Assembly: GCA_046563655.1 (NCBI GenBank)
Contig: CM102283.1
Location: 4,774,001 to 4,838,000, forward strand
DNA: 64,000 nt
Source: Yuukianura sp. NJ FZ-2021
Taxonomy: Eukaryota
Reading direction: 5' to 3'
Shown: positions 1-64,000 of the stretch, in pieces
How the letters are laid out: every line of letters starts with the position of its first letter
Numbering within the stretch: the stretch's first letter is position 1
Made by a program: the position numbers and the translations under genes
Notes under the pieces: model-generated
Database searches by the model: none
Seen by the model: the letters and a program-made list of their open reading frames with translations, nothing else
Told to the model about the DNA's origin: nothing

Positions 1-367
1 ACGCTGTTCATTATAATTTATAATGTATTGCCATGGCAACATCGATAACACATTGTGTGTATCTTGTTCAACACATTAACAGCCTCAATTCAGTGCAGAT
101 ATTGTGGCCCTCAAAACTGAAACATGACTTTGGTGCAATTAAACTGTAAAATTGCCAACCCAATTTTGGCGCAGCTCATGCACAAAATAGCACTTCACAT
201 CCACACTAAAATATTGAGCGACGTTTCAGAGCATCAATTCGATAAAAACGGCCTCTCATTTCTTCGGCCTCTCATACTTTTGAGGCAAGCCGGTTTAAAG
301 TCGCATCAATTGTCAACCACCTCCAGAAGACCTATGCTCAACCCTTGAGCATTGCCCTACCTTGTTT
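1..367 (+). mobile_element. 3' end of a HINE (Helentron-associated, DINE-1-like) non-autonomous element, 5' part outside window
   Basis: Ends CTCCAGAAGAC (sub-terminal IR), hairpin ATGCTCAA-CCC-TTGAGCAT, then TGCCCTACCTTGTTT. The last ~80 bp match the reverse complement of 29199-29278, the 3' end of the complete HINE at 29201-30433. Confidence 0.7.
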
Positions 368-579
368 ATTTTGAGAAACGTTTTGCAACTTCTTTATATA
401 AAAATAATTTTCAAAAAGTCGGATTCGAACTCACGCCACTTGCAAAAGCAAGCACAACAATTGGCACTAGGACGCCTAGCCAGTTGACAGTATTCGCTGT
501 GGTTTCTAGCTTAACTACCAAGTAGAACTCTGCTTTGCTGGAGATTTACTGGCGTTCTTTAATTTGAAGCCAAATGCAG

Positions 580-822
580 CGTTTACGAAAACTAATGTTT
601 TGAATTCGCAATGCTTACGAATTGACTATGTTTACGAGTTGACCATGCTTACGAATTGGATGCTTACGAATGCGGGTGCTTACGAACTACCCTTGCTTAC
701 GAATTTTCCGAGTTTACGAATTAGAATGCTTACGAATTGACTATGCTTACGAATTGGGATGCCTACGAATTTGGGTGCTTACGAATTGACTGTTTACGAA
801 CTTGAGCTTACGAATTCACCTG
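580..822. repeat. Cluster of ~15 TTACGAA motifs with short variable spacers, probably a non-autonomous DNA transposon remnant
   Basis: (G/T)CTTACGAATT-like motif recurs every 15-20 bp in one orientation; no convincing TIR or TSD found. Confidence 0.6.
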
Positions 823-879
823 CGTCGGTTACGTTCAACGTATAATAATACGTTGAACGTATATATAACGTAAGTGACG

Positions 880-1745
880 TTATGACGCTATGGAGACCGA
901 CTAGCAACATGAGATTTCTAAGCAACTTCTAGCGTTTTTTTAAACATAGGAGTGGAAAAATGCTACTAACTTTAAGATGAGTAACACACATCAACGTTGA
1001 ACACCCTTATTTCGTAAATTCGACGCTAAGTAAACCTACTAGTAAGTGGAAGACATTTCCGAACTCTCACTATCTTTTTAGCGCTTTCTTGAAACACGGG
1101 TATGGAAAAAATGTTTCTAACCTGAAATTGAGAACACGGGTCAACGTTGAACAGCCATATACCGTAATTTTGACGCTATGGAGAGGGAGACTTTCAGAGA
1201 CTTTTCCCAACTTTCAGCTGATAGTTGGGTTGTCAAATTTTACACTTAAAATTTAACGCATATTTTGAGTAGCAAATTGGAGGAGCCTATACACTTAAAA
1301 TTTACCGCATATTTTGAGTTCCAAATTGTAGAAACTTGCACACTTAAAATTTAACGCATATTTTGAGTTTCAAATTGCAGAAACCTTTACACTTCAAATT
1401 TCACCTCCAAATTTCACCTCCTCAAATTTTATGTTTCTAGCGGTTTTTTAAAACAAGGGTATGGAGAGAATGTGTCTAACCTAAAAGTGAGTAACCCATC
1501 AACGTTGCACACCTATATGCCGTAAATTTGACGCTATGGAGACCGACCAGCGAACCGCGACGTTTCGATAGTCTAAAGATCTTCTAGCGGTTTTTTCGAA
1601 CCTGGGCGTGGAAAAAAATGTTACTAGAAAGAAGACGAGTAGTATGCATCAACGTCGAAGAGCTATACCGTAAATGACGCTGTGAAGATCGACTAGCAGA
1701 TTCAGAGACTTCCTATGCCTAAGCATCTTATAGCGGTTTATTTGC
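880..1745 (+). repeat. Degenerate ~140-150 bp tandem repeat related to the 155/173-bp satellites
   Basis: Recurring GACGCTATGGAGA ... CTAGCGGTTTTTT(G)AAAC ... CATCAACGTTGAA blocks near 884, 1022, 1172, 1530, 1676. Confidence 0.65.
1240..1430 (+). repeat. 49-bp tandem repeat, ~3.5 copies
   Basis: TACACTTAAAATTTAACGCATATTTTGAGT unit at ~1241, 1290, 1339 and a partial copy at 1388. Confidence 0.8.
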
Positions 1746-3541
1746 GACTAACGTGTACTTCTGCTCATCATGTGAAAGACCACAAATATTCTCCCACGGT
1801 GGGGTAATGCCAACGGTTTTAAAAATTTTGAATGAAACAGAGACATTGGCTGCTAATTTTCGTACAGCTGCACCAATATTTTAGAAAGCACTTCTGTTCA
1901 TCGTTTGAAAGATCATATACACTCGTTAAACGATGTTCTAAGGTGTAATATAAGACGAACGGCTTTGAAAATTTTGAATGTAAGAGAAACTTTGGCTGCT
2001 GAATGTTTTAACGCTGAAACTAGATAGTAGAGCGCAAGTTACGTGTGCTTCGGGTCATCGTTTGAAAGACCACAAATATTCTTTGAAAGGTGTTCTGATG
2101 CCTAATATAAATCGAACGGCTTTGAAAATTTTGAATGACAAAGAAACATTGGCTGCTGTATGTTTTACCGCTGAAACTAGATTGTAAAAAGCGAGTAACG
2201 TGTGCTTCGGATCATCGTTTCAAAAACCACAAATATTCTTTCAAAGGTGTTCTGATGCCTAATATAAATCGAACGGCTTTGAAAATTTTGAATGAAAGAG
2301 AGAAATTGGCTGCTGTATGTTTTACCGCTGAAACTAGATTGTAAAAAGCGAGTAACGTGTGCTTTGGGTCATCGTTTGAAAAACAACAAATATTCTTTCA
2401 AAGGTGATCTGATGCCTAATATAAAACGAACGGCTTTGAAAATTTTGAATGAAAAAGAGACATTGGCTGCTGTATGTTCTACCGCTGAAACTAGATTGTA
2501 AAAAGCGAGTAACGTGTGCTTCGGGTCTTCGTTTAAAAGGCCACAAATATTCTTTCAAAGATGTTCTGATGCCTAATATAAAACGAACGGCTTTGAAAAT
2601 TTTGAATGAAAAAGAGACATTGGCTGCTGTATGTTTTACTGCTGAAACTAGATTGTAAAAAGCGAGTAGCGTGAGCTCCGGGTCCTCGCTTCAAAGACAA
2701 CAAATATTCTCTCAAAGGTGTTCTGATGCCTAATATAAAACGAACGGCTTTGAAAATTTTGAATGAAAAAGAGACATTGGCTGCTGTATGTTTTACCGCT
2801 GAAACTAGATTGTAAAAAGCGAGTAACGTGTGCTTCGGATCATCGTTTCAAAGACCACAAATATTCTTTCAAAGGTGTTCTGATGCCTAATATAAATCGA
2901 ACGGCTTTGAAAATTTTGAATGAAAAAGAGACATTGGCTGCTGTATGTTCTACCGCTGAAACTAGATTGTAAAAAGCGAGTAACGTGTGCTTCGGATCAT
3001 CGTTTCAAAGACCACAAATATTCTTTCAAAGGTGTTCTGATGCCTAATATAAATCGAACGGCTTTGAAAATTTTGAATGAAAGAGAGAAATTGGCTGCTG
3101 TATGTTTTACCGCTGAAACTAGATTGTAAAAAGCGAGTAACGTGTGCTTCGGATCATCGTTTCAAAAACCACAAATATTCTTTCAAAGGTGTTCTGATGC
3201 CTAATATAAATCGAACGGCTTTGAAAATTTTGAATGACAAAGAAACATTGGCTGCTGTATGTTTTACCGCTGAAACTAGATTGTAAAAAGCGAGTAACGT
3301 GTGCTTCGGATCATCGTTTCAAAAACCACAAATATTCTTTCAAAGGTGTTCTGATGCCTAATATAAATCGAACGGCTTTGAAAATTTTGAATGAAAGAGA
3401 GAAATTGGCTGCTGTATGTTTTACCGCTGAAACTACAGTGAGTGCCACGACAACCTGCACACCCTAAATTTGTTTCCATGGTAACAACTCAAACTATGGA
3501 GGAAATCCTGTTCCTACACAACCTGAGTTGAGAATTCGAAT

Positions 3542-4010
3542 TAGAGAGTAATTGCAAACCGAAATACAAAGCGGAAATATGAAATATGGAACTTATTGCA
3601 CAGCTTGCACGAAGAAAATTAAACTGTTGTTAAATTAAACAACATGTCAAACTGGAAAATTGTTTATGTTCGCAGTTTATGCGCAGTTAGTGCCAAGTTT
3701 GTGCGCAGTTGGTGCGCAGTTGGTGCGCAGTTGGTGCGCAGTTAGTGCGCAGTTGGTGCGCAGTTGGTGCGCAGTTAGTGCGCAGTTGGTGCGCAGTTGG
3801 TGCGCAGTTAGTGCGCAGTTGGTGCGCAGTTGGTGCGCACAAGTCAATTTTGCCAATCAGCGAATTCTTCTTCCTGTATTCTATATTTCGTAATCGAAAT
3901 AATTGAACTTTTCTATATTTCTCATAATCGAAAAATATAGAATATGGAACGTTCCATATTCTATATTCATATTCTATAAACTCTATAAAGTGAGTTGCAA
4001 TTACTCTCTA
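3542..4010. mobile_element. Inner inverted-repeat module (probable nested MITE) carrying an 11-bp minisatellite
   Basis: Perfect 16-bp IR TAGAGAGTAATTGCAA / TTGCAATTACTCTCTA; TSD ambiguous (possibly TA). Confidence 0.6.
3672..3840. repeat. 11-bp minisatellite (GTGCGCAGTTR)n, ~15 copies
   Basis: Direct tandem reading; explains the AQLVRSWCAV repeat ORFs. Confidence 0.95.
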
Positions 4011-5466
4011 ATATTTAGACAGGATTTTGTTAGGTTGTTTTGTGCAACATGTTTCCCCCCAGATTTCGCAAAATAAACAAAATAATTACTGTGGAGGTGT
4101 GCAGGTTTTCGTGGCACTCACTGTAGATTGTAAAAAGCGAGTAACGTGTGCTTTGGGTCATCGTTTGAAAAACAACAAATATTCTTTCAAAGGTGATCTG
4201 ATGCCTAATATAAAACGAACGGCTTTGAAAATTTTGAATGAAAAAGAGACATTGGCTGCTGTATGTTCTACCGCTGAAACTAGATTGTAAAAAGCGAGTA
4301 ACGTGTGCTTCGGGTCTTCGTTTAAAAGGCCACAAATATTCTTTCAAAGATGTTCTGATGCCTAATATAAAACGAACGGCTTTGAAAATTTTGAATGAAA
4401 AAGAGACATTGGCTGCTGTATGTTTTACTGCTGAAACTAGATTGTAAAAAGCGAGTAGCGTGAGCTCCGGGTCCTCGCTTCAAAGACAACAAATATTCTC
4501 TCAAAGGTGTTCTGATGCCTAATATAAAACGAACGGCTTTGAAAATTTTGAATGAAAAAGAGACATTGGCTGCTGTATGTTTTACCGCTGAAACTAGATT
4601 GTAAAAAGCGAGTAACGTGTGCTTCGGATCATCGTTTCAAAGACCACAAATATTCTTTCAAAGGTGTTCTGATGCCTAATATAAATCGAACGGCTTTGAA
4701 AATTTTGAATGAAAAAGAGACATTGGCTGCTGTATGTTCTACCGCTGAAACTAGATTGTAAAAAGCGAGTAACGTGTGCTTCGGATCATCGTTTCAAAGA
4801 CCACAAATATTCTTTCAAAGGTGTTCTGATGCCTAATATAAATCGAACGGCTTTGAAAATTTTGAATGAAAGAGAGAAATTGGCTGCTGTATGTTTTACC
4901 GCTGAAACTAGATTGTAAAAAGCGAGTAACGTGTTCTTTGGGTCATCGTTTGAAAAACAACAAATATTCATTCAAAGGTGATCTGATGCCTAATATAAAA
5001 CGAACGGCTTTGAAAATTTTGAATGAAAAAGAGACATTGGCTGCTGTATGTTCTACCGCTGAAACTAGATTGTAAAAAGCGAGTAACGTGTGCTTCGGGT
5101 CTTCGTTTAAAAGACCACAAATATTCTTTCAAAGATGTTCTGATGCCTAATATAAAACGAACGGCTTTGAAAATTTTGAATGAAAAAGAGACATTGGCTG
5201 CTGTATGTTTTACTGCTGAAACTAGATTGTAAAAAGCGAGTAGCGTGAGCTCCGGGTCCTCGCTTCAAAGACAACAAATATTCTCTCAAAGGTGTTCTGA
5301 TGCCTAATATAAAACGAACGGCTTTGAAAATTTTGAATGAAAAAGAGACATTGGCTGCTGTATGTTTTACCGCTGAAACTAGATTGTAAAAAGCGAGTAG
5401 CGTGAGCTTCGGGTCCTCGTTTCAAAGACAACAAATACTCTCTCAAAGGTGTTCTGATGCCTAATA

Positions 5467-8295
5467 CATACAGTTGGTAGACTCTAATAGACGCTAGAAA
5501 TCATATATTTCTGCATATGTCAAATCTGCTTCTAGCTCTTGCACCAGTCCAAATGACATGAAAAAACCGATATATAATATTTATGAAGTATACGCTCAGA
5601 TGTTTGCGTACGCAGTTGGCGGGTCAAAATCCTGCTGTGTTAAAAACTTATGAGTTAGAAACGAATGGTACATTTAGCCATTTACAAAGATTAGTTTTGA
5701 GCCAAAATACCTTCCTACCTCACATACAGTTGGTAGACTCTAATAGACCCTAGAAATCATATATTTCTGCCCATGTCAAATCTGCTTCTAGCTCTTGCAC
5801 CAGTCCAAATGACATGAAAAAACCGATATATAATATTTACGAAGTATACACTCAGATGTTTGAGTACGCAGTTGGCGGGTCAAAATCCTGCTGTGTTAAA
5901 AACTTATGAGTTAGAAAAGAATGGTACATTTAGCCATTTACAAAGATTAGTTTTGAGCCAAAATACCTTCCTACATCACATACAGTTGGTAGACTCTAAT
6001 AGACCCTAGAAATCATATATTTCTGCCCATGTCAAATCTGCTTCTAGCTCTTGCACCAGTCCAAATGACATGAAAAAACCCATATATAATATTTATGAAG
6101 TATACGCTCAGATGTTTGAGTACGCAGTTGGCGGGTCAAAATCCTGCTGTGTTAAAAACTTATGAGTTAGAAAGGAATGGTACATTTAGCCATTTACAAA
6201 GATTAGTTTTGAGCCAAAATACCTTCCTACATCACGTGCAGTTGGTAGACTCTAATACACCCTAGAAATCATATATTTCTGCCCATGTCAAATCTGCTTC
6301 TAGCTCTTGCACCAGTCCAAATGACATGAAAAAACCGATATATAATATTTATGAAGTATACGCTCAGATGTTTGAGTACGCAGTTGGCGGGTCAAAATCC
6401 TGCTGTGTTAAAAACTTATGAGTTAGAAAGGAATGGTACATTTAGCCATTTACAAAGATTAGTTTTGAGCCAAAATACCTTCCTACATCACATACAGTTG
6501 GTAGACTCTAATAGACCCTAGAAATCATATATTTCTGCCCATGTCAAATCTGCTTCTAGCTGTTGCACCAGTCCAAATGACATGAAAAAACCGATATATA
6601 ATATTTATGAAGTATACGCTCAGATGTTTGAGTACGCAGTTGGCGGGTCAAAATCCTGCTGTGTTAAAAACTTATGAGTTAGAAAGGAATGGTACATTTA
6701 GCCATTTACAAAGATTAGTTTTGAGCCAAACTACCTTCCTACATCACATACAGTTGGTAGACTCTAATAGACCCTAGAAATCATATATTTCTGCCCATGT
6801 CAAATCTGCTTCTAGCTCTTGCACCAGTCCAAATGACATGAAAAAACCGATATATAATATTTATGAAGTATACGCTCAGATGTTTGAGTACGCAGTTGGC
6901 GGGTCAAAATCCTGCTGTGTTAAAAACTTATGAGTTAGAAAGGAATGGTACATTTAGCCATTTACAAAGATTAGTTTTGAGCCAAAATACCTTCCTACAT
7001 CACATACAGTTGGTAGACTCTAATAGACCCTAGAAATCATATATTTCTGCCCATGTCAAATCTGCTTCTAGCTGTTGCACCAGTCCAAATGACATGAAAA
7101 AACCGATATATAATATTTATGAAGTATACGCTCAGATGTTTGAGTATGCAGTTGGCGGGTCAAAATCCTGCTGTGTTAAAAACTTATGAGTTAGAAAGGA
7201 ATGGTACATTTAGCCATTTACAAAGATTAGTTTTGAGCAAAAATACCTTCCTACATCACATACAGTTGGTAGACTCTAATAGACCCTAGAAATCATATAT
7301 TTCTGCCCATGTCAAATCTGCTTCTAGCTCTTGCACCAGTCCAAATGACATGAAAAAACCGATATATAATATTTACGAAGTATACGCTCAGATGTTTGAG
7401 TACGCAGTTAGCGGGTCAAAATCCAGCTGTGTTAAAAACTTATGAGTTAGAAAAGAATGGTACATTTAGCCATTTACAAAGATTAGTTTTGAGCCAAAAT
7501 ACCTTCCTACCTCACATACAGTTGGTAGACTCTAATAGACCCTAGAAATCATATATTTCTGCCCATGTCAAATCTGCTTCTAGCTCTTGCACCAGTCCAA
7601 ATGACATGAGAAAACCGATATATAATATTTATGAAGTATACGCTCAGATGTTTGAGTACGCAGTTGGCGGGTCAAAATCCTGCTGTGTTAAAAACTTATG
7701 AGTTAGAAACGAATGGTACATTTAGCCATTTACAAAGATTAGTTTTGAGCCAAAATACCTTCCTACCTCACATACAGTTGGTAGACTCTAATAGACCCTA
7801 GAAATCATATATTTCTGCCCATGTCAAATCTGCTTCTAGCTCTTGCACCAGTCCAAATGACATGAAAAAACCGATATATAATATTTACTAAGTATACGCT
7901 CAGATGTTTTAGTACGCAGTTGGCGGGTCAAAATCCTGCTGTGTTAAAAACTTATGAGTTAGAAAGGAATGGTACATTTAGCCATTTACAAAGATTAGTT
8001 TTGAGCCAAAATACCTTCCTACATCACATACAGTTGGTAGACTCTAATAGACCCTAGAAATCATATATTTCTGCCCATGTCAAATCCGCTTCTAGCTCTT
8101 GCACCCGTCCAAATGACATGAAAAAACCGATATATAATATTTATGAAGTAAACACTCAGACGTTTGAGTAGACAGTTGGCGGGTCAAAATCCTGCTGTGT
8201 TAAAAACTTATGAGTTAGAACTACCTCACATACAGTTGGTAGACTCTAATAGACCCTAGAATTTATATATTTCTGCCCATGTCAAATTTGCTTTC
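5467..8295. repeat. 256-bp satellite array (~11 monomers)
   Basis: CATACAGTTGGTAGAC starts at 5467, 5723, 5979 ... (period 256); one monomer near 8220 has an internal deletion. Confidence 0.97.
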
Positions 8296-9150
8296 TACCG
8301 TTTGACCTCTTCAAGGTCAAAAGGTCAACTACTTGAAATTTTGCATTTTTGACTCCACAGCTCTACTCCTATGCAATATGGACTTGATTTTTGACTGGTG
8401 ACCTTTTGACCTCTTCCAGGTCATATAGGTCATAAAGTTGAATGTTGACCTTATATCATAGTTGAGGTTGAAGCTGATTGATTGTTAGGAGACCCAACCA
8501 AGTTTTTCGCTCACTCGCTCTCACTCAAACTAGGTTGATTGATGGCATAATAAGCCGTTAGCCACGCTAATTCTCGGACTTCTCAGATTTCATACGCTGG
8601 GGACACTTCGCCCACCTTTCGATTTTCGAATTTTGGGGAAATAAGGCAAATCATATCTCGGAAGAACTGTTTAAAGGTTTAACACTTTGGGGGAATTATT
8701 AAACCGATGTTGGATACATAATTAGAGCAAATAACGCGCAAAGTGATTTTTTTTTCAATCGGTCACAACCCTAACAAACAAATAGAGTTATAGGCTTTCA
8801 CTTTTCCGTAATCGAATCTGGGGACACATGTCGTCGGGTACGCCGTAGTGCAACCGTGATCTTAATCCACTATGTCTTTCTTGGTCTTGGTCTTGTTTAA
8901 TTGAAATTAAGAAATCCCTAAGGAATTAAGTTAGGCGACTGGTTGAGGTTGAGGTTTAGCGTTTAGGTTACTCGCATTGTCCAATTTAGCATAAGCAGTT
9001 GATATTCTTTCGCTTTGGGCAACTGACGGACGACGGAGACGAGTTGCCTTTGACGTTGCCATTCTTAAAAACAACAATTAAAAACCAATAGTAAGTGGGG
9101 AACAGTAAATTAAATTGATCGATTACATCTTGCTTGAATATGAATTTGCA

Positions 9151-9860
9151 GATGTTCCTGACAGAGACGCTACTGTTCATTGTGTGTATGGTGGTAACTG
9201 GTCTGGTCCTATTTCTCCTTGTTTACTTCGTAAGTTTCCTACTACTAAAGTATTATTAAGAAGAAACTATACTGTATGGGCATTAGATCAACGGTTTATG
9301 TGCGCCGAAATCCTTGTGCTGATTCGGATTTGGTATGATTTCAGATTATTACGTTGTCTGACCTGGAGTGCGACTACATTAACGCTCAGCAGTGCTGTTC
9401 TCGTCTCAACATGGTAAACAACAATCGCATTATTTAATGCCCATTGCCCTGTGAATTATAATACCTAAGTTTGATAGTTCACTCTGAGTTTGAAATTCTT
9501 AGTGGATCATCCCCAAGCTGCTTGGACATTCCGTGGTGACATTCATGTTTCTAATTCATGGCTATTATGTCATGGTTCTGGCCACGCTTCCAGTAACGCT
9601 GTGGGCCGCGTTCGAGTAAGTTGACGGAAGAGTGTTTCAGTTCCAGCTTATCCTATCGTATTCGATACCCCAATGTAACACTGAACTTTCACTAATTACG
9701 CTGTCATTTGCATTCAAGGTTTTGGAGAATTCCTTCAGGAAATCTGGGCGTGTTCGATCCAACAGAAATTCATAATCGGGGTCAATTGAAGGTTCATATG
9801 AGAAATGTTTTGTTGCTTGTTGGATTCCATTTGGTGGCGTTCTTTGTTTACTTATATTGG
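9151..9860 (+). pseudogene. Possible exon fragments of a sushi(CCP)/lectin-like membrane protein, likely degenerate
   Basis: AG/GT-bounded pieces translate to DVPDRDATVHCVYGGNWSGPISPCLL (CCP C-terminal C..G.WS...P.C pattern), [23 protein letters not shown] and a hydrophobic [13 protein letters not shown]; no start found and an in-frame stop at ~9772. Confidence 0.3.
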
Positions 9861-11086
9861 TAAGTTGGAAATTTAATTTCAAAACTCGGATACTCTAGCA
9901 CGACACGACGTTCTAGATTATGATGAACTTTGGAATACTTCTTTCCTAGTATGATCGTGTCTATGCTGAAAGCCGATCCCGTTCCACCGGCCTTGCTCAA
10001 TGATTTTGACGAGTTCTAAGAACTGAGACGAAAGTTATCGTCTTTCTTATTTGTGACATTGGGTTCGCAAATCCATGATCGAAACACCAAGGAATGACAG
10101 CCCATTGTTTCGCCCAATCTACAGGTCACGAACCCATTCGAATTCAACCCTAGTCGGAATTACTTAAACTAAACTTAGTTGTCAATTGTGACTGTGAGAC
10201 GCTGAGGCTGAACAACAACAACATAGACGGGAAGTGTGTTGTATTAAAGTCGTTATTTGTAGTGGACGCCATTGTGTCAATAGGGATTGAGTTCTAAATT
10301 CGCGAGTTCCTGTTTTTGGCGGTGGTGCTCAGCGAATTCTGTGGTCTTCCTCAGTTTAAGGCACCATTATAATCTCTAGAAGATCTCTTTTTTTTTACTT
10401 CGATGTTCCTTTAATGTAACTTGTTTCATAATCTGACTTGTCAATGACTAGGCATACTGTTTGGTGTAAGAATAGAAATAAACAAATTTGAAACGTAACA
10501 TCAAACCAAGAGTTTTACTTTATTTATAAAAGGAACAATTTTTGGAACCCGTTAAAGTTCATTCTCCCATTTTCGGCACAAATGGCTTAACCGTAGGTTT
10601 GAGTCTGAATTTCCGAAAACTCATTCAAGCAGGGCGGCAGCAAGTGCGATTTTTCAACCCGGCTATTTCGTCATTCCGAGGATTAGGAGCTCCCCCCATT
10701 GAAAAACGTGGGAAAACAAGGAAAGAAGTTTCTCGTGTGTGTTGCTGTGTCTTTATTTGTTGTTTTGCAATTTCAAGTTCATTGTTTTATGTTTTGTTCT
10801 TTTGTTTTTCTAAAAATAAACTGTTTCGTTTTCCCACTGTAAAATCCGTCAAATGGAACCGGGTTCTAAGTTTGTCTGTCTTGTAAAGTAGGTAAGGTCG
10901 AAGATTAAATCCATGAGGAGGGGTTAACTGCTTATGTGCCAATTTCTCTTCAGAATTATTATTTTTAACTTGGTAGTAATAATGTTATTGACCTATGTAT
11001 ATGTTTTATGTACTACATGGATTTAGTTCGAAGCTAAGCTAACCATCTGTCTCAATTTACGCAAGAAGAAACAAGGACTGTACAAA

Positions 11087-12690
11087 ATGGATACATCCCA
11101 TACACCAATTCCGGTGTATGAAGTAATGACTGCCTTCAATCAAAGGTCAACCAATGGCCGGGCTGTTATCAACCCGCCAGAAAGTAAGATACCTTACTTG
11201 TTCTATTTAGATTAGTTGAAACGTCCCACTTGAAACTTGAAAGTAAAACATAATTTCCTTAAAGTCATTCTAACATAACAAAATCACTATGAATATGATT
11301 ATCTAAGGGATGGCGCCTCTTCGGGTTCACAAAACTGGAGAACATTGGTACTTCTGCCGCATTTGTGGTCGGACAACTTTGGATCAAAATAAACATGTGT
11401 TACATATGAAGGATCACGAAGCCAGTCTCACTGCCAATCCGTGTCAGTATCAGAAACAGAGTCCGACCCCGCCGTCTTCTCGATATCGAATCGGAAGTTC
11501 AGGGATTAACATTGAAGGCAACGGGAGCCGAAATGAAGCAACCGATTCGGAAGATGACCACGACCTTTTCCATCCACAGACAGGAACGCAAGACCAAACC
11601 GAAGAAGGGATTTGTTGTAAATTATGCAATCGGACCTTTTCAAAATCTAGTAGTTTCAGGTAAGCGAAAATAATCGGTTAATTCAAATTGCTGATGTTGA
11701 CAGCAGTTATCCTATCCAGCTATCTCCTCATATTCTAGGGTTCATATGACGAACGATCATGCTGACGATCCTGATCATACTCAATGTAAATTTTGTGATC
11801 AAGTGTACCATAACTCGTACATGAAGATACATGTGGAGGTACTAAATTATCCTGAATCGATTACTCCGATTAATTGTTTCATAAAAAAGTTCTTTTTTTT
11901 TACATGTAAGCGAAATCATCATCCGGATAACCAAAGCAGCTGTGCCTACTGCAACACCAGAGTCATAAACAAAGCAGCACTTCAGCGACATATTGCAACC
12001 TACCACCCAGATACATTTGTGCCTTCGAGACCTGGAAGAAGGATTTCGAAATACCCATCAGACGATTCTTCCACATCCGATGAACTCACCTCTTCAATCC
12101 AAAGTATTCCATTGGAACAAAATAATGAACACGAGACTGACGCCGATCTTCCACTGGACAACAATGTTTTGTACAGATGCAAAAAGTGCCACAAATCATT
12201 TCTATCCTTGGCATCCTTGAGGTACAACTAGAAATCTTAACTTTTTGATCACCTTTCGAGTGTATATTCACAATACTTTAATTCTTATTTGTAGGAAACA
12301 TTTCTCAGTTCATTCTGAACCTCAACCTCAAGGAAAACGTAGTAATAAGAAGTGCAAATTGTGTTTTAGGACGTTCGTAAGTGTAAAATTATACAAATTT
12401 TTCCTAAAAATTTCAAATCCTCAAAATCTCATATTCTTTATTGTCTTGCAATAGGGCAAAATGAACTTACAGAAGCACATGCAGGTAATCAATTTGAAGA
12501 ACTTTTGCTACGATGATAATCGAATTCATTATGTATCGTCTAATTTTTTTTTTTACAAATTGACCAGGTTGCCCATACTAATGGCCCCTACCAATGTCCA
12601 TACTGTCCATGCAGATTTGAATTTCCCAAGGGTATTCAAACACACATCCATATGCGACACAGCGATAAAGGTCATTCCGGGTCGAGTTAA
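11087..12690 (+). CDS. Multi-exon C2H2 zinc-finger protein (~7 fingers)
   Basis: ATG 11087, TAA 12688-12690; spliced fingers CRICGRTTLDQNKHVLHMKDH, CKLCNRTFSKSSSFR|VHMTNDH, CKFCDQVYHNSYMKIHVE|RNH, CAYCNTRVINKAALQRHIATYH, CKKCHKSFLSLASLR|KHFSVH, CKLCFRTF|GKMNLQKHMQ|VAH, CPYCPCRFEFPKGIQTHIHMRH; GT-AG introns in frame-consistent phases. Confidence 0.9.
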
Positions 12691-12907
12691 ATGCAGCCTC
12701 CTCTCCAATACGCTTCTCTCTGTCGAGCTCTTACTTTTGTATTTATTTTTTAAACACTTTTAGAGTTGCTTTCAACTTCAGTACTACGTATCGAGTAAAC
12801 AATCCTTTTGGTAATATATGTAGAACAACGAATTTGGAGCGCAAAATCAAACCAAGAATACTTTGTTAATATTTAAGTCATAAAATAAGCTCCTTTGAAA
12901 TAAAAAA

Positions 12908-15898
12908 TCAGTCTTTGAACATATCAACTTTGAATTGACTTGAATCCAAGAGAAGGTCTATCCTTGTTTGTGGAGTTGTGTAGGAAAACAGTTGCTCGTT
13001 GCATTCATATTGCTCTTCACCAGTCCAGTGACGCATCATGGTTTGTGCGCGAGGCACCAACGAAGCGACGTCGACATCTTTGACCTGCTCAGTAACAGAG
13101 GGAAGCCCTTTTCGCACGGAATCATACACGAGGGCATGGGGAGTAAAGCAGTCGAAGGGGATTGAACGGACGACCTCGGAGTTCTTGATGCCCTCAGCGG
13201 CCGCTTCGAACAGCAAAGAATGATCAACGTATCTTGCGGGCATAGGGGGTGCTGGTGGTATCTCCAATGGAGACTCCATCGCAACCCTCCATTTCGCCAT
13301 AAACGATCTCAATCGCTCATCTGATACATCCACTTTCCGATGAGCCAATAGTGGTTCTTGGTCCCATTCCTAAAAAAGAATAATAGTTTCAACAAAAATT
13401 CGCACCCGTCTTCAAAAAAAAAGCAGTGGGATAAAACTGTACTTGAATGAATACGTCCCCGAACGCGTTTCCATTGAAGAGAATAAATGGAGAAGGAAAT
13501 GCTTGGCTACGAGGTAGCTTTGAAGGCTTCATGAGACAAAATCCAGTGGTCCAAGCATTACATCTTGCCTTTGTCCGTTCAAAATCTGCCTGCCAGGCAC
13601 AACTCATCCCCTGCTCTTCTACAAAATCACTGAATTCTCTGGCGCTGCTTAAGTGGCGTGGGTGGGACTGCAAAATTGGGTTTCGTCGTTGGCACTCTGG
13701 TCGTTCTTGACAGGCCACATGACTTCTATCAAAGAAGGCACAAAACGTTTCTGAATTCCGCTGACTTCCCGCAACCAACGTTTCAAAGTTATCATCCTAG
13801 TCCAATTCAGAACAAAAGCTATGAGATACAGATCTGATAAAGTTCGTTAAAATCAATTCGTTTTAGATTCGTTATTTAAGTCTTACCGACAGCACATCCA
13901 TGTATGCTGGTGGAGATGCGAGTCCGTGAGAGATTTTGATCACGGGATTCCGCGGTACTCGGATGTCCATAAGCAGAATTCTTTGCGTAGTTCCGAAATA
14001 AAAGTGGAGTGGATTTGCGCTGCTGGTGGTAAGTGTTGAAATGTACTCGTCCAGACGTTCGTTCTTGTTTCGAAAATATTCCTGATCTGAAAATGACAAT
14101 GTGGAGGAGCTGTGAAGTGTAAACAGTTCCCGACTACTGACGGTATGTTGCACTCGTCGATCATGGAACTGAATTGCAGATTCTGACCAGTACAGAATCA
14201 CTTCAGGATGACCAGACACGTAGTTGACACCGTTCACGTTATTCATCAAATTCTGAGGACCGAATAGCTCTTCAGTAGGATACGATTTCTTGAATTCTTT
14301 TATGTGGCCCGTCACCTTTCTATACAATAATAACAGCAACGATTAATCAGTCATTTCAAAAAAGTTCACCTTTAGATAAGGAATTTAAAAAAATTCGAAT
14401 AATCAAAAATTTTTCATCATGACAGCTTACTCATGAGCGAAGTCGATGAATTGAATCACAGCATTCTCATCCACAGTAACCAATTCTGAAGGAAAGTTAG
14501 GATTGAGGTCAAACGAGGTCAACATAGGGTTCGGTTTTTCAATATCATTTGATAATCCACCGTACTTTGTACCGCAATATCCTACGTTTGGTATTGATGC
14601 TAACAAGGACGGAAGACCCTCTGCACCTATCACGTACATCTCAACGCTTTTCCCCCTCCGCACTCCGATTAGATTTCGCTTTCTTAGTGTCTTGATTTGG
14701 TAAATTTGTGAGCTTAGTGGATCATCCGAGTCTTCGAGTCGTAAGTCCACGTTCGATGGAACTTCCTCTTCCTCCCAAACACCAGCCAATTTGCACGAGA
14801 GCATTTCATTTGATTTGGAAGGAGTCAGTGACAGCATACCTACAGAAATTCACATTCTAATGAAGTTACATATTTGTCGTCTCTGGCCCCGTTCGTTACC
14901 CTTCGAATTTGCTTACGAAGCTTTGCTCCATTTCCAACAAATAAATAATTTGTGCCGCGCGCCTTGTCGAGGATGTAATTGCAAGCTCCGGTGCCATTGT
15001 ACAAGTAGTTCCAACTAGCTTTGACGCTGATTCGAGGAGCGTCCATAAACTTTTTGACGGTCTTTCCGGATGGTCTCCGAGAATCAGTTGAGCGGATCTT
15101 CGGAATCTGTGGATCCTCCGTATCCACAGCAGGTTCGGACTCGGCATACGCGTTGGCCTCCTTAGTCCTGTTTATTCTCGACCTTTTCTGTTTAATCAGA
15201 TTCTGTGCAGCTTCTTTAGTGTCCGCTGTTTTCTCAGAAGCTATCAGTGCTCTTCGGGTGTCCCAATGAGTCTTCAATTTCTCGCGATTCTTTGGTAAAT
15301 AAGGACTTGGACTAGTATTAGCAAGTGGCGTCTCGGAAGCAACTTCAGTCGCTTTATTCTTAGCTTCTTGTATAGCCATCACACGCTGGAGTGCATTTTC
15401 TCGCGCCTTGTCTTCCTTGCTGCTACAAGAACAAAACCATAAAATGTAATACTTAAAAAAAAATGTACTGTGATTTTTCGAAGGTGTAGCTTACATCGCT
15501 GACGGGAAGTAGTATTTGTGAAGTTTTTTAGCAGAATAATGTACTGCATAAACGTAAGCTTCCCAATTCAAAACAGGTAGGGCACAACTGTCGGTTTCTT
15601 CAGAGGGGTACATGATCAGCGGGAGAGCGATGGGGGTACGTGATGCGACAGGAAACGGGTTGTCCAACTGGTGACCCACACATCCTGGTGGGAGAATTAT
15701 TTCACCAGTCTTCTCACTAGTTACGGATGCATCGGCGTTTGGGTAGAGCGTGTCTGCTTGAATGCTGAGTGGTGGCGTGATTCCGCAAATTCTATTTAGG
15801 AATGTTGATCCGACGACGTCGTTGACATTATGGTATGCATTTTCATTCCGAGGGTATCGTTGTCCATAGCAGTTGGGCCAATGAACGGTAAATGCCAT
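12908..15898 (-). CDS. TAF1C: TAF1C-like (RNA polymerase I SL1/TIF-IB subunit C, Rrn6 family), multi-exon
   Basis: Six consecutive minus-strand ORFs separated by short introns. Motifs ILLMDIRVPRNPVIKISHGLASPP and LFNGNAFGDVFIQ resemble TAF1C's D.R.P..P.lkw.HGL.sP and GDvf.Q segments; family recognised from memory. Confidence 0.7.
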
Positions 15899-16319
15899 TA
15901 CTCAATAATCATAAAATGCTTCCTTTCACTGTCTCCCGTCTCAACTTTTCTGAAATTGGAATGGTATACATATTAGTTAGTATTATTTAGATACTATTAG
16001 GTTAAGTTTTACTAGGTTTCCTACTAATTAGATTAAGTTTGTGATCACGAGAATACTTATCATACTCCTTTAGGGATATATCCGTTGACCTGCTGATACC
16101 TATCTTTGGTTGTCTCTTTGGCTGCCAGTTTAGTGGTGAGTTAATTTGGTAGTTTATTACTGCCAGTTAGTTATTTATTATTATTACTAATTGAACCAAA
16201 TTCGAAATCCGAAATGTGAATGTGAAAGTGAATAGGTCTTTTTGTTTTTAGAATTTTTAGAACTTCTAGAATTTTTGAAATTAATGAGGCGATTTACAGA
16301 TTCGCTTATACGCAATTTC

Positions 16320-16650
16320 CCATAAGACTTCTGGTGCATCTCCTGTATGATTGGTTAGGCGCTCAAAAAACTACGACCACACTTTTCGCATTAGCATACG
16401 CTGCTTCACATCCCGAACATTTGATATCGGACGAAAACAGGACCCTTCGTCCAGAAAACATAGGTTTTCTGGAAGACGTTTCAGAAATCGTCGGATTTTT
16501 GCCTTCTTTTCCTTCGCACGGCAAAACGGTTGAAGATTCGTCAGATATCAAAAGTTCACGATGTGGAGCAGCGTATGCTAATGCGAAAAGTGTGGTCGTA
16601 GTTTTCTAAGGGTCCTACCAATCAGTCAGGAAATGCACCTGAAGATTGGG
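16320..16650. mobile_element. Foldback MITE (~330 bp) with ~115-bp imperfect terminal inverted repeats
   Basis: AAAACTACGACCACACTTTTCGCATTAGCATACGCTGCT and its reverse complement flank a ~100-bp core; both strands translate to CxAAYANAKSVVVVF; TSD not resolved. Confidence 0.8.
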
Positions 16651-17664
16651 TCAGAGTTCACGAATTTTGTGTTTACAATTTACAATTTCGTATTACGTCA
16701 CCAAGAGTTAGGGCAACCCGAGAATCGAGGCTAAGAAATGGCTCACCCACTTCGTCTGGCAGTTTTAGAAAAACTGCAAATGGTTCTCAAATTTGAAATT
16801 TAACACAGTGATTAGCCAGTTATCCTGAGAGTTGTGCAAAATTTCAATCGTGAAGAATCCACCCGTTCGGGTTTTTCGTGATTACGTAGTTGTAAATTCT
16901 CAATTCTCAGTCGTTGCCATGTCTACAAAACACTCTTTGGCGTTGTTTTTATTGACCTGATGTCTCCCCTTAAAGTAAAAGTTCCAGTTCCCGCGTTTAG
17001 CAAAAATAGGAGTCTGTCTAATCCTCGGAAACAACTGAAATTGTTTCTGAGGATTAGACTTCCCCTGCCACCTAGTGCGTTGCGTCTAAGGGACGGCGGT
17101 ACGATTGGCTTACGCGGGTTAATTGCGGATCTCGTTTATATCGACTAAAAAAAATTCTAAATCGAAGCAATTAATTGTTACTGGAGTTTGTAGCTAAACC
17201 CTATGCGAAGCAATAGTACACCCAATTCAATTGTCATGCTAATTCAGCTCTGTTAGTTAATAGCACCTAGCACCTTTAGCGGACACTCTAGCAATGACCA
17301 AGTCAGAAACAAGGCAGTTAAGCGCTTACCTAAAATAATTGATAGCTAACCTATACTTATTTTTTATAGCAGTACTAAATTAATTTGTTTATGAACTAAC
17401 CGCTAATCGTAACTACTCATTCAACTTTAGGTTACACTATTTTGAATTAGGTAGTAATAGTAGGTAATCCATAGCTTATTATAAGATTTGAGTAAACTAG
17501 AATTGGATTAATTGTAACCCCTGAATGTATCCGGATGACGCCATAGTCTAACAGCATGGTTGGTTACAATACACTCTGGTGAGTAAACAAAATTTTTTTA
17601 ATGCTGCATTTTCATAATATCCTAGCAGTTTTATTGTAACCCATAAACCAACCAGTGAGAAACA

Positions 17665-17700
17665 ACAAATATGGCGGCTGTGGTTACAGCGGAAGTAATT
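17665..17700 (+). promoter_or_regulatory. Candidate core promoter motifs of amphiphysin (YY1/Pho-like ATGGCGGC, ETS-like GCGGAAGT)
   Basis: AAATATGGCGGC and GCGGAAGT lie ~700 bp upstream of the amphiphysin ATG; motif match only. Confidence 0.3.
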
Positions 17701-18380
17701 CAGATGTAACCACACCCTGTTATTGTTTTGGCGTTGTTTCTGTCAGAATTTCCGCTCGGTGCGTTTCTTTTCAGAGTATTAGTCTCCCCCTTCTGGAATG
17801 TTTATGGGAAAATAATCCCTGGAAGTGGAATTGACATTAAAAGTGAGAGCCCTTTAAGTAATAGTCGCCTGATAAGACCAAAATACAACGCGATTTCGCG
17901 ATCGGAAGCCTGAACTGAAGATTTAGTCGTGTGGCCCGGCCCGGCTGTTTGTCGTTGACTTCGTAAAGTGATCTGTGTTTTTGTATGGTTTTTGTATGAT
18001 CTTTGGGGAATGTGTGTTTTTGTGCATCTTCCTCTAGGATTTTGGACTGAAGAGGGAGTGGGACGGAGTGGGATGAGATTCCGTTCCTCATTGAGATTCA
18101 GTCAAGAAGTTATCTCTGCAGGGGCAACTTCACCTCAGATCCACGTACCCAATACTTGACTACACGAAACGGAAGTCATCTGTTGCTTTCTTCTACATAC
18201 GAATCTCCCGTACAACACTTCAGTCGGATTTTCGGAGTGTGAATGTGGAACGGACGGGAGACCACCAGAAGGCAGGATTCATCTCCGTTTCCATTAACCA
18301 GGATTTGCCCTTTGTGGCACATTGCCAATTCCAAATAAACTTCGAGCAGCTCATCAGAAGACAGAGTCGGCGGCAGGACA

Positions 18381-21300
18381 ATGGCCACAGACTCCAAGAT
18401 TTCCAAGAATGTGTCCAAGTCCATAGGCCGTGCCAAGGAAAAGGTTCGTTCTACCACTTTTACTTCAATTTTAAAATGAATGTTTAAATTGCGGTTTTTG
18501 GTTTGTTTGGGGTTAAACCCTAGCCATGGAATTAATCGCGGTCATCAAATGAAACTAGGGGTTGATGATGGGGAAATGGGTTGTTTTAATTGATTTCCCA
18601 CTTCTCTCTCATTCTCTTCATGTCTTCTGATCCTGTCTTTCGGTTCTCAGTTGGTTGCTTGTCCTTAACTTTCTGGTATTTAGGTGACGGTGATGTCGGT
18701 CTCAATCTGGGTCAAATTCAACTTGTTTCCTTCAATTGGGTTTACCATTCAATTCCTCGTACTTAGAAGAACAAACGGGGTTAAGGTGGGAGAGACGGGT
18801 AGGGTTTATGCGTTTGTGAGGCTTCAGCCCTTTTATGTCATCCGCCACTAGCATCAATTAGAGTTCCCTGACCTCTCGACATTCATTCAGAGGGCATACG
18901 TGGGGACACAATATTTGACCGCCTATTACACGTATGTGTAATGATTTCGCGTTTATTCTCTACAGCCTTGTAAAATAATTAACCCGGTTACCTTTACTTT
19001 TTTGTCACTAGGTTAGTTGTTTACTTTACTGAGCTAATTTACAGTATAGTCTAGTGATAGACACCTTTTGTTAGGTAGGGCCTTCTACGCTGCAAAGACT
19101 TAAGAAAGACTGACCACTAATTTCTCACGAATTTTGTTATGGAAATGTGAGAAAACAAAAGCTTAACTTTTTTGTACTAACAAAAAGGAGAAAGTTATGG
19201 ACCAAAGCTACGATGTTCCAATTTGGCCAAAGACACAAAAGGAAGGCTTGGGTGCAGGGGTGCGCTTACACACTTTGTTCCATCTAAATACACACACAAG
19301 GAGAGGGAAATGTTATAAAGTGTGTTCAACTTTACTTGACTTGACGCTATTTCATACTTGAACAAGGTTCACAAATAACCAAGTTCTAAAAGTTCTAAAG
19401 ATCGAGGAAACATCCCTACTCTCCTCGTCAGAATGCCAGCCAGCCAGCGTTGAGTCAATTCTGCCCAGTATTTTTGGCACTCTTCCTCTGCCTACTTACC
19501 TACACAAGTTAGACTTTATTTCTGCACGAGACACAGACATTATTAGCAACTGAATGTACAGTGCATCCGCTTTAGTAACGATGCCGTTGGGCTCTTAGTT
19601 TTGTGCATAGTAAGTAGCAACTCTCCCTCTCAACACTTAGGCCCCAATATGCCCTAAATGGATATGTCCTAATGAAAGTTTGATGCGGAATTTAGGTAGG
19701 CGAAGGGCAAAACAATTGAACAATCTTTCATTTTTTTCTCGAGAATCGACCTCCACCCACGCAAACGACCAAAAGACGCGTTCGTGCGCACCTTAATCAC
19801 CTCCTTGCTCATACTCAAGTTTGTTTTTTTCCTTCCTTAGAAGTTATATCATGTAACTTTTACTGACAAAAAAAAAACGTCGGTAAATGCCAATAGATGA
19901 AGTCTAAATAAATACAAATGCAATTTCAGTGGGGCACAACAAACGCGGGAGGGAGTTCGTTTGATGGAAATGATGATTTCAAATGTGTTGCTAAGCAGCA
20001 TGGGTTAACTTCAAGGGCTGAGCTTAGGTTTCTTCGGAGGACTCACAGTGGAGTCAACAGGCTCTTCGGGCTGAGAGGCCTCTCCAGTGGATTGGTTCCC
20101 TCCACTGTCGTCTTGGGTTTCTTCGCCTCCACTTGGTGTGGGCGAAGTCAAAATAGACCGTAACCGCCATTCCAGTGCACTGTGCAGAGTCTCTGCATCT
20201 CCCGGCGAGCACTACGGAAGCCAAAGATTTTCGTTAAGTGAGAGTTCGATTAGTGTATTTGGTTTATAAAGGAGGAATTAAATATCACCTGGATTAGAAA
20301 CAGTTTTACGCCACTTCCACCGCCATCTTCATGTCCAGTAATCTTGATACATTTTTCACTTGATCTCTCGATGACCATTTGAGGGAAGACAGGAGTGTTT
20401 AGCATGAGGCGTAGACTCCCTTTTGTCCTTACAATCAATCGCGAATGTAAAACTCCCCCTTCTTGACGATCGTTCAATCTAAGTTGCCCTCTTCCACGCT
20501 CAATCCAGGAGCTGTTGGTAACGTCAAAGGCAAACAGGCGACAGGAAGCCTATTAAAGTAGGGAAAGTTCGAAAATTATGAAACATGTTAGGTAAAATCT
20601 TGCAACAAACTGTAACTTTTCGTTAGTACTTACTTGCATAACATTAGACTCGTCTTCTTCTCCAGTTGTCACGGTACAAGTGGAGTCCCACTTCCGTTTA
20701 CCGTTATCGGGAGAAGATGTGCTGGGTGTAGCAACGCTGTCTCCACCGTTTTCATGTCGATCGCCATTAGCAATTCCCTTACTGATGTTCTGTTGTAACA
20801 TGAAAAAATTGTTTTAGAAAGTTGAAAATTATCAGCACAACAACTTTAGCACTTTCTGAATAGCTTAAATTAACTATATTTACCTCAACACGGTCATTTA
20901 GGTTGCTTCCAAAAACGAATCCGGCTGGGGGTGGAGCATTGTAATTTAGTCCCTCCTTCTTAGGCTCTTCTGTTACCGATGAAGAAGATGTTGGTTGAGT
21001 TTCATCTTCTGGAGTTACCGGAGGTTTAGTAGTTGTTTCTTCTTTTCCGGTAGTTGGCTTCTCCGCTTGCTTGTCACTTCCGCCTGCTTCTGAGCTGTCA
21101 GGATCCTTTGATTCCTGTGAAGTGTTCGACGCAGTGGATGATACTGAAGGGGCTGGCTTTGTCTCGGCTTCTGCAGAAGTTACTCCATCAGAATTCCCGG
21201 GTGATTTGCAGTTATCCGACCCGAGTTGAAACGGGGAGGTGGGGAGTGGGGAGTGGGGAGGAGTCCTCCCCACTCCCCACTCCCCGTCGCAGGTTCCCAT

Positions 21301-24300
21301 GGTTGAAACGGGGAGTGGGGAGGAGTGGGGAGTGGGGAGGAGTGGGGAGTGGGGAGGAGTGGGGAGTGGGGAGGAGTGGGGAGTGGGGAGGAGTGGGGAG
21401 AGGAGTAGGGAGTGGGGAGGAGTAGGGAGTGGGGAGGAGTGGGGAGGAGTAGGGAGTGGGGAGTGGGGAGGAGTAGGGAGTGGGGAGTGGGGAGGAGACG
21501 AAAACTCTAATGTGTGCTTTACCAAACCTAACTCCGCGCCTGCGGCGCGGGCCATTGAACAAACGCATTGCGGATAAGTCTGAGATTGATAAGGGCAATT
21601 TCCGTCATGCGTTTTGTTCAATGGCCCGCGCCGGAGGCGCGGAGTTAGGTTTGGTAAAGCACATGTTAGTGATTTCGTCTGTAGGTTAGGCTGTGCCAAT
21701 GAAACGGGTTAAGTTTGATTTTGTAACATTTCACCACTCCTCCCCACTCCCTACTCCTCCCCACTCCCCACTCCTCCCCACTCCCCACTCCTCCCCACTC
21801 CCCACTCCTCCCCACTCCTCCCCACTCCCAGTTTCAACCGTAACATATCATGGGGAGTGGGGAGGAGTCCTCCCCACTCCTCCCCACTCCCAGTTTCAAC
21901 AATGGTAATATAGGACGGGGAGTGGGGAGGAGTCCTCCCCACTCCCCACTCCCCACCTCCCCGTTTCAACTCGGGTCGGATAACTGCAAATCACCCGAAT
22001 TCCCTAGTTTTACTAGCCCGTCTCCAGCCTTCGTGTCATTTGATTTGGCATCGAGATCTGCCGGAGGTGAAGCCTTCGTAAATAAGTTCGTTCCAACATT
22101 TGCCACCAACTTGCTCGGTCTGAGAAACGATGAAGTGGTAGTAGTAGTTGTCGGTGCCGCAGCAGCAGTACTCGTCCCATCTTCCTCTGGAACCGTTATT
22201 CGCTTTGTCTTGAAACTAAGGAAGGGATTTGAAGGTGTTGGATGAGAAGTTGGTGGGAATCCTTGCGTGTGGGGCGAATAGGCTGGCGCTGACGTAGCCG
22301 CCGATGATGTAACTGAAAAACGTAAATAAACGGTGGATATTATTACTTATTTACTAAAAACGGCACTGTCTACAGGCTGTTTTTTATGAACATTCGACTC
22401 AGCAGCAGCACTTATCTTTGACCATAGTCACTAACTTGTTTTGTTGATATATAAGGCTTAGGCTACCAATACAAAAAAGTGGTATATAGTAGTAAGCTTA
22501 AGCTTAGAATTAGATAAGTTTACCTTCTACTTCTTCTGCTGGGCCTTCCATTGAATTACCAAACTTGTCTGTCAGTGAACTTGTAAATGTTATATTTGGA
22601 TAAACTCGGAGTAGTTTTTGTGAGCTGGTACTGGAGTATCTTATGAGAAGTGTAGCAAGAAATCAGATGATGGAGACGTTAAGTACACAAATGATACGAT
22701 ACTACAAAATTAGTACCAGTATAGTAACAGATTATCACAGTGAGTATTGATATTCAACGGCTTAACCGTTGAATTACTCTAATCAAGAATTTGGCTAATT
22801 TGTTCCGATATTTCGATTCGGTAGTAAAGTTTAGTATGGTCTGTCCTTCTGTCTGAGCTTTGTGAGGAACAAGATGGGAGAAACCCATAGCAAATCTGGT
22901 TGGGATGAACGGGGGCTTTGAGTTTGAGTTTGGTGGTGGGTTGGATTTGGATCCGCATAAACAGCACCCAAGTAGGTCTTCTTCGTCAGGCGCCTCGTTT
23001 GGGTACGCTATGAAACTTTCCTGTAAAAGAGATTTTTTTCTTTTATAAAGTAAACCACTGAGGAATTAATTAAAATTCACTTTAAAATTAATTTAAGATA
23101 ATTACAAAGTTGTTTTCCATAGAATTATAATCGAAATTATGCTTTATATCAACAGATCCTGCAGAATTTGGGGAAGGTGGATCGAACGGCAGACGAAATA
23201 TTCGACGAGCATGTAACGAACTTCAACAAACAACAATTTGCTGCCACTAGACTCCAGAAGGAATTGAACAATTACATCCGATGTCTTCGAGGTAATTCAC
23301 ATTTATTAACTCTTCCGCTATCTACTCCGGGTGATGCATGTAAAGAATTAATTAATGTTTGACATTTCTTCAGCGACTGCAACTGCGAATCGGTCTCTGA
23401 TGGAGGCTGTGGCCGATGTGTACGAATCCGACTGGTGTGGGAAGGATCAGCTCACCCAGAGCACGCAGACGACAGAACTTCTCTGGAATGATTTTGCACA
23501 CAGACTTGCTGAACAAGTTCTCATTCCGTTGAACACTTATCAGGTGAATAAACCGCCATGTAAATTTTACTAATTGAAATACTAACCTGTGTTCAATTTA
23601 TTTGGACAGGCGCAGTTCCCGGAAATGCGGAAAAAGATCGAGAAGCGTGGGCGGAAGCTGGTTGACTTCGATGGTGAACGCCATAGCTTGCAAGCCCTCC
23701 AGTCAAATCCACGGCGAGCCGAAGGGAAGCTGGCCAAGCAGAGGGAAAGTTTGGAAGGGGCCAAACGAACTTACGAAGTAAATCGATTTTTCCACAATTT
23801 TGTTTGGTTTCGTTGAATTTAAAAAAAAACGTAGGAGTAAAATATAATTTGAATTAATAGGTGCTGAATTCTGAACTGCATGAAGAGCTTCCAGGCTTGT
23901 ACAACTCTCGAATCGTTTTCCTGGTCAGCGCCCTGAGTACACTTTTTGCTTCAGAGAATATTTTTCATTCAGAATCAAACAAGGTAAAGACGGTTTTAAA
24001 GACTACAAACTAAATTGGAGTTAAGATTTTCACAAATTTTTGTGTTCAGATTTACAACGAGTTAGAAGGTGTGGTTGAACGTTTGGCTCGAGAGACTGCG
24101 AAAGGAACGCTCAACTTCAAATCTTCAAACGCAATTTTGAACAACAGTTCAGAAAGCCACTCGGACGGTAAGTTGAAAACCGCAATTTTTAGCTTTTAGT
24201 TTCAGCTAACTGATTCTAGCTGCTTCAAGTCGGGTGGATTTTTCATTTTCGTAACTTTTACAACAACTTACAGTTTTTCTAACAAGTTTTTGGGGTTTTG

Positions 24301-24667
24301 AACTAATCCATTTGGTTTTTACTACTAAATGATCTCACGCCTTTTGCTAGTTGAGTTAATTAACAAGCTAATTTGAAGCGGTTGTTAAGGTCAAGGTGAC
24401 ATGAGTCCAACTGCTCCTCCAAAGGCGGATGACATGGGGGCAGAAACAAAGGAGAGTAGTCCTAACGCCTCCGCTTCTCCTGGATCCGACGATTGCGCAG
24501 GAGCTAACCCATCTAACCCGCCCGTGACCAACGGTGTTGATCACGAGCCTCAGAAAGATGTTAGTGATGGCGGAGTGAATGGTTCTTCCTCTCCAGGACC
24601 AAAGTCACAGCAGAGGCAGAAGAATGGGCATCAGAGGTCAACTGAGGAGAAGGGGCAGGTCAAAGCT
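18381..24667 (+). CDS. Amph: Amphiphysin/BIN1-family N-BAR protein, multi-exon, 3' end lost at assembly gap
   Basis: Exon 1 18381-18443 [21 protein letters not shown]|gt joins exon 2 at 23156 [19 protein letters not shown]; later exons give [43 protein letters not shown] and [18 protein letters not shown], all N-BAR hallmarks; no SH3 exon seen. Confidence 0.93.
20011..22551 (-). CDS. RanBP3: Ran-binding protein 3-like (FxFG motif + RanBD), nested in amphiphysin intron 1, exon 2 interrupted by a MITE
   Basis: ATG 22551; [86 protein letters not shown]-terminal PPKKPKL; TGA at 20013-20011. Confidence 0.9.
21199..21996. mobile_element. 798-bp palindromic MITE with G-rich subterminal repeats (Mutator/Merlin-like termini)
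   Basis: Long TIR beginning GGGTGATTTGCAGTTATCCGACCCGAGTTGAAACGGGGAGG; 8-bp TSD GAATTCCC at 21191-21198 and 21997-22004; (GGGGAGT/GGA)n arms; central hairpin 21496-21680. Confidence 0.93.
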
Positions 24668-24767
24668 NNNNNNNNNNNNNNNNNNNNNNNNNNNNNNNNN
24701 NNNNNNNNNNNNNNNNNNNNNNNNNNNNNNNNNNNNNNNNNNNNNNNNNNNNNNNNNNNNNNNNNNN
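24668..24767. other. Assembly gap (100 N)
   Basis: Run of N; coding sequence on the left does not resume on the right. Confidence 1.
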
Positions 24768-24899
24768 TTTTTCGTCCATCATGTTATTCTTTTAAGGTGT
24801 TACATATTCTTCACTTATTCAAAAGAGTCTGCTTGACCGACTACCCGCACAAAGAAGGAATTCATAACCGTGACTTTACCTCCCAATGAATTAAACTTC

Positions 24900-25170
24900 T
24901 CGCAAAGACTAAATAAACCGTTGTAAATGCCGTACGTAAGTAGCGAAAGGAAGCTAGCATGCACAACCCGGAAATTGTGCACTTCCGGTCAAACCGGAGC
25001 CGTATTAATCACACCCCAGGCTATGACAAACTGACAGACAACATAGATTGCAAATTGGTCCAGGGGTTTCGGAGGTATAGTTATAGTGCAGACAGGCAGA
25101 CGGACAGACAGACTCGGGGGAAAACATAAAGTAGGTCAGGCTCCCTCGAGTAGGACGAGGGACGCAATTT
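24900..25170 (-). mobile_element. 5' portion of a second HINE/DINE-1-like element
   Basis: Minus strand starts TTGCGTCCCTCG-TCCTACT-CGAGGGAGC (hairpin), then TATGTTTTC and a GTCTGTCTGTCCGTCTGCCTGTCTG microsatellite, the usual HINE 5' layout; 3' end not found. Confidence 0.5.
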
Positions 25171-25581
25171 TTCAAATTTTATCGTCTGTATCTCTGTAAC
25201 CGTAGATCAAAGGTCAAGATCACATATACAAAAGTTATTTAGCCCAATGAGATGAACAACTTTTGTAAGGGTTATTTTCTCGATTTCCGTCAAAAATCTA
25301 TTTGACCATGCGAATAGCATGGGCGACGCCATTATGCAACTTCTAAGGTCTATATCTCCAGAACCCCAGGTCAAAGGTCAAAATCACATATACAAAAGTT
25401 GTTCTGTTCAATGAGATAAACAACTTTTGTAGAGGTCATTTTTCCGATTTCCGTCATAAATGTACTTGACCTTGACCTTTGACCCTTAATGGGTCTACTT
25501 CCGTTCAAATGGGTTACCGATTGTTCACCCCCAGACCATGTCAAGTTCATCTGTAAATACATTGAAAATCGGTCCAGCGGT
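25171..25581. mobile_element. Non-autonomous rolling-circle element internal fragment with a ~165-bp direct duplication
   Basis: TCAAAGGTCAA.ATCACATATACAAAAGTT ... ATGAGAT.AACAACTTTTGTA occurs at ~25207 and ~25371; TGACCTTTGACC motifs as also seen at 8300-8450. Confidence 0.4.
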
Positions 25582-26945
25582 CCCTTTGCACTGGAGTACT
25601 TAAGGCGGAACAGTCGAATTTGTTTCACATAGAGCTAGTTTCTAGTGCGGTCTCTGTCTTGCTAATCTAACGTAAGTTTCAGCGTAAATAGGTTAGGGCA
25701 CTGATTTTGAAAACTTAGTACGGCTTAGTATATCAAGTTACAACGTATCTGAGTAGCCTGCTCTAACATTTCTCTTTGTATCAAATTTAAGTGGAAAGTT
25801 TCCCGGCCATTTGACAAATTCATTGTCTGACGCGTCACATGGCATCATAACACAGTTTGTTGTTACACCAGCGACTGGACATCAATTTGTGGAAAACCCA
25901 CTTAGTTTTTTGCAGACGCATGTCTGCGACAGGCTGTGGAAGACTATCGATACAAATTTGTCGGTCGTGTTTTTAGGACCCTTTGCACTGGAGTACTTAA
26001 GGCGGAACAGTCGAATATGTTTCACATAGAGCTAGTTTCTAGCGCGGTCTCTGTCTTGCTAATCTAACGTAAGTTTCAGCGTAAATAGGTTAGGGCACTG
26101 ATTTTGAAAACTTAGTACGGCTTAGTATATCAAGTTACAACGTATCTGAGTAGCCTGCTCTACCATTTTTCTTTGTATCAAATTTAAGTGGAAAGTTTCT
26201 CGGCCATTTGACAAATTCATTGTCAAACGCGTCACACGGCATCATAACACAGTTTGTATGGTACACCAGCGACTGGACTTCAATTTGTGGAAAACCCACT
26301 TAGGTTTTTGCAGACGCATGTCTGCGACAGGCTGTGGAAGACTATCGATACAAATTTGTCGGTCGTGTTTTTAGGACCCTTTGCACTGGAGTACTTAAGG
26401 CGGAACAGTCGAATATGTTTCACATAGAGCTAGTTTCTAGCGCGGTCTCTGTCTTGCTAATCTAACGTAAGTCTCAGCGTAAATAGGTTAGGGCACTGAT
26501 TTTGAAAACTTAGTGCGGCTTAGTATTTCACGTTACAACGTATCTGAGTAGCCTGCTCTAACATTTCTCTTTGTATCAAATTTAAGTGAAAAGTTTCCCG
26601 GCCATTTGACAAATTCATTGTCTGACGCGTCACATGGCATCATAACACAGTTTGTTGTTACACCAGCGACTGGACATCAATTTGTGGAAAACCCACTTTC
26701 AGTTTTTGCAGACGCATGTCTGCAAATGGCTGTGGAAGACAATTGATGCAAGTTTGTCGGTGTCGTGTTTTTAGGGCCCTTTGCAATGGAGTACTTAAGG
26801 CGGAACAGTCGAATTTGGTTCACATAGAGCTAGTGTCTAGTGCGGTCTCTGTCTTGCTAATCCAACGTAAGTTTCAGCGTAAATAGGTCAGGGCACTGAT
26901 TTTGAAAACTTAGTGCGGCTTAGTATATCAGGTTACAACGTATCT
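25582..26945. repeat. ~398-bp tandem repeat, ~3.4 copies
   Basis: CCCTTTGCA(C/A)TGGAG starts at 25582, 25979, 26377, 26777. Confidence 0.95.
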
Positions 26946-26957
26946 TTACAACGTTAC

Positions 26958-27620
26958 AACGCTAGTAACACAGGAGCATTTCTGTGGTTTCCTGATTTTT
27001 GTACGGTTTTTTGAAACCAGTGTATGTAAAATAAAATTTAAAGAAAAGTTTCACCTAACATCTGACCCCAGAATCATCGTTGAAGGGATATGAGACTTTT
27101 AATAAATTTTCAAATTTTGCGCTATAGGGACACGCTAGTAACACAGGAGCATTTCTGTGGTTTCCTGATTTTTGTACGGTTTTTTGAAACCAGTGTATGT
27201 AAAATAAAATTTAAAGAAAAGTTTCACCTAACATCTGACCCCAGAATCATCGTTGAAAGGATATGAGACTTTTAATAAATTTTCAAATTTTACGCTATAG
27301 GGACACGCTAGTTACACAGAGGCATTTCTGTGGTTTCCTGATTTTTATACGGTTTTTTGAAACCAGTGTATGTAAAAAAAAATTTAAAGAACAGTTTCAC
27401 GTCACATCTGACCCCAGAATCATCGTTGAAGGGATATGAGACTTTTAATAAATTTTCAAATTTTACGCTATAGGGAGACGCTAGTAACACAGGAGCATTT
27501 CTGTAGTTTCCAGATTTTTGTACGGTTTTTTGAAACCAGTGTATGTAAAAAAAATTTAAAGAAAAGTTTCACCTAACATCTGACCCCAGAATCATCGTTG
27601 AAGGGATATGAGACTTTTAA
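26958..27620. repeat. 173-bp satellite, left block (~3.8 monomers)
   Basis: GCTAGT at 26961, 27134, 27307 (period 173); same monomer as 56037-64000. Confidence 0.96.
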
Positions 27621-29115
27621 ATCCTGAGGAACGGAATTGTGCCAAGATAGCAATTTTAATTTGACGCTATGGAGACAGACTACAAAAATAGGGACATTTG
27701 TCTAGTTTGAGGATATTCAAGTGGTTTTTTGAAACCAGTGTTGTTGTAAATATTTTTCAACTAAGGTCTGATTGAATCCTGAGGAACGGAATTGTGCCAA
27801 GATAGCAATTTTAATTTGACGCTTTGGAGACAGACTACAAAAATAGGGACTTTTGTCTAGTTTGAGGATCTTCAAGTGGTTTTTCGAAACCAGTGTTGTT
27901 GAAAATATTTTTCAACTAAGGTCTGATTGAATCCTGAGGAACGGAATTGTGCCAAGATAGCAATTTTAATTTGACGCTATGGAGACAGACTACAAAAATA
28001 GGGACATTTGTCTAGTTTGAAGATCTTCAAGTGGTTTTTTGAAACCAGTGTTGTTGAAAATATTTTTCAACTAAGGTCTGATTGAATCCTGAGGAACGGA
28101 ATTGTGCCAAGATAGCAATTTTAATTTGAAGCTATGGAGACAGACTACAAAAATAGGGACATTTGTCTAGTTTGAGGATATTCAAGTGGTTTTTTGAAAC
28201 CAGTGTTATTGTAAATATTTTTCAACTAAGGTCTGATTGAATCCTGAGGAACGGAATTGTGCCAAGATAGCAATTTTAATTTGACGCTATGGAGACAGAC
28301 TACAAAAATAGGGACATTTGTCTAGTTTGAGGATCTTCAAGTGGTTTTTTGAAACCAGTGTTGTTGAAAATATTTTTCAACTAAGGTCTGATTGAATCCT
28401 GAGGAACGGAATTGTGCCAAGATAGCAATTTTAATTTGACGCTATGGAGACAGACTACAAAAATAGGGACATTTGTCTGGTTTGAGGATCTTCAAGTGGT
28501 TTTTTGAAACCAGTGTTGTTAAAAATATTTTTCAACTAAGGTCTGATTGAATCCTGAGGAACGGAATTGTGCCAAGATAGCAATTTTAATTTGACGCTAT
28601 GGAGACAGACTACAAAAATAGGGACATTTGTCTAGTTTGAGGATCTTCAAGTGGTTTTTCGAAACCAGTGTTGTTGAAAATATTTTTCAACTAAGGTCTG
28701 ATTGAATCCTGAGGAACGGAATTGTGCCAAGATAGCAATTTTAATTTGACGCTATGGAGACAGACTACAAAAATAGGGACATTTGTCTGGTTTGAGGATC
28801 TTCAAGTGGTTTTTTGAAACCAGTGTTGTTAAAAATATTTTTCAACTAAGGTCTGATTGAATCCTGAGGAACGGAATTGTGCCAAGATAGCAATTTTAAT
28901 TTGACGCTATGGAGACAGACTACAAAAATAGGGACATTTGTCTAGTTTGAGGATCTTCAAGTGGTTTTTCGAAACCAGTGTTGTTGAAAATATTTTTCAA
29001 CTAAGGTCTGATTGAATCCTGAGGAACGGAATTGTGCCAAGATAGCAATTTTAATTTGACGCTATGGAGACAGACTACAAAAATAGGGACATTTGTCTGG
29101 TTTGAGGATCTTCAA

Positions 29116-30576
29116 CAAGGTTTCTATAGCAACGGAATAGTTGTTGCTTCATAAGGTTAAGCAAAACCTCGGTTTTTATATTTTTCCTTCCAAAATTGCA
29201 AACAAGGTAGGGCAATGCTCAAGGGTTGAGCATAGGTCTTCTGGAGGGAGTTGGCAATTGATACGACTTTTAGACCAGCTGTCCACAAACCCGTTGAAGA
29301 AAAACGTCAAGAAACCGTTTTCACGGGATTTATGCAACGAAACGTCGCTCATAACTTTCAGTGCAGATGTGGGGCCTTTTTGTGCACAATTGCACCAAAA
29401 TGTGAAAAAACCGTTTGCATAAGAATGTTGTTCAGCTTTAGCCCTGAACCGTTTTCACTCTCCTGAAAATTATTTTGGTTCACAACATTTCTGCATCAAA
29501 CTGTTAGCAAAATTATTTGGTGGACAATTGAATGGCTTCGCGGAACAATTGAATTTCTTCGCGGAAAAAGGGGCAAACTGAAAATCGTCGTTTTTACGTT
29601 TTCTGTTTCAGCTTTCAAACAAACAAAATCATGCGAAAAAAACGGTTTTTCAGACCGATTTAGCGGTTTTTTCTGCCCGATTTCAGCAGAAAAGCCAATA
29701 CGCAACTCGTTGCCCATAGAAACTCAAATTGCAATTTGCAGTTTGCCCCTTTTTCCGCGAAGCCATTCAATTATTGTTCTCCAGTATGCACAAATTTTGA
29801 AATAACAACGCCCATTACCCAGCGTAAAAATAACTGTACAATTTTACATTTGTGCAATAAGTGTTCAACATGCACAAAATTGAACGTTGTGGAGTAGGGA
29901 TCGAATATAGCTTCTATAAAATCAAAATCGTTTCAAATAAATGCACCATGTGTTAAATTAAGTGCATAAGTTATAAACTCGAATATCCCTTGTTTATAAT
30001 CAAAATTACGAAAATTTGTTGCAAAAGCAAATTTGCACCCTGCCAATCACTGTTTGCATGTTACGAATTTAAGCCGGATTTTCTACCCTCTGATTAGTCT
30101 TAATTTAACAACGTACCTAAACATAATATCAGAAAATGAGAAGATCAAAACTTCGTTGTTTAAATATATTTTGAGTGCAATGCAGACGTAACACAGAAAT
30201 TTTGAGGACTTAAGAAACTGCAACGCGAAGCAGCCGCATACTTTGACGTTGTTAACTTAACACTTTGAGTGCAATGTAGAGGTAGAGAAAACACTTGAGC
30301 CATACATGACCCCCCGACTGCGATAGGGCTAATGTTTCAGCGCAAAAGATACTAAAAAAGCGAACGGACAGACAGACAAAGTCGTATCAATAGTCTTCTT
30401 CAGCACGTCGTAGACGTGCGTCTCCAGAAGACTAAAATGAAAAAACATCACGGCAAGACATTCACTCTGATTCACTCTGGGTGAAACGTGGGTGAAAAAA
30501 AAGTTTGGAGCGAGATTTTTGGAAAACAAGACTTATTGCTTAACCTTATGAAGCAACCGTTGCTATAGAAACCTTG
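29116..30576. mobile_element. 228-bp hAT/P-type MITE, copy 1, carrying a nested HINE
   Basis: 20-bp perfect TIR CAAGGTTTCTATAGCAACGG; inner IR GTTGCTTCATAAGGTTAAGCAA; 8-bp TSD ATCTTCAA at 29108-29115 and 30577-30584. Confidence 0.93.
29201..30433 (-). mobile_element. Complete HINE (Helentron-associated non-autonomous element), ~1.23 kb
   Basis: Absent from MITE copies 2 and 3 (empty site TTGCAAAAATG), inserted in a T-run without TSD. Minus strand: 5' AGTCTTCTGGAG, hairpin GCACGTC-TAC-GACGTGC, GTCTGTCTGTCCGT microsatellite; 3' CTCCAGAAGAC, hairpin ATGCTCAA-CCC-TTGAGCAT, CTTGTT. Confidence 0.85.
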
Positions 30577-32132
30577 ATCTTCAAGTGGTTTTTCGAAACC
30601 AGTGTTGTTGAAAATATTTTTCAACTAAGGTCTGATTGAATCCTGAGGAACGGAATTGTGCCAAGATAGCAATTTTAATTTGACGCTATGGAGACAGACT
30701 ACAAAAATAGGGACATTTGTCTAGTTTGAGGATCTTCAAGTGGTTTTTCGAAACCAGTGTTGTTGAAAATATTTTTCAACTAAGGTCTGATTGAATCCTG
30801 AGGAACGGAATTGTGCCAAGATAGCAATTTTAATTTGACGCTATGGAGACAGACTACAAAAATAGGGACATTTGTCTAGTTTGAAGATCTTCAAGTGGTT
30901 TTTTGAAACCAGTGTTGTTGAAAATATTTTTCAACTAAGGTCTGATTGAATCCTGAGGAACGGAATTGTACCAAGATAGCAATTTTATTTTGACGCTATG
31001 GAGACAGACTACAAAAATAGGGACATTTGTCAAGTTTGAGGATCTTCAAGTGGTTTTTTGAAACCAGTGTTGTTGAAAATATTTTTCAACTAAGGTCTGA
31101 TTGAATCCTGAGGAACGAAATTGTGCCAAGATAGCAATTTTAATTTAACGCTATGGAGACAGACTACAAAAATAGGGACATTTGTCTGGTTTGAGGATCT
31201 TCAAGTGGTTTTTTGAAACCAGTGTTGTTGAAAATATTTTTCAACTAAGGTCTGATTGAATCCTGAGGAACGGAATTGTGCCAAGATAGCAATTTTAATT
31301 TGACGCTATGGAGACAGACTACAAAAATAGGGACATTTGTCTGGTTTGAGGATCTTCAAGTGGTTTTTTGAAACCAGTGTTATTGTAAATATTTTTCAAC
31401 TAAGGTCTGATTGAATCCTGAGGAACGGAATTGTGCCAAGATAGCAATTTTAATTTGACGCTATGGAGACAGACTACAAAAATAGGGACATTTGTCTAGT
31501 TTGAGGATATTCAAGTGGTTTTTTGAAACCAGTGTTATTGTAAATATTTTTCAACTAAGGTCTGATTGAATCCTGAGGAACGGAATTGTGCCAAGATAGC
31601 AATTTTAATTTGACGCTATGGAGACAGACTACAAAAATAGGGACATTTGTCTAGTTTGAGGATATTCAAGTGGTTTTTTGAAACCAGTGTTATTGTAAAT
31701 ATTTTTCAACTAAGGTCTGATTGAATCCTGAGGAACGGAATTGTGCCAAGATAGCAATTTTAATTTGACGCTATGGAGACAGTACAAAAATAGGGACATT
31801 TGTCTAGTTTGAGGATATTCAAGTGGTTTTTCGAAACCAGTGTTGTTGAAAATATTTTTCAACTAAGGTCTGATTGAATCCTGAGGAACGGAATTGTGCC
31901 AAGATAGCAATTTTAATTTGACGCTATGGAAACAGACTACAAAAATAGGGACATTTGTCTAGTTTGAGGATATTCAAGTGGTTTTTTGAAACCAGTGTTA
32001 TTGTAAATATTTTTCAACTAAGGTCTGAGTGAATCCTGAGGAACGGAATTGTGCCAAGATAGCAATTTTAATTTGACGCTATGGAGACAGACTACAAAAA
32101 TAGGGACATTTGTCTAGTTTGAGGATCTTCAA

Positions 32133-32360
32133 CAAGGTTTCTATAGCAACGGAATAGTTGTTGCTTCATAAGGTTAAGCAATACCTCGGTTTTTATATTT
32201 TTCCTTCCAAAATTGCAAAAATGAAAAAACATCACGGCAAGACATTCACTCTGATTCACTCTGGGTGAAACGTGGGTGAAAAAAAAGTTTGGAGCGAGAT
32301 TTTTGGAAAACAAGACTTATTGCTTAACCTTATGAAGCAACCGTTGCTATAGAAACCTTG
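32133..32360. mobile_element. 228-bp hAT/P-type MITE, copy 2
   Basis: Same TIRs and ATCTTCAA TSD at the same monomer position. Confidence 0.95.
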
Positions 32361-33608
32361 ATCTTCAAGTGGTTTTTCGAAACCAGTGTTGTTGAAAATA
32401 TTTTTCAACTAAGGTCTGATTGAATCCTGAGGAACGGAATTGTGCCAAGATAGCAATTTTAATTTGACGCTATGGAGACAGACTACAAAAATAGGGACAT
32501 TTGTCTAGTTTGAGGATCTTCAAGTGGTTTTTCGAAACCAGTGTTGTTGAAAATATTTTTCAACTAAGGTCTGATTGAATCCTGAGGAACGGAATTGTGC
32601 CAAGATAGCAATTTTAATTTGACGCTATGGAGACAGACTACAAAAATAGGGACATTTGTCTAGTTTGAGGATCTTCAAGTCGTTTTTTGAAACCAGTGTT
32701 GTTGAAAATATTTTTCAACTAAGGTCTGATTGAATCCTGAGGAACGGAATTGTGCCAAGATAGCAATTTTAATTTGACGCTATGGAGACAGACTACAAAA
32801 ATAGGGACATTTGTCTAGTTTGAGGATATTCAAGTGGTTTTTTGAAACCAGTGTTATTGTAAATATTTTTCAACTAAGGTCTGATTGAATCCTGAGGAAC
32901 GGAATTGTGCCAAGATAGCAATTTTAATTTGACGCTATGGAGACAGACTACAAAAATAGGGACATTTGTCTAGTTTGAGGATATTCAAGTGGTTTTTTGA
33001 AACCAGTGTTATTGTAAATATTTTTCAACTAAGGTCTGATTGAATCCTGAGGAACGGAATTGTGCCAAGATAGCAATTTTAATTTGACGCTATGGAGACA
33101 GACTACAAAAATAGGGACATTTGTCTAGTTTGAGGATATTCAAGTGGTTTTTCGAAACCAGTGTTGTTGAAAATATTTTTCAACTAAGGTCTGATTGAAT
33201 CCTGAGGAACGGAATTGTGCCAAGATAGCAATTTTAATTTGACGCTATGGAAACAGACTACAAAAATAGGGACATTTGTCTAGTTTGAGGATATTCAAGT
33301 GGTTTTTTGAAACCAGTGTTATTGTAAATATTTTTCAACTAAGGTCTGATTGAATCCTGAGGAACGGAATTGTGCCAAGATAGCAATTTTAATTTGACGC
33401 TATGGAGACAGACTACAAAAATAGGGACATTTGTCTAGTTTGAGGATCTTCAAGTCGTTTTTTGAAACCAGTGTTGTTGAAAATATTTTTCAACTAAGGT
33501 CTGATTGAATCCTGAGGAACGGAATTGTACCAAGATAGCAATTTTAATTTGACGCTATGGAGACAGACTACAAAAATAGGGACATTTGTCTAGTTTGAGG
33601 ATCTTCAA

Positions 33609-33836
33609 CAAGGTTTCTATAGCAACGGAATAGTTGTTGCTTCATAAGGTTAAGCAATACCTCGGTTTTTATATTTTTCCTTCCAAAATTGCAAAAATGA
33701 AAAAACATCACGGCAAGACATTCACTCTGATTCACTCTGGGTGAAACGTGGGTGAAAAAAAAGTTTGGAGCGAGATTTTTGGAAAACAAGACTTATTGCT
33801 TAACCTTATGAAGCAACCGTTGCTATAGAAACCTTG
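33609..33836. mobile_element. 228-bp hAT/P-type MITE, copy 3
   Basis: Appears identical to copy 2; same TSD and orientation. Confidence 0.95.
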
Positions 33837-36449
33837 ATCTTCAAGTGGTTTTTCGAAACCAGTGTTGTTGAAAATATTTTTCAACTAAGGTCTGATTGAA
33901 TCCTGAGGAACGGAATTGTGCCAAGATAGCAATTTTAATTTGACGCTATGGAGACAGACTACAAAAATAGGGACATTTGTCTAGTTTGAGGATCTTCAAG
34001 TGGTTTTTCGAAACCAGTGTTGTTGAAAATATTTTTCAACTAAGGTCTGATTGAATCCTGAGGAACGGAATTGTGCCAAGATAGCAATTTTAATTTGACG
34101 CTATGGAGACAGACTGCAAAAATAGGGACATTTGTCTAGTTTGAGGATCTTCAAGTCGTTTTTTGAAACTAGTGTTGTTGAAAATATTTTTCAACTAAGG
34201 TCTGATTGAATCCTGAGGAACGGAATTGTGCCAAGATAGCAATTTTAATTTGACGCTATGGAGACAGACTACAAAAATAGGGACATTTGTCTGGTTTGAG
34301 GATCTTCAAGTGGTTTTTTGAAACCAGTGTTGTTGAAAATATTTTTCAACTAAGGTCTGATTGAATCCTGAGGAACGAAATTGTGCCAAGATAGCAATTT
34401 TAATTTAATGCTATGGAGACAGACTACAAAAATAGGGACATTTGTCTGGTTTGAGGATCTTCAAGTGGCTTTTTGAAACCAGTGTTGTTGAAAATATTTT
34501 TCAACTAAGGTCTGATTGAATCCTGAGGAACGGAATTGTGCCAAGATAGCAATTTTAATTTGACGCTATGGAGACAGACTACAAAAATAGGGACATTTGT
34601 CTAGTTTGAGGATATTCAAGTGGTTTTTGAAACCAGTGTTATTGTAAATATTTTTCAACTAAGGTCTGATTGAATCCTGAGGAACGGAATTGTGCCAAGA
34701 TAGCAATTTTAATTTGACGCTATGGAGACAGACTACAAAAATAGGGACATTTGTCTAGTTTGAGGATATTCAAGTGGTTTTTTGAAACCAGTGTTATTGT
34801 AAATATTTTTCAACTAAGGTCTGATTGAATCCTGAGGAACGGAATTGTGCCAAGATAGCAATTTTAATTTGACGCTATGGAGACAGACTACAAAAATAGG
34901 GACATTTGTCTAGTTTGAGGATCTTCAAGTCGTTTTTTGAAACCAGTGTTGTTGAAAATATTTTTCAACTAAGGTCTGATTGAATCCTGAGGAACGGAAT
35001 TGTACCAAGATAGCAATTTTAATTTGACGCTATGGAGACAGACTACAAAAATAGGGACATTTGTCTAGTTTGAGGATCTTCAAGTGGTTTTTTGAAACCA
35101 GTGTTGTTGAAAATATTTTTCAACTAAGGTCTGATTGAATCCTGAGGAACGAAATTGTGCCAAGATAGCAATTTTAATTTAATGCTATGGAGACAGACTA
35201 CAAAAATAGGGACATTTGTCTGGTTTGAGGATCTTCAAGTGGTTTTTTGAAACCAGTGTTGTTGAAAATATTTTTCAACTAAGGTCTGATTGAATCCTGA
35301 GGAACGGAATTGTGCCAAGATAGCAATTTTAATTTGACGCTATGGAGACAGACTACAAAAATAGGGACATTTGTCTGGTTTGAGGACCTTCAAGTGGTTT
35401 TTTGAAACCAGTGTTGTTGAAAATATTTTTCAACTAAGGTCTGATTGAATCCTGAGGAACGGAATTGTGCCAAGATAGCAATTTTAATTTGATGCTATGG
35501 AGACAGACTACAAAAATAGGGACATTTGTCTAGTTTGAGGATCTTCAAGTCGTTTTTTGAAACCAGTGTTGTTGAAAATATTTTTCAACTAAGGTCTGAT
35601 TGAATCCTGAGGAACGGAATTGTACCAAGATAGCAATTTTAATTTGACGCTATGGAGACAGACTACAAAAATAGGGACATTTGTCTAGTTTGAGGATCTT
35701 CAAGTGGTTTTTTGAAACCAGTGTTGTTGAAAATATTTTTCAACTAAGGTCTGATTGAATCCTGAGGAACGAAATTGTGCCAAGATAGCAATCTATTTTA
35801 TAAGGAGGGATGTTTGTCCGGGGCTGGCTAAAGGTCGGATTTGTCTGACTCCTCTCATTTGTATGAGGGGTGCACGCACATTAGCAATCTGTGGACTCTA
35901 CTTGAATAAAGAACAGGTTAGGTTTAGCAAAACTCTCTGTTCCTAACCTAACTTCAAAATGGTAGAGTTTGAGCGACTGATATTTTTTAATCTTCATTTA
36001 TATTTTTTAAATATTTTTTAATTTAATTTAACCTAACCTAACCTATGAGTCCGAATTAGACGATTTGAGGAAACCAAAGTCGCAGCATGGAAAGTCCTGC
36101 GTCGCAACTCCGAGGATTCCGAAATCCGACCGTTAGCCAGACCCTCTTTCTCATTACCCTTTCCTTCTCCCACCCACACACCACTCCTCATTCCACTTTC
36201 GGGATTCCAGCTGACAGGTTCAATTTTGTTTTACCGGTTGCGATAATTTCAATTTACCAATTCTTTAACCACAATTAACGAACTTTGATTAATGTATTAT
36301 TGAGGTTGGTTAGGTTAAGTTGTTGTTGGTTAGGATTTTTATAGTTTAACGTTATTTTAGGTAGCATTTTAGTAATTAGGTTAGAAAACATCAACGTTAG
36401 GCAGGGTTACTCTCCCTTTGAATCAAGGGATAAGTCCTACCTTTACAAG

Positions 36450-36650
36450 GAGGCAAAAGTCCTTTCTTGGTTGAAAGGCGAAGTCCTTTCTTGGTTGAGA
36501 GGCGACGTCCTTTCTTGATTGAAAGGCAAAGACCTTCTTTGATCCGAAGGCAAAGTCCTATTTTGATTAATAGGCAAAGTCCTATTTTGATTAATAGGCA
36601 AAGTCCTATTTTGATTAATAGGCAAAGACCTATTTCGATTAATAGGCATC
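36450..36650. repeat. 24-bp tandem repeat (~8 copies) in the Helitron 5' region
   Basis: AGGCAAAGTCCTATTTTGATTAAT and variants. Confidence 0.9.
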
Positions 36651-36755
36651 TATCCTTCAAATAGAAGGTAAAGCTATATTTGAACAGCCATAATCTCTGT
36701 CCCAAAATAGGTTAGCACACATTTTGTGTTCATACCCTCTAACCTATAAAACACA

Positions 36756-39700
36756 ATGTCGGGAAGAAAAAGAGAGTTGTCCATGACTCCTGAAGCCATT
36801 CGCAAAAGACTTGCCCGTGCCCGTGAAACCGAACAAGAAACAATTAGACGTCGGCAGTCGTGTGCTGAACGCCAGCAAGTGAGAAGAACATTACTGTCAG
36901 ATGAAGGACAAGTGGGTTTTGACTATTCGAATATTGTGGATGAACGTACTGTCGTAGAATATTTCGTAGGCAGTATGACTGCCCGATGTGGACACTGTAA
37001 TTCAAAAAATTTTGAAGGGGAAAGGTCAAGTACTACCAAACAATTTTCGTCATGCTGCGAGCATGGAAAAATAATTTTGCCTAACCTAAAGACTAATGAG
37101 TTAATATCTAACCTAATGAAAGGTGACCATGAATTAGCTCGGAATTTTGTGGAAAACATTAGATCCTACAATAGTGCATTAGCTTTTGCTTCTATGGGGG
37201 CTCAAATTGTGCCACCACCGGGCTATGGGCCATATTGCTTCCGTATTCACGGGCAGATTTACCATTTGACTGGACCACTGCACCCACGTCAAGGGGAAGA
37301 GCCCGAATACGCCCAACTGTACATTATTGACGCAGAAGAGGCGTTAACTAATCGAACAAATCAGAATTCCAATAAAGGTTGTAACGCAGCCCTGATGAAT
37401 GAGTTGGACATCCTAATGCGCAACGTTAACCCTTTTGCTCAAGCATACAAAATGATGCGAGAATTTGAACTTGAAGAAGAGGAATTAGCTCGACAGGAAG
37501 GTCGAGTTCCTCATCAAATTTCAATGTCTATTGTAAATGACTACTCTGATGATCAGAGGAGGTATAATGCCCCAAGATGCAACGAAGTTGCGGTGGTATT
37601 TCAAAATACTTTGGGCGAACCTCCATTTAACCGGGACATAAGGATCCATTCTCGAGCTGAAAATAGAACTCAGCCGATTAACTTTTTACATAAAAAGTGT
37701 GATGCAATGACATACCCATTGCTGTTTCCCTACGGCGACAGCGGTTGGACTATAAATCTAACCGTGGGTAAAGCATTAAGCAACCAATTTCAAAGGCTCT
37801 CAATCGGTGAAATTGAAGAGCCAGACAATGACGATGACAATAAACAAAAGATTAGCCAACTGCAGTACTATGCTTACAGATTGGCGGTAAGGGACGAATT
37901 TAATCCTATCTTAAATGCTGGCAAACTAACGCAACAATTTATTGTTGACAGTTACGTTAAAATTGAAGCTAATCGGCTTAACTACATTCGTATGAATCAA
38001 AAGGCTTTGCGAGTCGACAGTTATGCCGGGCTTATGGATCATGTAAACAACACTGCTCAGAATAAAGGGCTAAAAGCAGGGACTGCAGTGATTCTGCCGT
38101 CATCTTTTATTGGAAGCCCAAGAGCAATGGCACAAAATTTCCAAGACGCAATGACAATTGTTCGGAAATATGGAAAGCCAGATCTTTTTGTAACAATGAC
38201 ATGCAATCCAAAATGGCGGGAGATTACAGAAAATCTCGATCCTTGGCAAAGGGCTGAATTTCGTCCTGATTTAGTTGCACGAGTTTTTAAACTTAAACTA
38301 AAAGAACTTTTGAATGATATTCTAAAAAAGAATATTTTTGGAAAAGTTATTGCATACGTTTATGTCATTGAGTTCCAAAAACGTGGCCTTCCTCACTGCC
38401 ATATGCTTTTAATTTTAGACGAGGAAAATAAACTGAAAGAGCCCGACTCGATTGACAAAGTTGTCAGCGCAGAAATACCAAATCCTGAAACCCACCCAAG
38501 GCTTCATGCAATAGTTATGCAGAATATGATTCATGGACCTTGCGGGCAAATGAATTCGTCTTCTATTTGTATGAACAACGGAGAATGCTCAAAAAAATTC
38601 CCAAAGGGTTTTGTAAATGAGACAAACCCAAACCAAGACGGTTATCCACAGTACCGAAGACGTGATACTGGGTTAGAATATAAAGTCGGAAATCACATGA
38701 TTAACAACGCTTGGGTTGTTCCCTATAATCCATTTCTGTTACTGAAGTATAACAGTCACATTAATGTAGAAGTGTGCGCCTCGATTAAGAGCGTCAAATA
38801 TTTGTACAAGTACATCTACAAAGGGCATGATTGTGCCAATGTGCGCCTAGACATATTAACTTGGGATGAACCTGCCCAGTTTGTGGATTCTAGATACATT
38901 AGTGCTCCAGAAGGAGTTTGGCGTATCAGAAAATACAAAATGGATGACACATCCCATGTAATTAAAAGACTCCCCGTTCATCTCGAAAATATGCAACAAG
39001 TTTATTTCGAAGAAGGGGATGAAGAAGGAGCTTTTGAAGAAGCGAATCTAAGCAGTTCGATGCTTCAAGCCTACTTTGAATTAAACAAGGCTGATACAAA
39101 TGCCCATGGATTTCTCTATTCGGAAATTCCTGAGAATTATACCTGGGACCGAAAATGGCATAAATGGAACCCAAGGAAAAAAGCCTTTGGGAAAACCATT
39201 TCTAGAATGTACACTGTTTCTGTGTCTCAAGGCGAATTGTTTTACTTGAGGCTGCTCCTCTTACATGTAAAAGGAGCACATTCGTTCAAAGACGTTCGAA
39301 CGGTACATGGAACTGTCTATGACACATTTAAAGAAGCTGCTATTGCTTTGCAACTTCTTTCTGATGATTCCCAATGGGAGAGTTGCATTTTGGATGCTAT
39401 AACTTACCAAATGCCATACCAATTACGGGATTTATTCGCAATGATTTGCGTTTTTGGACCACCCACGGATCCTAAGGCACTCTGGGAAACTTATAAAGAA
39501 GATTTCCTGGAAGATTATTTAAAGGAACATTCTCCTGAGCTGGCAGAGCAACTGGGCTTGCGAGATTTAGAAGAAACTCTAAATCTACATCGCAAATCTT
39601 GCGTTGAATACAACCTACCCATGCCTAGAGATGACTTGGAAGATCTCTTAGGAGGTATTGACATTCAAGCTCTTGCTTCTGAAGCAGAGCGTTTGACTGA

Positions 39701-41108
39701 AATGTTGAATGCTGCCCAGAAGGAAGCTTATGATGCGATTTTATTGGCAGAAAATGCTGACACGTACAGCAAATGTTTTTTTATTGATGGCCCTGGAGGA
39801 AGTGGTAAAACCTTCCTCTATAATACTCTTGATAAAACTTTTCAAGGTAGAGGCTTAAAAACATGCTTAGTAGCGTCAACTGGATTGGCAGCCACACTAC
39901 TGGAAGCTGGAACGACGTACCATTCCAGATTTGGACTTGGAATCCATACAAATGAGACTACAACGTCTAAAATAAAGCCAACATCTAAAGAGGCAAAGCT
40001 TCTTCGCGAAGCTTCAATTATTATTTGGGACGAAGTCACAATGACTCCATGCTACAACATGGACGCCGTGGACCGTCTTTTTAGAGAAATAATGGGAATT
40101 AATAAACCATTTGGGAATAAGTTATTCCTAATTGGGGGAGATTTTAGACAAACACTCCCAATTGTAAAGCATGGTAAACGTGCCCAAATTGTTCAAGCCT
40201 CGCTTAAAAGAAGCAAAGTTTGGAAGTTTTTCAAACCCCTTAAGCTTCTCGAAAATATGCGTACAGGCCCGGCAGAAATTGCATACAATGAATGGCTCCT
40301 TGATCTAGGGGATGGAAAATTATCCAATGAATACAATTTGGGAGAAGACTTAATTGAACTCCCAACCGATTGTATCGAGGAAAATGATTTAATTTCTTCC
40401 ATTTTTGGCGAAAAGGTTTCGCTGGATGAAGAAAATGTAAAAGCTTTGGCCAAAAAAGCTATATTAACGCCAAAGAACGAACATGTTCATCAACTAAATG
40501 AACAAATATTAAACCGCTGTGACGGCCAAGAAGTCGCTTATTTCAGCACTGATTCTGTCGATGACGACGGAGAAGGTTCGGCAGAGGACTATCCTGTCGA
40601 GTTTATCAACACCCTGACACCATCTGGGTTTCCACTTCATCACCTAAAGCTCAAAGTTGGAGCAATAATTATGCTTCTGCGTAATTTGAATAAAAGGCGC
40701 GGCCTATGTAACGGCACACGACTGATTATTAAGTCGCTAAAACCAAATGTAATTTGTGCAGAGATCCTGCAAGGCAGGCACGAAGGACAGCAAGTCCTTT
40801 TACCTAGAATTGACTTGGTTTCCTCCGAAAGTGACTTTTCAGTTGAAATTCGGAGACGCCAGTTTCCAGTGGCCTTGGCTTTCGTTATGAGCATTAACAA
40901 AGCCCAAGGACAGTCACTGGATTCTGTTGGTATTTACTTGCCATTTCCAGTGTTCAGCCACGGTCAATTATACGTAGCATTCTCTAGGTGCACCAAACAA
41001 GAAAAAGTACGGGTAAAATTGATTTCCCGAGAAAATCAAGGAAAATTGGTGCCTGGAGTAAATAAATGGTTTACAGTTAACTGTGTTTACAAAGAAATCT
41101 TTGCGTAA
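36756..41108 (+). CDS. Helitron RepHel transposase (Zn finger, HUH Rep endonuclease, PIF1-family helicase), 1450 aa, intronless
   Basis: CGHC..CCEHG; Rep motifs PDLFVTMTCNPKW, VIEFQKRGLPHCH, KYLYKYIYKG; helicase motifs GPGGSGKT, IIWDE, GGDFRQTLP, QFPV..INKAQGQS, FSHGQLYVAFSR. Confidence 0.98.
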   Translation: MSGRKRELSMTPEAIRKRLARARETEQETIRRRQSCAERQQVRRTLLSDEGQVGFDYSNIVDERTVVEYFVGSMTARCGHCNSKNFEGERSSTTKQFSSCCEHGKIILPNLKTNELISNLMKGDHELARNFVENIRSYNSALAFASMGAQIVPPPGYGPYCFRIHGQIYHLTGPLHPRQGEEPEYAQLYIIDAEEALTNRTNQNSNKGCNAALMNELDILMRNVNPFAQAYKMMREFELEEEELARQEGRVPHQISMSIVNDYSDDQRRYNAPRCNEVAVVFQNTLGEPPFNRDIRIHSRAENRTQPINFLHKKCDAMTYPLLFPYGDSGWTINLTVGKALSNQFQRLSIGEIEEPDNDDDNKQKISQLQYYAYRLAVRDEFNPILNAGKLTQQFIVDSYVKIEANRLNYIRMNQKALRVDSYAGLMDHVNNTAQNKGLKAGTAVILPSSFIGSPRAMAQNFQDAMTIVRKYGKPDLFVTMTCNPKWREITENLDPWQRAEFRPDLVARVFKLKLKELLNDILKKNIFGKVIAYVYVIEFQKRGLPHCHMLLILDEENKLKEPDSIDKVVSAEIPNPETHPRLHAIVMQNMIHGPCGQMNSSSICMNNGECSKKFPKGFVNETNPNQDGYPQYRRRDTGLEYKVGNHMINNAWVVPYNPFLLLKYNSHINVEVCASIKSVKYLYKYIYKGHDCANVRLDILTWDEPAQFVDSRYISAPEGVWRIRKYKMDDTSHVIKRLPVHLENMQQVYFEEGDEEGAFEEANLSSSMLQAYFELNKADTNAHGFLYSEIPENYTWDRKWHKWNPRKKAFGKTISRMYTVSVSQGELFYLRLLLLHVKGAHSFKDVRTVHGTVYDTFKEAAIALQLLSDDSQWESCILDAITYQMPYQLRDLFAMICVFGPPTDPKALWETYKEDFLEDYLKEHSPELAEQLGLRDLEETLNLHRKSCVEYNLPMPRDDLEDLLGGIDIQALASEAERLTEMLNAAQKEAYDAILLAENADTYSKCFFIDGPGGSGKTFLYNTLDKTFQGRGLKTCLVASTGLAATLLEAGTTYHSRFGLGIHTNETTTSKIKPTSKEAKLLREASIIIWDEVTMTPCYNMDAVDRLFREIMGINKPFGNKLFLIGGDFRQTLPIVKHGKRAQIVQASLKRSKVWKFFKPLKLLENMRTGPAEIAYNEWLLDLGDGKLSNEYNLGEDLIELPTDCIEENDLISSIFGEKVSLDEENVKALAKKAILTPKNEHVHQLNEQILNRCDGQEVAYFSTDSVDDDGEGSAEDYPVEFINTLTPSGFPLHHLKLKVGAIIMLLRNLNKRRGLCNGTRLIIKSLKPNVICAEILQGRHEGQQVLLPRIDLVSSESDFSVEIRRRQFPVALAFVMSINKAQGQSLDSVGIYLPFPVFSHGQLYVAFSRCTKQEKVRVKLISRENQGKLVPGVNKWFTVNCVYKEIFA

Positions 41109-44100
41109 AGCCCATAAAACGCAAAGATAAATAAACACAACTTTCAAAAATGACTCCCAAGTGAGAAAATGAGGGACTAACTCCTAGCCTCGGTCTACGG
41201 ACCAAACATTGGGCATGGGCAGGGCCTTGGGGGCAGATCCCAAGTGCGCTCAACCATGATTTTATTGTAAAGCTATCGCTTCTGGTATCATTATTTGCGA
41301 GGTTGGTTCATCAATCTGGCTACACTCGCAATACTCAAGCTATGAGCCCCGAGCGAAGCTCGGGGCCATGGCTTGTTTTAATTTAATGCTATGGAGACAG
41401 ACTACAAAAATAGGGACATTTGTCTGGTTTGAGGATCTTCAAGTGGTTTTTTGAAACCAGTGTTGTTGAAAATATTTTTCAACTAAGGTCTGATTGAATC
41501 CTGAGGAACGGAATTGTGCCAAGATAGCAATTTTAATTTGACGCTATGGAGACAGACTACAAAAATAGGGACATTTGTCTAGTTTGAGGATATTCAAGTG
41601 GTTTTTTGAAACCAGTGTTATTGTAAATATTTTTCAACTAAGGTCTGATTGAATCCTGAGGAACGGAATTGTGCCAAGATAGCAATTTTAATTTGACGCT
41701 ATGGAGACAGACTACAAAAATAGGGACATTTGTCTAGTTTGAGGATCTTCAAGTCGTTTTTTGAAACCAGTGTTGTTGAAAATATTTTTCAACTAAGGTC
41801 TGATTGAATCCTGAGGAACGGAATTGTACCAAGATAGCAATTTTAATTTGACGCTATGGAGACAGACTACAAAAATAGGGACATTTGTCTAGTTTGAGGA
41901 TCTTCAAGTGGTTTTTTGAAACCAGTGTTGTTGAAAATATTTTTCAACTAAGGTCTGATTGAATCCTGAGGAACGGAAATTGTGCCAAGATAGCAATTTT
42001 AATTTAATGCTATGGAGACAGACTACAAAAATAGGGACATTTGTCTGGTTTGAGGATCTTCAAGTGGTTTTTTGAAACCAGTGTTGTTGAAAATATTTTT
42101 CAACTAAGGTCTGATTGAATCCTGAGGAACGGAATTGTGCCAAGATAGCAATTTTAATTTGACGCTATGGAGACAGACTACAAAAATAGGGACATTTGTC
42201 TGGTTTGAGGACCTTCAAGTGGTTTTTTGAAACCAGTGTTGTTGAAAATATTTTTCAACTAAGGTCTGATTGAATCCTGAGGAACGGAATTGTGCCAAGA
42301 TAGCAATTTTAATTTGACGCTATGGAGACAGACTACAAAAATAGGGACATTTGTCTAGTTTGAGGATCTTCAAGTCGTTTTTTGAAACCAGTGTTGTTGA
42401 AAATATTTTTCAACTAAGGTCTGATTGAATCCTGAGGAACGGAATTGTACCAAGATAGCAATTTTAATTTGACGCTATGGAGACAGACTACAAAAATAGG
42501 GACATTTGTCTAGTTTGAGGATCTTCAAGTGGTTTTTTGAAACCAGTGTTGTTGAAAATATTTTTCAACTAAGGTCTGATTGAATCCTGAGGAACGAAAT
42601 TGTGCCAAGATAGCAATTTTAATTTAATGCTATGGAGACAGACTACAAAAATAGGGACATTTGTCTGGTTTGAGGATCTTCAAGTGGTTTTTTGAAACCA
42701 GTGTTGTTGAAAATATTTTTCAACTAAGGTCTGATTGAATCCTGAGGAACGGAATTGTGCCAAGATAGCAATTTTAATTTGACGCTATGGAGACAGACTA
42801 CAAAAATAGGGACATTTGTCTGGTTTGAGGACCTTCAAGTGGTTTTTTGAAACCAGTGTTGTTGAAAATATTTTTCAACTAAGGTCTGATTGAATCCTGA
42901 GGAACGGAATTGTGCCAAGATAGCAATTTTAATTTGACGCTATGGAGACAGACTACAAAAATAGGGACTTTTGTCTAGTTTGAGGATCTTCAAGTGGTTT
43001 TTCGAAACAACTGTTGTTGAAAATATTTTTCAACTAAGGTCTGATTGAATCCTGAGGAACGGAATTGTGCCAAGATAGCAATTTTAATTTGACGCTATGG
43101 AGACAGACTACAAAAATAGGGACATTTGTCTAGTTTGAGGATATTCAAGTGGTTTTTTGAAACCAGTGTTATTGTAAATATTTTTCAACTAAGGTCTGAT
43201 TGAATCCTGAGGAACGGAATTTTGCCAAGATAGCAATTTTAATTTGACGCTATGGAGACAGACTACAAAAATAGGGACATTTGTCTAGTTTGAGGATATT
43301 CAAGTGGTTTTTTGAAACCAGTGTTATTGTAAATATTTTTCAACTAAGGTCTGATTGAATCCTGAGGAACGGAATTGTGCCAAGATAGCAATTTTAATTT
43401 GACGCTATGGAGACAGACTACAAAAATAGGGACATTTGTCTAGTTTGAGGATATTCAAGTGGTTTTTTGAAACCAGTGTTATTGTAAATATTTTTCAACT
43501 AAGGTCTGATTGAATCCTGAGGAACGGAATTTTGCCAAGATAGCAATTTTAATTTGACGCTATGGAGACAGACTACAAAAATAGGGACATTTGTCTAGTT
43601 TGAGGATATTCAAGTGGTTTTTTGAAACCAGTGTTATTGTAAATATTTTTCAACTAAGGTCTGATTGAATCCTGAGGAACGGAATTGTGCCAAGATAGCA
43701 ATTTTAATTTGACGCTATGGAGACAGACTACAAAAATAGGGACATTTGTCTGGTTTGAGGACCTTCAAGTGGTTTTTTGAAACCAGTGTTGTTGAAAATA
43801 TTTTTCAACTAAGGTCTGATTGAATCCTGAGGAACGGAATTGTGCCAAGATAGCAATTTTAATTTGACGCTATGGAGACAGACTACAAAAATAGGGACAT
43901 TTGTCTAGTTTGAGGATCTTCAAGTCGTTTTTTGAAACCAGTGTTGTTGAAAATATTTTTCAACTAAGGTCTGATTGAATCCTGAGGAACGGAATTGTAC
44001 CAAGATAGCAATTTTAATTTGACGCTATGGAGACAGACTACAAAAATAGGGACATTTGTCTAGTTTGAGGATCTTCAAGTGGTTTTTTGAAACCAGTGTT

Positions 44101-45513
44101 GTTGAAAATATTTTTCAACTAAGGTCTGATTGAATCCTGAGGAACGAAATTGTGCCAAGATAGCAATTTTAATTTAATGCTATGGAGACAGACTACAAAA
44201 ATAGGGACATTTGTCTGGTTTGAGGATCTTCAAGTGGTTTTTGAAACCAGTGTTGTTGAAAATATTTTTCAACTAAGGTCTGATTGAATCCTGAGGAACG
44301 GAATTGTGCCAAGATAGCAATTTTAATTTGACGCTATGGAGACAGACTACAAAAATAGGGACATTTGTCTGGTTTGAGGACCTTCAAGTGGTTTTTTGAA
44401 ACCAGTGTTGTTGAAAATATTTTTCAACTAAGGTCTGATTGAATCCTGAGGAACGGAATTGTGCCAAGATAGCAATTTTAATTTGACGCTATGGAGACAG
44501 ACTACAAAAATAGGGACTTTTGTCTAGTTTGAGGATCTTCAAGTGGTTTTTCGAAACAACTGTTGTTGAAAATATTTTTCAACTAAGGTCTGATTGAATC
44601 CTGAGGAACGGAATTGTGCCAAGATAGCAATTTTAATTTGACGCTATGGAGACAGACTACAAAAATAGGGACATTTGTCTAGTTTGAGGATATTCAAGTG
44701 GTTTTTTGAAACCAGTGTTATTGTAAATATTTTTCAACTAAGGTCTGATTGAATCCTGAGGAACGGAATTTTGCCAAGATAGCAATTTTAATTTGACGCT
44801 ATGGAGACAGACTACAAAAATAGGGACATTTGTCTAGTTTGAGGATATTCAAGTGGTTTTTTGAAACCAGTGTTATTGTAAATATTTTTCAACTAAGGTC
44901 TGATTGAATCCTGAGGAACGGAATTGTGCCAAGATAGCAATTTTAATTTGACGCTATGGAGACAGACTACAAAAATAGGGACATTTGTCTAGTTTGAGGA
45001 TATTCAAGTGGTTTTTTGAAACCAGTGTTATTGTAAATATTTTTCAACTAAGGTCTGATTGAATCCTGAGGAACGGAATTTTGCCAAGATAGCAATTTTA
45101 ATTTGACGCTATGGAGACAGACTACAAAAATAGGGACATTTGTCTAGTTTGAGGATATTCAAGTGGTTTTTTGAAACCAGTGTTATTGTAAATATTTTTC
45201 AACTAAGGTCTGATTGAATCCTGAGGAACGGAATTGTGCCAAGATAGCAATTTTAATTTGACGCTATGGAGACAGACTACAAAAATAGGGACATTTGTCT
45301 AGTTTGAGGATATTCAAGTGGTTTTTCGAAACCAGTGTTGTTGAAAATATTTTTCAACTAAGGTCTGATTGAATCCTGAGGAACGGAATTGTGCCAAGAT
45401 AGCAATTTTAATTTGACGCTATGGAAACAGACTACAAAAATAGGGACATTTGTCTAGTTTGAGGATATTCAAGTGGTTTTTTGAAACCAGTGTTATTGTA
45501 AATATTTTTCAAC

Positions 45514-45905
45514 TGATTTGGATGGAAGGGCAAATCCTAACTTTCCGTAACGAGTTGAATGGAAATTGATGATGAATGAATGAAGAGATGAAGTGGAATT
45601 GGAGTGGAAACTGATTTGACTTGTAATTGCCAATACTTATTATTTTATTACTTAACTAAAAACAAGCAGTTACATTTTGACTCTGTGTAGTGTATGGAGT
45701 TGTTGCTTGTACTAAGGTTGAATCGCGACTCTTTTGTATGCTTGTGTTTTTCTTATGACTAAAAAAGATTCTACTTATGTTTTTGTATTTGAAAAGCTAA
45801 CCGACAAAAGCTACTATCTTTAGAATTTGAAAAGAAGAAGCGTCAGCGCGCTGTTTACCTAGAATTATTAAAATAAAAATAATTTCTGGCAGAACTGCCA
45901 GAACA
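45514..45905 (-). repeat. BEL/Pao 3' LTR (392 bp)
   Basis: Direct repeat of 52413-52807. Confidence 0.95.
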
Positions 45906-48900
45906 CCGGCGCCTCATTTGGGAACATAACCCAAATGCAATTAAAAATTGAAAAGAAAAACCATCTCAAAATTGAAGTTTTTTGGAAAGTGGTGGATTGA
46001 AGGGGATAGGTTGCAGCTTCTGGGTGACTTGAGAGGTGGACTAGGTCTCTCTCCAGGGAAGCGTACCTGGGAAAGTCTTTGCGAGACCCTCCACTGCAAC
46101 TTTCTCCGGGGTTTACAGAAAGAGATGTACTTCAATTCTGAGATAGTACTCTGAATGTTTAAAGTTGAATTACTCGCTCATGTGTTCTGTGTTCTACTCT
46201 CTACTCTAGAAAAATAAATAAAGTTAAATTAAGTTAAATTGGGGTAAATCTTACACTAAGTTGAATTGGAATAGGTTGAAATTATTAAAATACACTTATC
46301 CTAAGGACTTGCAGGTTCTTCAGTTTCTTCGGTTGGTTGTGGTTCAGGGAGAAGGGGACAGATCTTGACCACAGGTCTCTTCAAAGTGTGATCTCGAAAC
46401 TTGGTTAGTTGTCCCTCCTTAGGACCCTTCTTGACAAGTTGACTTGTACGAAAGTTGACCTCAACAGTTCGGATGAGACCGTCATGACCTGGGAACACTT
46501 GGGTGACTCTGGCCAATTTCCATTGCAGTGGAGTGACGTCATCATCTTTGATCAGGACCAATTCACCAACTTCGATGTTCTTCATAGGCTCCTTCCACTT
46601 TCGTCTCTCTTGTAATGAATGAATGTAGTCATCCTTCCACTTCTTCCAAAAATGCTCCAGAAGTATTTGGACTCTCTGCCATCTGGATGCTCTGTTTTCT
46701 TTGATATGGAGTAGGCTCGGCTCTGGAACGGAAGTGAGTGGCTTTCCGATTAAGAAGTGACCGGGTGTAAGAGCCTCGTAGCTGTCTGGGTCATTTGATA
46801 TGGCGAATAACGGGCGAGAATTTAGCACAGCTTCGACCATGGCGAGAATGGTATGGAATTCTTCGAGTGTGAGAACTTGTGATCCAACGGTTCTTCGCAA
46901 GTGATACTTCACACTTCGAACTCCAGCCTCCCATAGACCTCCCATGTGCGGAGCTTCAGGCGGATTGAACTTCCAGTCAATCCCTTGATTGGCTAAAAAC
47001 TGATGAATCTCATGATTAGAACCTTTAAGAAACTTTACCCACTCTGCTAACTCGTTTGCTCCGCCGACGAAGTTTGATCCGCAGTCGGAGCTGATGGTAA
47101 CTGGAAGACCACGTCTGGACACAAATCGTTTCAGTGCAGCGAGAAATGCATCAGTGGTCAGATCCGTTGCCGGCTCAAGATGGACTGCTTTGGTACTGAA
47201 GCAGATGAAAATGCAGAAGTAGACGGTGAACTGCTTTTTGCCTCTGCCTATTGTCTCTTGTGCTTTGAAAGGGCCAGCATAATCCAACCCTGTGTGTTCA
47301 AATGTAGATGATGGTGTTACCCTCTCCTTAGGTAAATTGCTCATCATCTGTTCGTATGTTTTGGCTCTCATCCTCTTGCATTTGACACACTGGTGAAGCT
47401 CACGTCGAATTGATGATCTGGCTCTTATGATCCAAAATTCACGTCTCAGATTGGCAAACATGTGTTGATAATTGGCGTGATGTAGGAGATGATGTCGATG
47501 GTGAATGATCAGCTTTGTAAATTGGTGTTTTCCAGATAAAATAATCTGGTGTTTCTCTTCTTCTGGCAGATTTGAGTGATGGAGTCTGCCTTTGATTCTG
47601 AGTACTCCTTTCTCGTCTAAAAATGGGGTTAAGCATGACAGTTGACTCCGTTTAGGTAACATTTTACCATTCTCGATTCGGCTGATCTCTTTGGCAAATT
47701 CTTCTCTCTGGCTGGCTCTGATGCATGTAGTAAAGGCGGAATCGATTTCTGCTACTGACAGTTCGCCTGTCCAGCGCTCCTCGGGCTGCAATTTCCTAGA
47801 ATTGTAGATAAAACGAAGAACATATGCCACAGCTCTCTTGAGCCGGACAAGGTTAGAGAAACGCTGGAAGAATGAAGTGTCAATTAACATGGAATTGATT
47901 ATGACCTTCTCAGTTTTCAATTCTAAATCAAAATCAATTGACTCTTTTGACTCAAAATTGGGTAACTCACGTTCTCGAAGGAAGTCTGGTCCTCTGAACC
48001 AAACCCCAGTGTTTACCAGTTCCTCAGCACTGATACCTCTGGTTCCAAGATCAGCGGGGTTGAGTTTACCAGGCACAAAGTTCCAACACTTTGCTGGCAG
48101 CACATCTTGAATTTCTGCAATTCTATTTGCAACAAAAGTTTTAAACTTACGTGAGGAGTTCCGCAGCCAGTGCAGAACAATCTCACTATCACTCCAGGTT
48201 GTGATTTGGCAGTTGAGATGTAAGGCTTCCGTGACTTGATTGATGAGCCTTGCCAGAAGTAACGCTCCACATAGCTCTAGTCTCGGTATGCTGATTTGTT
48301 TTAGTGGGGCTACCTTCGTCTTAGATGCGATGAGATTAGTTGAGACACAGTCTCCTCTGATGCAACGGACATAAACGACTGCACAATATGCCGTTTCAGC
48401 TCCGTCCGAGAAACCATGGATTTCCGTTAGTTCCGCTTTCTCTGTAAATAAAAATCTCGGAATTTTGATTAACTTTAAATGATCGATGCTCTTCTCGAAT
48501 TCGATCCATGGGCCTCTCAATTCAGGTGGAACTTCCTCGTCCCAACCCAGGAGGTGCTTAGTTCCATTTAGATCAATCGGAATCCACAGTTTCTGAAAAA
48601 AGATCTTAATAGACACAGTAAATGGAGCTAAGAAACCCAAGGGGTCGAAAACACGACTCATGGAAGATAAAATGGTCCGTTTCGTAGCTCTCTCAGTGGA
48701 TGACGGACTATATCCGGCAAAGTGAAAACTGTCACTTCCGGAATCCCAGCAGACACCCAAGGCACGTACTAAATTCGTTGATTCTGATTTTAAATTAGAG
48801 TTTTTGCCTTGTAACTCTCTCGGAATGAATTTGAGTGTCTCGATGTCGTTTGAATCCCACTGAGTGATTTCCAAACCTGCATTTTTTAGCAGATTGGTCA

Positions 48901-49843
48901 ACTCCTGGAAAATACGAATTGACTCTTGTGTAGATGTAGCTCCTCCCATGAGATCATCTACATAAAAGTTCTTCCGAAGGACCTCGGCACCTACAGGAAA
49001 AGACTGAGAAAAATCGTTAACAATTTGATGCAGACACCGAACTGCATGGAACGGTGCTGAACTCGTGCCGTAGGTGATGGTATTCAGTCGGAATTCTCGG
49101 ACTGGTTCTAGTTTCGATGTTCTCCACAAGATACGTTGGAAGTCTCGGTCGTTCTTGGACATCTCAAATTGCCTATACATCTTTGAAATGTCAGCTTTGA
49201 GAGCGATGGGATTTGACCTAAAACTCAAAAGATGAGAGAAAATATCGTTTTGTATAGTAGGACCTACCATCAAACACTGATTTAGGGAAAATCCAGATGA
49301 CGTTTTAGCTGATCCGTCAAACACCACTCTCAGCTTTGTAGTCTCGCTTGTCTCTTTTAGTACGAAGTGATGTGGCAAATAATTGGTTCGGCCAATTATC
49401 TCTCCACATTCTGAATCTGGGACTGGCTCCATATGTCCCAAATCTTCGTACTCTCTCATAAATCGATGGTACTCGGGTTTGAAATGAGGTAAGTGTTCCA
49501 GTCGCCGTTCCAAATTGTAGAATCTTCTCATTGCGATGGAACGAGACGCACCTAAAGGCTCATGATTAGTTTTGAATGGTAAACTCACTTGATATTTTCC
49601 AGTGGATGTTTTTGTTTGTGTCGAAACAAAATGTTCTTCACACTCTCTCTCCTCAGTTGTAAGAACTTGGCGTTTGGGTACCTCCTCGATCTCCCAGAAT
49701 TTTGAAATGTCATTCTCCTCAATCCGGACATGATTGACCTGTACAAACTTGGAAGGAAAATTAACAGGACCTGAAATTACCCAATGTGAGATTCATGGCT
49801 CACATAGCTTGAGAGACAAAGGATGATAGTGCAGAAAAAATAA

Positions 49844-49918
49844 GTGACCGAGTGGGATTCGAACCCACGTCTTTCTCCAATCCGGGGAGACTGCACTGCC
49901 CTTATGCTACCAGGCCAC
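49844..49918 (-). ncRNA. tRNA-like Pol III cassette in TRIM 3' LTR (not a canonical tRNA)
   Basis: Cloverleaf: GTGGCC/GGTCAC acceptor, GCAT/GTGC D stem, TCTCC-CCGGATT-GGAGA anticodon arm, GTGGG-TTCGAAT-CCCAC T arm; followed by TTATTTTTT. Confidence 0.8.
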
Positions 49919-50131
49919 AACTTGCACAGGATAGAGTAGGAAGGCTACCATCTAAGGCACTGTCCAATTCCCACACCTCTATCCTTGGCGGTTGGGAGTG
50001 GGACTGTTCCCAAACGCCACATCACCCGCCCCTCAAGCTCCCTCACGGCGCCGCCTGCCTCGGGGCACCAAATGTGAGATTCAGGGCTCACATAGCTTGA
50101 GAGACAAAGGATGATAGTGCAGAAAAAATAA

Positions 50132-50206
50132 GTGACCGAGTGGGATTCGAACCCACGTCTTTCTCCAATCCGGGGAGACTGCACTGCCCTTATGCTACCA
50201 GGCCAC
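50132..50206 (-). ncRNA. tRNA-like Pol III cassette in TRIM 5' LTR
   Basis: Identical to 49844-49918. Confidence 0.8.
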
Positions 50207-52412
50207 AACTTGCACAGGATAGAGTAGGAAGGCTACCATCTAAGGCACTGTCCAATTCCCACACCTCTATCCTTGGCGGTTGGGAGTGGGACTGTTCCCA
50301 AACGCCACACCAACCAAATTTGGTTTCCTCAGCCACGGGCATTGACGAAGAATACTCCAGTTTTCTCCCAGTTTTTAGAGAAGCCACAAATTCTGCCCCG
50401 ATGAGAATATCAATTTCTCCAGGCTCCAGAAATTGTGGATCTGCCAACATTAACTCTTTAATGTGTGGCCACTCTGTGGATTCACATTTGAAGGACGGTA
50501 TGGTACCTGTAATCCTAGGGAGAACTAGGGCATTAACATCAAGTGAATAATTAGTTATCCTTGAACTGACTGAAAATGTAGTTTCCCCCATAGCTTTACC
50601 AAGCTTGGTACCAGAGATCCCAGTGATGATTATGTTTGATTTGGTTTTGGTGAGTCCTAGTCTTCTCAAACATCGATCCGTAATCATGCTAGACTCGGAT
50701 CCCTGATCAAGAAGTACCCGACATGGTTGGAACTCACCAAGTGAGTCTCTGACGTCTACCACCGCGGTGGAGAGTAAGACTCTGGAAGAAGAAGAGTGAT
50801 TTGAAGTTATTGTTTGCGCCTGCGCAGTGATGTGCGAGGCCTCGACTCGTGATTCTCCGGATTTCTCGAAGTGCAGAGCAGTGTGGTGACGTTTGTTGCA
50901 CTTCTGACAATTGAATTTCCCCTTGCACTGCTTCTCTGAGTGGTTAGGTTTGAGACAATTGAAGCATAATTGTTTTGAACGGACGAACTTTACCCTCTCG
51001 TCCACCGACAAATTTAGGAATTGGTCACAGCGGTAAAGCCCATGTTCCATAGAGTCGCATGCGGGACATTTCCGTTGTGGTCGATTCGGATCTCTCGGTG
51101 GCTGTGATTGGCTCCATTGTGGTAATTGACTGACGGGCTGTGACTGACTCGAACTTGGTTGAGATTGATTTGATCGTTGTGGTTGTGTCACAGGCTGGGA
51201 TGAAACGTTTGACTTTTTCTCGTGCGCTTTGCTTCCTTCTGCTGCGGAAGGCTTGCTGGTGGCCGTAGAAGAAGCCAAAAGTCCCCGTAAGTAGTCCTCT
51301 AGGAATTCAATTGTTTCTGTGAATTTCGGAACTTCTGTCCCTTTCAGGGATTTAGCCCACTCCCTCTTGATTTCGGATGAAAGTCGCTCAATCAGATGGA
51401 ACACAAGTATAGAGTCCCAAGTGTTGACTGGTTCTTTGAGTGTAGCTAAGGACCTGAAAGACTCATTGAATGTGTCAATTAACTTCCTCAATTGTTGAGG
51501 ACTCTCACTACTCATCGCTTTGAAACTTAACAGTTTCCTCAGAATAGAAAACACAATCTCCCTCTTATTTTCATACCTCGATGTGATCAGTTTCCATGCC
51601 TCTTCGAAATTACCGTTAGTATTGTTGAAGTTTTTGATGATGTTCTCGGCCTCACCCTTTAATGTAGGTTTCAAGTAGCCGAGTTTCTCTCCTCCGGTCA
51701 GTTCACTGTTTTTGACGATGTAAGTAGTAATTAGATCTCTGTAGGAAAGCCAATCCTCGTATTTTCCGTCAAAAGTTGGAAGCTGCAGTTTTGGCAAGTT
51801 GACTTTCCGTTTGGTGCTGGAATTGCCGACTTCTGCTTCTACAGAGCTCAAGACAATGTTGATAGCATCAAGTAATTCATTGATCACGTTGAGCGCTGTA
51901 GCCTGTTCAGTGACTTCTTTTTCGTTACTGCATGCAGCGAAAATCTCCGAACTCAACTCGGCAAGTGTTGACTCGTACTTTTCTAGTTTCCTCCGATCAG
52001 CAGCAACAGCAGGAGCAGTAGCCTTGTCGGGATCCTGCTTATACTCTTTGATTTTGTTAAAAAGGAATTTGATGTTGACTTCTAACCCCTTGACTTGCAT
52101 CCTCAGACGGGACTTGACCTCTGGAGTCTGCGCCATGGCCGCCTTACTCGACGATGGAGCAGGTCTGTCTCTGGTAGCTGTTGGAATTTCAACTGTACTT
52201 GCAGTCGACTGGGTATCGTTTGTCTCCTCTGTCTCGTCTGATTGCGATTTCGTTTTGTTTTTACTCGCTGCTCGGGTTTCCATTTGCTAAGCACTCACAA
52301 CAACTCGCACGAATAGTTATAACACCCTTTAACTCATGTAAGTAGGGTCAATTGATATATTAACTTGATATGAAGTTACCAGATTACCAAGTTAAACTGT
52401 CTTTCGGCACCA

Positions 52413-52807
52413 TGATCTGGATGGAAGGGCAAATCCTAACTTTCGTAACGAGTTGAATTGAAAATGATGATGAATGAATGAAGAGATGAAGTGGAATTGG
52501 AGTGGAAACTGATTTGACTTGTAATTGCCAATACTTATTATTTTATTACTTAACTAAAAACAAGCAGTTACATTTTTTACTCTGTGTTGTTTGTATGGAG
52601 TTGTTGCTTGTAATAAGGTTGAATCGCGACTCTCTTGTATGCTTGTGTTTTTCTTATGACTAAGAAAAGACTCTATTTACGTTTTGTATGTGAAAAAGCT
52701 AACCGACAAAAGTTACTATTTTTAGAATTTGAAAAGAAGAAGCGTCAGCGCGCTTTTTACCTAGAATTATTAAAATAAAAATAATTTCTGGCAGAACTGC
52801 CAGAACA
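52413..52807 (-). repeat. BEL/Pao 5' LTR (395 bp)
   Basis: Direct repeat of 45514-45905, adjacent to the PBS. Confidence 0.95.
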
Positions 52808-55800
52808 TCAACTAAGGTCTGATTGAATCCTGAGGAACGGAATTGTGCCAAGATAGCAATTTTAATTTGACGCTATGGAGACAGACTACAAAAATAGGGA
52901 CATTTGTCTAGTTTGAGGATCTTCAAGTGGTTTTTGAAACCAGTGTTGTTGAAAATATTTTTCAACTAAGGTCTGATTGAATCCTGAGGAACGAAATTGT
53001 GCCAAGATAGCAATTTTAATTTAACGCTATGGAGACAGACTACAAAAATAGGGACATTTGTCTGGTTTGAGGATCTTCAAGTGGTTTTTTGAAACCAGTG
53101 TTGTTGAAAATATTTTTCAACTAAGGTCTGATTGAATCCTGAGGAACGGAATTGTGCCAAGATAGCAATTTTAATTTGACGCTATGGAGACAGACTACAA
53201 AAATAGGGACATTTGTCTGGTTTGAGGATCTTCAAGTGGTTTTTTGAAACCAGTGTTGTTGAAAATATTTTTCAACTAAGGTCTGATTGAATCCTGAGGA
53301 ACGGAATTGTGCCAAGATAGCAATTTTAATTTGACGCTATGGAGACAGACTACAAAAATAGGGACATTTGTCTAGTTTGAGGATATTCAAGTGGTTTTTT
53401 GAAACCAGTGTTATTGTAAATATTTTTCAACTAAGGTCTGATTGAATCCTGAGGAACGGAATTGTGCCAAGATGGCAATTTTAATTTGACGCTATGGAGA
53501 CAGACTACAAAAATAGGGACATTTGTCTAGTTTGAGGATATTCAAGTGGTTTTTTGAAACCAGTGTTATTGTAAATATTTTTCAACTAAGGTCTGATTGA
53601 ATCCTGAGGAACGGAATTGTGCCAAGATAGCAATTTTAATTTGACGCTATGGAGACAGACTACAAAAATAGGGACATTTGTCTAGTTTGAGGATATTCAA
53701 GTGGTTTTTCGAAACCAGTGTTGTTGAAAATATTTTTCAACTAAGGTCTGATTGAATCCTGAGGAACGGAATTGTGCCAAGATAGCAATTTTAATTTGAC
53801 GCTATGGAGACAGACTACAAAAATAGGGACATTTGTCTAGTTTGAGGATCTTCAAGTGGTTTTTCGAAACCAGTGTTGTTGAAAATATTTTTCAACTAAG
53901 TTCTGATTGAATCCTGAGGAACGGAATTGTACCAAGATAACAATTTTAATTTGACGCTATGGAGACAGACTACAAAAATAGGGACATTTGTCTGGTTTGA
54001 GGATCTTCAAGTGGTTTTTTGAAACCAGTGTTGTTGAAAATATTTTTCAACTAAGGTCTGATTGAATCCTGAGGAACGGAATTGTGCCAAGATAGCAATT
54101 TTAATTTGACGCTATGGAGACAGACTACAAAAATAGGGACTTTTGTCTAGTTTGAGGATCTTCAAGTGGTTTTTCGAAACAACTGTTGTTGAAAATATTT
54201 TTCAACTAAGGTCTGATTGAATCCTGAGGAACGGAATTGTGCCAAGATAGCAATTTTAATTTGACGCTATGCAGACAGACTACAAAAATAGGGACATTTG
54301 TCTAGTTTGAGGATATTCAAGTGGTTTTTTGAAACCAGTGTTATTGTAAATATTTTTCAACTAAGGTCTGATTGAATCCTGAGGAACGGAATTGTGCCAA
54401 GATAGCAATTTTAATTTGACGCTATGGAGACAGACTACAAAAATAGGGACATTTGTCTAGTTTGAGGATATTCAAGTGGTTTTTTGAAACCAGGGTTATT
54501 GTAAATATTTTTCAACTAAGGTCTGATTGAATCCTGAGGAACGGAATTGTGCCAAGATAGCAATTTTAATTTGACGCTATGGAGACAGACTACAAAAATA
54601 GGGACATTTGTCTAGTTTGAGGATATTCAAGTGGTTTTTTGAAACCAGTGTTGTTGAAAATATTTTTCAACTAAGGTCTGATTGAATCCTGAGGAACGGA
54701 ATTGTGCCAAGATAGCAATTTTAATTTGACGCTATGGAGACAGACTACAAAAGTAGGGACATTTGTCTAGTTTGAGGATATTCAAGTGGTTTTTTGAAAC
54801 CAGTGTTGTTGAAAATATTTTTCAACTAAGGTCTGATTGAATCCTGAGGAACGGAATTGTGCCAAGATAACAATTTTAATTTGACGCTATGGAGACAGAC
54901 TACAAAAATAGGGACATTTGTCTAGTTTGAGGATCTTCAAGTGGTTTTTCGAAACCAGTGTTGTTGAAAATATTTTTCAACTAAGGTCTGATTGAATCCT
55001 GAGGAACGGAATTGTACCAAGATAACAATTTTAATTTGACGCTATGGAGACAGACTACAAAAATAGGGACATTTGTCTAGTTTGAGGATCTTCAAGTGGT
55101 TTTTTGAAACCAGTGTTGTTGAAAATATTTTTCAACTAAGGTCTGATTGAATCCTGAGGAACGAAATTGTGCCAAGATAGCAATTTTAATTTAACGCTAT
55201 GGAGACAGACTACAAAAATAGGGACATTTGTCTGGTTTGAGGATCTTCAAGTGGTTTTTTGAAACCAGTGTTGTTGAAAATATTTTTCAACTAAGGTCTG
55301 ATTGAATCCTGAGGAACGGAATTGTACCAAGATAGCAATTTTAATTTGACGCTATGGAGACAGACTACAAAAATAGGGACATTTGTCTAGTTTGAGGATC
55401 TTCAAGTGGTTTTTTGAAACCAGTGTTGTTGAAAATATTTTTCAACTAAGGTCTGATTGAATCCTGAGGAACGAAATTGTGCCAAGATAGCAATTTTAAT
55501 TTAACGCTATGGAGACAGACTACAAAAATAGGAACATTTGTCTGGTTTGAGGATCTTCAAGTGGTTTTTTGAAACCAGTGTTGTTGAAAATATTTTTCAA
55601 CTAAGGTCTGATTGAATCCTGAGGAACGGAATTGTGCCAAGATAGCAATTTTAATTTGACGCTATGGAGACAGACTACAAAAATAGGGACATTTGTCTAG
55701 TTTGAGGATCTTCAAGTGGTTTATTGAAACCAGTGTTGTTGAAAATATTTTTCAACTAAGGTCTGATTGAATCCTGAGGAACGGAATTGCGCCAAGATAG

Positions 55801-56036
55801 CAATTATAATTTGACGCTATGGAAACAGACTACAAAAATAGGGACATTTATCTGGTTTGAGGATCTTCAAGTGGTTTTATGAAACCAGTGTTGTTGAAAA
55901 TATTTTTCAACTAAGGTCTGATTGAATCCTGAGGAACGGAATTGTGCCAAGATAGCAATTTTAATTTGACGCTATGGAGACAGACTACAAAAATAGGGAC
56001 ATTTGTCTGGTTTGAGGATCTTCAAGTGGTTTTTTA

Positions 56037-59000
56037 GGTTTTTTACCTGATTTTTGTACGGTTTTTTGAAACCAGTGTATGTAAAATAAAATTTAAAGAA
56101 AAGTTTCACCTAACATCTGACCCCAGAATCATCGTTGAAAGGATATGAGACTTTTAATAAATTTTCAAATTTTACGCTATAGGGACACGCTATTTGCACA
56201 GAGGCATTTCTGTGGTTTCCTGATTTTTGTACGGTTTTTTGAAACCAGTGTATGTAAAATGAAATTTAAAGAACAGTTTCACCTAACATCTGACCCCAGA
56301 ATCATCGTTGAAAGGATATGAGATTTAATAAATTTTCAAATTTTACGCTATAGGGACACGCTAGTAACACAGGAGCATTTCTGTGGTTTCCTGATTTTTG
56401 TGCGGTTTTTTGAAACCAGTGTATGTAAAATAAAATTTAAAGAAAAGTTTCACCTAACATCTGACCCCAGAATCATCGTTGAAGGGATATGAGACCTTTA
56501 ATAAATTTTCAAATATTACGCTATAGGGACACGCTAGTAACACAGGAGCATTTCTGTGGTTTCCTGACTTTTGTACGGTTTTTTGAAACCAGTGTATGTA
56601 AAAAAAATTTAAAGAAAAGTTTCAATTAACATCTGACCCCAGAATCATCGTTGAAGGGATATAAGACCTTTAATAAATTTTCGAATTTCACGCTATAGAG
56701 ACACGCTATTTACACAGAGACATTTCTGTGGTTTCCTAATTTTTGTGCGGTTTTTTGAAACCAGTGTATGTAAAATAAAATTTAAAGAAAAGTTTCACCT
56801 AACATCTGACCCCAGAATCATCGTTGAAGGGATATGAGACTTTTAATAAATTTTCAAATTTTACGCTATAGGGACACGCTAGTTACACAGAGGCATTTCT
56901 GTGGTTTCCTGATTTTTGTACGGTTTTTTGAAACCAGTGTATGTAAAAAAAATTTAAAGAACAGTTTCACCTAACATCTGACCCCAGAATCATCGTTGAA
57001 AGGATATGAGACTTTTAATAAATTTTCAAATTTTACGCTATAGGGACACGCTAGTAACACAGGAGCATTTCTGTGGTTTCCTGATTTTTGTACGGTTTTT
57101 TGAAACCAGTGTATGTAAAAAAAATTTAAAGAAAAGTTTCACGTCACATCTGACCCCAGAATCATCGTTGAAGGGATATGAGACTTTTAATAAATTTTCA
57201 AATTTTACGCTATAGGGACACGCTAGTAACACAGGAGCATTTCTGTGGTTTCCTGATTTTTGTACGGTTTTTTGAAACCAGTGTATGTAAAATAAAATTT
57301 TTAGAAAAGTTTCACCTAACATCTGACCCCAGAATCATCGTTGAAAGGATATGAGACTTTTAATAAATTTTCAAATTTTACGCTATAGGGACACGCTATT
57401 TACACAGGAGCATTTCTGTGGTTTCCTGATTTTTGTACGGTTTTTTGAAACCAGTGTATGTAAAATAAAATTTAAAGAACAGTTTCACGTCACATCTGAC
57501 CCCAGAATCATCGTTGAAGGGATATGAGACTTTTAATAAATTTTCAAATTTTACGCTATAGGGACACGCTAGTTACACAGAGGCATTTCTGTGGTTTCCT
57601 GATTTTTATACGGTTTTTTGAAACCAGTGTATGTAAAAAAAATTTAAAGAACAGTTTCACCTAACATCTGACCCCAGAATCATCGTTGAAAGGATATGAG
57701 ACTTTTAATAAATTTTCAAATTTTACGCTATAGGGACACGCTAGTAACACAGGAGCATTTCTGTGGTTTCCTGATTTTTGTGCGGTTTTTTGAAACCAGT
57801 GTATGTAAAAAAATTTAAAGAAAAGTTTCACGTCACATCTGACCCCAGAATCATCGTTGAAGGGATATGAGACTTTTAATAAATTTTCAAATTTTACGCT
57901 ATAGGGACACGCTAGTAACACAGGAGCATTTCTGTGGTTTCCTGATTTTTGTACGGTTTTTTGAAACCAGTGTATGTAAAATAAAATTTAAAGAAAAGTT
58001 TCACCTAACATCTGACCCCAGAATCATCGTTGAAAGGATATGAGACTTTTAATAAATTTTCAAATTTTACGCTATAGGGACACGCTAGTTACACAGAGGC
58101 ATTTCTGTGGTTTCCTGATTTTTGTACGGTTTTTTGAAACCAGTGTATGTAAAAAAAATTTAAAGAACAGTTTCACGTCACATCTGACCCCAGAATCATC
58201 GTTGAAGGGATATGAGACTTTTAATAAATTTTCAAATTTTACGCTATAGGGACACGCTAGTAACACAGGAGCATTTCTGTGGTTTCCTGATTTTTGTACG
58301 GTTTTTTGAAACCAGTCTATGTAAAATAAAATTTAAAGAAAAGTTTCACCTAACATCTGACCCCAGAATCATCGTTGAAAGGATATGAGACTTTTAATAA
58401 ATTTTCAAATTTTACGCTATAGGGACACGCTATTTGCACAGAGGCATTTCTGTGGTTTCCTGATTTTTGTACGGTTTTTTGAAACCAGTGTATGTAAAAA
58501 AATTTAAAGAACAGTTTCACCTAACATCTGACCCCAGAATCATCGTTGAAAGGATATGAGACTTTTAATAAATTTTCAAATTTTACGCTATAGGGACACG
58601 CTAGTAACACAGGAGCATTTCTGTGGTTTCCTGATTTTTGTGCGGTTTTTTGAAACCAGTGTATGTAAAATAAAATTTAAAGAAAAGTTTCACCTAACAT
58701 CTGACCCCAGAATCATCGTTGAAGGGATATGAGACTTTTAATAAATTTTCAAATTTTACGCTATAGGGACACGCTATTTACACAGAGACATTTCTGTGGT
58801 TTCCTAATTTTTGTGCGGTTTTTTGAAACCAGTGTATGTAAAATAAAATTTAAAGAAAAGTTTCACCTAACATCTGACCCCAGAATCATCGTTGAAGGGA
58901 TATGAGACTTTTAATAAATTTTCAAATTTTGCGCTATAGGGACACGCTAGTAACACAGGAGCATTTCTGTGGTTTCCTGATTTTTGTACGGTTTTTTGAA

Positions 59001-62000
59001 ACCAGTGTATGTAAAAAAATTTAAAGAAAAGTTTCACGTCACATCTGACCCCAGAATCATCGTTGAAGAGATATGAGACTTTTAATAAATTTTCAAATTT
59101 TACGCTATAGGGACACGCTAGTAGTACAGGAGCATTTCTGTGGTTTCCTGATTTTTGTACGGTTTTTTGAAACCAGTGTATGTAAAAAGGAATTTAAAGA
59201 AAAGTTTCAATTAACATCTGACCCCAGAATCATCGTTGAAGGGATATAAGACCTTTAATAAATTTTCGAATTTCACGCTATAGAGACACGCTAATTACAC
59301 AGAAACATTTCTGTGGTTTCCTAATTTTTGTGCGGTTTTTTGAAACCAGTGTATGTAAAATGAAATTTAAAGAAAAGTTTCACCTAACATCTGACCCCAG
59401 AATCATCGTTGAAGGGATATGAGACTTTTAATAAATTTTCAAATTTTACGTTATAGGGACACGCTATTTGCACAGAGGCATTTCTGTGGTTTCCTGATTT
59501 TTGTACGGTTTTTTGAAACCAGTGTATGTAAAAAAAATTTAAAGAACAGTTTCACCTAACATCTGACCCCAGAATCATCGTTGAAAGGATATGAGACTTT
59601 TAATAAATTTTCAAATTTTACGCTATAGGGACACGCTAGTAACACAGGAGCATTTCTGTGGTTTCCTGATTTTTGTACGGTTTTTTGAAACCAGTGTATG
59701 TAAAAAAAATTTAAAGAACAGTTTTACCTAACATCTGACCCCAGAATCATCGTTGAAAGGATATGAGACTTTTAATAAATTTTCAAATTTTGCGCTATAG
59801 GGACACGCTAGTAATACAGGAGCATTTCTGTGGTTTCCTGATTTTTGTACGGTTTTTTGAAACCAGTGTATGTAAAAAAATTTAAAGAAAAGTTTCACGT
59901 CACATCTGACCCCAGAATCATCGTTGAAGGGATATGAGACTTTTAATAAATTTTCAAATTATACGCTATAGGGACACGCTAGTAACACAGGAGCATTTCT
60001 GTGGTTTCCTGATTTTTGTACGGTTTTTTGAAACCAGTGTATGTAAAATAAAATTTAAAGAAAAGTTTCACCTAACATCTGACCCCAGAATCATCGTTGA
60101 AGGGATATGAGACTTTTAATAAATTTTCAAATTTTACGCTATAGGGACACGCTAGGAACATAGGAGCATTTCTGTGGTTTCCTGATTTTTGTACGGTTTT
60201 TTGAAACCAGTGTATGTAAAATAAAATTTAAAGAAAAGTTTCACCTAACATCTGACCCCAGAATCATCGTTGAAAGGATATGAGACTTTTAATAAATTTT
60301 CAAATTTTACGCTATAGGGACACGCTATTTGCACAGAGGCATTTCTGTGGTTTCCTGATTTTTGTACGGTTTTTTGAAACCAGTGTATGTAAAAAAAATT
60401 TAAAGAACAGTTTCACCTAACATCTGACCCCAGAATCATCGTTGAAGGGATATGAGACTATTAATAAATTTTCAAATTTTACGCTATAGGGACACGCTAT
60501 TTACACAGAGACATTTCTGTGGTTTCCTAATTTTTGTGCGGTTTTTTGAAACCAGTGTATGTAAAATAAAATTTAAAGAAAAGTTTCACCTAACATCTGA
60601 CCCCAGAATCATCGTTGAAGGGATATGAGACTTTTAATAAATTTTCAAATTTTGCGCTATAGGGACACGCTAGTAACACAGGAGCATTTCTGTGGTTTCC
60701 TGATTTTTGTACGGTTTTTTGAAACCAGTGTATGTAAAAAAATTTAAAGAAAAGTTTCACGTCACATCTGACCCCAGAATCATCGTTGAAGAGATATGAG
60801 ACTTTTAATAAATTTTCAAATTTTACGCTATAGGGACACGCTAGTAGTACAGGAGCATTTCTGTGGTTTCCTGATTTTTGTACGGTTTTTTGAAACCAGT
60901 GTATGTAAAAAAATTTAAAGAAAAGTTTCAATTAACATCTGACCCCAGAATCATCGTTGAAGGGATATAAGACCTTTAATAAATTTTCGAATTTCACGCT
61001 ATAGAGACACGCTAATTACACAGAAACATTTCTGTGGTTTCCTAATTTTTGTGCGGTTTTTTGAAACCAGTGTATGTAAAATGAAATTTAAAGAAAAGTT
61101 TCACCTAACATCTGACCCCAGAATCATCGTTGAAGGGATATGAGACTTTTAATAAATTTTCAAATTTTGCGCTATAGGGACACGCTAGTAACACAGGAGC
61201 ATTTCTGTGGTTTCCTGATTTTTGTACGGTTTTTTGAAACCAGTGTATGTAAAAAAATTTAAAGAAAAGTTTCACCTAACATCTGACCCCAGAATCATCG
61301 TTGAAGGGATATGAGACCTTTAATAAATTTTCAAATTTTACGCTATAGGGACACGCTAGTAACACAGGAGCATTTCTGTGGTTTCCTGATTTTTGTACGG
61401 TTTTTTGAAACCAGTGTATGTAAAATAAAATTTTTAGAAAAGTTTCACCTAACATCTGACCCCAGAATCATCGTTGAAAGGATATGAGACTTTTAATAAA
61501 TTTTCAAATTTTACGCTATAGGGACACGCTAGTTACACAGAGGCATTTCTGTGGTTTCCTGATTTTTGTACGGTTTTTTGAAACCAGTGTATGTAAAAAA
61601 AATTTAAAGAACAGTTTCACGTCACATCTGACCCCAGAATCATCGTTGAAGGGATATGAGACTTTTAATAAATTTTCAAATTTTACGCTATAGGGACACG
61701 CTAGTAACACAGGAGCATTTCTGTGGTTTCCTGATTTTTGTACGGTTTTTTGAAACCAGTCTATGTAAAATAAAATTTAAAGAAAAGTTTCACCTAACAT
61801 CTGACCCCAGAATCATCGTTGAAAGGATATGAGACTTTTAATAAATTTTCAAATTTTACGCTATAGGGACACGCTATTTGCACAGAGGCATTTCTGTGGT
61901 TTCCTGATTTTTGTACGGTTTTTTGAAACCAGTGTATGTAAAAAAATTTAAAGAACAGTTTCACCTAACATCTGACCCCAGAATCATCGTTGAAAGGATA

Positions 62001-64000
62001 TGAGACTTTTAATAAATTTTCAAATTTTACGCTATAGGGACACGCTAGTAACACAGGAGCATTTCTGTGGTTTCCTGATTTTTGTGCGGTTTTTTGAAAC
62101 CAGTGTATGTAAAATAAAATTTAAAGAAAAGTTTCACCTAACATCTGACCCCAGAATCATCGTTGAAGGGATATGAGACTATTAATAAATTTTCAAATTT
62201 TACGCTATAGGGACACGCTATTTACACAGAGACATTTCTGTGGTTTCCTAATTTTTGTGCGGTTTTTTGAAACCAGTGTATGTAAAATAAAATTTAAAGA
62301 AAAGTTTCACCTAACATCTGACCCCAGAATCATCGTTGAAGGGATATGAGACTTTTAATAAATTTTCAAATTTTGCGCTATAGGGACACGCTAGTAACAC
62401 AGGAGCATTTCTGTGGTTTCCTGATTTTTGTACGGTTTTTTGAAACCAGTGTATGTAAAAAAATTTAAAGAAAAGTTTCACGTCACATCTGACCCCAGAA
62501 TCATCGTTGAAGAGATATGAGACTTTTAATAAATTTTCAAATTTTACGCTATAGGGACACGCTAGTAGTACAGGAGCATTTCTGTGGTTTCCTGACTTTT
62601 GTACGGTTTTTTGAAACCAGTGTATGTAAAATGAAATTTAAAGAAAAGTTTCAATTAACATCTGACCCCAGAATCATCGTTGAAGGGATATAAGACCTTT
62701 AATAAATTTTCGAATTTCACGCTATAGAGACACGCTAATTACACAGAAACATTTCTGTGGTTTCCTAATTTTTGTGCGGTTTTTTGAAACCAGTGTATGT
62801 AAAATGAAATTTAAAGAAAAGTTTCACCTAACATCTGACCCCAGAATCATCGTTGAAGGGATATGAGACTTTTAATAAATTTTCAAATTTTACGCTATAG
62901 GGACACGCTAGTTACACAGAGGCATTTCTGTGGTTTCCTGATTTTTGTACGGTTTTTTGAAACCAGTGTATGTAAAAAAAATTTAAAGAACAGTTTCACC
63001 TAACATCTGACCCCAGAATCATCGTTGAAAGGATATGAGACTTTTAATAAATTTTCAAATTTTACGCTATAGGGACACGCTAGTAACACAGGAGCATTTC
63101 TGTGGTTTCCTGATTTTTGTGCGGTTTTTTGAAACCAGTGTATGTAAAATAAAATTTAAAGAAAAGTTTCACCTAACATCTGACCCCAGAATCATCGTTG
63201 AAAGGATATGAGACTTTTAATAAATTTTCAAATTTTACGCTATAGGGACACGCTATTTACACAGGAGCATTTCTGTGGTTTCCTGATTTTTGTACGGTTT
63301 TTTGAAACCAGTGTATGTAAAAAAAATTTAAAGAACAGTTTTACCTAACATCTGACCCCAGAATCATCGTTGAAGGGATATGAGACCTTTAATAAATTTT
63401 CAAATATTACGCTATAGGGACACGCTAGTAACACAGGAGCATTTCTGTGGTTTCCTGATTTTTGTACGGTTTTTTGAAACCAGTGTATGTAAAAAAAAAT
63501 TTAATGAAAAGTTTCACCTAACATCTGACCCCAGAATCATCGTTGAAGGGATATGAGACCTTTAATAAATTTTCAAATTTTACGCTATAGGGACACGCTA
63601 GTAGCACAGGAGCATTTCTGTGGTTTCCTGATTTTTGTACGGTTTTTTGAAACCAGTGTATGTAAAATAAAATTTAAAGAAAAGTTTCACCTAACATCTG
63701 ACCCCAGAATCATCGTTGAAGGGATATGAGACTTTTAATAAATTTTCAAATTTTGCGCTATAGGGACACGCTAGTAACACAGGAGCATTTCTGTGGTTTC
63801 CTGATTTTTGTACGGTTTTTTGAAACCAGTGTATGTAAAAAAATTTAAAGAAAAGTTTCACGTCACATCTGACCCCAGAATCATCGTTGAAGAGATATGA
63901 GACTTTTAATAAATTTTCAAATTTTACGCTATAGGGACACGCTAGTAGTACAGGAGCATTTCTGTGGTTTCCTGATTTTTGTACGGTTTTTTGAAACCAG
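56037..64000. repeat. 173-bp satellite array (~46 monomers), runs off the window end
   Basis: 172-173 bp period; recurrent variant monomers give higher-order structure. Confidence 0.98.

Follow-up and report, generated by a model that had tools for sequence, protein, structure and literature searches.

We analysed a window of 64 kb (the whole stretch of DNA) and found on its minus strand a RanBP3-like gene that is interrupted within its second coding exon by a foldback element (Table 1). Pfam detects Ran_BP1 in the gene product (E 2.7e-07), and in a tblastn search with relatives, a protein with the source name Ran-binding protein 3 (P0002) aligned to the gene at E 1.5e-25. RanBP3 has a single C-terminal Ran-binding domain after FxFG-type motifs, and the gene shows this arrangement, with exon 2 encoding a low-complexity linker that ends in the FxFG-type motif GFVFGSN. 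These results bear out the identification of the host as RanBP3, which had been made in an earlier, sequence-only reading of the window. The RanBD exon used as a query found 5 proteins, the best with 58% identity, and the linker had no relatives among 514 longer-protein candidates and no matches in 1.84 billion representatives, so the protein collections that were searched hold no close relative. The remaining exons and splice sites of the host gene are intact.

Table 1. Features of the RanBP3-like locus, in positions of the 64-kb window.
Feature	Position	Strand	Remarks
RanBP3-like gene, coding span	20011..22551	minus	from sequence reading, inferred intron borders, Pfam and tblastn
Inferred exon E1	22551-22524	minus	start ATG; ends in phase 1
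Exon E2 as assembled	22312-20884	minus	1429 nt; 623 nt once the insertion is removed
Inferred exon E3	20789-20634	minus	
Inferred exon E4	20549-20289	minus	RanBD
Inferred exon E5	20211-20011	minus	stop codon
Foldback MITE-like element	21199..21996	none	798 bp, non-coding, inside RanBP3-like coding exon 2
Terminal inverted repeat (TIR), arm toward 3' end of host transcript	21199..21278	none	member of inverted-repeat pair
TIR, arm toward 5' end of host transcript	21917..21996		carries candidate donor
Target-site duplication, copy 1	21191..21198		GGGAATTC on minus strand
Target-site duplication, copy 2	21997..22004		GGGAATTC on minus strand
First in-frame TGA if element stays	21968-21966	minus	ten codons in, after KLGNS
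Candidate donor GT in GG/GTGATT (cut after GG)	21993..21994	minus	G of GT at 21994, two nt into TIR
Candidate acceptor AG of TTCTGCAG	21171..21172	minus	ancestral exon sequence, 20 nt past duplication
Branch-point-like CTGAT	21187..21191	minus	A at 21188, 17 nt before acceptor G
Alternative acceptor GAG	21183..21184	minus	in frame, -6 nt; PWM -9.3 bits
Competing exonic donor CTA/GTAAAA	22012..22013	minus	5.0 bits; out of frame with 21171 acceptor
Possible poison exon, element centre	21523..21690	minus	168 nt; host-frame stop in second codon

The sequence-only reading had placed a 798-bp MITE in the middle of the exon, and every one of its coordinates proved correct. The element is nearly an end-to-end inverted repeat, in which tandem units of 17 nt, GGGGAGTGGGGAGGAGT and the complement of this sequence, are arranged around a central hairpin. 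Its TIR arms (81 nt) are 99% complementary and start with GGGTGATT at both ends of the element; over 27 nt the tips do not differ, and 2 matches were reached in 0 of 100 shuffles. The target-site duplication GGGAATTC is a perfect direct repeat (8/8). Such arms with a flanking 8-bp repeat are those of a MITE, as is the small, non-coding body, the ORFs of which are translated 17-nt repeats; none of the four internal ORFs had a Pfam match. The term MITE also implies a family of many copies; we found no second copy or fragment of the element within the 64-kb window, and a 24-mer from the TIR was absent from three public contig collections (metagenome, viral and prokaryote), in which animal genomes are few. 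The 5' arm contains 19 runs of at least three G in 300 nt, and AG is absent from the last 45 nt of the element. The whole element folds as one stem that brings its ends together (full fold -638 kcal/mol, z -37, including an 81-bp stem). The exonic insertion is real and young, and there has been little time for selection to vet the allele, because the TIR arms are nearly fully complementary and the duplication is perfect.

Removal by coordinates of the element and one copy of the duplication, which together add 806 nt to exon 2, left an exon of 623 nt that reads through 207 codons with no stop; because the removal restores this exon, the insertion lies in coding sequence. As the sequence-only reading had claimed, a retained element brings a TGA into frame within about 30 nt of the insertion, and the read-through product ends after 124 residues.

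It had also been proposed that the element is spliced out, from a donor GG/GTGATT in the TIR to an acceptor in the downstream exon by way of a CTGAT motif. All of these motifs are present in the sequence, and the splice arithmetic held when we recomputed it: joining the donor at 21994 to the acceptor at 21171 would take out 824 nt against the 806 nt inserted, a change of -18 nt that keeps the frame and loses DGVTSA, six residues of the unconserved linker. Splitting exon 2 at the candidate sites would give two exons, 318 and 287 nt long, and both would have a natural splice site on the outer side. The TIR does offer a donor in either orientation as far as sequence goes, because the element is a full-length palindrome and starts with the same GG/GTGATT on both strands. 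An AG-free, pyrimidine-rich stretch of 82 nt stands before the two acceptor AGs. The description of the 3' arm as pyrimidine-rich fits the 3' part of the element (75% pyrimidine); however, the 17 nt preceding the CAG at 21171 are just 47% pyrimidine versus 41 to 76% in the 14 introns inferred in the window. The GAG at 21183, named as a nearer acceptor, indeed keeps the frame, but it is a very poor acceptor, and its score rules it out as a likely site.

We used these 14 introns as the reference set and scored donors and acceptors by PWM, with real sites scored leave-one-out. All 14 are canonical GT-AG introns of 66 to 222 nt with a GC content of 0.23 to 0.40, and none resembles the element. The candidate donor scored 5.3 bits, second among the 57 GT in exon 2 and the element and above 4 of the 14 real donors; GTGA donors occur in 2/14 introns, one of them within the host gene (CAG/GTGATA). 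The candidate acceptor scored 6.8 bits, the top of 90 AG and above 13/14 real acceptors. The acceptor PWM, derived from 14 sites, is noisy; with it, the T-rich acceptor of intron 1 scored -0.6. Two of 305 exonic AG reached 6.8 bits, and the candidate at 21171 is itself one of these two. A CTGAT-type branch motif is found in 9/14 real introns, and 5/14 are without any YTRAY in their last 60 nt, so that the motif is a weak criterion. The would-be intron (824 nt, GC 0.59) is atypical relative to all 14 inferred introns, and its donor is paired in both the local fold (a tip hairpin of -14 kcal/mol) and the full fold (the 81-bp stem). The exonic donor at 22013 lies 19 nt upstream of the candidate donor and has a near-equal score (5.0 versus 5.3 bits). 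Within the element, an acceptor AG ending at 21691 and a donor GT at 21522, each of 6.1 bits, border the possible poison exon; their use would make the introns shorter and add a stop-containing exon of 168 nt. Overall, these tests of splice-out, made on sequence only, are mixed.

We asked how often a simulated insertion looks equally rescuable. Under the PWM criterion, 19 to 133 of 3198 simulated exonic positions (0.6 to 4.2%) have an equally good in-frame acceptor within 40 to 60 nt, a rarity that hints at survivorship of a tolerable insertion. With a simpler criterion, which takes the first YAG that has at least 47% pyrimidine, the frame is kept at 17.8 to 22.0% of the 3198 simulated positions. 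By itself, keeping the frame would happen by chance in about one case in three to one case in five.

The allele is either leaky or null. The best explanation, to which we would give slightly less than an even chance, is that it is leaky rather than dead, with part of the transcripts spliced from 21994 to 21171. The insertion, its recent date, the arithmetic of the frame and the scores of the sites are shown by the sequence, and from these we infer all that would happen in the RNA. In some of the transcripts, U1 would recognize the GT that lies two bases into the upstream TIR. As the partner of this donor, the spliceosome would take the first good YAG past the 3' arm, which is rich in pyrimidines and free of AG; this YAG is the CAG at 21171 in the ancestral exon. 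The whole element would be removed with 18 nt of exon, giving an mRNA in which DGVTSA is gone and the FxFG motif and the Ran-binding domain are kept, and the unspliced or mis-spliced remainder would be lost to nonsense-mediated decay. The sequence prerequisites hold: the TIR has a donor whichever way the element lies, a cryptic acceptor keeps the frame and the linker is tolerant. We also count in favor of a leaky allele the anatomy of the insertion with its intact ancestral frame, the donor and acceptor scores, the AG-free zone, the sizes of the new exons, the rarity under the PWM criterion and the maize and C. elegans precedents described below. Counted against it are the size and GC content of the intron, the position of the donor in a hairpin, the competing sites, the noisy acceptor PWM, the commonness of the configuration under the simple criterion and the youth of the insertion.

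That the allele is null or nearly so is a substantial possibility, if a minority one. Read-through, use of the 22013 donor or inclusion of the 168-nt exon would then result in truncation after 124 residues or in decay, and the presence of the allele in the assembly would reflect a young or heterozygous insertion, sampling of one haplotype or a dispensable gene, an account that we regard as possible rather than probable. The stop ten codons into the element, a would-be intron far from the local norm, a donor inside a hairpin and rival splice sites that score equally all speak for a null allele, as do the near-identical TIRs and perfect duplication of a young insertion and an in-frame configuration that arises by chance about one time in five under the simple criterion. 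A precedent is potato dTstu1, an exonic MITE that abolishes expression according to part of the account in PMC12595863. However, the candidate donor and acceptor score like real sites, and the configuration is rare (0.6 to 4.2%) under the PWM criterion. That the gene is otherwise intact in its exons and splice sites also argues against a null allele, although a young null allele would look identical. Rather improbably, the transcript might bypass the insertion, with the exon 1 donor (22523) joined directly to the CAG at 21171 and the early part of exon 2 skipped along with the element. The product would be in frame because the end of exon 1 and the 21171 acceptor are both in phase 1, and exonic AG seldom score as high as this acceptor (2/305 do); the CAG might have served as an alternative 3' splice site before the insertion, and the element would then have hit the long isoform alone. 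Such a bypass would have to ignore a proximal acceptor (22313) with a long T-run that is 1.1 kb nearer, it would skip a stop-free coding frame (22312-21172), and its intron of 1353 nt would be six times the longest inferred intron.

We consider it very unlikely that the insertion is an artefact of assembly or of haplotypes, or that it is somatic or rare and thus unrepresentative of the germline gene. A 100-N scaffold gap is 2.7 kb away, but an element with complete TIRs between clean copies of an 8-bp repeat bears the mark of true transposition and not of misjoining. Hairpin-guided, non-canonical removal, in which the paired TIRs would juxtapose the ends for excision near the borders without GT-AG, seems extremely improbable. 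The fold of the entire element as one stem that juxtaposes its ends would suit it, and there are precedents in the MITE-derived introns of the tunicate Fritillaria borealis and the nonconventional introns of euglenids, which, in the available part of PMC11282704, are removed without GT-AG by derived or unknown machinery. As in those introns, a MITE lies in a gene and TIR pairing would bring the ends of the intron close to each other (PMC11282704, in part). Unlike those introns, canonical sites are proposed here; 14/14 inferred introns of the window are GT-AG, with no hint of a derived spliceosome, and the human spliceosome does not splice Fritillaria introns, as stated in the same part of PMC11282704.

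The sequence-only reading had called the insertion introner-like. The TIR donor agrees with this label, but the acceptor is absent from the element and the duplication and 18 nt of coding sequence would be lost; because the element and duplication supply no acceptor, the insertion is not introner-like in the strict sense. As described in parts of PMC9860276 and PMC11282704, the second splice site of an introner comes from the element or from the duplication, removal is near-exact in any context, and many near-identical introns are formed, as in Micromonas, Aureococcus, Symbiodinium and others. Like the present element, introners are non-autonomous DNA transposons with TIRs, a target-site duplication and one carried splice site, and those of Aureococcus also make an 8-bp duplication (PMC9860276, in part). 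Here, unlike in introners, the acceptor lies in the host exon, 20 nt past the duplication, and AG is absent from GGGAATTC and from the final 45 nt of the element; 18 nt of exon would be lost, and a single copy is known, with 0 other copies in 64 kb and 0/14 introns alike in this one window.

The proposed removal instead resembles the splicing at cryptic sites that is classically described for insertion alleles of transposons. Maize Ds/dSpm and Caenorhabditis elegans Tc1 are often removed from exons via cryptic sites at the element ends. In these alleles, as proposed here, an exonic cut-and-paste element has a donor in or near its TIR and a fortuitous flanking host acceptor, and, as would be expected here, removal is imprecise, with few codons lost or gained and a leaky allele. 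Unlike those elements, this one is a GC-rich, full-length foldback and does not derive by deletion from an autonomous element that is known, and its host is an arthropod-like animal. For Tc1, PMC12632400 treats the element's own intron and not exonic insertions.

The element is probably a non-autonomous DNA transposon, and its GG-starting TIRs and 8-bp duplication fit Merlin, possibly hAT. In the available part of PMC8101967, Merlin elements have an 8- to 9-bp duplication and TIRs of 24 to 462 bp with a terminal 5'-GG. The 8-bp duplication and the GGGTGATT start at both ends agree with this description, and the 81-nt TIR falls within the range; the tandem-repeat foldback arms are not a Merlin trait stated in that part of the source. 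Among the long ORFs of the window, there was none for a DDE_Tnp_IS1595 transposase (Merlin type). hAT and P elements likewise make 8-bp duplications. The TIRs of hAT elements are short and begin with YARNG. The duplication of the present element agrees with hAT, and its terminus GGGTG does not fit that motif.

A broader reading, which we think unlikely, is that the element family is built as an intron in either orientation and is an animal introner in the making, with the acceptor co-opted from the exon. A G-run-rich 5' arm would be followed by an AG-free pyrimidine arm that hands the spliceosome to the first good host YAG, and if this reading is true, the locus is a newborn intron caught before fixation. 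Intron births caught at their origin are rare in animals, and introners were found in just two animal groups in a survey of 3,325 genomes (PMC9860276, in part). For the leaky allele as such, if the 21995/21170 junction is true, a datable transposon insertion has turned into a spliceosomal intron at a cost of six codons, and a palindromic element can offer an identical donor in both orientations. Otherwise, the locus is an ordinary loss-of-function insertion allele, which still marks recent activity of a foldback family with an 8-bp duplication. As to other contents of the window, Rfam gave just two weak tRNA-like matches, both away from the insertion, and a BEL/Pao pol ORF, which indicates an arthropod-like host and nothing more precise, has its best named matches in springtails, a scorpion and insects (41 to 46%), with the best other match at 51%.

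The insertion lies in a RanBP3-like gene on the minus strand, for which we inferred five coding exons joined by short GT-AG introns. The Ran-binding domain (RanBD) in the fourth exon matched Pfam Ran_BP1 with an E value of 2.7e-07, and the relatives retrieved with this exon include one labeled Ran-binding protein 3 by its source. The product of the second exon (E2) carries an FxFG-type motif at its end, and the remainder is a linker rich in Ser, Thr, Pro, Ala and Glu. In the search for linker relatives, 0 of 514 candidates scored, with no match among 1.84 billion cluster representatives. Judged by its sequences, the host is an arthropod-like animal without a close relative in the collections searched.

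Inferred coding exons of the RanBP3-like gene
Exon	Position	Strand	Remarks
E1	22551-22524	-	Inferred exon; holds the ATG
E2	22312-20884	-	Inferred exon; contains the insertion
E3	20789-20634	-	Inferred exon
E4	20549-20289	-	Inferred exon; Pfam Ran_BP1
E5	20211-20011	-	Inferred exon

The 798-bp MITE-like element occupies 21199-21996 within E2. Its terminal inverted repeats (TIRs) are 81 nt long with 99% complementarity, and the 27-nt tips are identical; none of the shuffles reached two matches. A perfect 8-bp direct repeat, GGGAATTC, stands on both flanks. The element is a near full-length inverted repeat with 17-nt tandem units and a hairpin at its center; its ORFs are translated repeats, and a Pfam search matched none of the four. 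Deleting the element and one repeat copy in silico gave a stop-free 623-nt exon, which identifies the insertion as a genuine transposition event within coding sequence. It is also young, since the duplication is intact and the TIRs are near perfect. There were no further copies or fragments within the 64-kb window. The 8-bp duplication and terminal GG fit Merlin elements as described in PMC8101967, with hAT or P as possible alternatives. Read in either orientation, its 5' end is rich in G runs (19 runs of at least three G in 300 nt), and its 3' end is 75% pyrimidine, the final 45 nt being free of AG. Transcribed, the element would fold into nearly perfect double-stranded RNA of about 350 bp, from which small RNAs might derive.

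The sequence-only reading had proposed that the element creates an in-frame intron, and we confirmed the sequence observation behind it. The reading frame from KLGNS enters the element and meets a TGA stop at 21968-21966, with a read-through product of 124 residues. The donor-like GG/GTGATT is present, with its GT at 21994, and is offered in both orientations because the tips are identical. The CTGAT is also there, its A 17 nt upstream of the CAG ending at 21171. Splicing from 21994 to 21171 would remove 824 nt against 806 inserted, keep the frame and cost the residues DGVTSA. The GAG at 21183, put forward as an alternative acceptor, scored -9.3 and was set aside. On the sequence, the intron interpretation is plausible but unproven.

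We compared the candidate with 14 inferred introns of the window: four in the RanBP3-like gene, five in a BAR-domain neighbor and five in a third gene, the last five placed by ORF continuity alone. Splice sites were scored with a position matrix built from these 14 inferred introns, with real sites scored leave-one-out. The donor at 21994 scored 5.3 bits, which places it second among the 57 GTs of exon and element combined and ahead of 4 of the 14 real donors. GTGA donors occur in two of the 14 inferred introns, one of them within the RanBP3-like gene. The CAG at 21171 scored 6.8 bits, the best of 90 AGs and above 13 of the 14 real acceptors; only 2 of 305 exonic AGs, itself included, scored as high. 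An 82-nt stretch upstream of it is pyrimidine-rich and AG-free, and splicing would divide E2 into two exons of roughly 300 nt, each with a natural site at its outer end. We took these features as pointing toward splicing.

Against splicing we counted the candidate's size and base composition (824 nt and GC 0.59, versus 66 to 222 nt and GC 0.23 to 0.40 for real introns), as well as predicted RNA structure and competing sites. The donor is paired within a tip hairpin (-14 kcal/mol in the predicted local fold); it is also paired in the full fold and in predicted local folds spanning 60, 120, 400 and 700 nt, but only partly in the one spanning 200 nt. The predicted fold of the full element transcript is a single giant stem (-638 kcal/mol, z -37). 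A competing exonic donor at 22013 scored 5.0 bits and is out of frame with the acceptor at 21171. Two sites inside the element, an acceptor at 21691 and a donor at 21522, scored 6.1 bits each; this pair would give a 168-nt exon with a stop, plus two shorter introns.

We placed the element in silico at 3,198 positions across 4.8 kb of inferred exons. With acceptor cutoffs of at least 6.0, 4.0 or 2.4 bits, 19 to 133 positions (0.6 to 4.2%) had an in-frame acceptor within 40 to 60 nt, a rarity that would point to a tolerable insertion having survived. The evidence for selection on the configuration is weak, because the acceptor matrix is noisy (the plainly T-rich acceptor of intron 1 scored -0.6) and because a simple criterion, the first YAG with a preceding pyrimidine content no lower than the candidate's own 47%, gave an in-frame site at 17.8 to 22.0% of the 3,198 positions.

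Our tentative preference is that the allele is leaky. A share of transcripts would join the TIR donor to the exonic CAG and remove the element, giving a protein shorter by six linker residues, and the remaining transcripts would stay unspliced or be spliced wrongly, and be degraded. The nearest precedent for this locus is the cryptic-site splicing of alleles that carry Ds/dSpm or Tc1 insertions; the locus resembles such leaky transposon alleles, a known kind, more than it does an introner. The candidate acceptor belongs to the host exon, 20 nt beyond the duplication, and its use would cost 18 nt of exon; in introners, according to PMC9860276 and PMC11282704, the second splice site comes from the element or the duplication, and removal is near exact in any context. 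The locus is strictly not introner-like. PMC9860276 reports introners from only two animal groups.

It is also possible, if somewhat less favored, that the allele is effectively null and either young or heterozygous; exonic MITEs that simply abolish expression are documented in PMC12595863. Splicing of the exon-1 donor directly to the CAG at 21171 would bypass the element and is in frame because both sites are phase 1, but we consider it unlikely. An assembly or haplotype artifact is very unlikely. We give least credence to hairpin-guided noncanonical excision, of the kind that PMC11282704 describes for Fritillaria and euglenids.

Two ATGs in the element (21300 and 21555, minus strand) share an open frame with downstream E2, and the one at 21300 has an ACCATGG context. 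A transcript starting inside the element, or re-initiation there, could yield an N-terminally truncated protein retaining the FxFG motif and RanBD.

The opposite-strand neighbor (23157-24667, plus strand) encodes a BAR domain (Pfam E 7.5e-07), and its introns are short and of the GT-AG type; its apparent last long exon is broken by a scaffold gap of 100 Ns at 24668-24767. A gene at 12911-15901 (minus strand) has six long exons, with introns of 72 to 111 nt, and none of the six exon translations matched a Pfam family. An uninterrupted 1,452-residue ORF at 36750-41105 (plus strand) contains Helitron_like_N, PIF1 helicase and Pif1 2B domains and resembles an intact gene for a Helitron Rep/helicase. 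A BEL/Pao retrotransposon at 46304-52286 (minus strand) has two long open ORFs, one for gag-protease (DUF1759, Asp_protease_2) and one for pol (Peptidase_A17, RVT_1, rve, DUF5641), with only 41 to 51% identity to its best relatives. Between these ORFs, at 49813-50547, roughly 288 nt are duplicated in tandem, and each copy holds a weak tRNA-like match (49845-49916 and 50133-50204; 31.4 bits, with the gathering score at 29). The duplication could represent a SINE derived from tRNA or a relic of primer binding. Near-identical minus-strand ORF translations recur in two large tandem-repeat arrays (2337-5500 and 56000-64000). GC skew is strongly positive at 28 to 36 kb, 42 to 46 kb and 52 to 56 kb.

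Follow-up and report, generated by a model that had tools for sequence, protein, structure and literature searches.

A probable Helenus-type miniature LTR retrotransposon with a degenerate tRNA-like unit in each LTR, inserted in a BEL/Pao element

ARAGORN finds only two tRNA genes in the window, by which we mean the whole 64-kb stretch of DNA analysed here. Both are called Ser(gga), both lie on the minus strand, and each sits inside one of the two LTRs of a single 525-bp element. What kind of element carries such a unit twice over, how could it be transcribed, and whose machinery could move it? The initial annotation of this locus proposed a miniature LTR retrotransposon (TRIM) with a Pol III-type, tRNA-like gene in each LTR, and noted that elements of this sort had been reported under the name Helenus.

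The element occupies positions 49785-50309. Its LTRs, 237 bp each, start with TG, finish with CA and are identical at 236 of 237 positions (blastn E 5e-124; TRF score 1048), the sole difference lying at 49796/50084; the near-identical pair with one mismatch that had been described is thus borne out both by blastn and by reading of the sequence. One matter of emphasis needs correcting: the sense strand of the element is the minus strand, hence the 5' LTR is 50309-50073 (that is, 50073-50309 on the minus strand) and the 3' LTR is 49785-50021, also on the minus strand. Between them, the interior (50022-50072) measures 51 bp and reads, in minus-strand order, TT (50071-50072, separating the 5' LTR from the PBS), an 18-nt PBS that starts TGGTGCCCCG (50053-50070, minus strand), a 6-nt linker, and a 25-nt purine-rich tract, the PPT, which adjoins the 3' LTR (50022-50046, minus strand; 18 purines in its final 23 nt). 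A 4-bp TSD flanks the whole, as can be read directly: CCAA on the plus strand (TTGG on the strand of the element) at 49781-49784 beside the 3' LTR, and an identical CCAA at 50310-50313 beside the 5' LTR, a match with a random probability of 1 in 256 for the one insertion examined. The interior and TSD had been annotated in the same way. A 5-bp TSD was considered and rejected, as the flanks do not fit. The element has no coding capacity, in that the ORFs of at least 80 aa that overlap it are only read-ins of the BEL frame or repeats of an LTR frame.

The PBS had been equated with the 3' end of elongator tRNA-Met. Compared with the human tRNA-Met PBS printed in PMC1084362, a human reference and not one from the host, its first 10 nt are exact and 15/18 positions agree overall; the Met likeness stands, but not over the full 18 nt. 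A pattern search allowing up to 2 mismatches returned only this site in the element itself. Likewise, blastn found no third LTR copy in the window, only chance words of 11-19 nt, and since the element is present there as a single copy, neither independent TSDs nor solo LTRs are seen in it.

Within each LTR, in the sense orientation, lies the tRNA-like unit: 50131-50206 in the 5' LTR and 49843-49918 in the 3' LTR, both on the minus strand and both called by ARAGORN. The Rfam tRNA family RF00005 scores 31.4 bits in each (at 50133-50204 and 49845-49916) against a gathering score of 29, a margin of 2.4 bits, and at the gathering threshold these two units are the only Rfam matches in 64 kb. The unit has a B box of perfect consensus, GGTTCGAATCC (50153-50143 and 49865-49855, minus strand), and an A-box-like TGGTAGCATAAGG (50200-50188 and 49912-49900, minus strand), and a T6 run follows 3-4 nt beyond it in either LTR. 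Both boxes, the downstream T-run and an anticodon loop without U33 had been noted at the outset, and all are present; the loop reads CCGGAUU and places a C at position 33. In the 3' LTR, the T6 (49835-49840, minus strand; run scan) is a candidate Pol III terminator and would mark the 3' end of the genomic RNA at the R/U5 border, while that of the 5' LTR (50123-50128, minus strand; run scan) lies upstream of the PBS, such that a genomic RNA must read through it. The MFE fold of the unit is a cloverleaf of ordinary energy (z -0.70; 44/200 shuffles fold as well). Judged by its sequence, the unit is a degenerate one and no decoding tRNA. 5S rRNA has no match in 49000-51000 at E<=1 and none window-wide at the gathering score, and no ribozyme family is among the three Rfam matches at E<=1 in 49000-51000. 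A weak match to 'Cyano-2', at 15.4 bits where the cut-off is 40 (E 0.59), was judged to be due to chance.

The site of insertion gives an independent view of the boundaries. The element interrupts a BEL/Pao LTR retrotransposon (45514-52807, minus strand; LTRs 45514-45905 and 52413-52807, 94.7% alike by blastn self-comparison), which carries the Pfam domains Peptidase_A17, DUF1759, DUF5641, RVT_1 and rve, has a PBS beginning TGGTGCCGAAAG, and itself sits within a 155-bp satellite, flanked by a 5-bp TSD, GTTGA, that was checked against the satellite consensus. The insertion falls inside the BEL/Pao polyprotein ORF. The last host codon of the upstream half is residue 659 and the first host codon of the downstream half is residue 4, and the two halves read in frame when the 525+4 bp are left out. 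In three of the four intact homologues tested the residues at the break coincide (605/605, 589/589 and 585/585), and in the fourth they overlap by 4 residues (584/580). As uninterrupted homologues span the break at a single residue, the insertion is a clean transposition. It is also a recent one, with one LTR difference and an intact TSD, as had been thought. In the flank-bearing contigs from two public DNA runs (X1 record 1 and X4 record 11), the alignment ends precisely at 49784, which could hint at BEL copies that lack the insertion. The best match of the BEL pol is an ENA contig at 51% identity, and the best named ones are Folsomia candida (45%), Centruroides and Orchesella. For a Helitron, the best named matches (~46-52%) were to Cordylochernes, Folsomia and Orchesella, mixed with reptile and amphibian ones. 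Arthropoda is the phylum named most often by the Atlas. Together these suggest an arthropod host, as far as transposon proteins can tell.

Does the element exist elsewhere? The initial annotation had made its reading hinge on further copies with the LTR-interior-LTR layout, and such copies are found in public runs, of which X1 and X4 are DNA (X4 from a differently labelled organism) and X3 and X6 are RNA libraries from two studies. LTR and interior are multi-copy, and the sister copies share the layout. In X1, summed word depth rises from ~112 over the BEL flank to 3,400-59,000 in the LTR and ~800-7,800 in the interior, placing LTR and interior at 7 to >100 times the flank, and a 94-nt contig at depth 780 crosses the PPT, the PBS and the start of the next LTR with 0 differences. 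The 160 contigs of X1 divide into 54 at likeness of at least 99%, 26 at 95-99%, 59 at 90-95% and 21 below 90%; the 38 of X4 are mostly 90-95% alike. Insertion sites and TSDs of these other copies are not visible in the contigs. Exact scans gave 0 loci in metagenome_contigs for a word of 26 nt from the LTR end and one of 28 nt from the T-arm/acceptor part, and 0 in viral_contigs and genome_contigs for a 25-nt word.

The RNA libraries contain contigs that run LTR-interior-LTR and cross the T6 of the 5' LTR (X3 record 9 and X6 record 19). Contigs, however, neither establish that one transcript spans the whole nor locate the ends of an RNA, and RNA libraries may include DNA. Their ends (~49868/49869 and 49840) coincide with branch points in the DNA run and are therefore not taken as RNA ends. 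In both RNA runs the BEL flank at 49585-49771 is without cover and the element is covered, but given the difference in copy number, the uncovered flank serves neither as a control for DNA carry-over nor as evidence of expression.

[quoted passage not shown] The reference to Helenus was a sound one: the class was defined in 2024 (Kojima, PMC10886601) by these same features, tRNA-like LTRs, a PBS and a PPT, with a TSD of 4 bp in the animal families described there and of 5 bp in those of fungi and plants.

How, then, would such an element make its genomic RNA? We lean, if not strongly, towards a Pol III read-through mechanism. With TFIIIC bound to both boxes, A and B, of the 5'-LTR unit, Pol III would start near 50206. 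Of the resulting transcripts, a minority would pass the first T6 (50128-50123), cross U5 (~50 nt) and then the PBS and PPT, traverse U3 in the 3' LTR (~103 nt) and terminate at the T6 there. The product would be an RNA of ~370 nt whose R region, ~80 nt, would be the tRNA-like unit itself. Because T6 is a strong Pol III stop placed before the PBS, most Pol III transcripts from the 5' LTR would be ~80 nt long and of no use for retrotransposition. In reading through its own T6, the element would do with Pol III what a retrovirus does when it disregards its 5' poly(A) signal. For packaging, the RNA would then depend on an autonomous LTR element from another part of the genome. A cellular tRNA would prime its reverse transcription (at the Met-like PBS in the copy of the window), which would involve the usual two strand transfers, and the DNA would be integrated by an integrase making 4-bp staggered cuts.

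The terminator ahead of the PBS should keep Pol III from producing a usable template, which favours an ordinary Pol II-driven TRIM. In such an element, with the anatomy of Helenus all the same, the tRNA-like segment would be a passenger (a SINE- or tRNA-derived remnant in the ancestral LTR) and would not serve as promoter for the genomic RNA. The marginal tRNA score, 31.4 against 29, points the same way, as does the pattern of variable sites, 1/76 in the tRNA-like part versus 10/161 elsewhere, a depletion that is not significant (Fisher p = 0.11); moreover, Pol III promoter function in Helenus is without experimental validation according to PMC10886601. Yet the sense strand of the element has no TATA box (TATA[AT]A) and no poly(A) signal (A[AT]TAAA), the B box is perfect, and among the 198 DNA contigs of X1 and X4 no variant reaches 10% at any canonical position of the A box or B box. 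The arrangement of a tRNA-like unit in an LTR also recurs in independent lineages, as PMC10886601 describes. On the sense strand, T runs of 4 or more occur only as the T6 that follows each tRNA-like unit. We consider the Pol II-driven reading unlikely, whilst taking it seriously.

If Pol III read-through provides the RNA, which autonomous element would provide the enzymes? The window contains no autonomous partner within its 64 kb. The 4-bp staggered cuts would point to a Gypsy-type partner, as in animal Helenus, whose PBS regions resemble only those of Gypsy elements (PMC10886601). The sister copies bring a second candidate into consideration. Some of them have the same LTR and PPT as the copy in the window, but at the exact position of its Met-like PBS they carry a Phe-like one (17/18 to the Phe complement) or a Lys-like one (15/18 to the Lys1,2 complement). 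The Phe-like version, seen in X1, X4 and X6, shares its first 12 nt with the PBS of the enclosing BEL/Pao, and this stretch includes a G at position 12, unlike the Drosophila tRNA-Phe complement; a BEL/Pao partner is therefore conceivable.

From this we posit, tentatively, a single Helenus chassis (LTRs ~97% alike, identical PPT) fitted with at least three interchangeable PBS modules, Met-, Phe- and Lys-like, in which the primer tRNA, and perhaps the autonomous partner, would switch rapidly, a BEL/Pao being one possible partner. Its genomic RNA would arise by read-through of its own T6, and its home would be an arthropod lineage outside the parasitoid wasps. That the element mobilising the family as a whole, or the Phe-PBS subfamily, is a BEL/Pao like the enclosing one, and not Gypsy, is a further step that we find improbable. 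The 12 shared nucleotides speak for it, but a common primer tRNA does not show partnership; the BEL/Pao has a 5-bp TSD against the 4 bp of the element, their LTR termini are unlike beyond TG..CA, a blastn search with the LTR finds nothing in the BEL, and the copy in the window has a Met-like and not a Phe-like PBS.

Two further readings carry very little weight. Were the locus no LTR element but a tRNA-derived SINE, or a tRNA pseudogene and its flanking sequence, duplicated in tandem on the spot, this would account for the TRF report of a 288-bp period in 1.8 copies and for the single copy in the window, but such an origin is barely credible in the face of TG..CA ends, a PBS 2 nt past the first repeat, a PPT abutting the second, a 4-bp TSD, sister copies that swap the PBS for complements of other tRNAs at that exact spot, and a BEL ORF split at a single residue. 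Just as implausible is the notion that the tRNA genes in the LTRs are functional and that the element disperses them in working form: ARAGORN does call tRNA-Ser(GGA), and plausible tRNAs may be encoded by a handful of Helenus families from bivalves and fungi (PMC10886601), but here C33 replaces the near-universal U, a serine-type anticodon goes without the long variable arm, and the acceptor stem has a mismatch and a deletion in an Rfam alignment of 31.4 bits.

Read as a Helenus-type element, the locus has consequences beyond its own anatomy. Elements of this class scatter Pol III promoter sites through genomes and inflate tRNA gene predictions, so that recognising them avoids false tRNA calls; indeed, both 'tRNA-Ser' calls in this window are Helenus artefacts. 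The copy described here is unusually clean: its LTRs differ once, its TSD is intact, and its insertion point can be dated against the host ORF. Combined with the exchange of PBS modules on a near-constant LTR and PPT, this makes for a convenient natural system in which to ask how Pol III-type LTR elements bypass a terminator, how they choose a primer, and which autonomous elements they exploit. The class itself has been known since 2024, and our element adds one family to it and probably one more host lineage.

Where does the element stand among known systems? PbTRIM of harvester ants is reportedly a canonical TRIM (TRIMp2). The TRIMp2 type resembles our element as a miniature LTR-PBS-PPT-LTR arrangement in arthropods that depends on autonomous partners, and differs in that its LTR has no small-RNA gene. 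Like SINE2 elements, it is non-autonomous, is present in many copies and has a degenerate tRNA head that contains an A box and a B box; SINEs, in contrast, lack LTRs, PBS and PPT and are moved by LINE target-primed reverse transcription, whereas our element has the full set of LTR-type cis signals, and its sense strand has no A run of 4 or more. The two may be connected, given that tRNA-derived SINEs have been proposed as a likely source of the tRNA-like unit in Helenus LTRs (PMC10886601). Retrozymes are likewise non-autonomous, with LTRs unlike those of autonomous elements (PMC10886601), but carry hammerhead ribozymes, and our element has no ribozyme match at E<=1. Cassandra, a plant TRIM, also has in each LTR a small-RNA gene of Pol III type, complete with promoter and terminator, and in the introduction to PMC10886601 Kojima describes transcription running from the unit in the 5' LTR to that in the 3' LTR; it differs in being 5S-derived and in having plant hosts, with an R region said there to be 18 bp, against the ~80 nt that we infer. 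Ajax, from a nemertean, shows the TRIMp3 architecture in an animal, but with a partial 5S promoter, 5-bp TSDs and a tRNA-Leu PBS (PMC10886601).

Helenus remains the closest relative, with differences in detail. Our family has Met-like and Phe-like PBSs, whereas the main text of PMC10886601 lists Lys, Leu, Trp and Arg for wasps, His, Leu and Lys for vertebrates, and Lys, His, Ile, Pro, Glu and Ser for bivalves; 'tRNA-Met' and 'tRNA-Phe' have 0 occurrences in that main text. Its A box reads TAGCA..AGG, against TRGCY..YGG in most Helenus families (PMC10886601), and so keeps TRGC but neither the Y of TRGCY nor that of YGG; its B box contains GGTTC. Its host appears to be an arthropod-like animal outside the species listed in PMC10886601. 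Parasitoid wasps are the only arthropods so far known as hosts. The likenesses run through the whole element: a short LTR pair with an A/B-box tRNA-like unit, only a PBS and a PPT in between, no ORF, a tRNA-like part that is unlikely to decode and is not complementary to its own PBS, a 4-bp TSD as in the animal families, and, at 525 bp, a length that falls inside the 311-1263 bp range given for Helenus (PMC10886601).

The miniature element, a 525-bp non-autonomous LTR retrotransposon (TRIM) at 49785-50309, is bounded by two direct repeats of 237 bp each (49785-50021 and 50073-50309), both of which start with TG and end with CA and which differ by a single mismatch, 49796 vs 50084 in the LTR-LTR comparison. 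Between them lies an interior of 51 bp that consists, in minus-strand order, of TT, an 18-nt PBS (50070-50053, minus strand) starting with TGGTGCCCCG, a 6-nt linker and a 25-nt tract, the PPT (50046-50022; 18 purines in its last 23 nt). The order 5' LTR, PBS, PPT, 3' LTR therefore makes the minus strand the sense strand. Both flanks carry a 4-bp TSD, CCAA (49781-49784 and 50310-50313); a 5-bp TSD did not fit them. The initial annotation, made from the sequence alone, had described the LTRs, interior, TSD and tRNA-like unit features correctly in every detail that we checked.

Each LTR contains a tRNA-like unit on the minus strand, at 49843-49918 and at 50131-50206, which ARAGORN calls as Ser(gga). 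These are the only two tRNA genes that ARAGORN finds in the whole 64 kb and the only gathering-level Rfam matches across the window (31.4 bits for both units with the Rfam tRNA model, against a gathering score of 29). The B box is the consensus, GGTTCGAATCC, the A-box-like stretch is TGGTAGCATAAGG, and a T6 run lies 3-4 nt beyond the end of the unit. The anticodon loop (CCGGAUU) has C at position 33, the acceptor stem is imperfect, and the anticodon is of serine type, yet the long variable arm is lacking; the MFE fold is a cloverleaf of ordinary energy (z -0.70).

How might such an element be transcribed? The simplest model would follow the pattern of Cassandra, as summarised in the introduction of Kojima 2024 (PMC10886601): Pol III would initiate near 50206, where the 5' LTR has its tRNA-like unit, and terminate in the 3' LTR at its T-run (49840-49835), yielding a TRIM RNA of ~370 nt in which R (~80 nt) would be the tRNA-like unit itself, flanked by a U5 of ~50 nt and a U3 of ~103 nt. 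On the sense strand, T-runs of at least four occur only twice, as the T6 that closely follows each tRNA-like unit. The same T6 is also present in the 5' LTR, before the PBS is reached, and should end most Pol III transcripts as tRNA-like RNAs of ~80 nt, so that templates for retrotransposition could come only from read-through. Contigs from two RNA libraries do cross this T6; contigs prove neither a single transcript, nor the polymerase, nor the ends, and RNA libraries can contain DNA, and for these reasons we favour Pol III read-through with only modest confidence. A TRIM RNA driven by Pol II would sit well with a T6 ahead of the PBS; however, neither a TATA box nor an AATAAA/ATTAAA signal was found on the TRIM sense strand, and we consider this route unlikely. 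C33 and the weak acceptor stem, both degenerate features of the unit, would plausibly keep the genomic RNA from being processed as a tRNA.

The TRIM splits a BEL/Pao retrotransposon lying on the same strand (45514-52807, minus), whose LTRs (45514-45905, 392 bp, and 52413-52807, 395 bp) are 94.7% alike. Its upstream ORF matches DUF1759 and an aspartyl protease, and its downstream ORF Peptidase_A17, RVT_1, rve, Integrase_H2C2 and DUF5641 (Pfam). When each ORF half was aligned separately to four uninterrupted homologues of ~1,700 aa, the halves abutted at one residue in three of the four (605/605, 589/589 and 585/585) and overlapped by four residues in the other (584/580), and subtracting the 525 bp and the 4-bp duplication brings the two frames into register. 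The target suffered neither loss nor rearrangement, which is what insertion by an integrase should produce. The BEL/Pao host itself sits in a 155-bp satellite monomer with a 5-bp TSD, GTTGA, verified against the satellite consensus; the nesting order is therefore satellite, then BEL/Pao, then TRIM, and it holds whatever the age of the BEL/Pao element.

The single difference in 237 bp between the TRIM LTRs (K = 0.0042, with the wide error of a single difference) implies a recent insertion, which agrees with the "very recent" activity first proposed from that mismatch. For the BEL/Pao host, LTR divergence and coding integrity disagree: its LTRs, aligned over 397 columns, differ by 14 substitutions (3.6% substitution divergence) and 7 gap positions, while 1,819 host-encoded codons are in frame and stop-free, against 4.85 new stops expected (P(0) = 0.008, an analytic estimate). 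The LTR divergence may therefore overstate its age.

Tandem satellite makes up most of the window (1946-8220, 25582-35792, 41376-45514 and 52808-64000), in units of 157, 256, 398, 173 and 155 bp with 94-98% matches. A ~20-nt word, GGTTTTTTGAAACCAGTGT, is common to the consensus units of 155 and 173 bp, and kinship between these two families is possible; other sequence interrupts the 155-bp arrays at about 29115-30576, 32132-32360 and 33608-33836. Two blocks of the 155-bp satellite flank an uninterrupted Helitron Rep/helicase ORF (36750-41108, plus strand, 1,452 aa; Helitron_like_N, PIF1, Pif1_2B), with which the satellite may be associated or by which it may be carried. The closest named relatives of the Helitron are from Cordylochernes, Folsomia and Orchesella, intermixed with vertebrate matches; the closest relatives of the BEL pol are metagenome contigs (51% identity), and among named organisms they are Folsomia candida (45%), Centruroides and Orchesella. 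Arthropoda is the commonest phylum in the Atlas listing. As far as transposon proteins can tell, the host is probably an arthropod from outside the annotated model species. Elsewhere, weak C2H2 zinc-finger matches in an ORF of 176 aa (11701-12231, plus strand) are the only non-transposon protein signal among scanned ORFs of at least 150 aa. A GC-rich patch (20779-21945; GC 0.505 over 20001-22000) contains G-rich tandem repeats of a 17-bp unit at 21310-21487 and, inverted, at 21806-21945, within and beside a 309-aa ORF without a Pfam match, and 100 N at 24668-24767 mark an assembly gap.

No further TRIM copy was found within the 64-kb window, and we aligned contigs of four public runs to 49585-50092 (flank, one LTR, interior and 20 bp of the next LTR). 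In X1, a DNA run possibly made from the sample behind the window's assembly, summed word depth was ~112 over the BEL flank, 3,400-59,000 over the LTR and ~800-7,800 over the interior. Its 160 aligned contigs were at least 99% (54), 95-99% (26), 90-95% (59) or below 90% (21) alike, and one of 94 nt runs over the PPT, the PBS and the start of the next LTR with zero differences, at a depth of 780. A second DNA run under a different organism label, X4, gave 38 contigs, mostly 90-95% alike. The LTR-interior-LTR layout, on whose recurrence the initial annotation had made its reading depend, is present in contigs of two RNA libraries from two further studies, X3 and X6. A further pattern concerns positions 49835, 49865-49872 and 49986-49993: in many contigs the likeness is limited to the T-arm/B-box part plus the initial 30-50 bp of the LTR, with depth peaks of 59,000 and 42,000, and others join these two parts, omitting 66-127 bp. 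Just beyond the T-run, in U5-side sequence, they diverge, which hints at several related length variants of the LTR, or at sister families, with a common tRNA-like core and LTR terminus.

The interiors differ among copies. X3 record 9 (256 nt) has the Met-like interior of the window copy; X6 record 19 (188 nt) shares the PPT and LTRs of that copy, with 5 differences over 151 aligned bases, but has a different PBS-side module of 27 nt, also seen as loose contig ends in X1 and X4, and a third module is seen in X1. The window-copy PBS, first assigned to elongator tRNA-Met, agrees exactly with the human tRNA-Met PBS given in PMC1084362 over its first 10 nt, and at 15/18 positions in all. For the second module the agreement is 17/18 with the complement of Drosophila tRNA-Phe given in bioRxiv 699934, and for the third it is 15/18 with the human tRNA-Lys1,2 PBS of PMC1084362 (first 12 exact). 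Sister copies swap PBS modules on a near-constant chassis of LTR and PPT.

Which element would mobilise the TRIM? The LTR ends, PBS and PPT of the TRIM have no match in any autonomous element of the window. The 4-bp TSD, together with the resemblance of animal Helenus PBS regions to Gypsy elements only, as stated in Kojima 2024 (PMC10886601), suggests a partner of Gypsy type. The Phe-type sister copies have their first 12 PBS bases in common with the BEL/Pao host, which could instead implicate BEL/Pao, a minority possibility that we regard as improbable, given that use of tRNA-Phe in both explains the sharing and that the host's own TSD is 5 bp.

A tandem SINE duplication is excluded, because every variant has a tRNA-complementary word at the expected PBS position of an LTR element. 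Our literature search for Helenus/TRIMp3 returned Kojima 2024 as the only primary description. As given there (PMC10886601), Helenus comprises TRIMs with a tRNA-derived sequence in their LTRs, conserved A and B boxes, a PBS and a PPT; they are 311-1263 bp long, with TSDs of 4 bp in animals and 5 bp in fungi and plants, and their tRNA-like parts are mostly unable to encode a working tRNA and are not complementary to their own PBS. TRIMp3 groups Helenus with Ajax and Cassandra. The window TRIM shares the length, the 4-bp TSD, the non-coding tRNA-like part and its non-complementarity to the PBS, and so belongs to this published kind, as the initial annotation had suggested; we are highly confident in its identity as a Helenus/TRIMp3 TRIM. 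The arthropod hosts named by Kojima are only chalcidoid and cynipid wasps, and Met-type and Phe-type PBSs are absent from the primer types in the main text (PMC10886601). The element is no new kind; it is a clean, young member of Helenus/TRIMp3, and probably a new Helenus family in a new host lineage.
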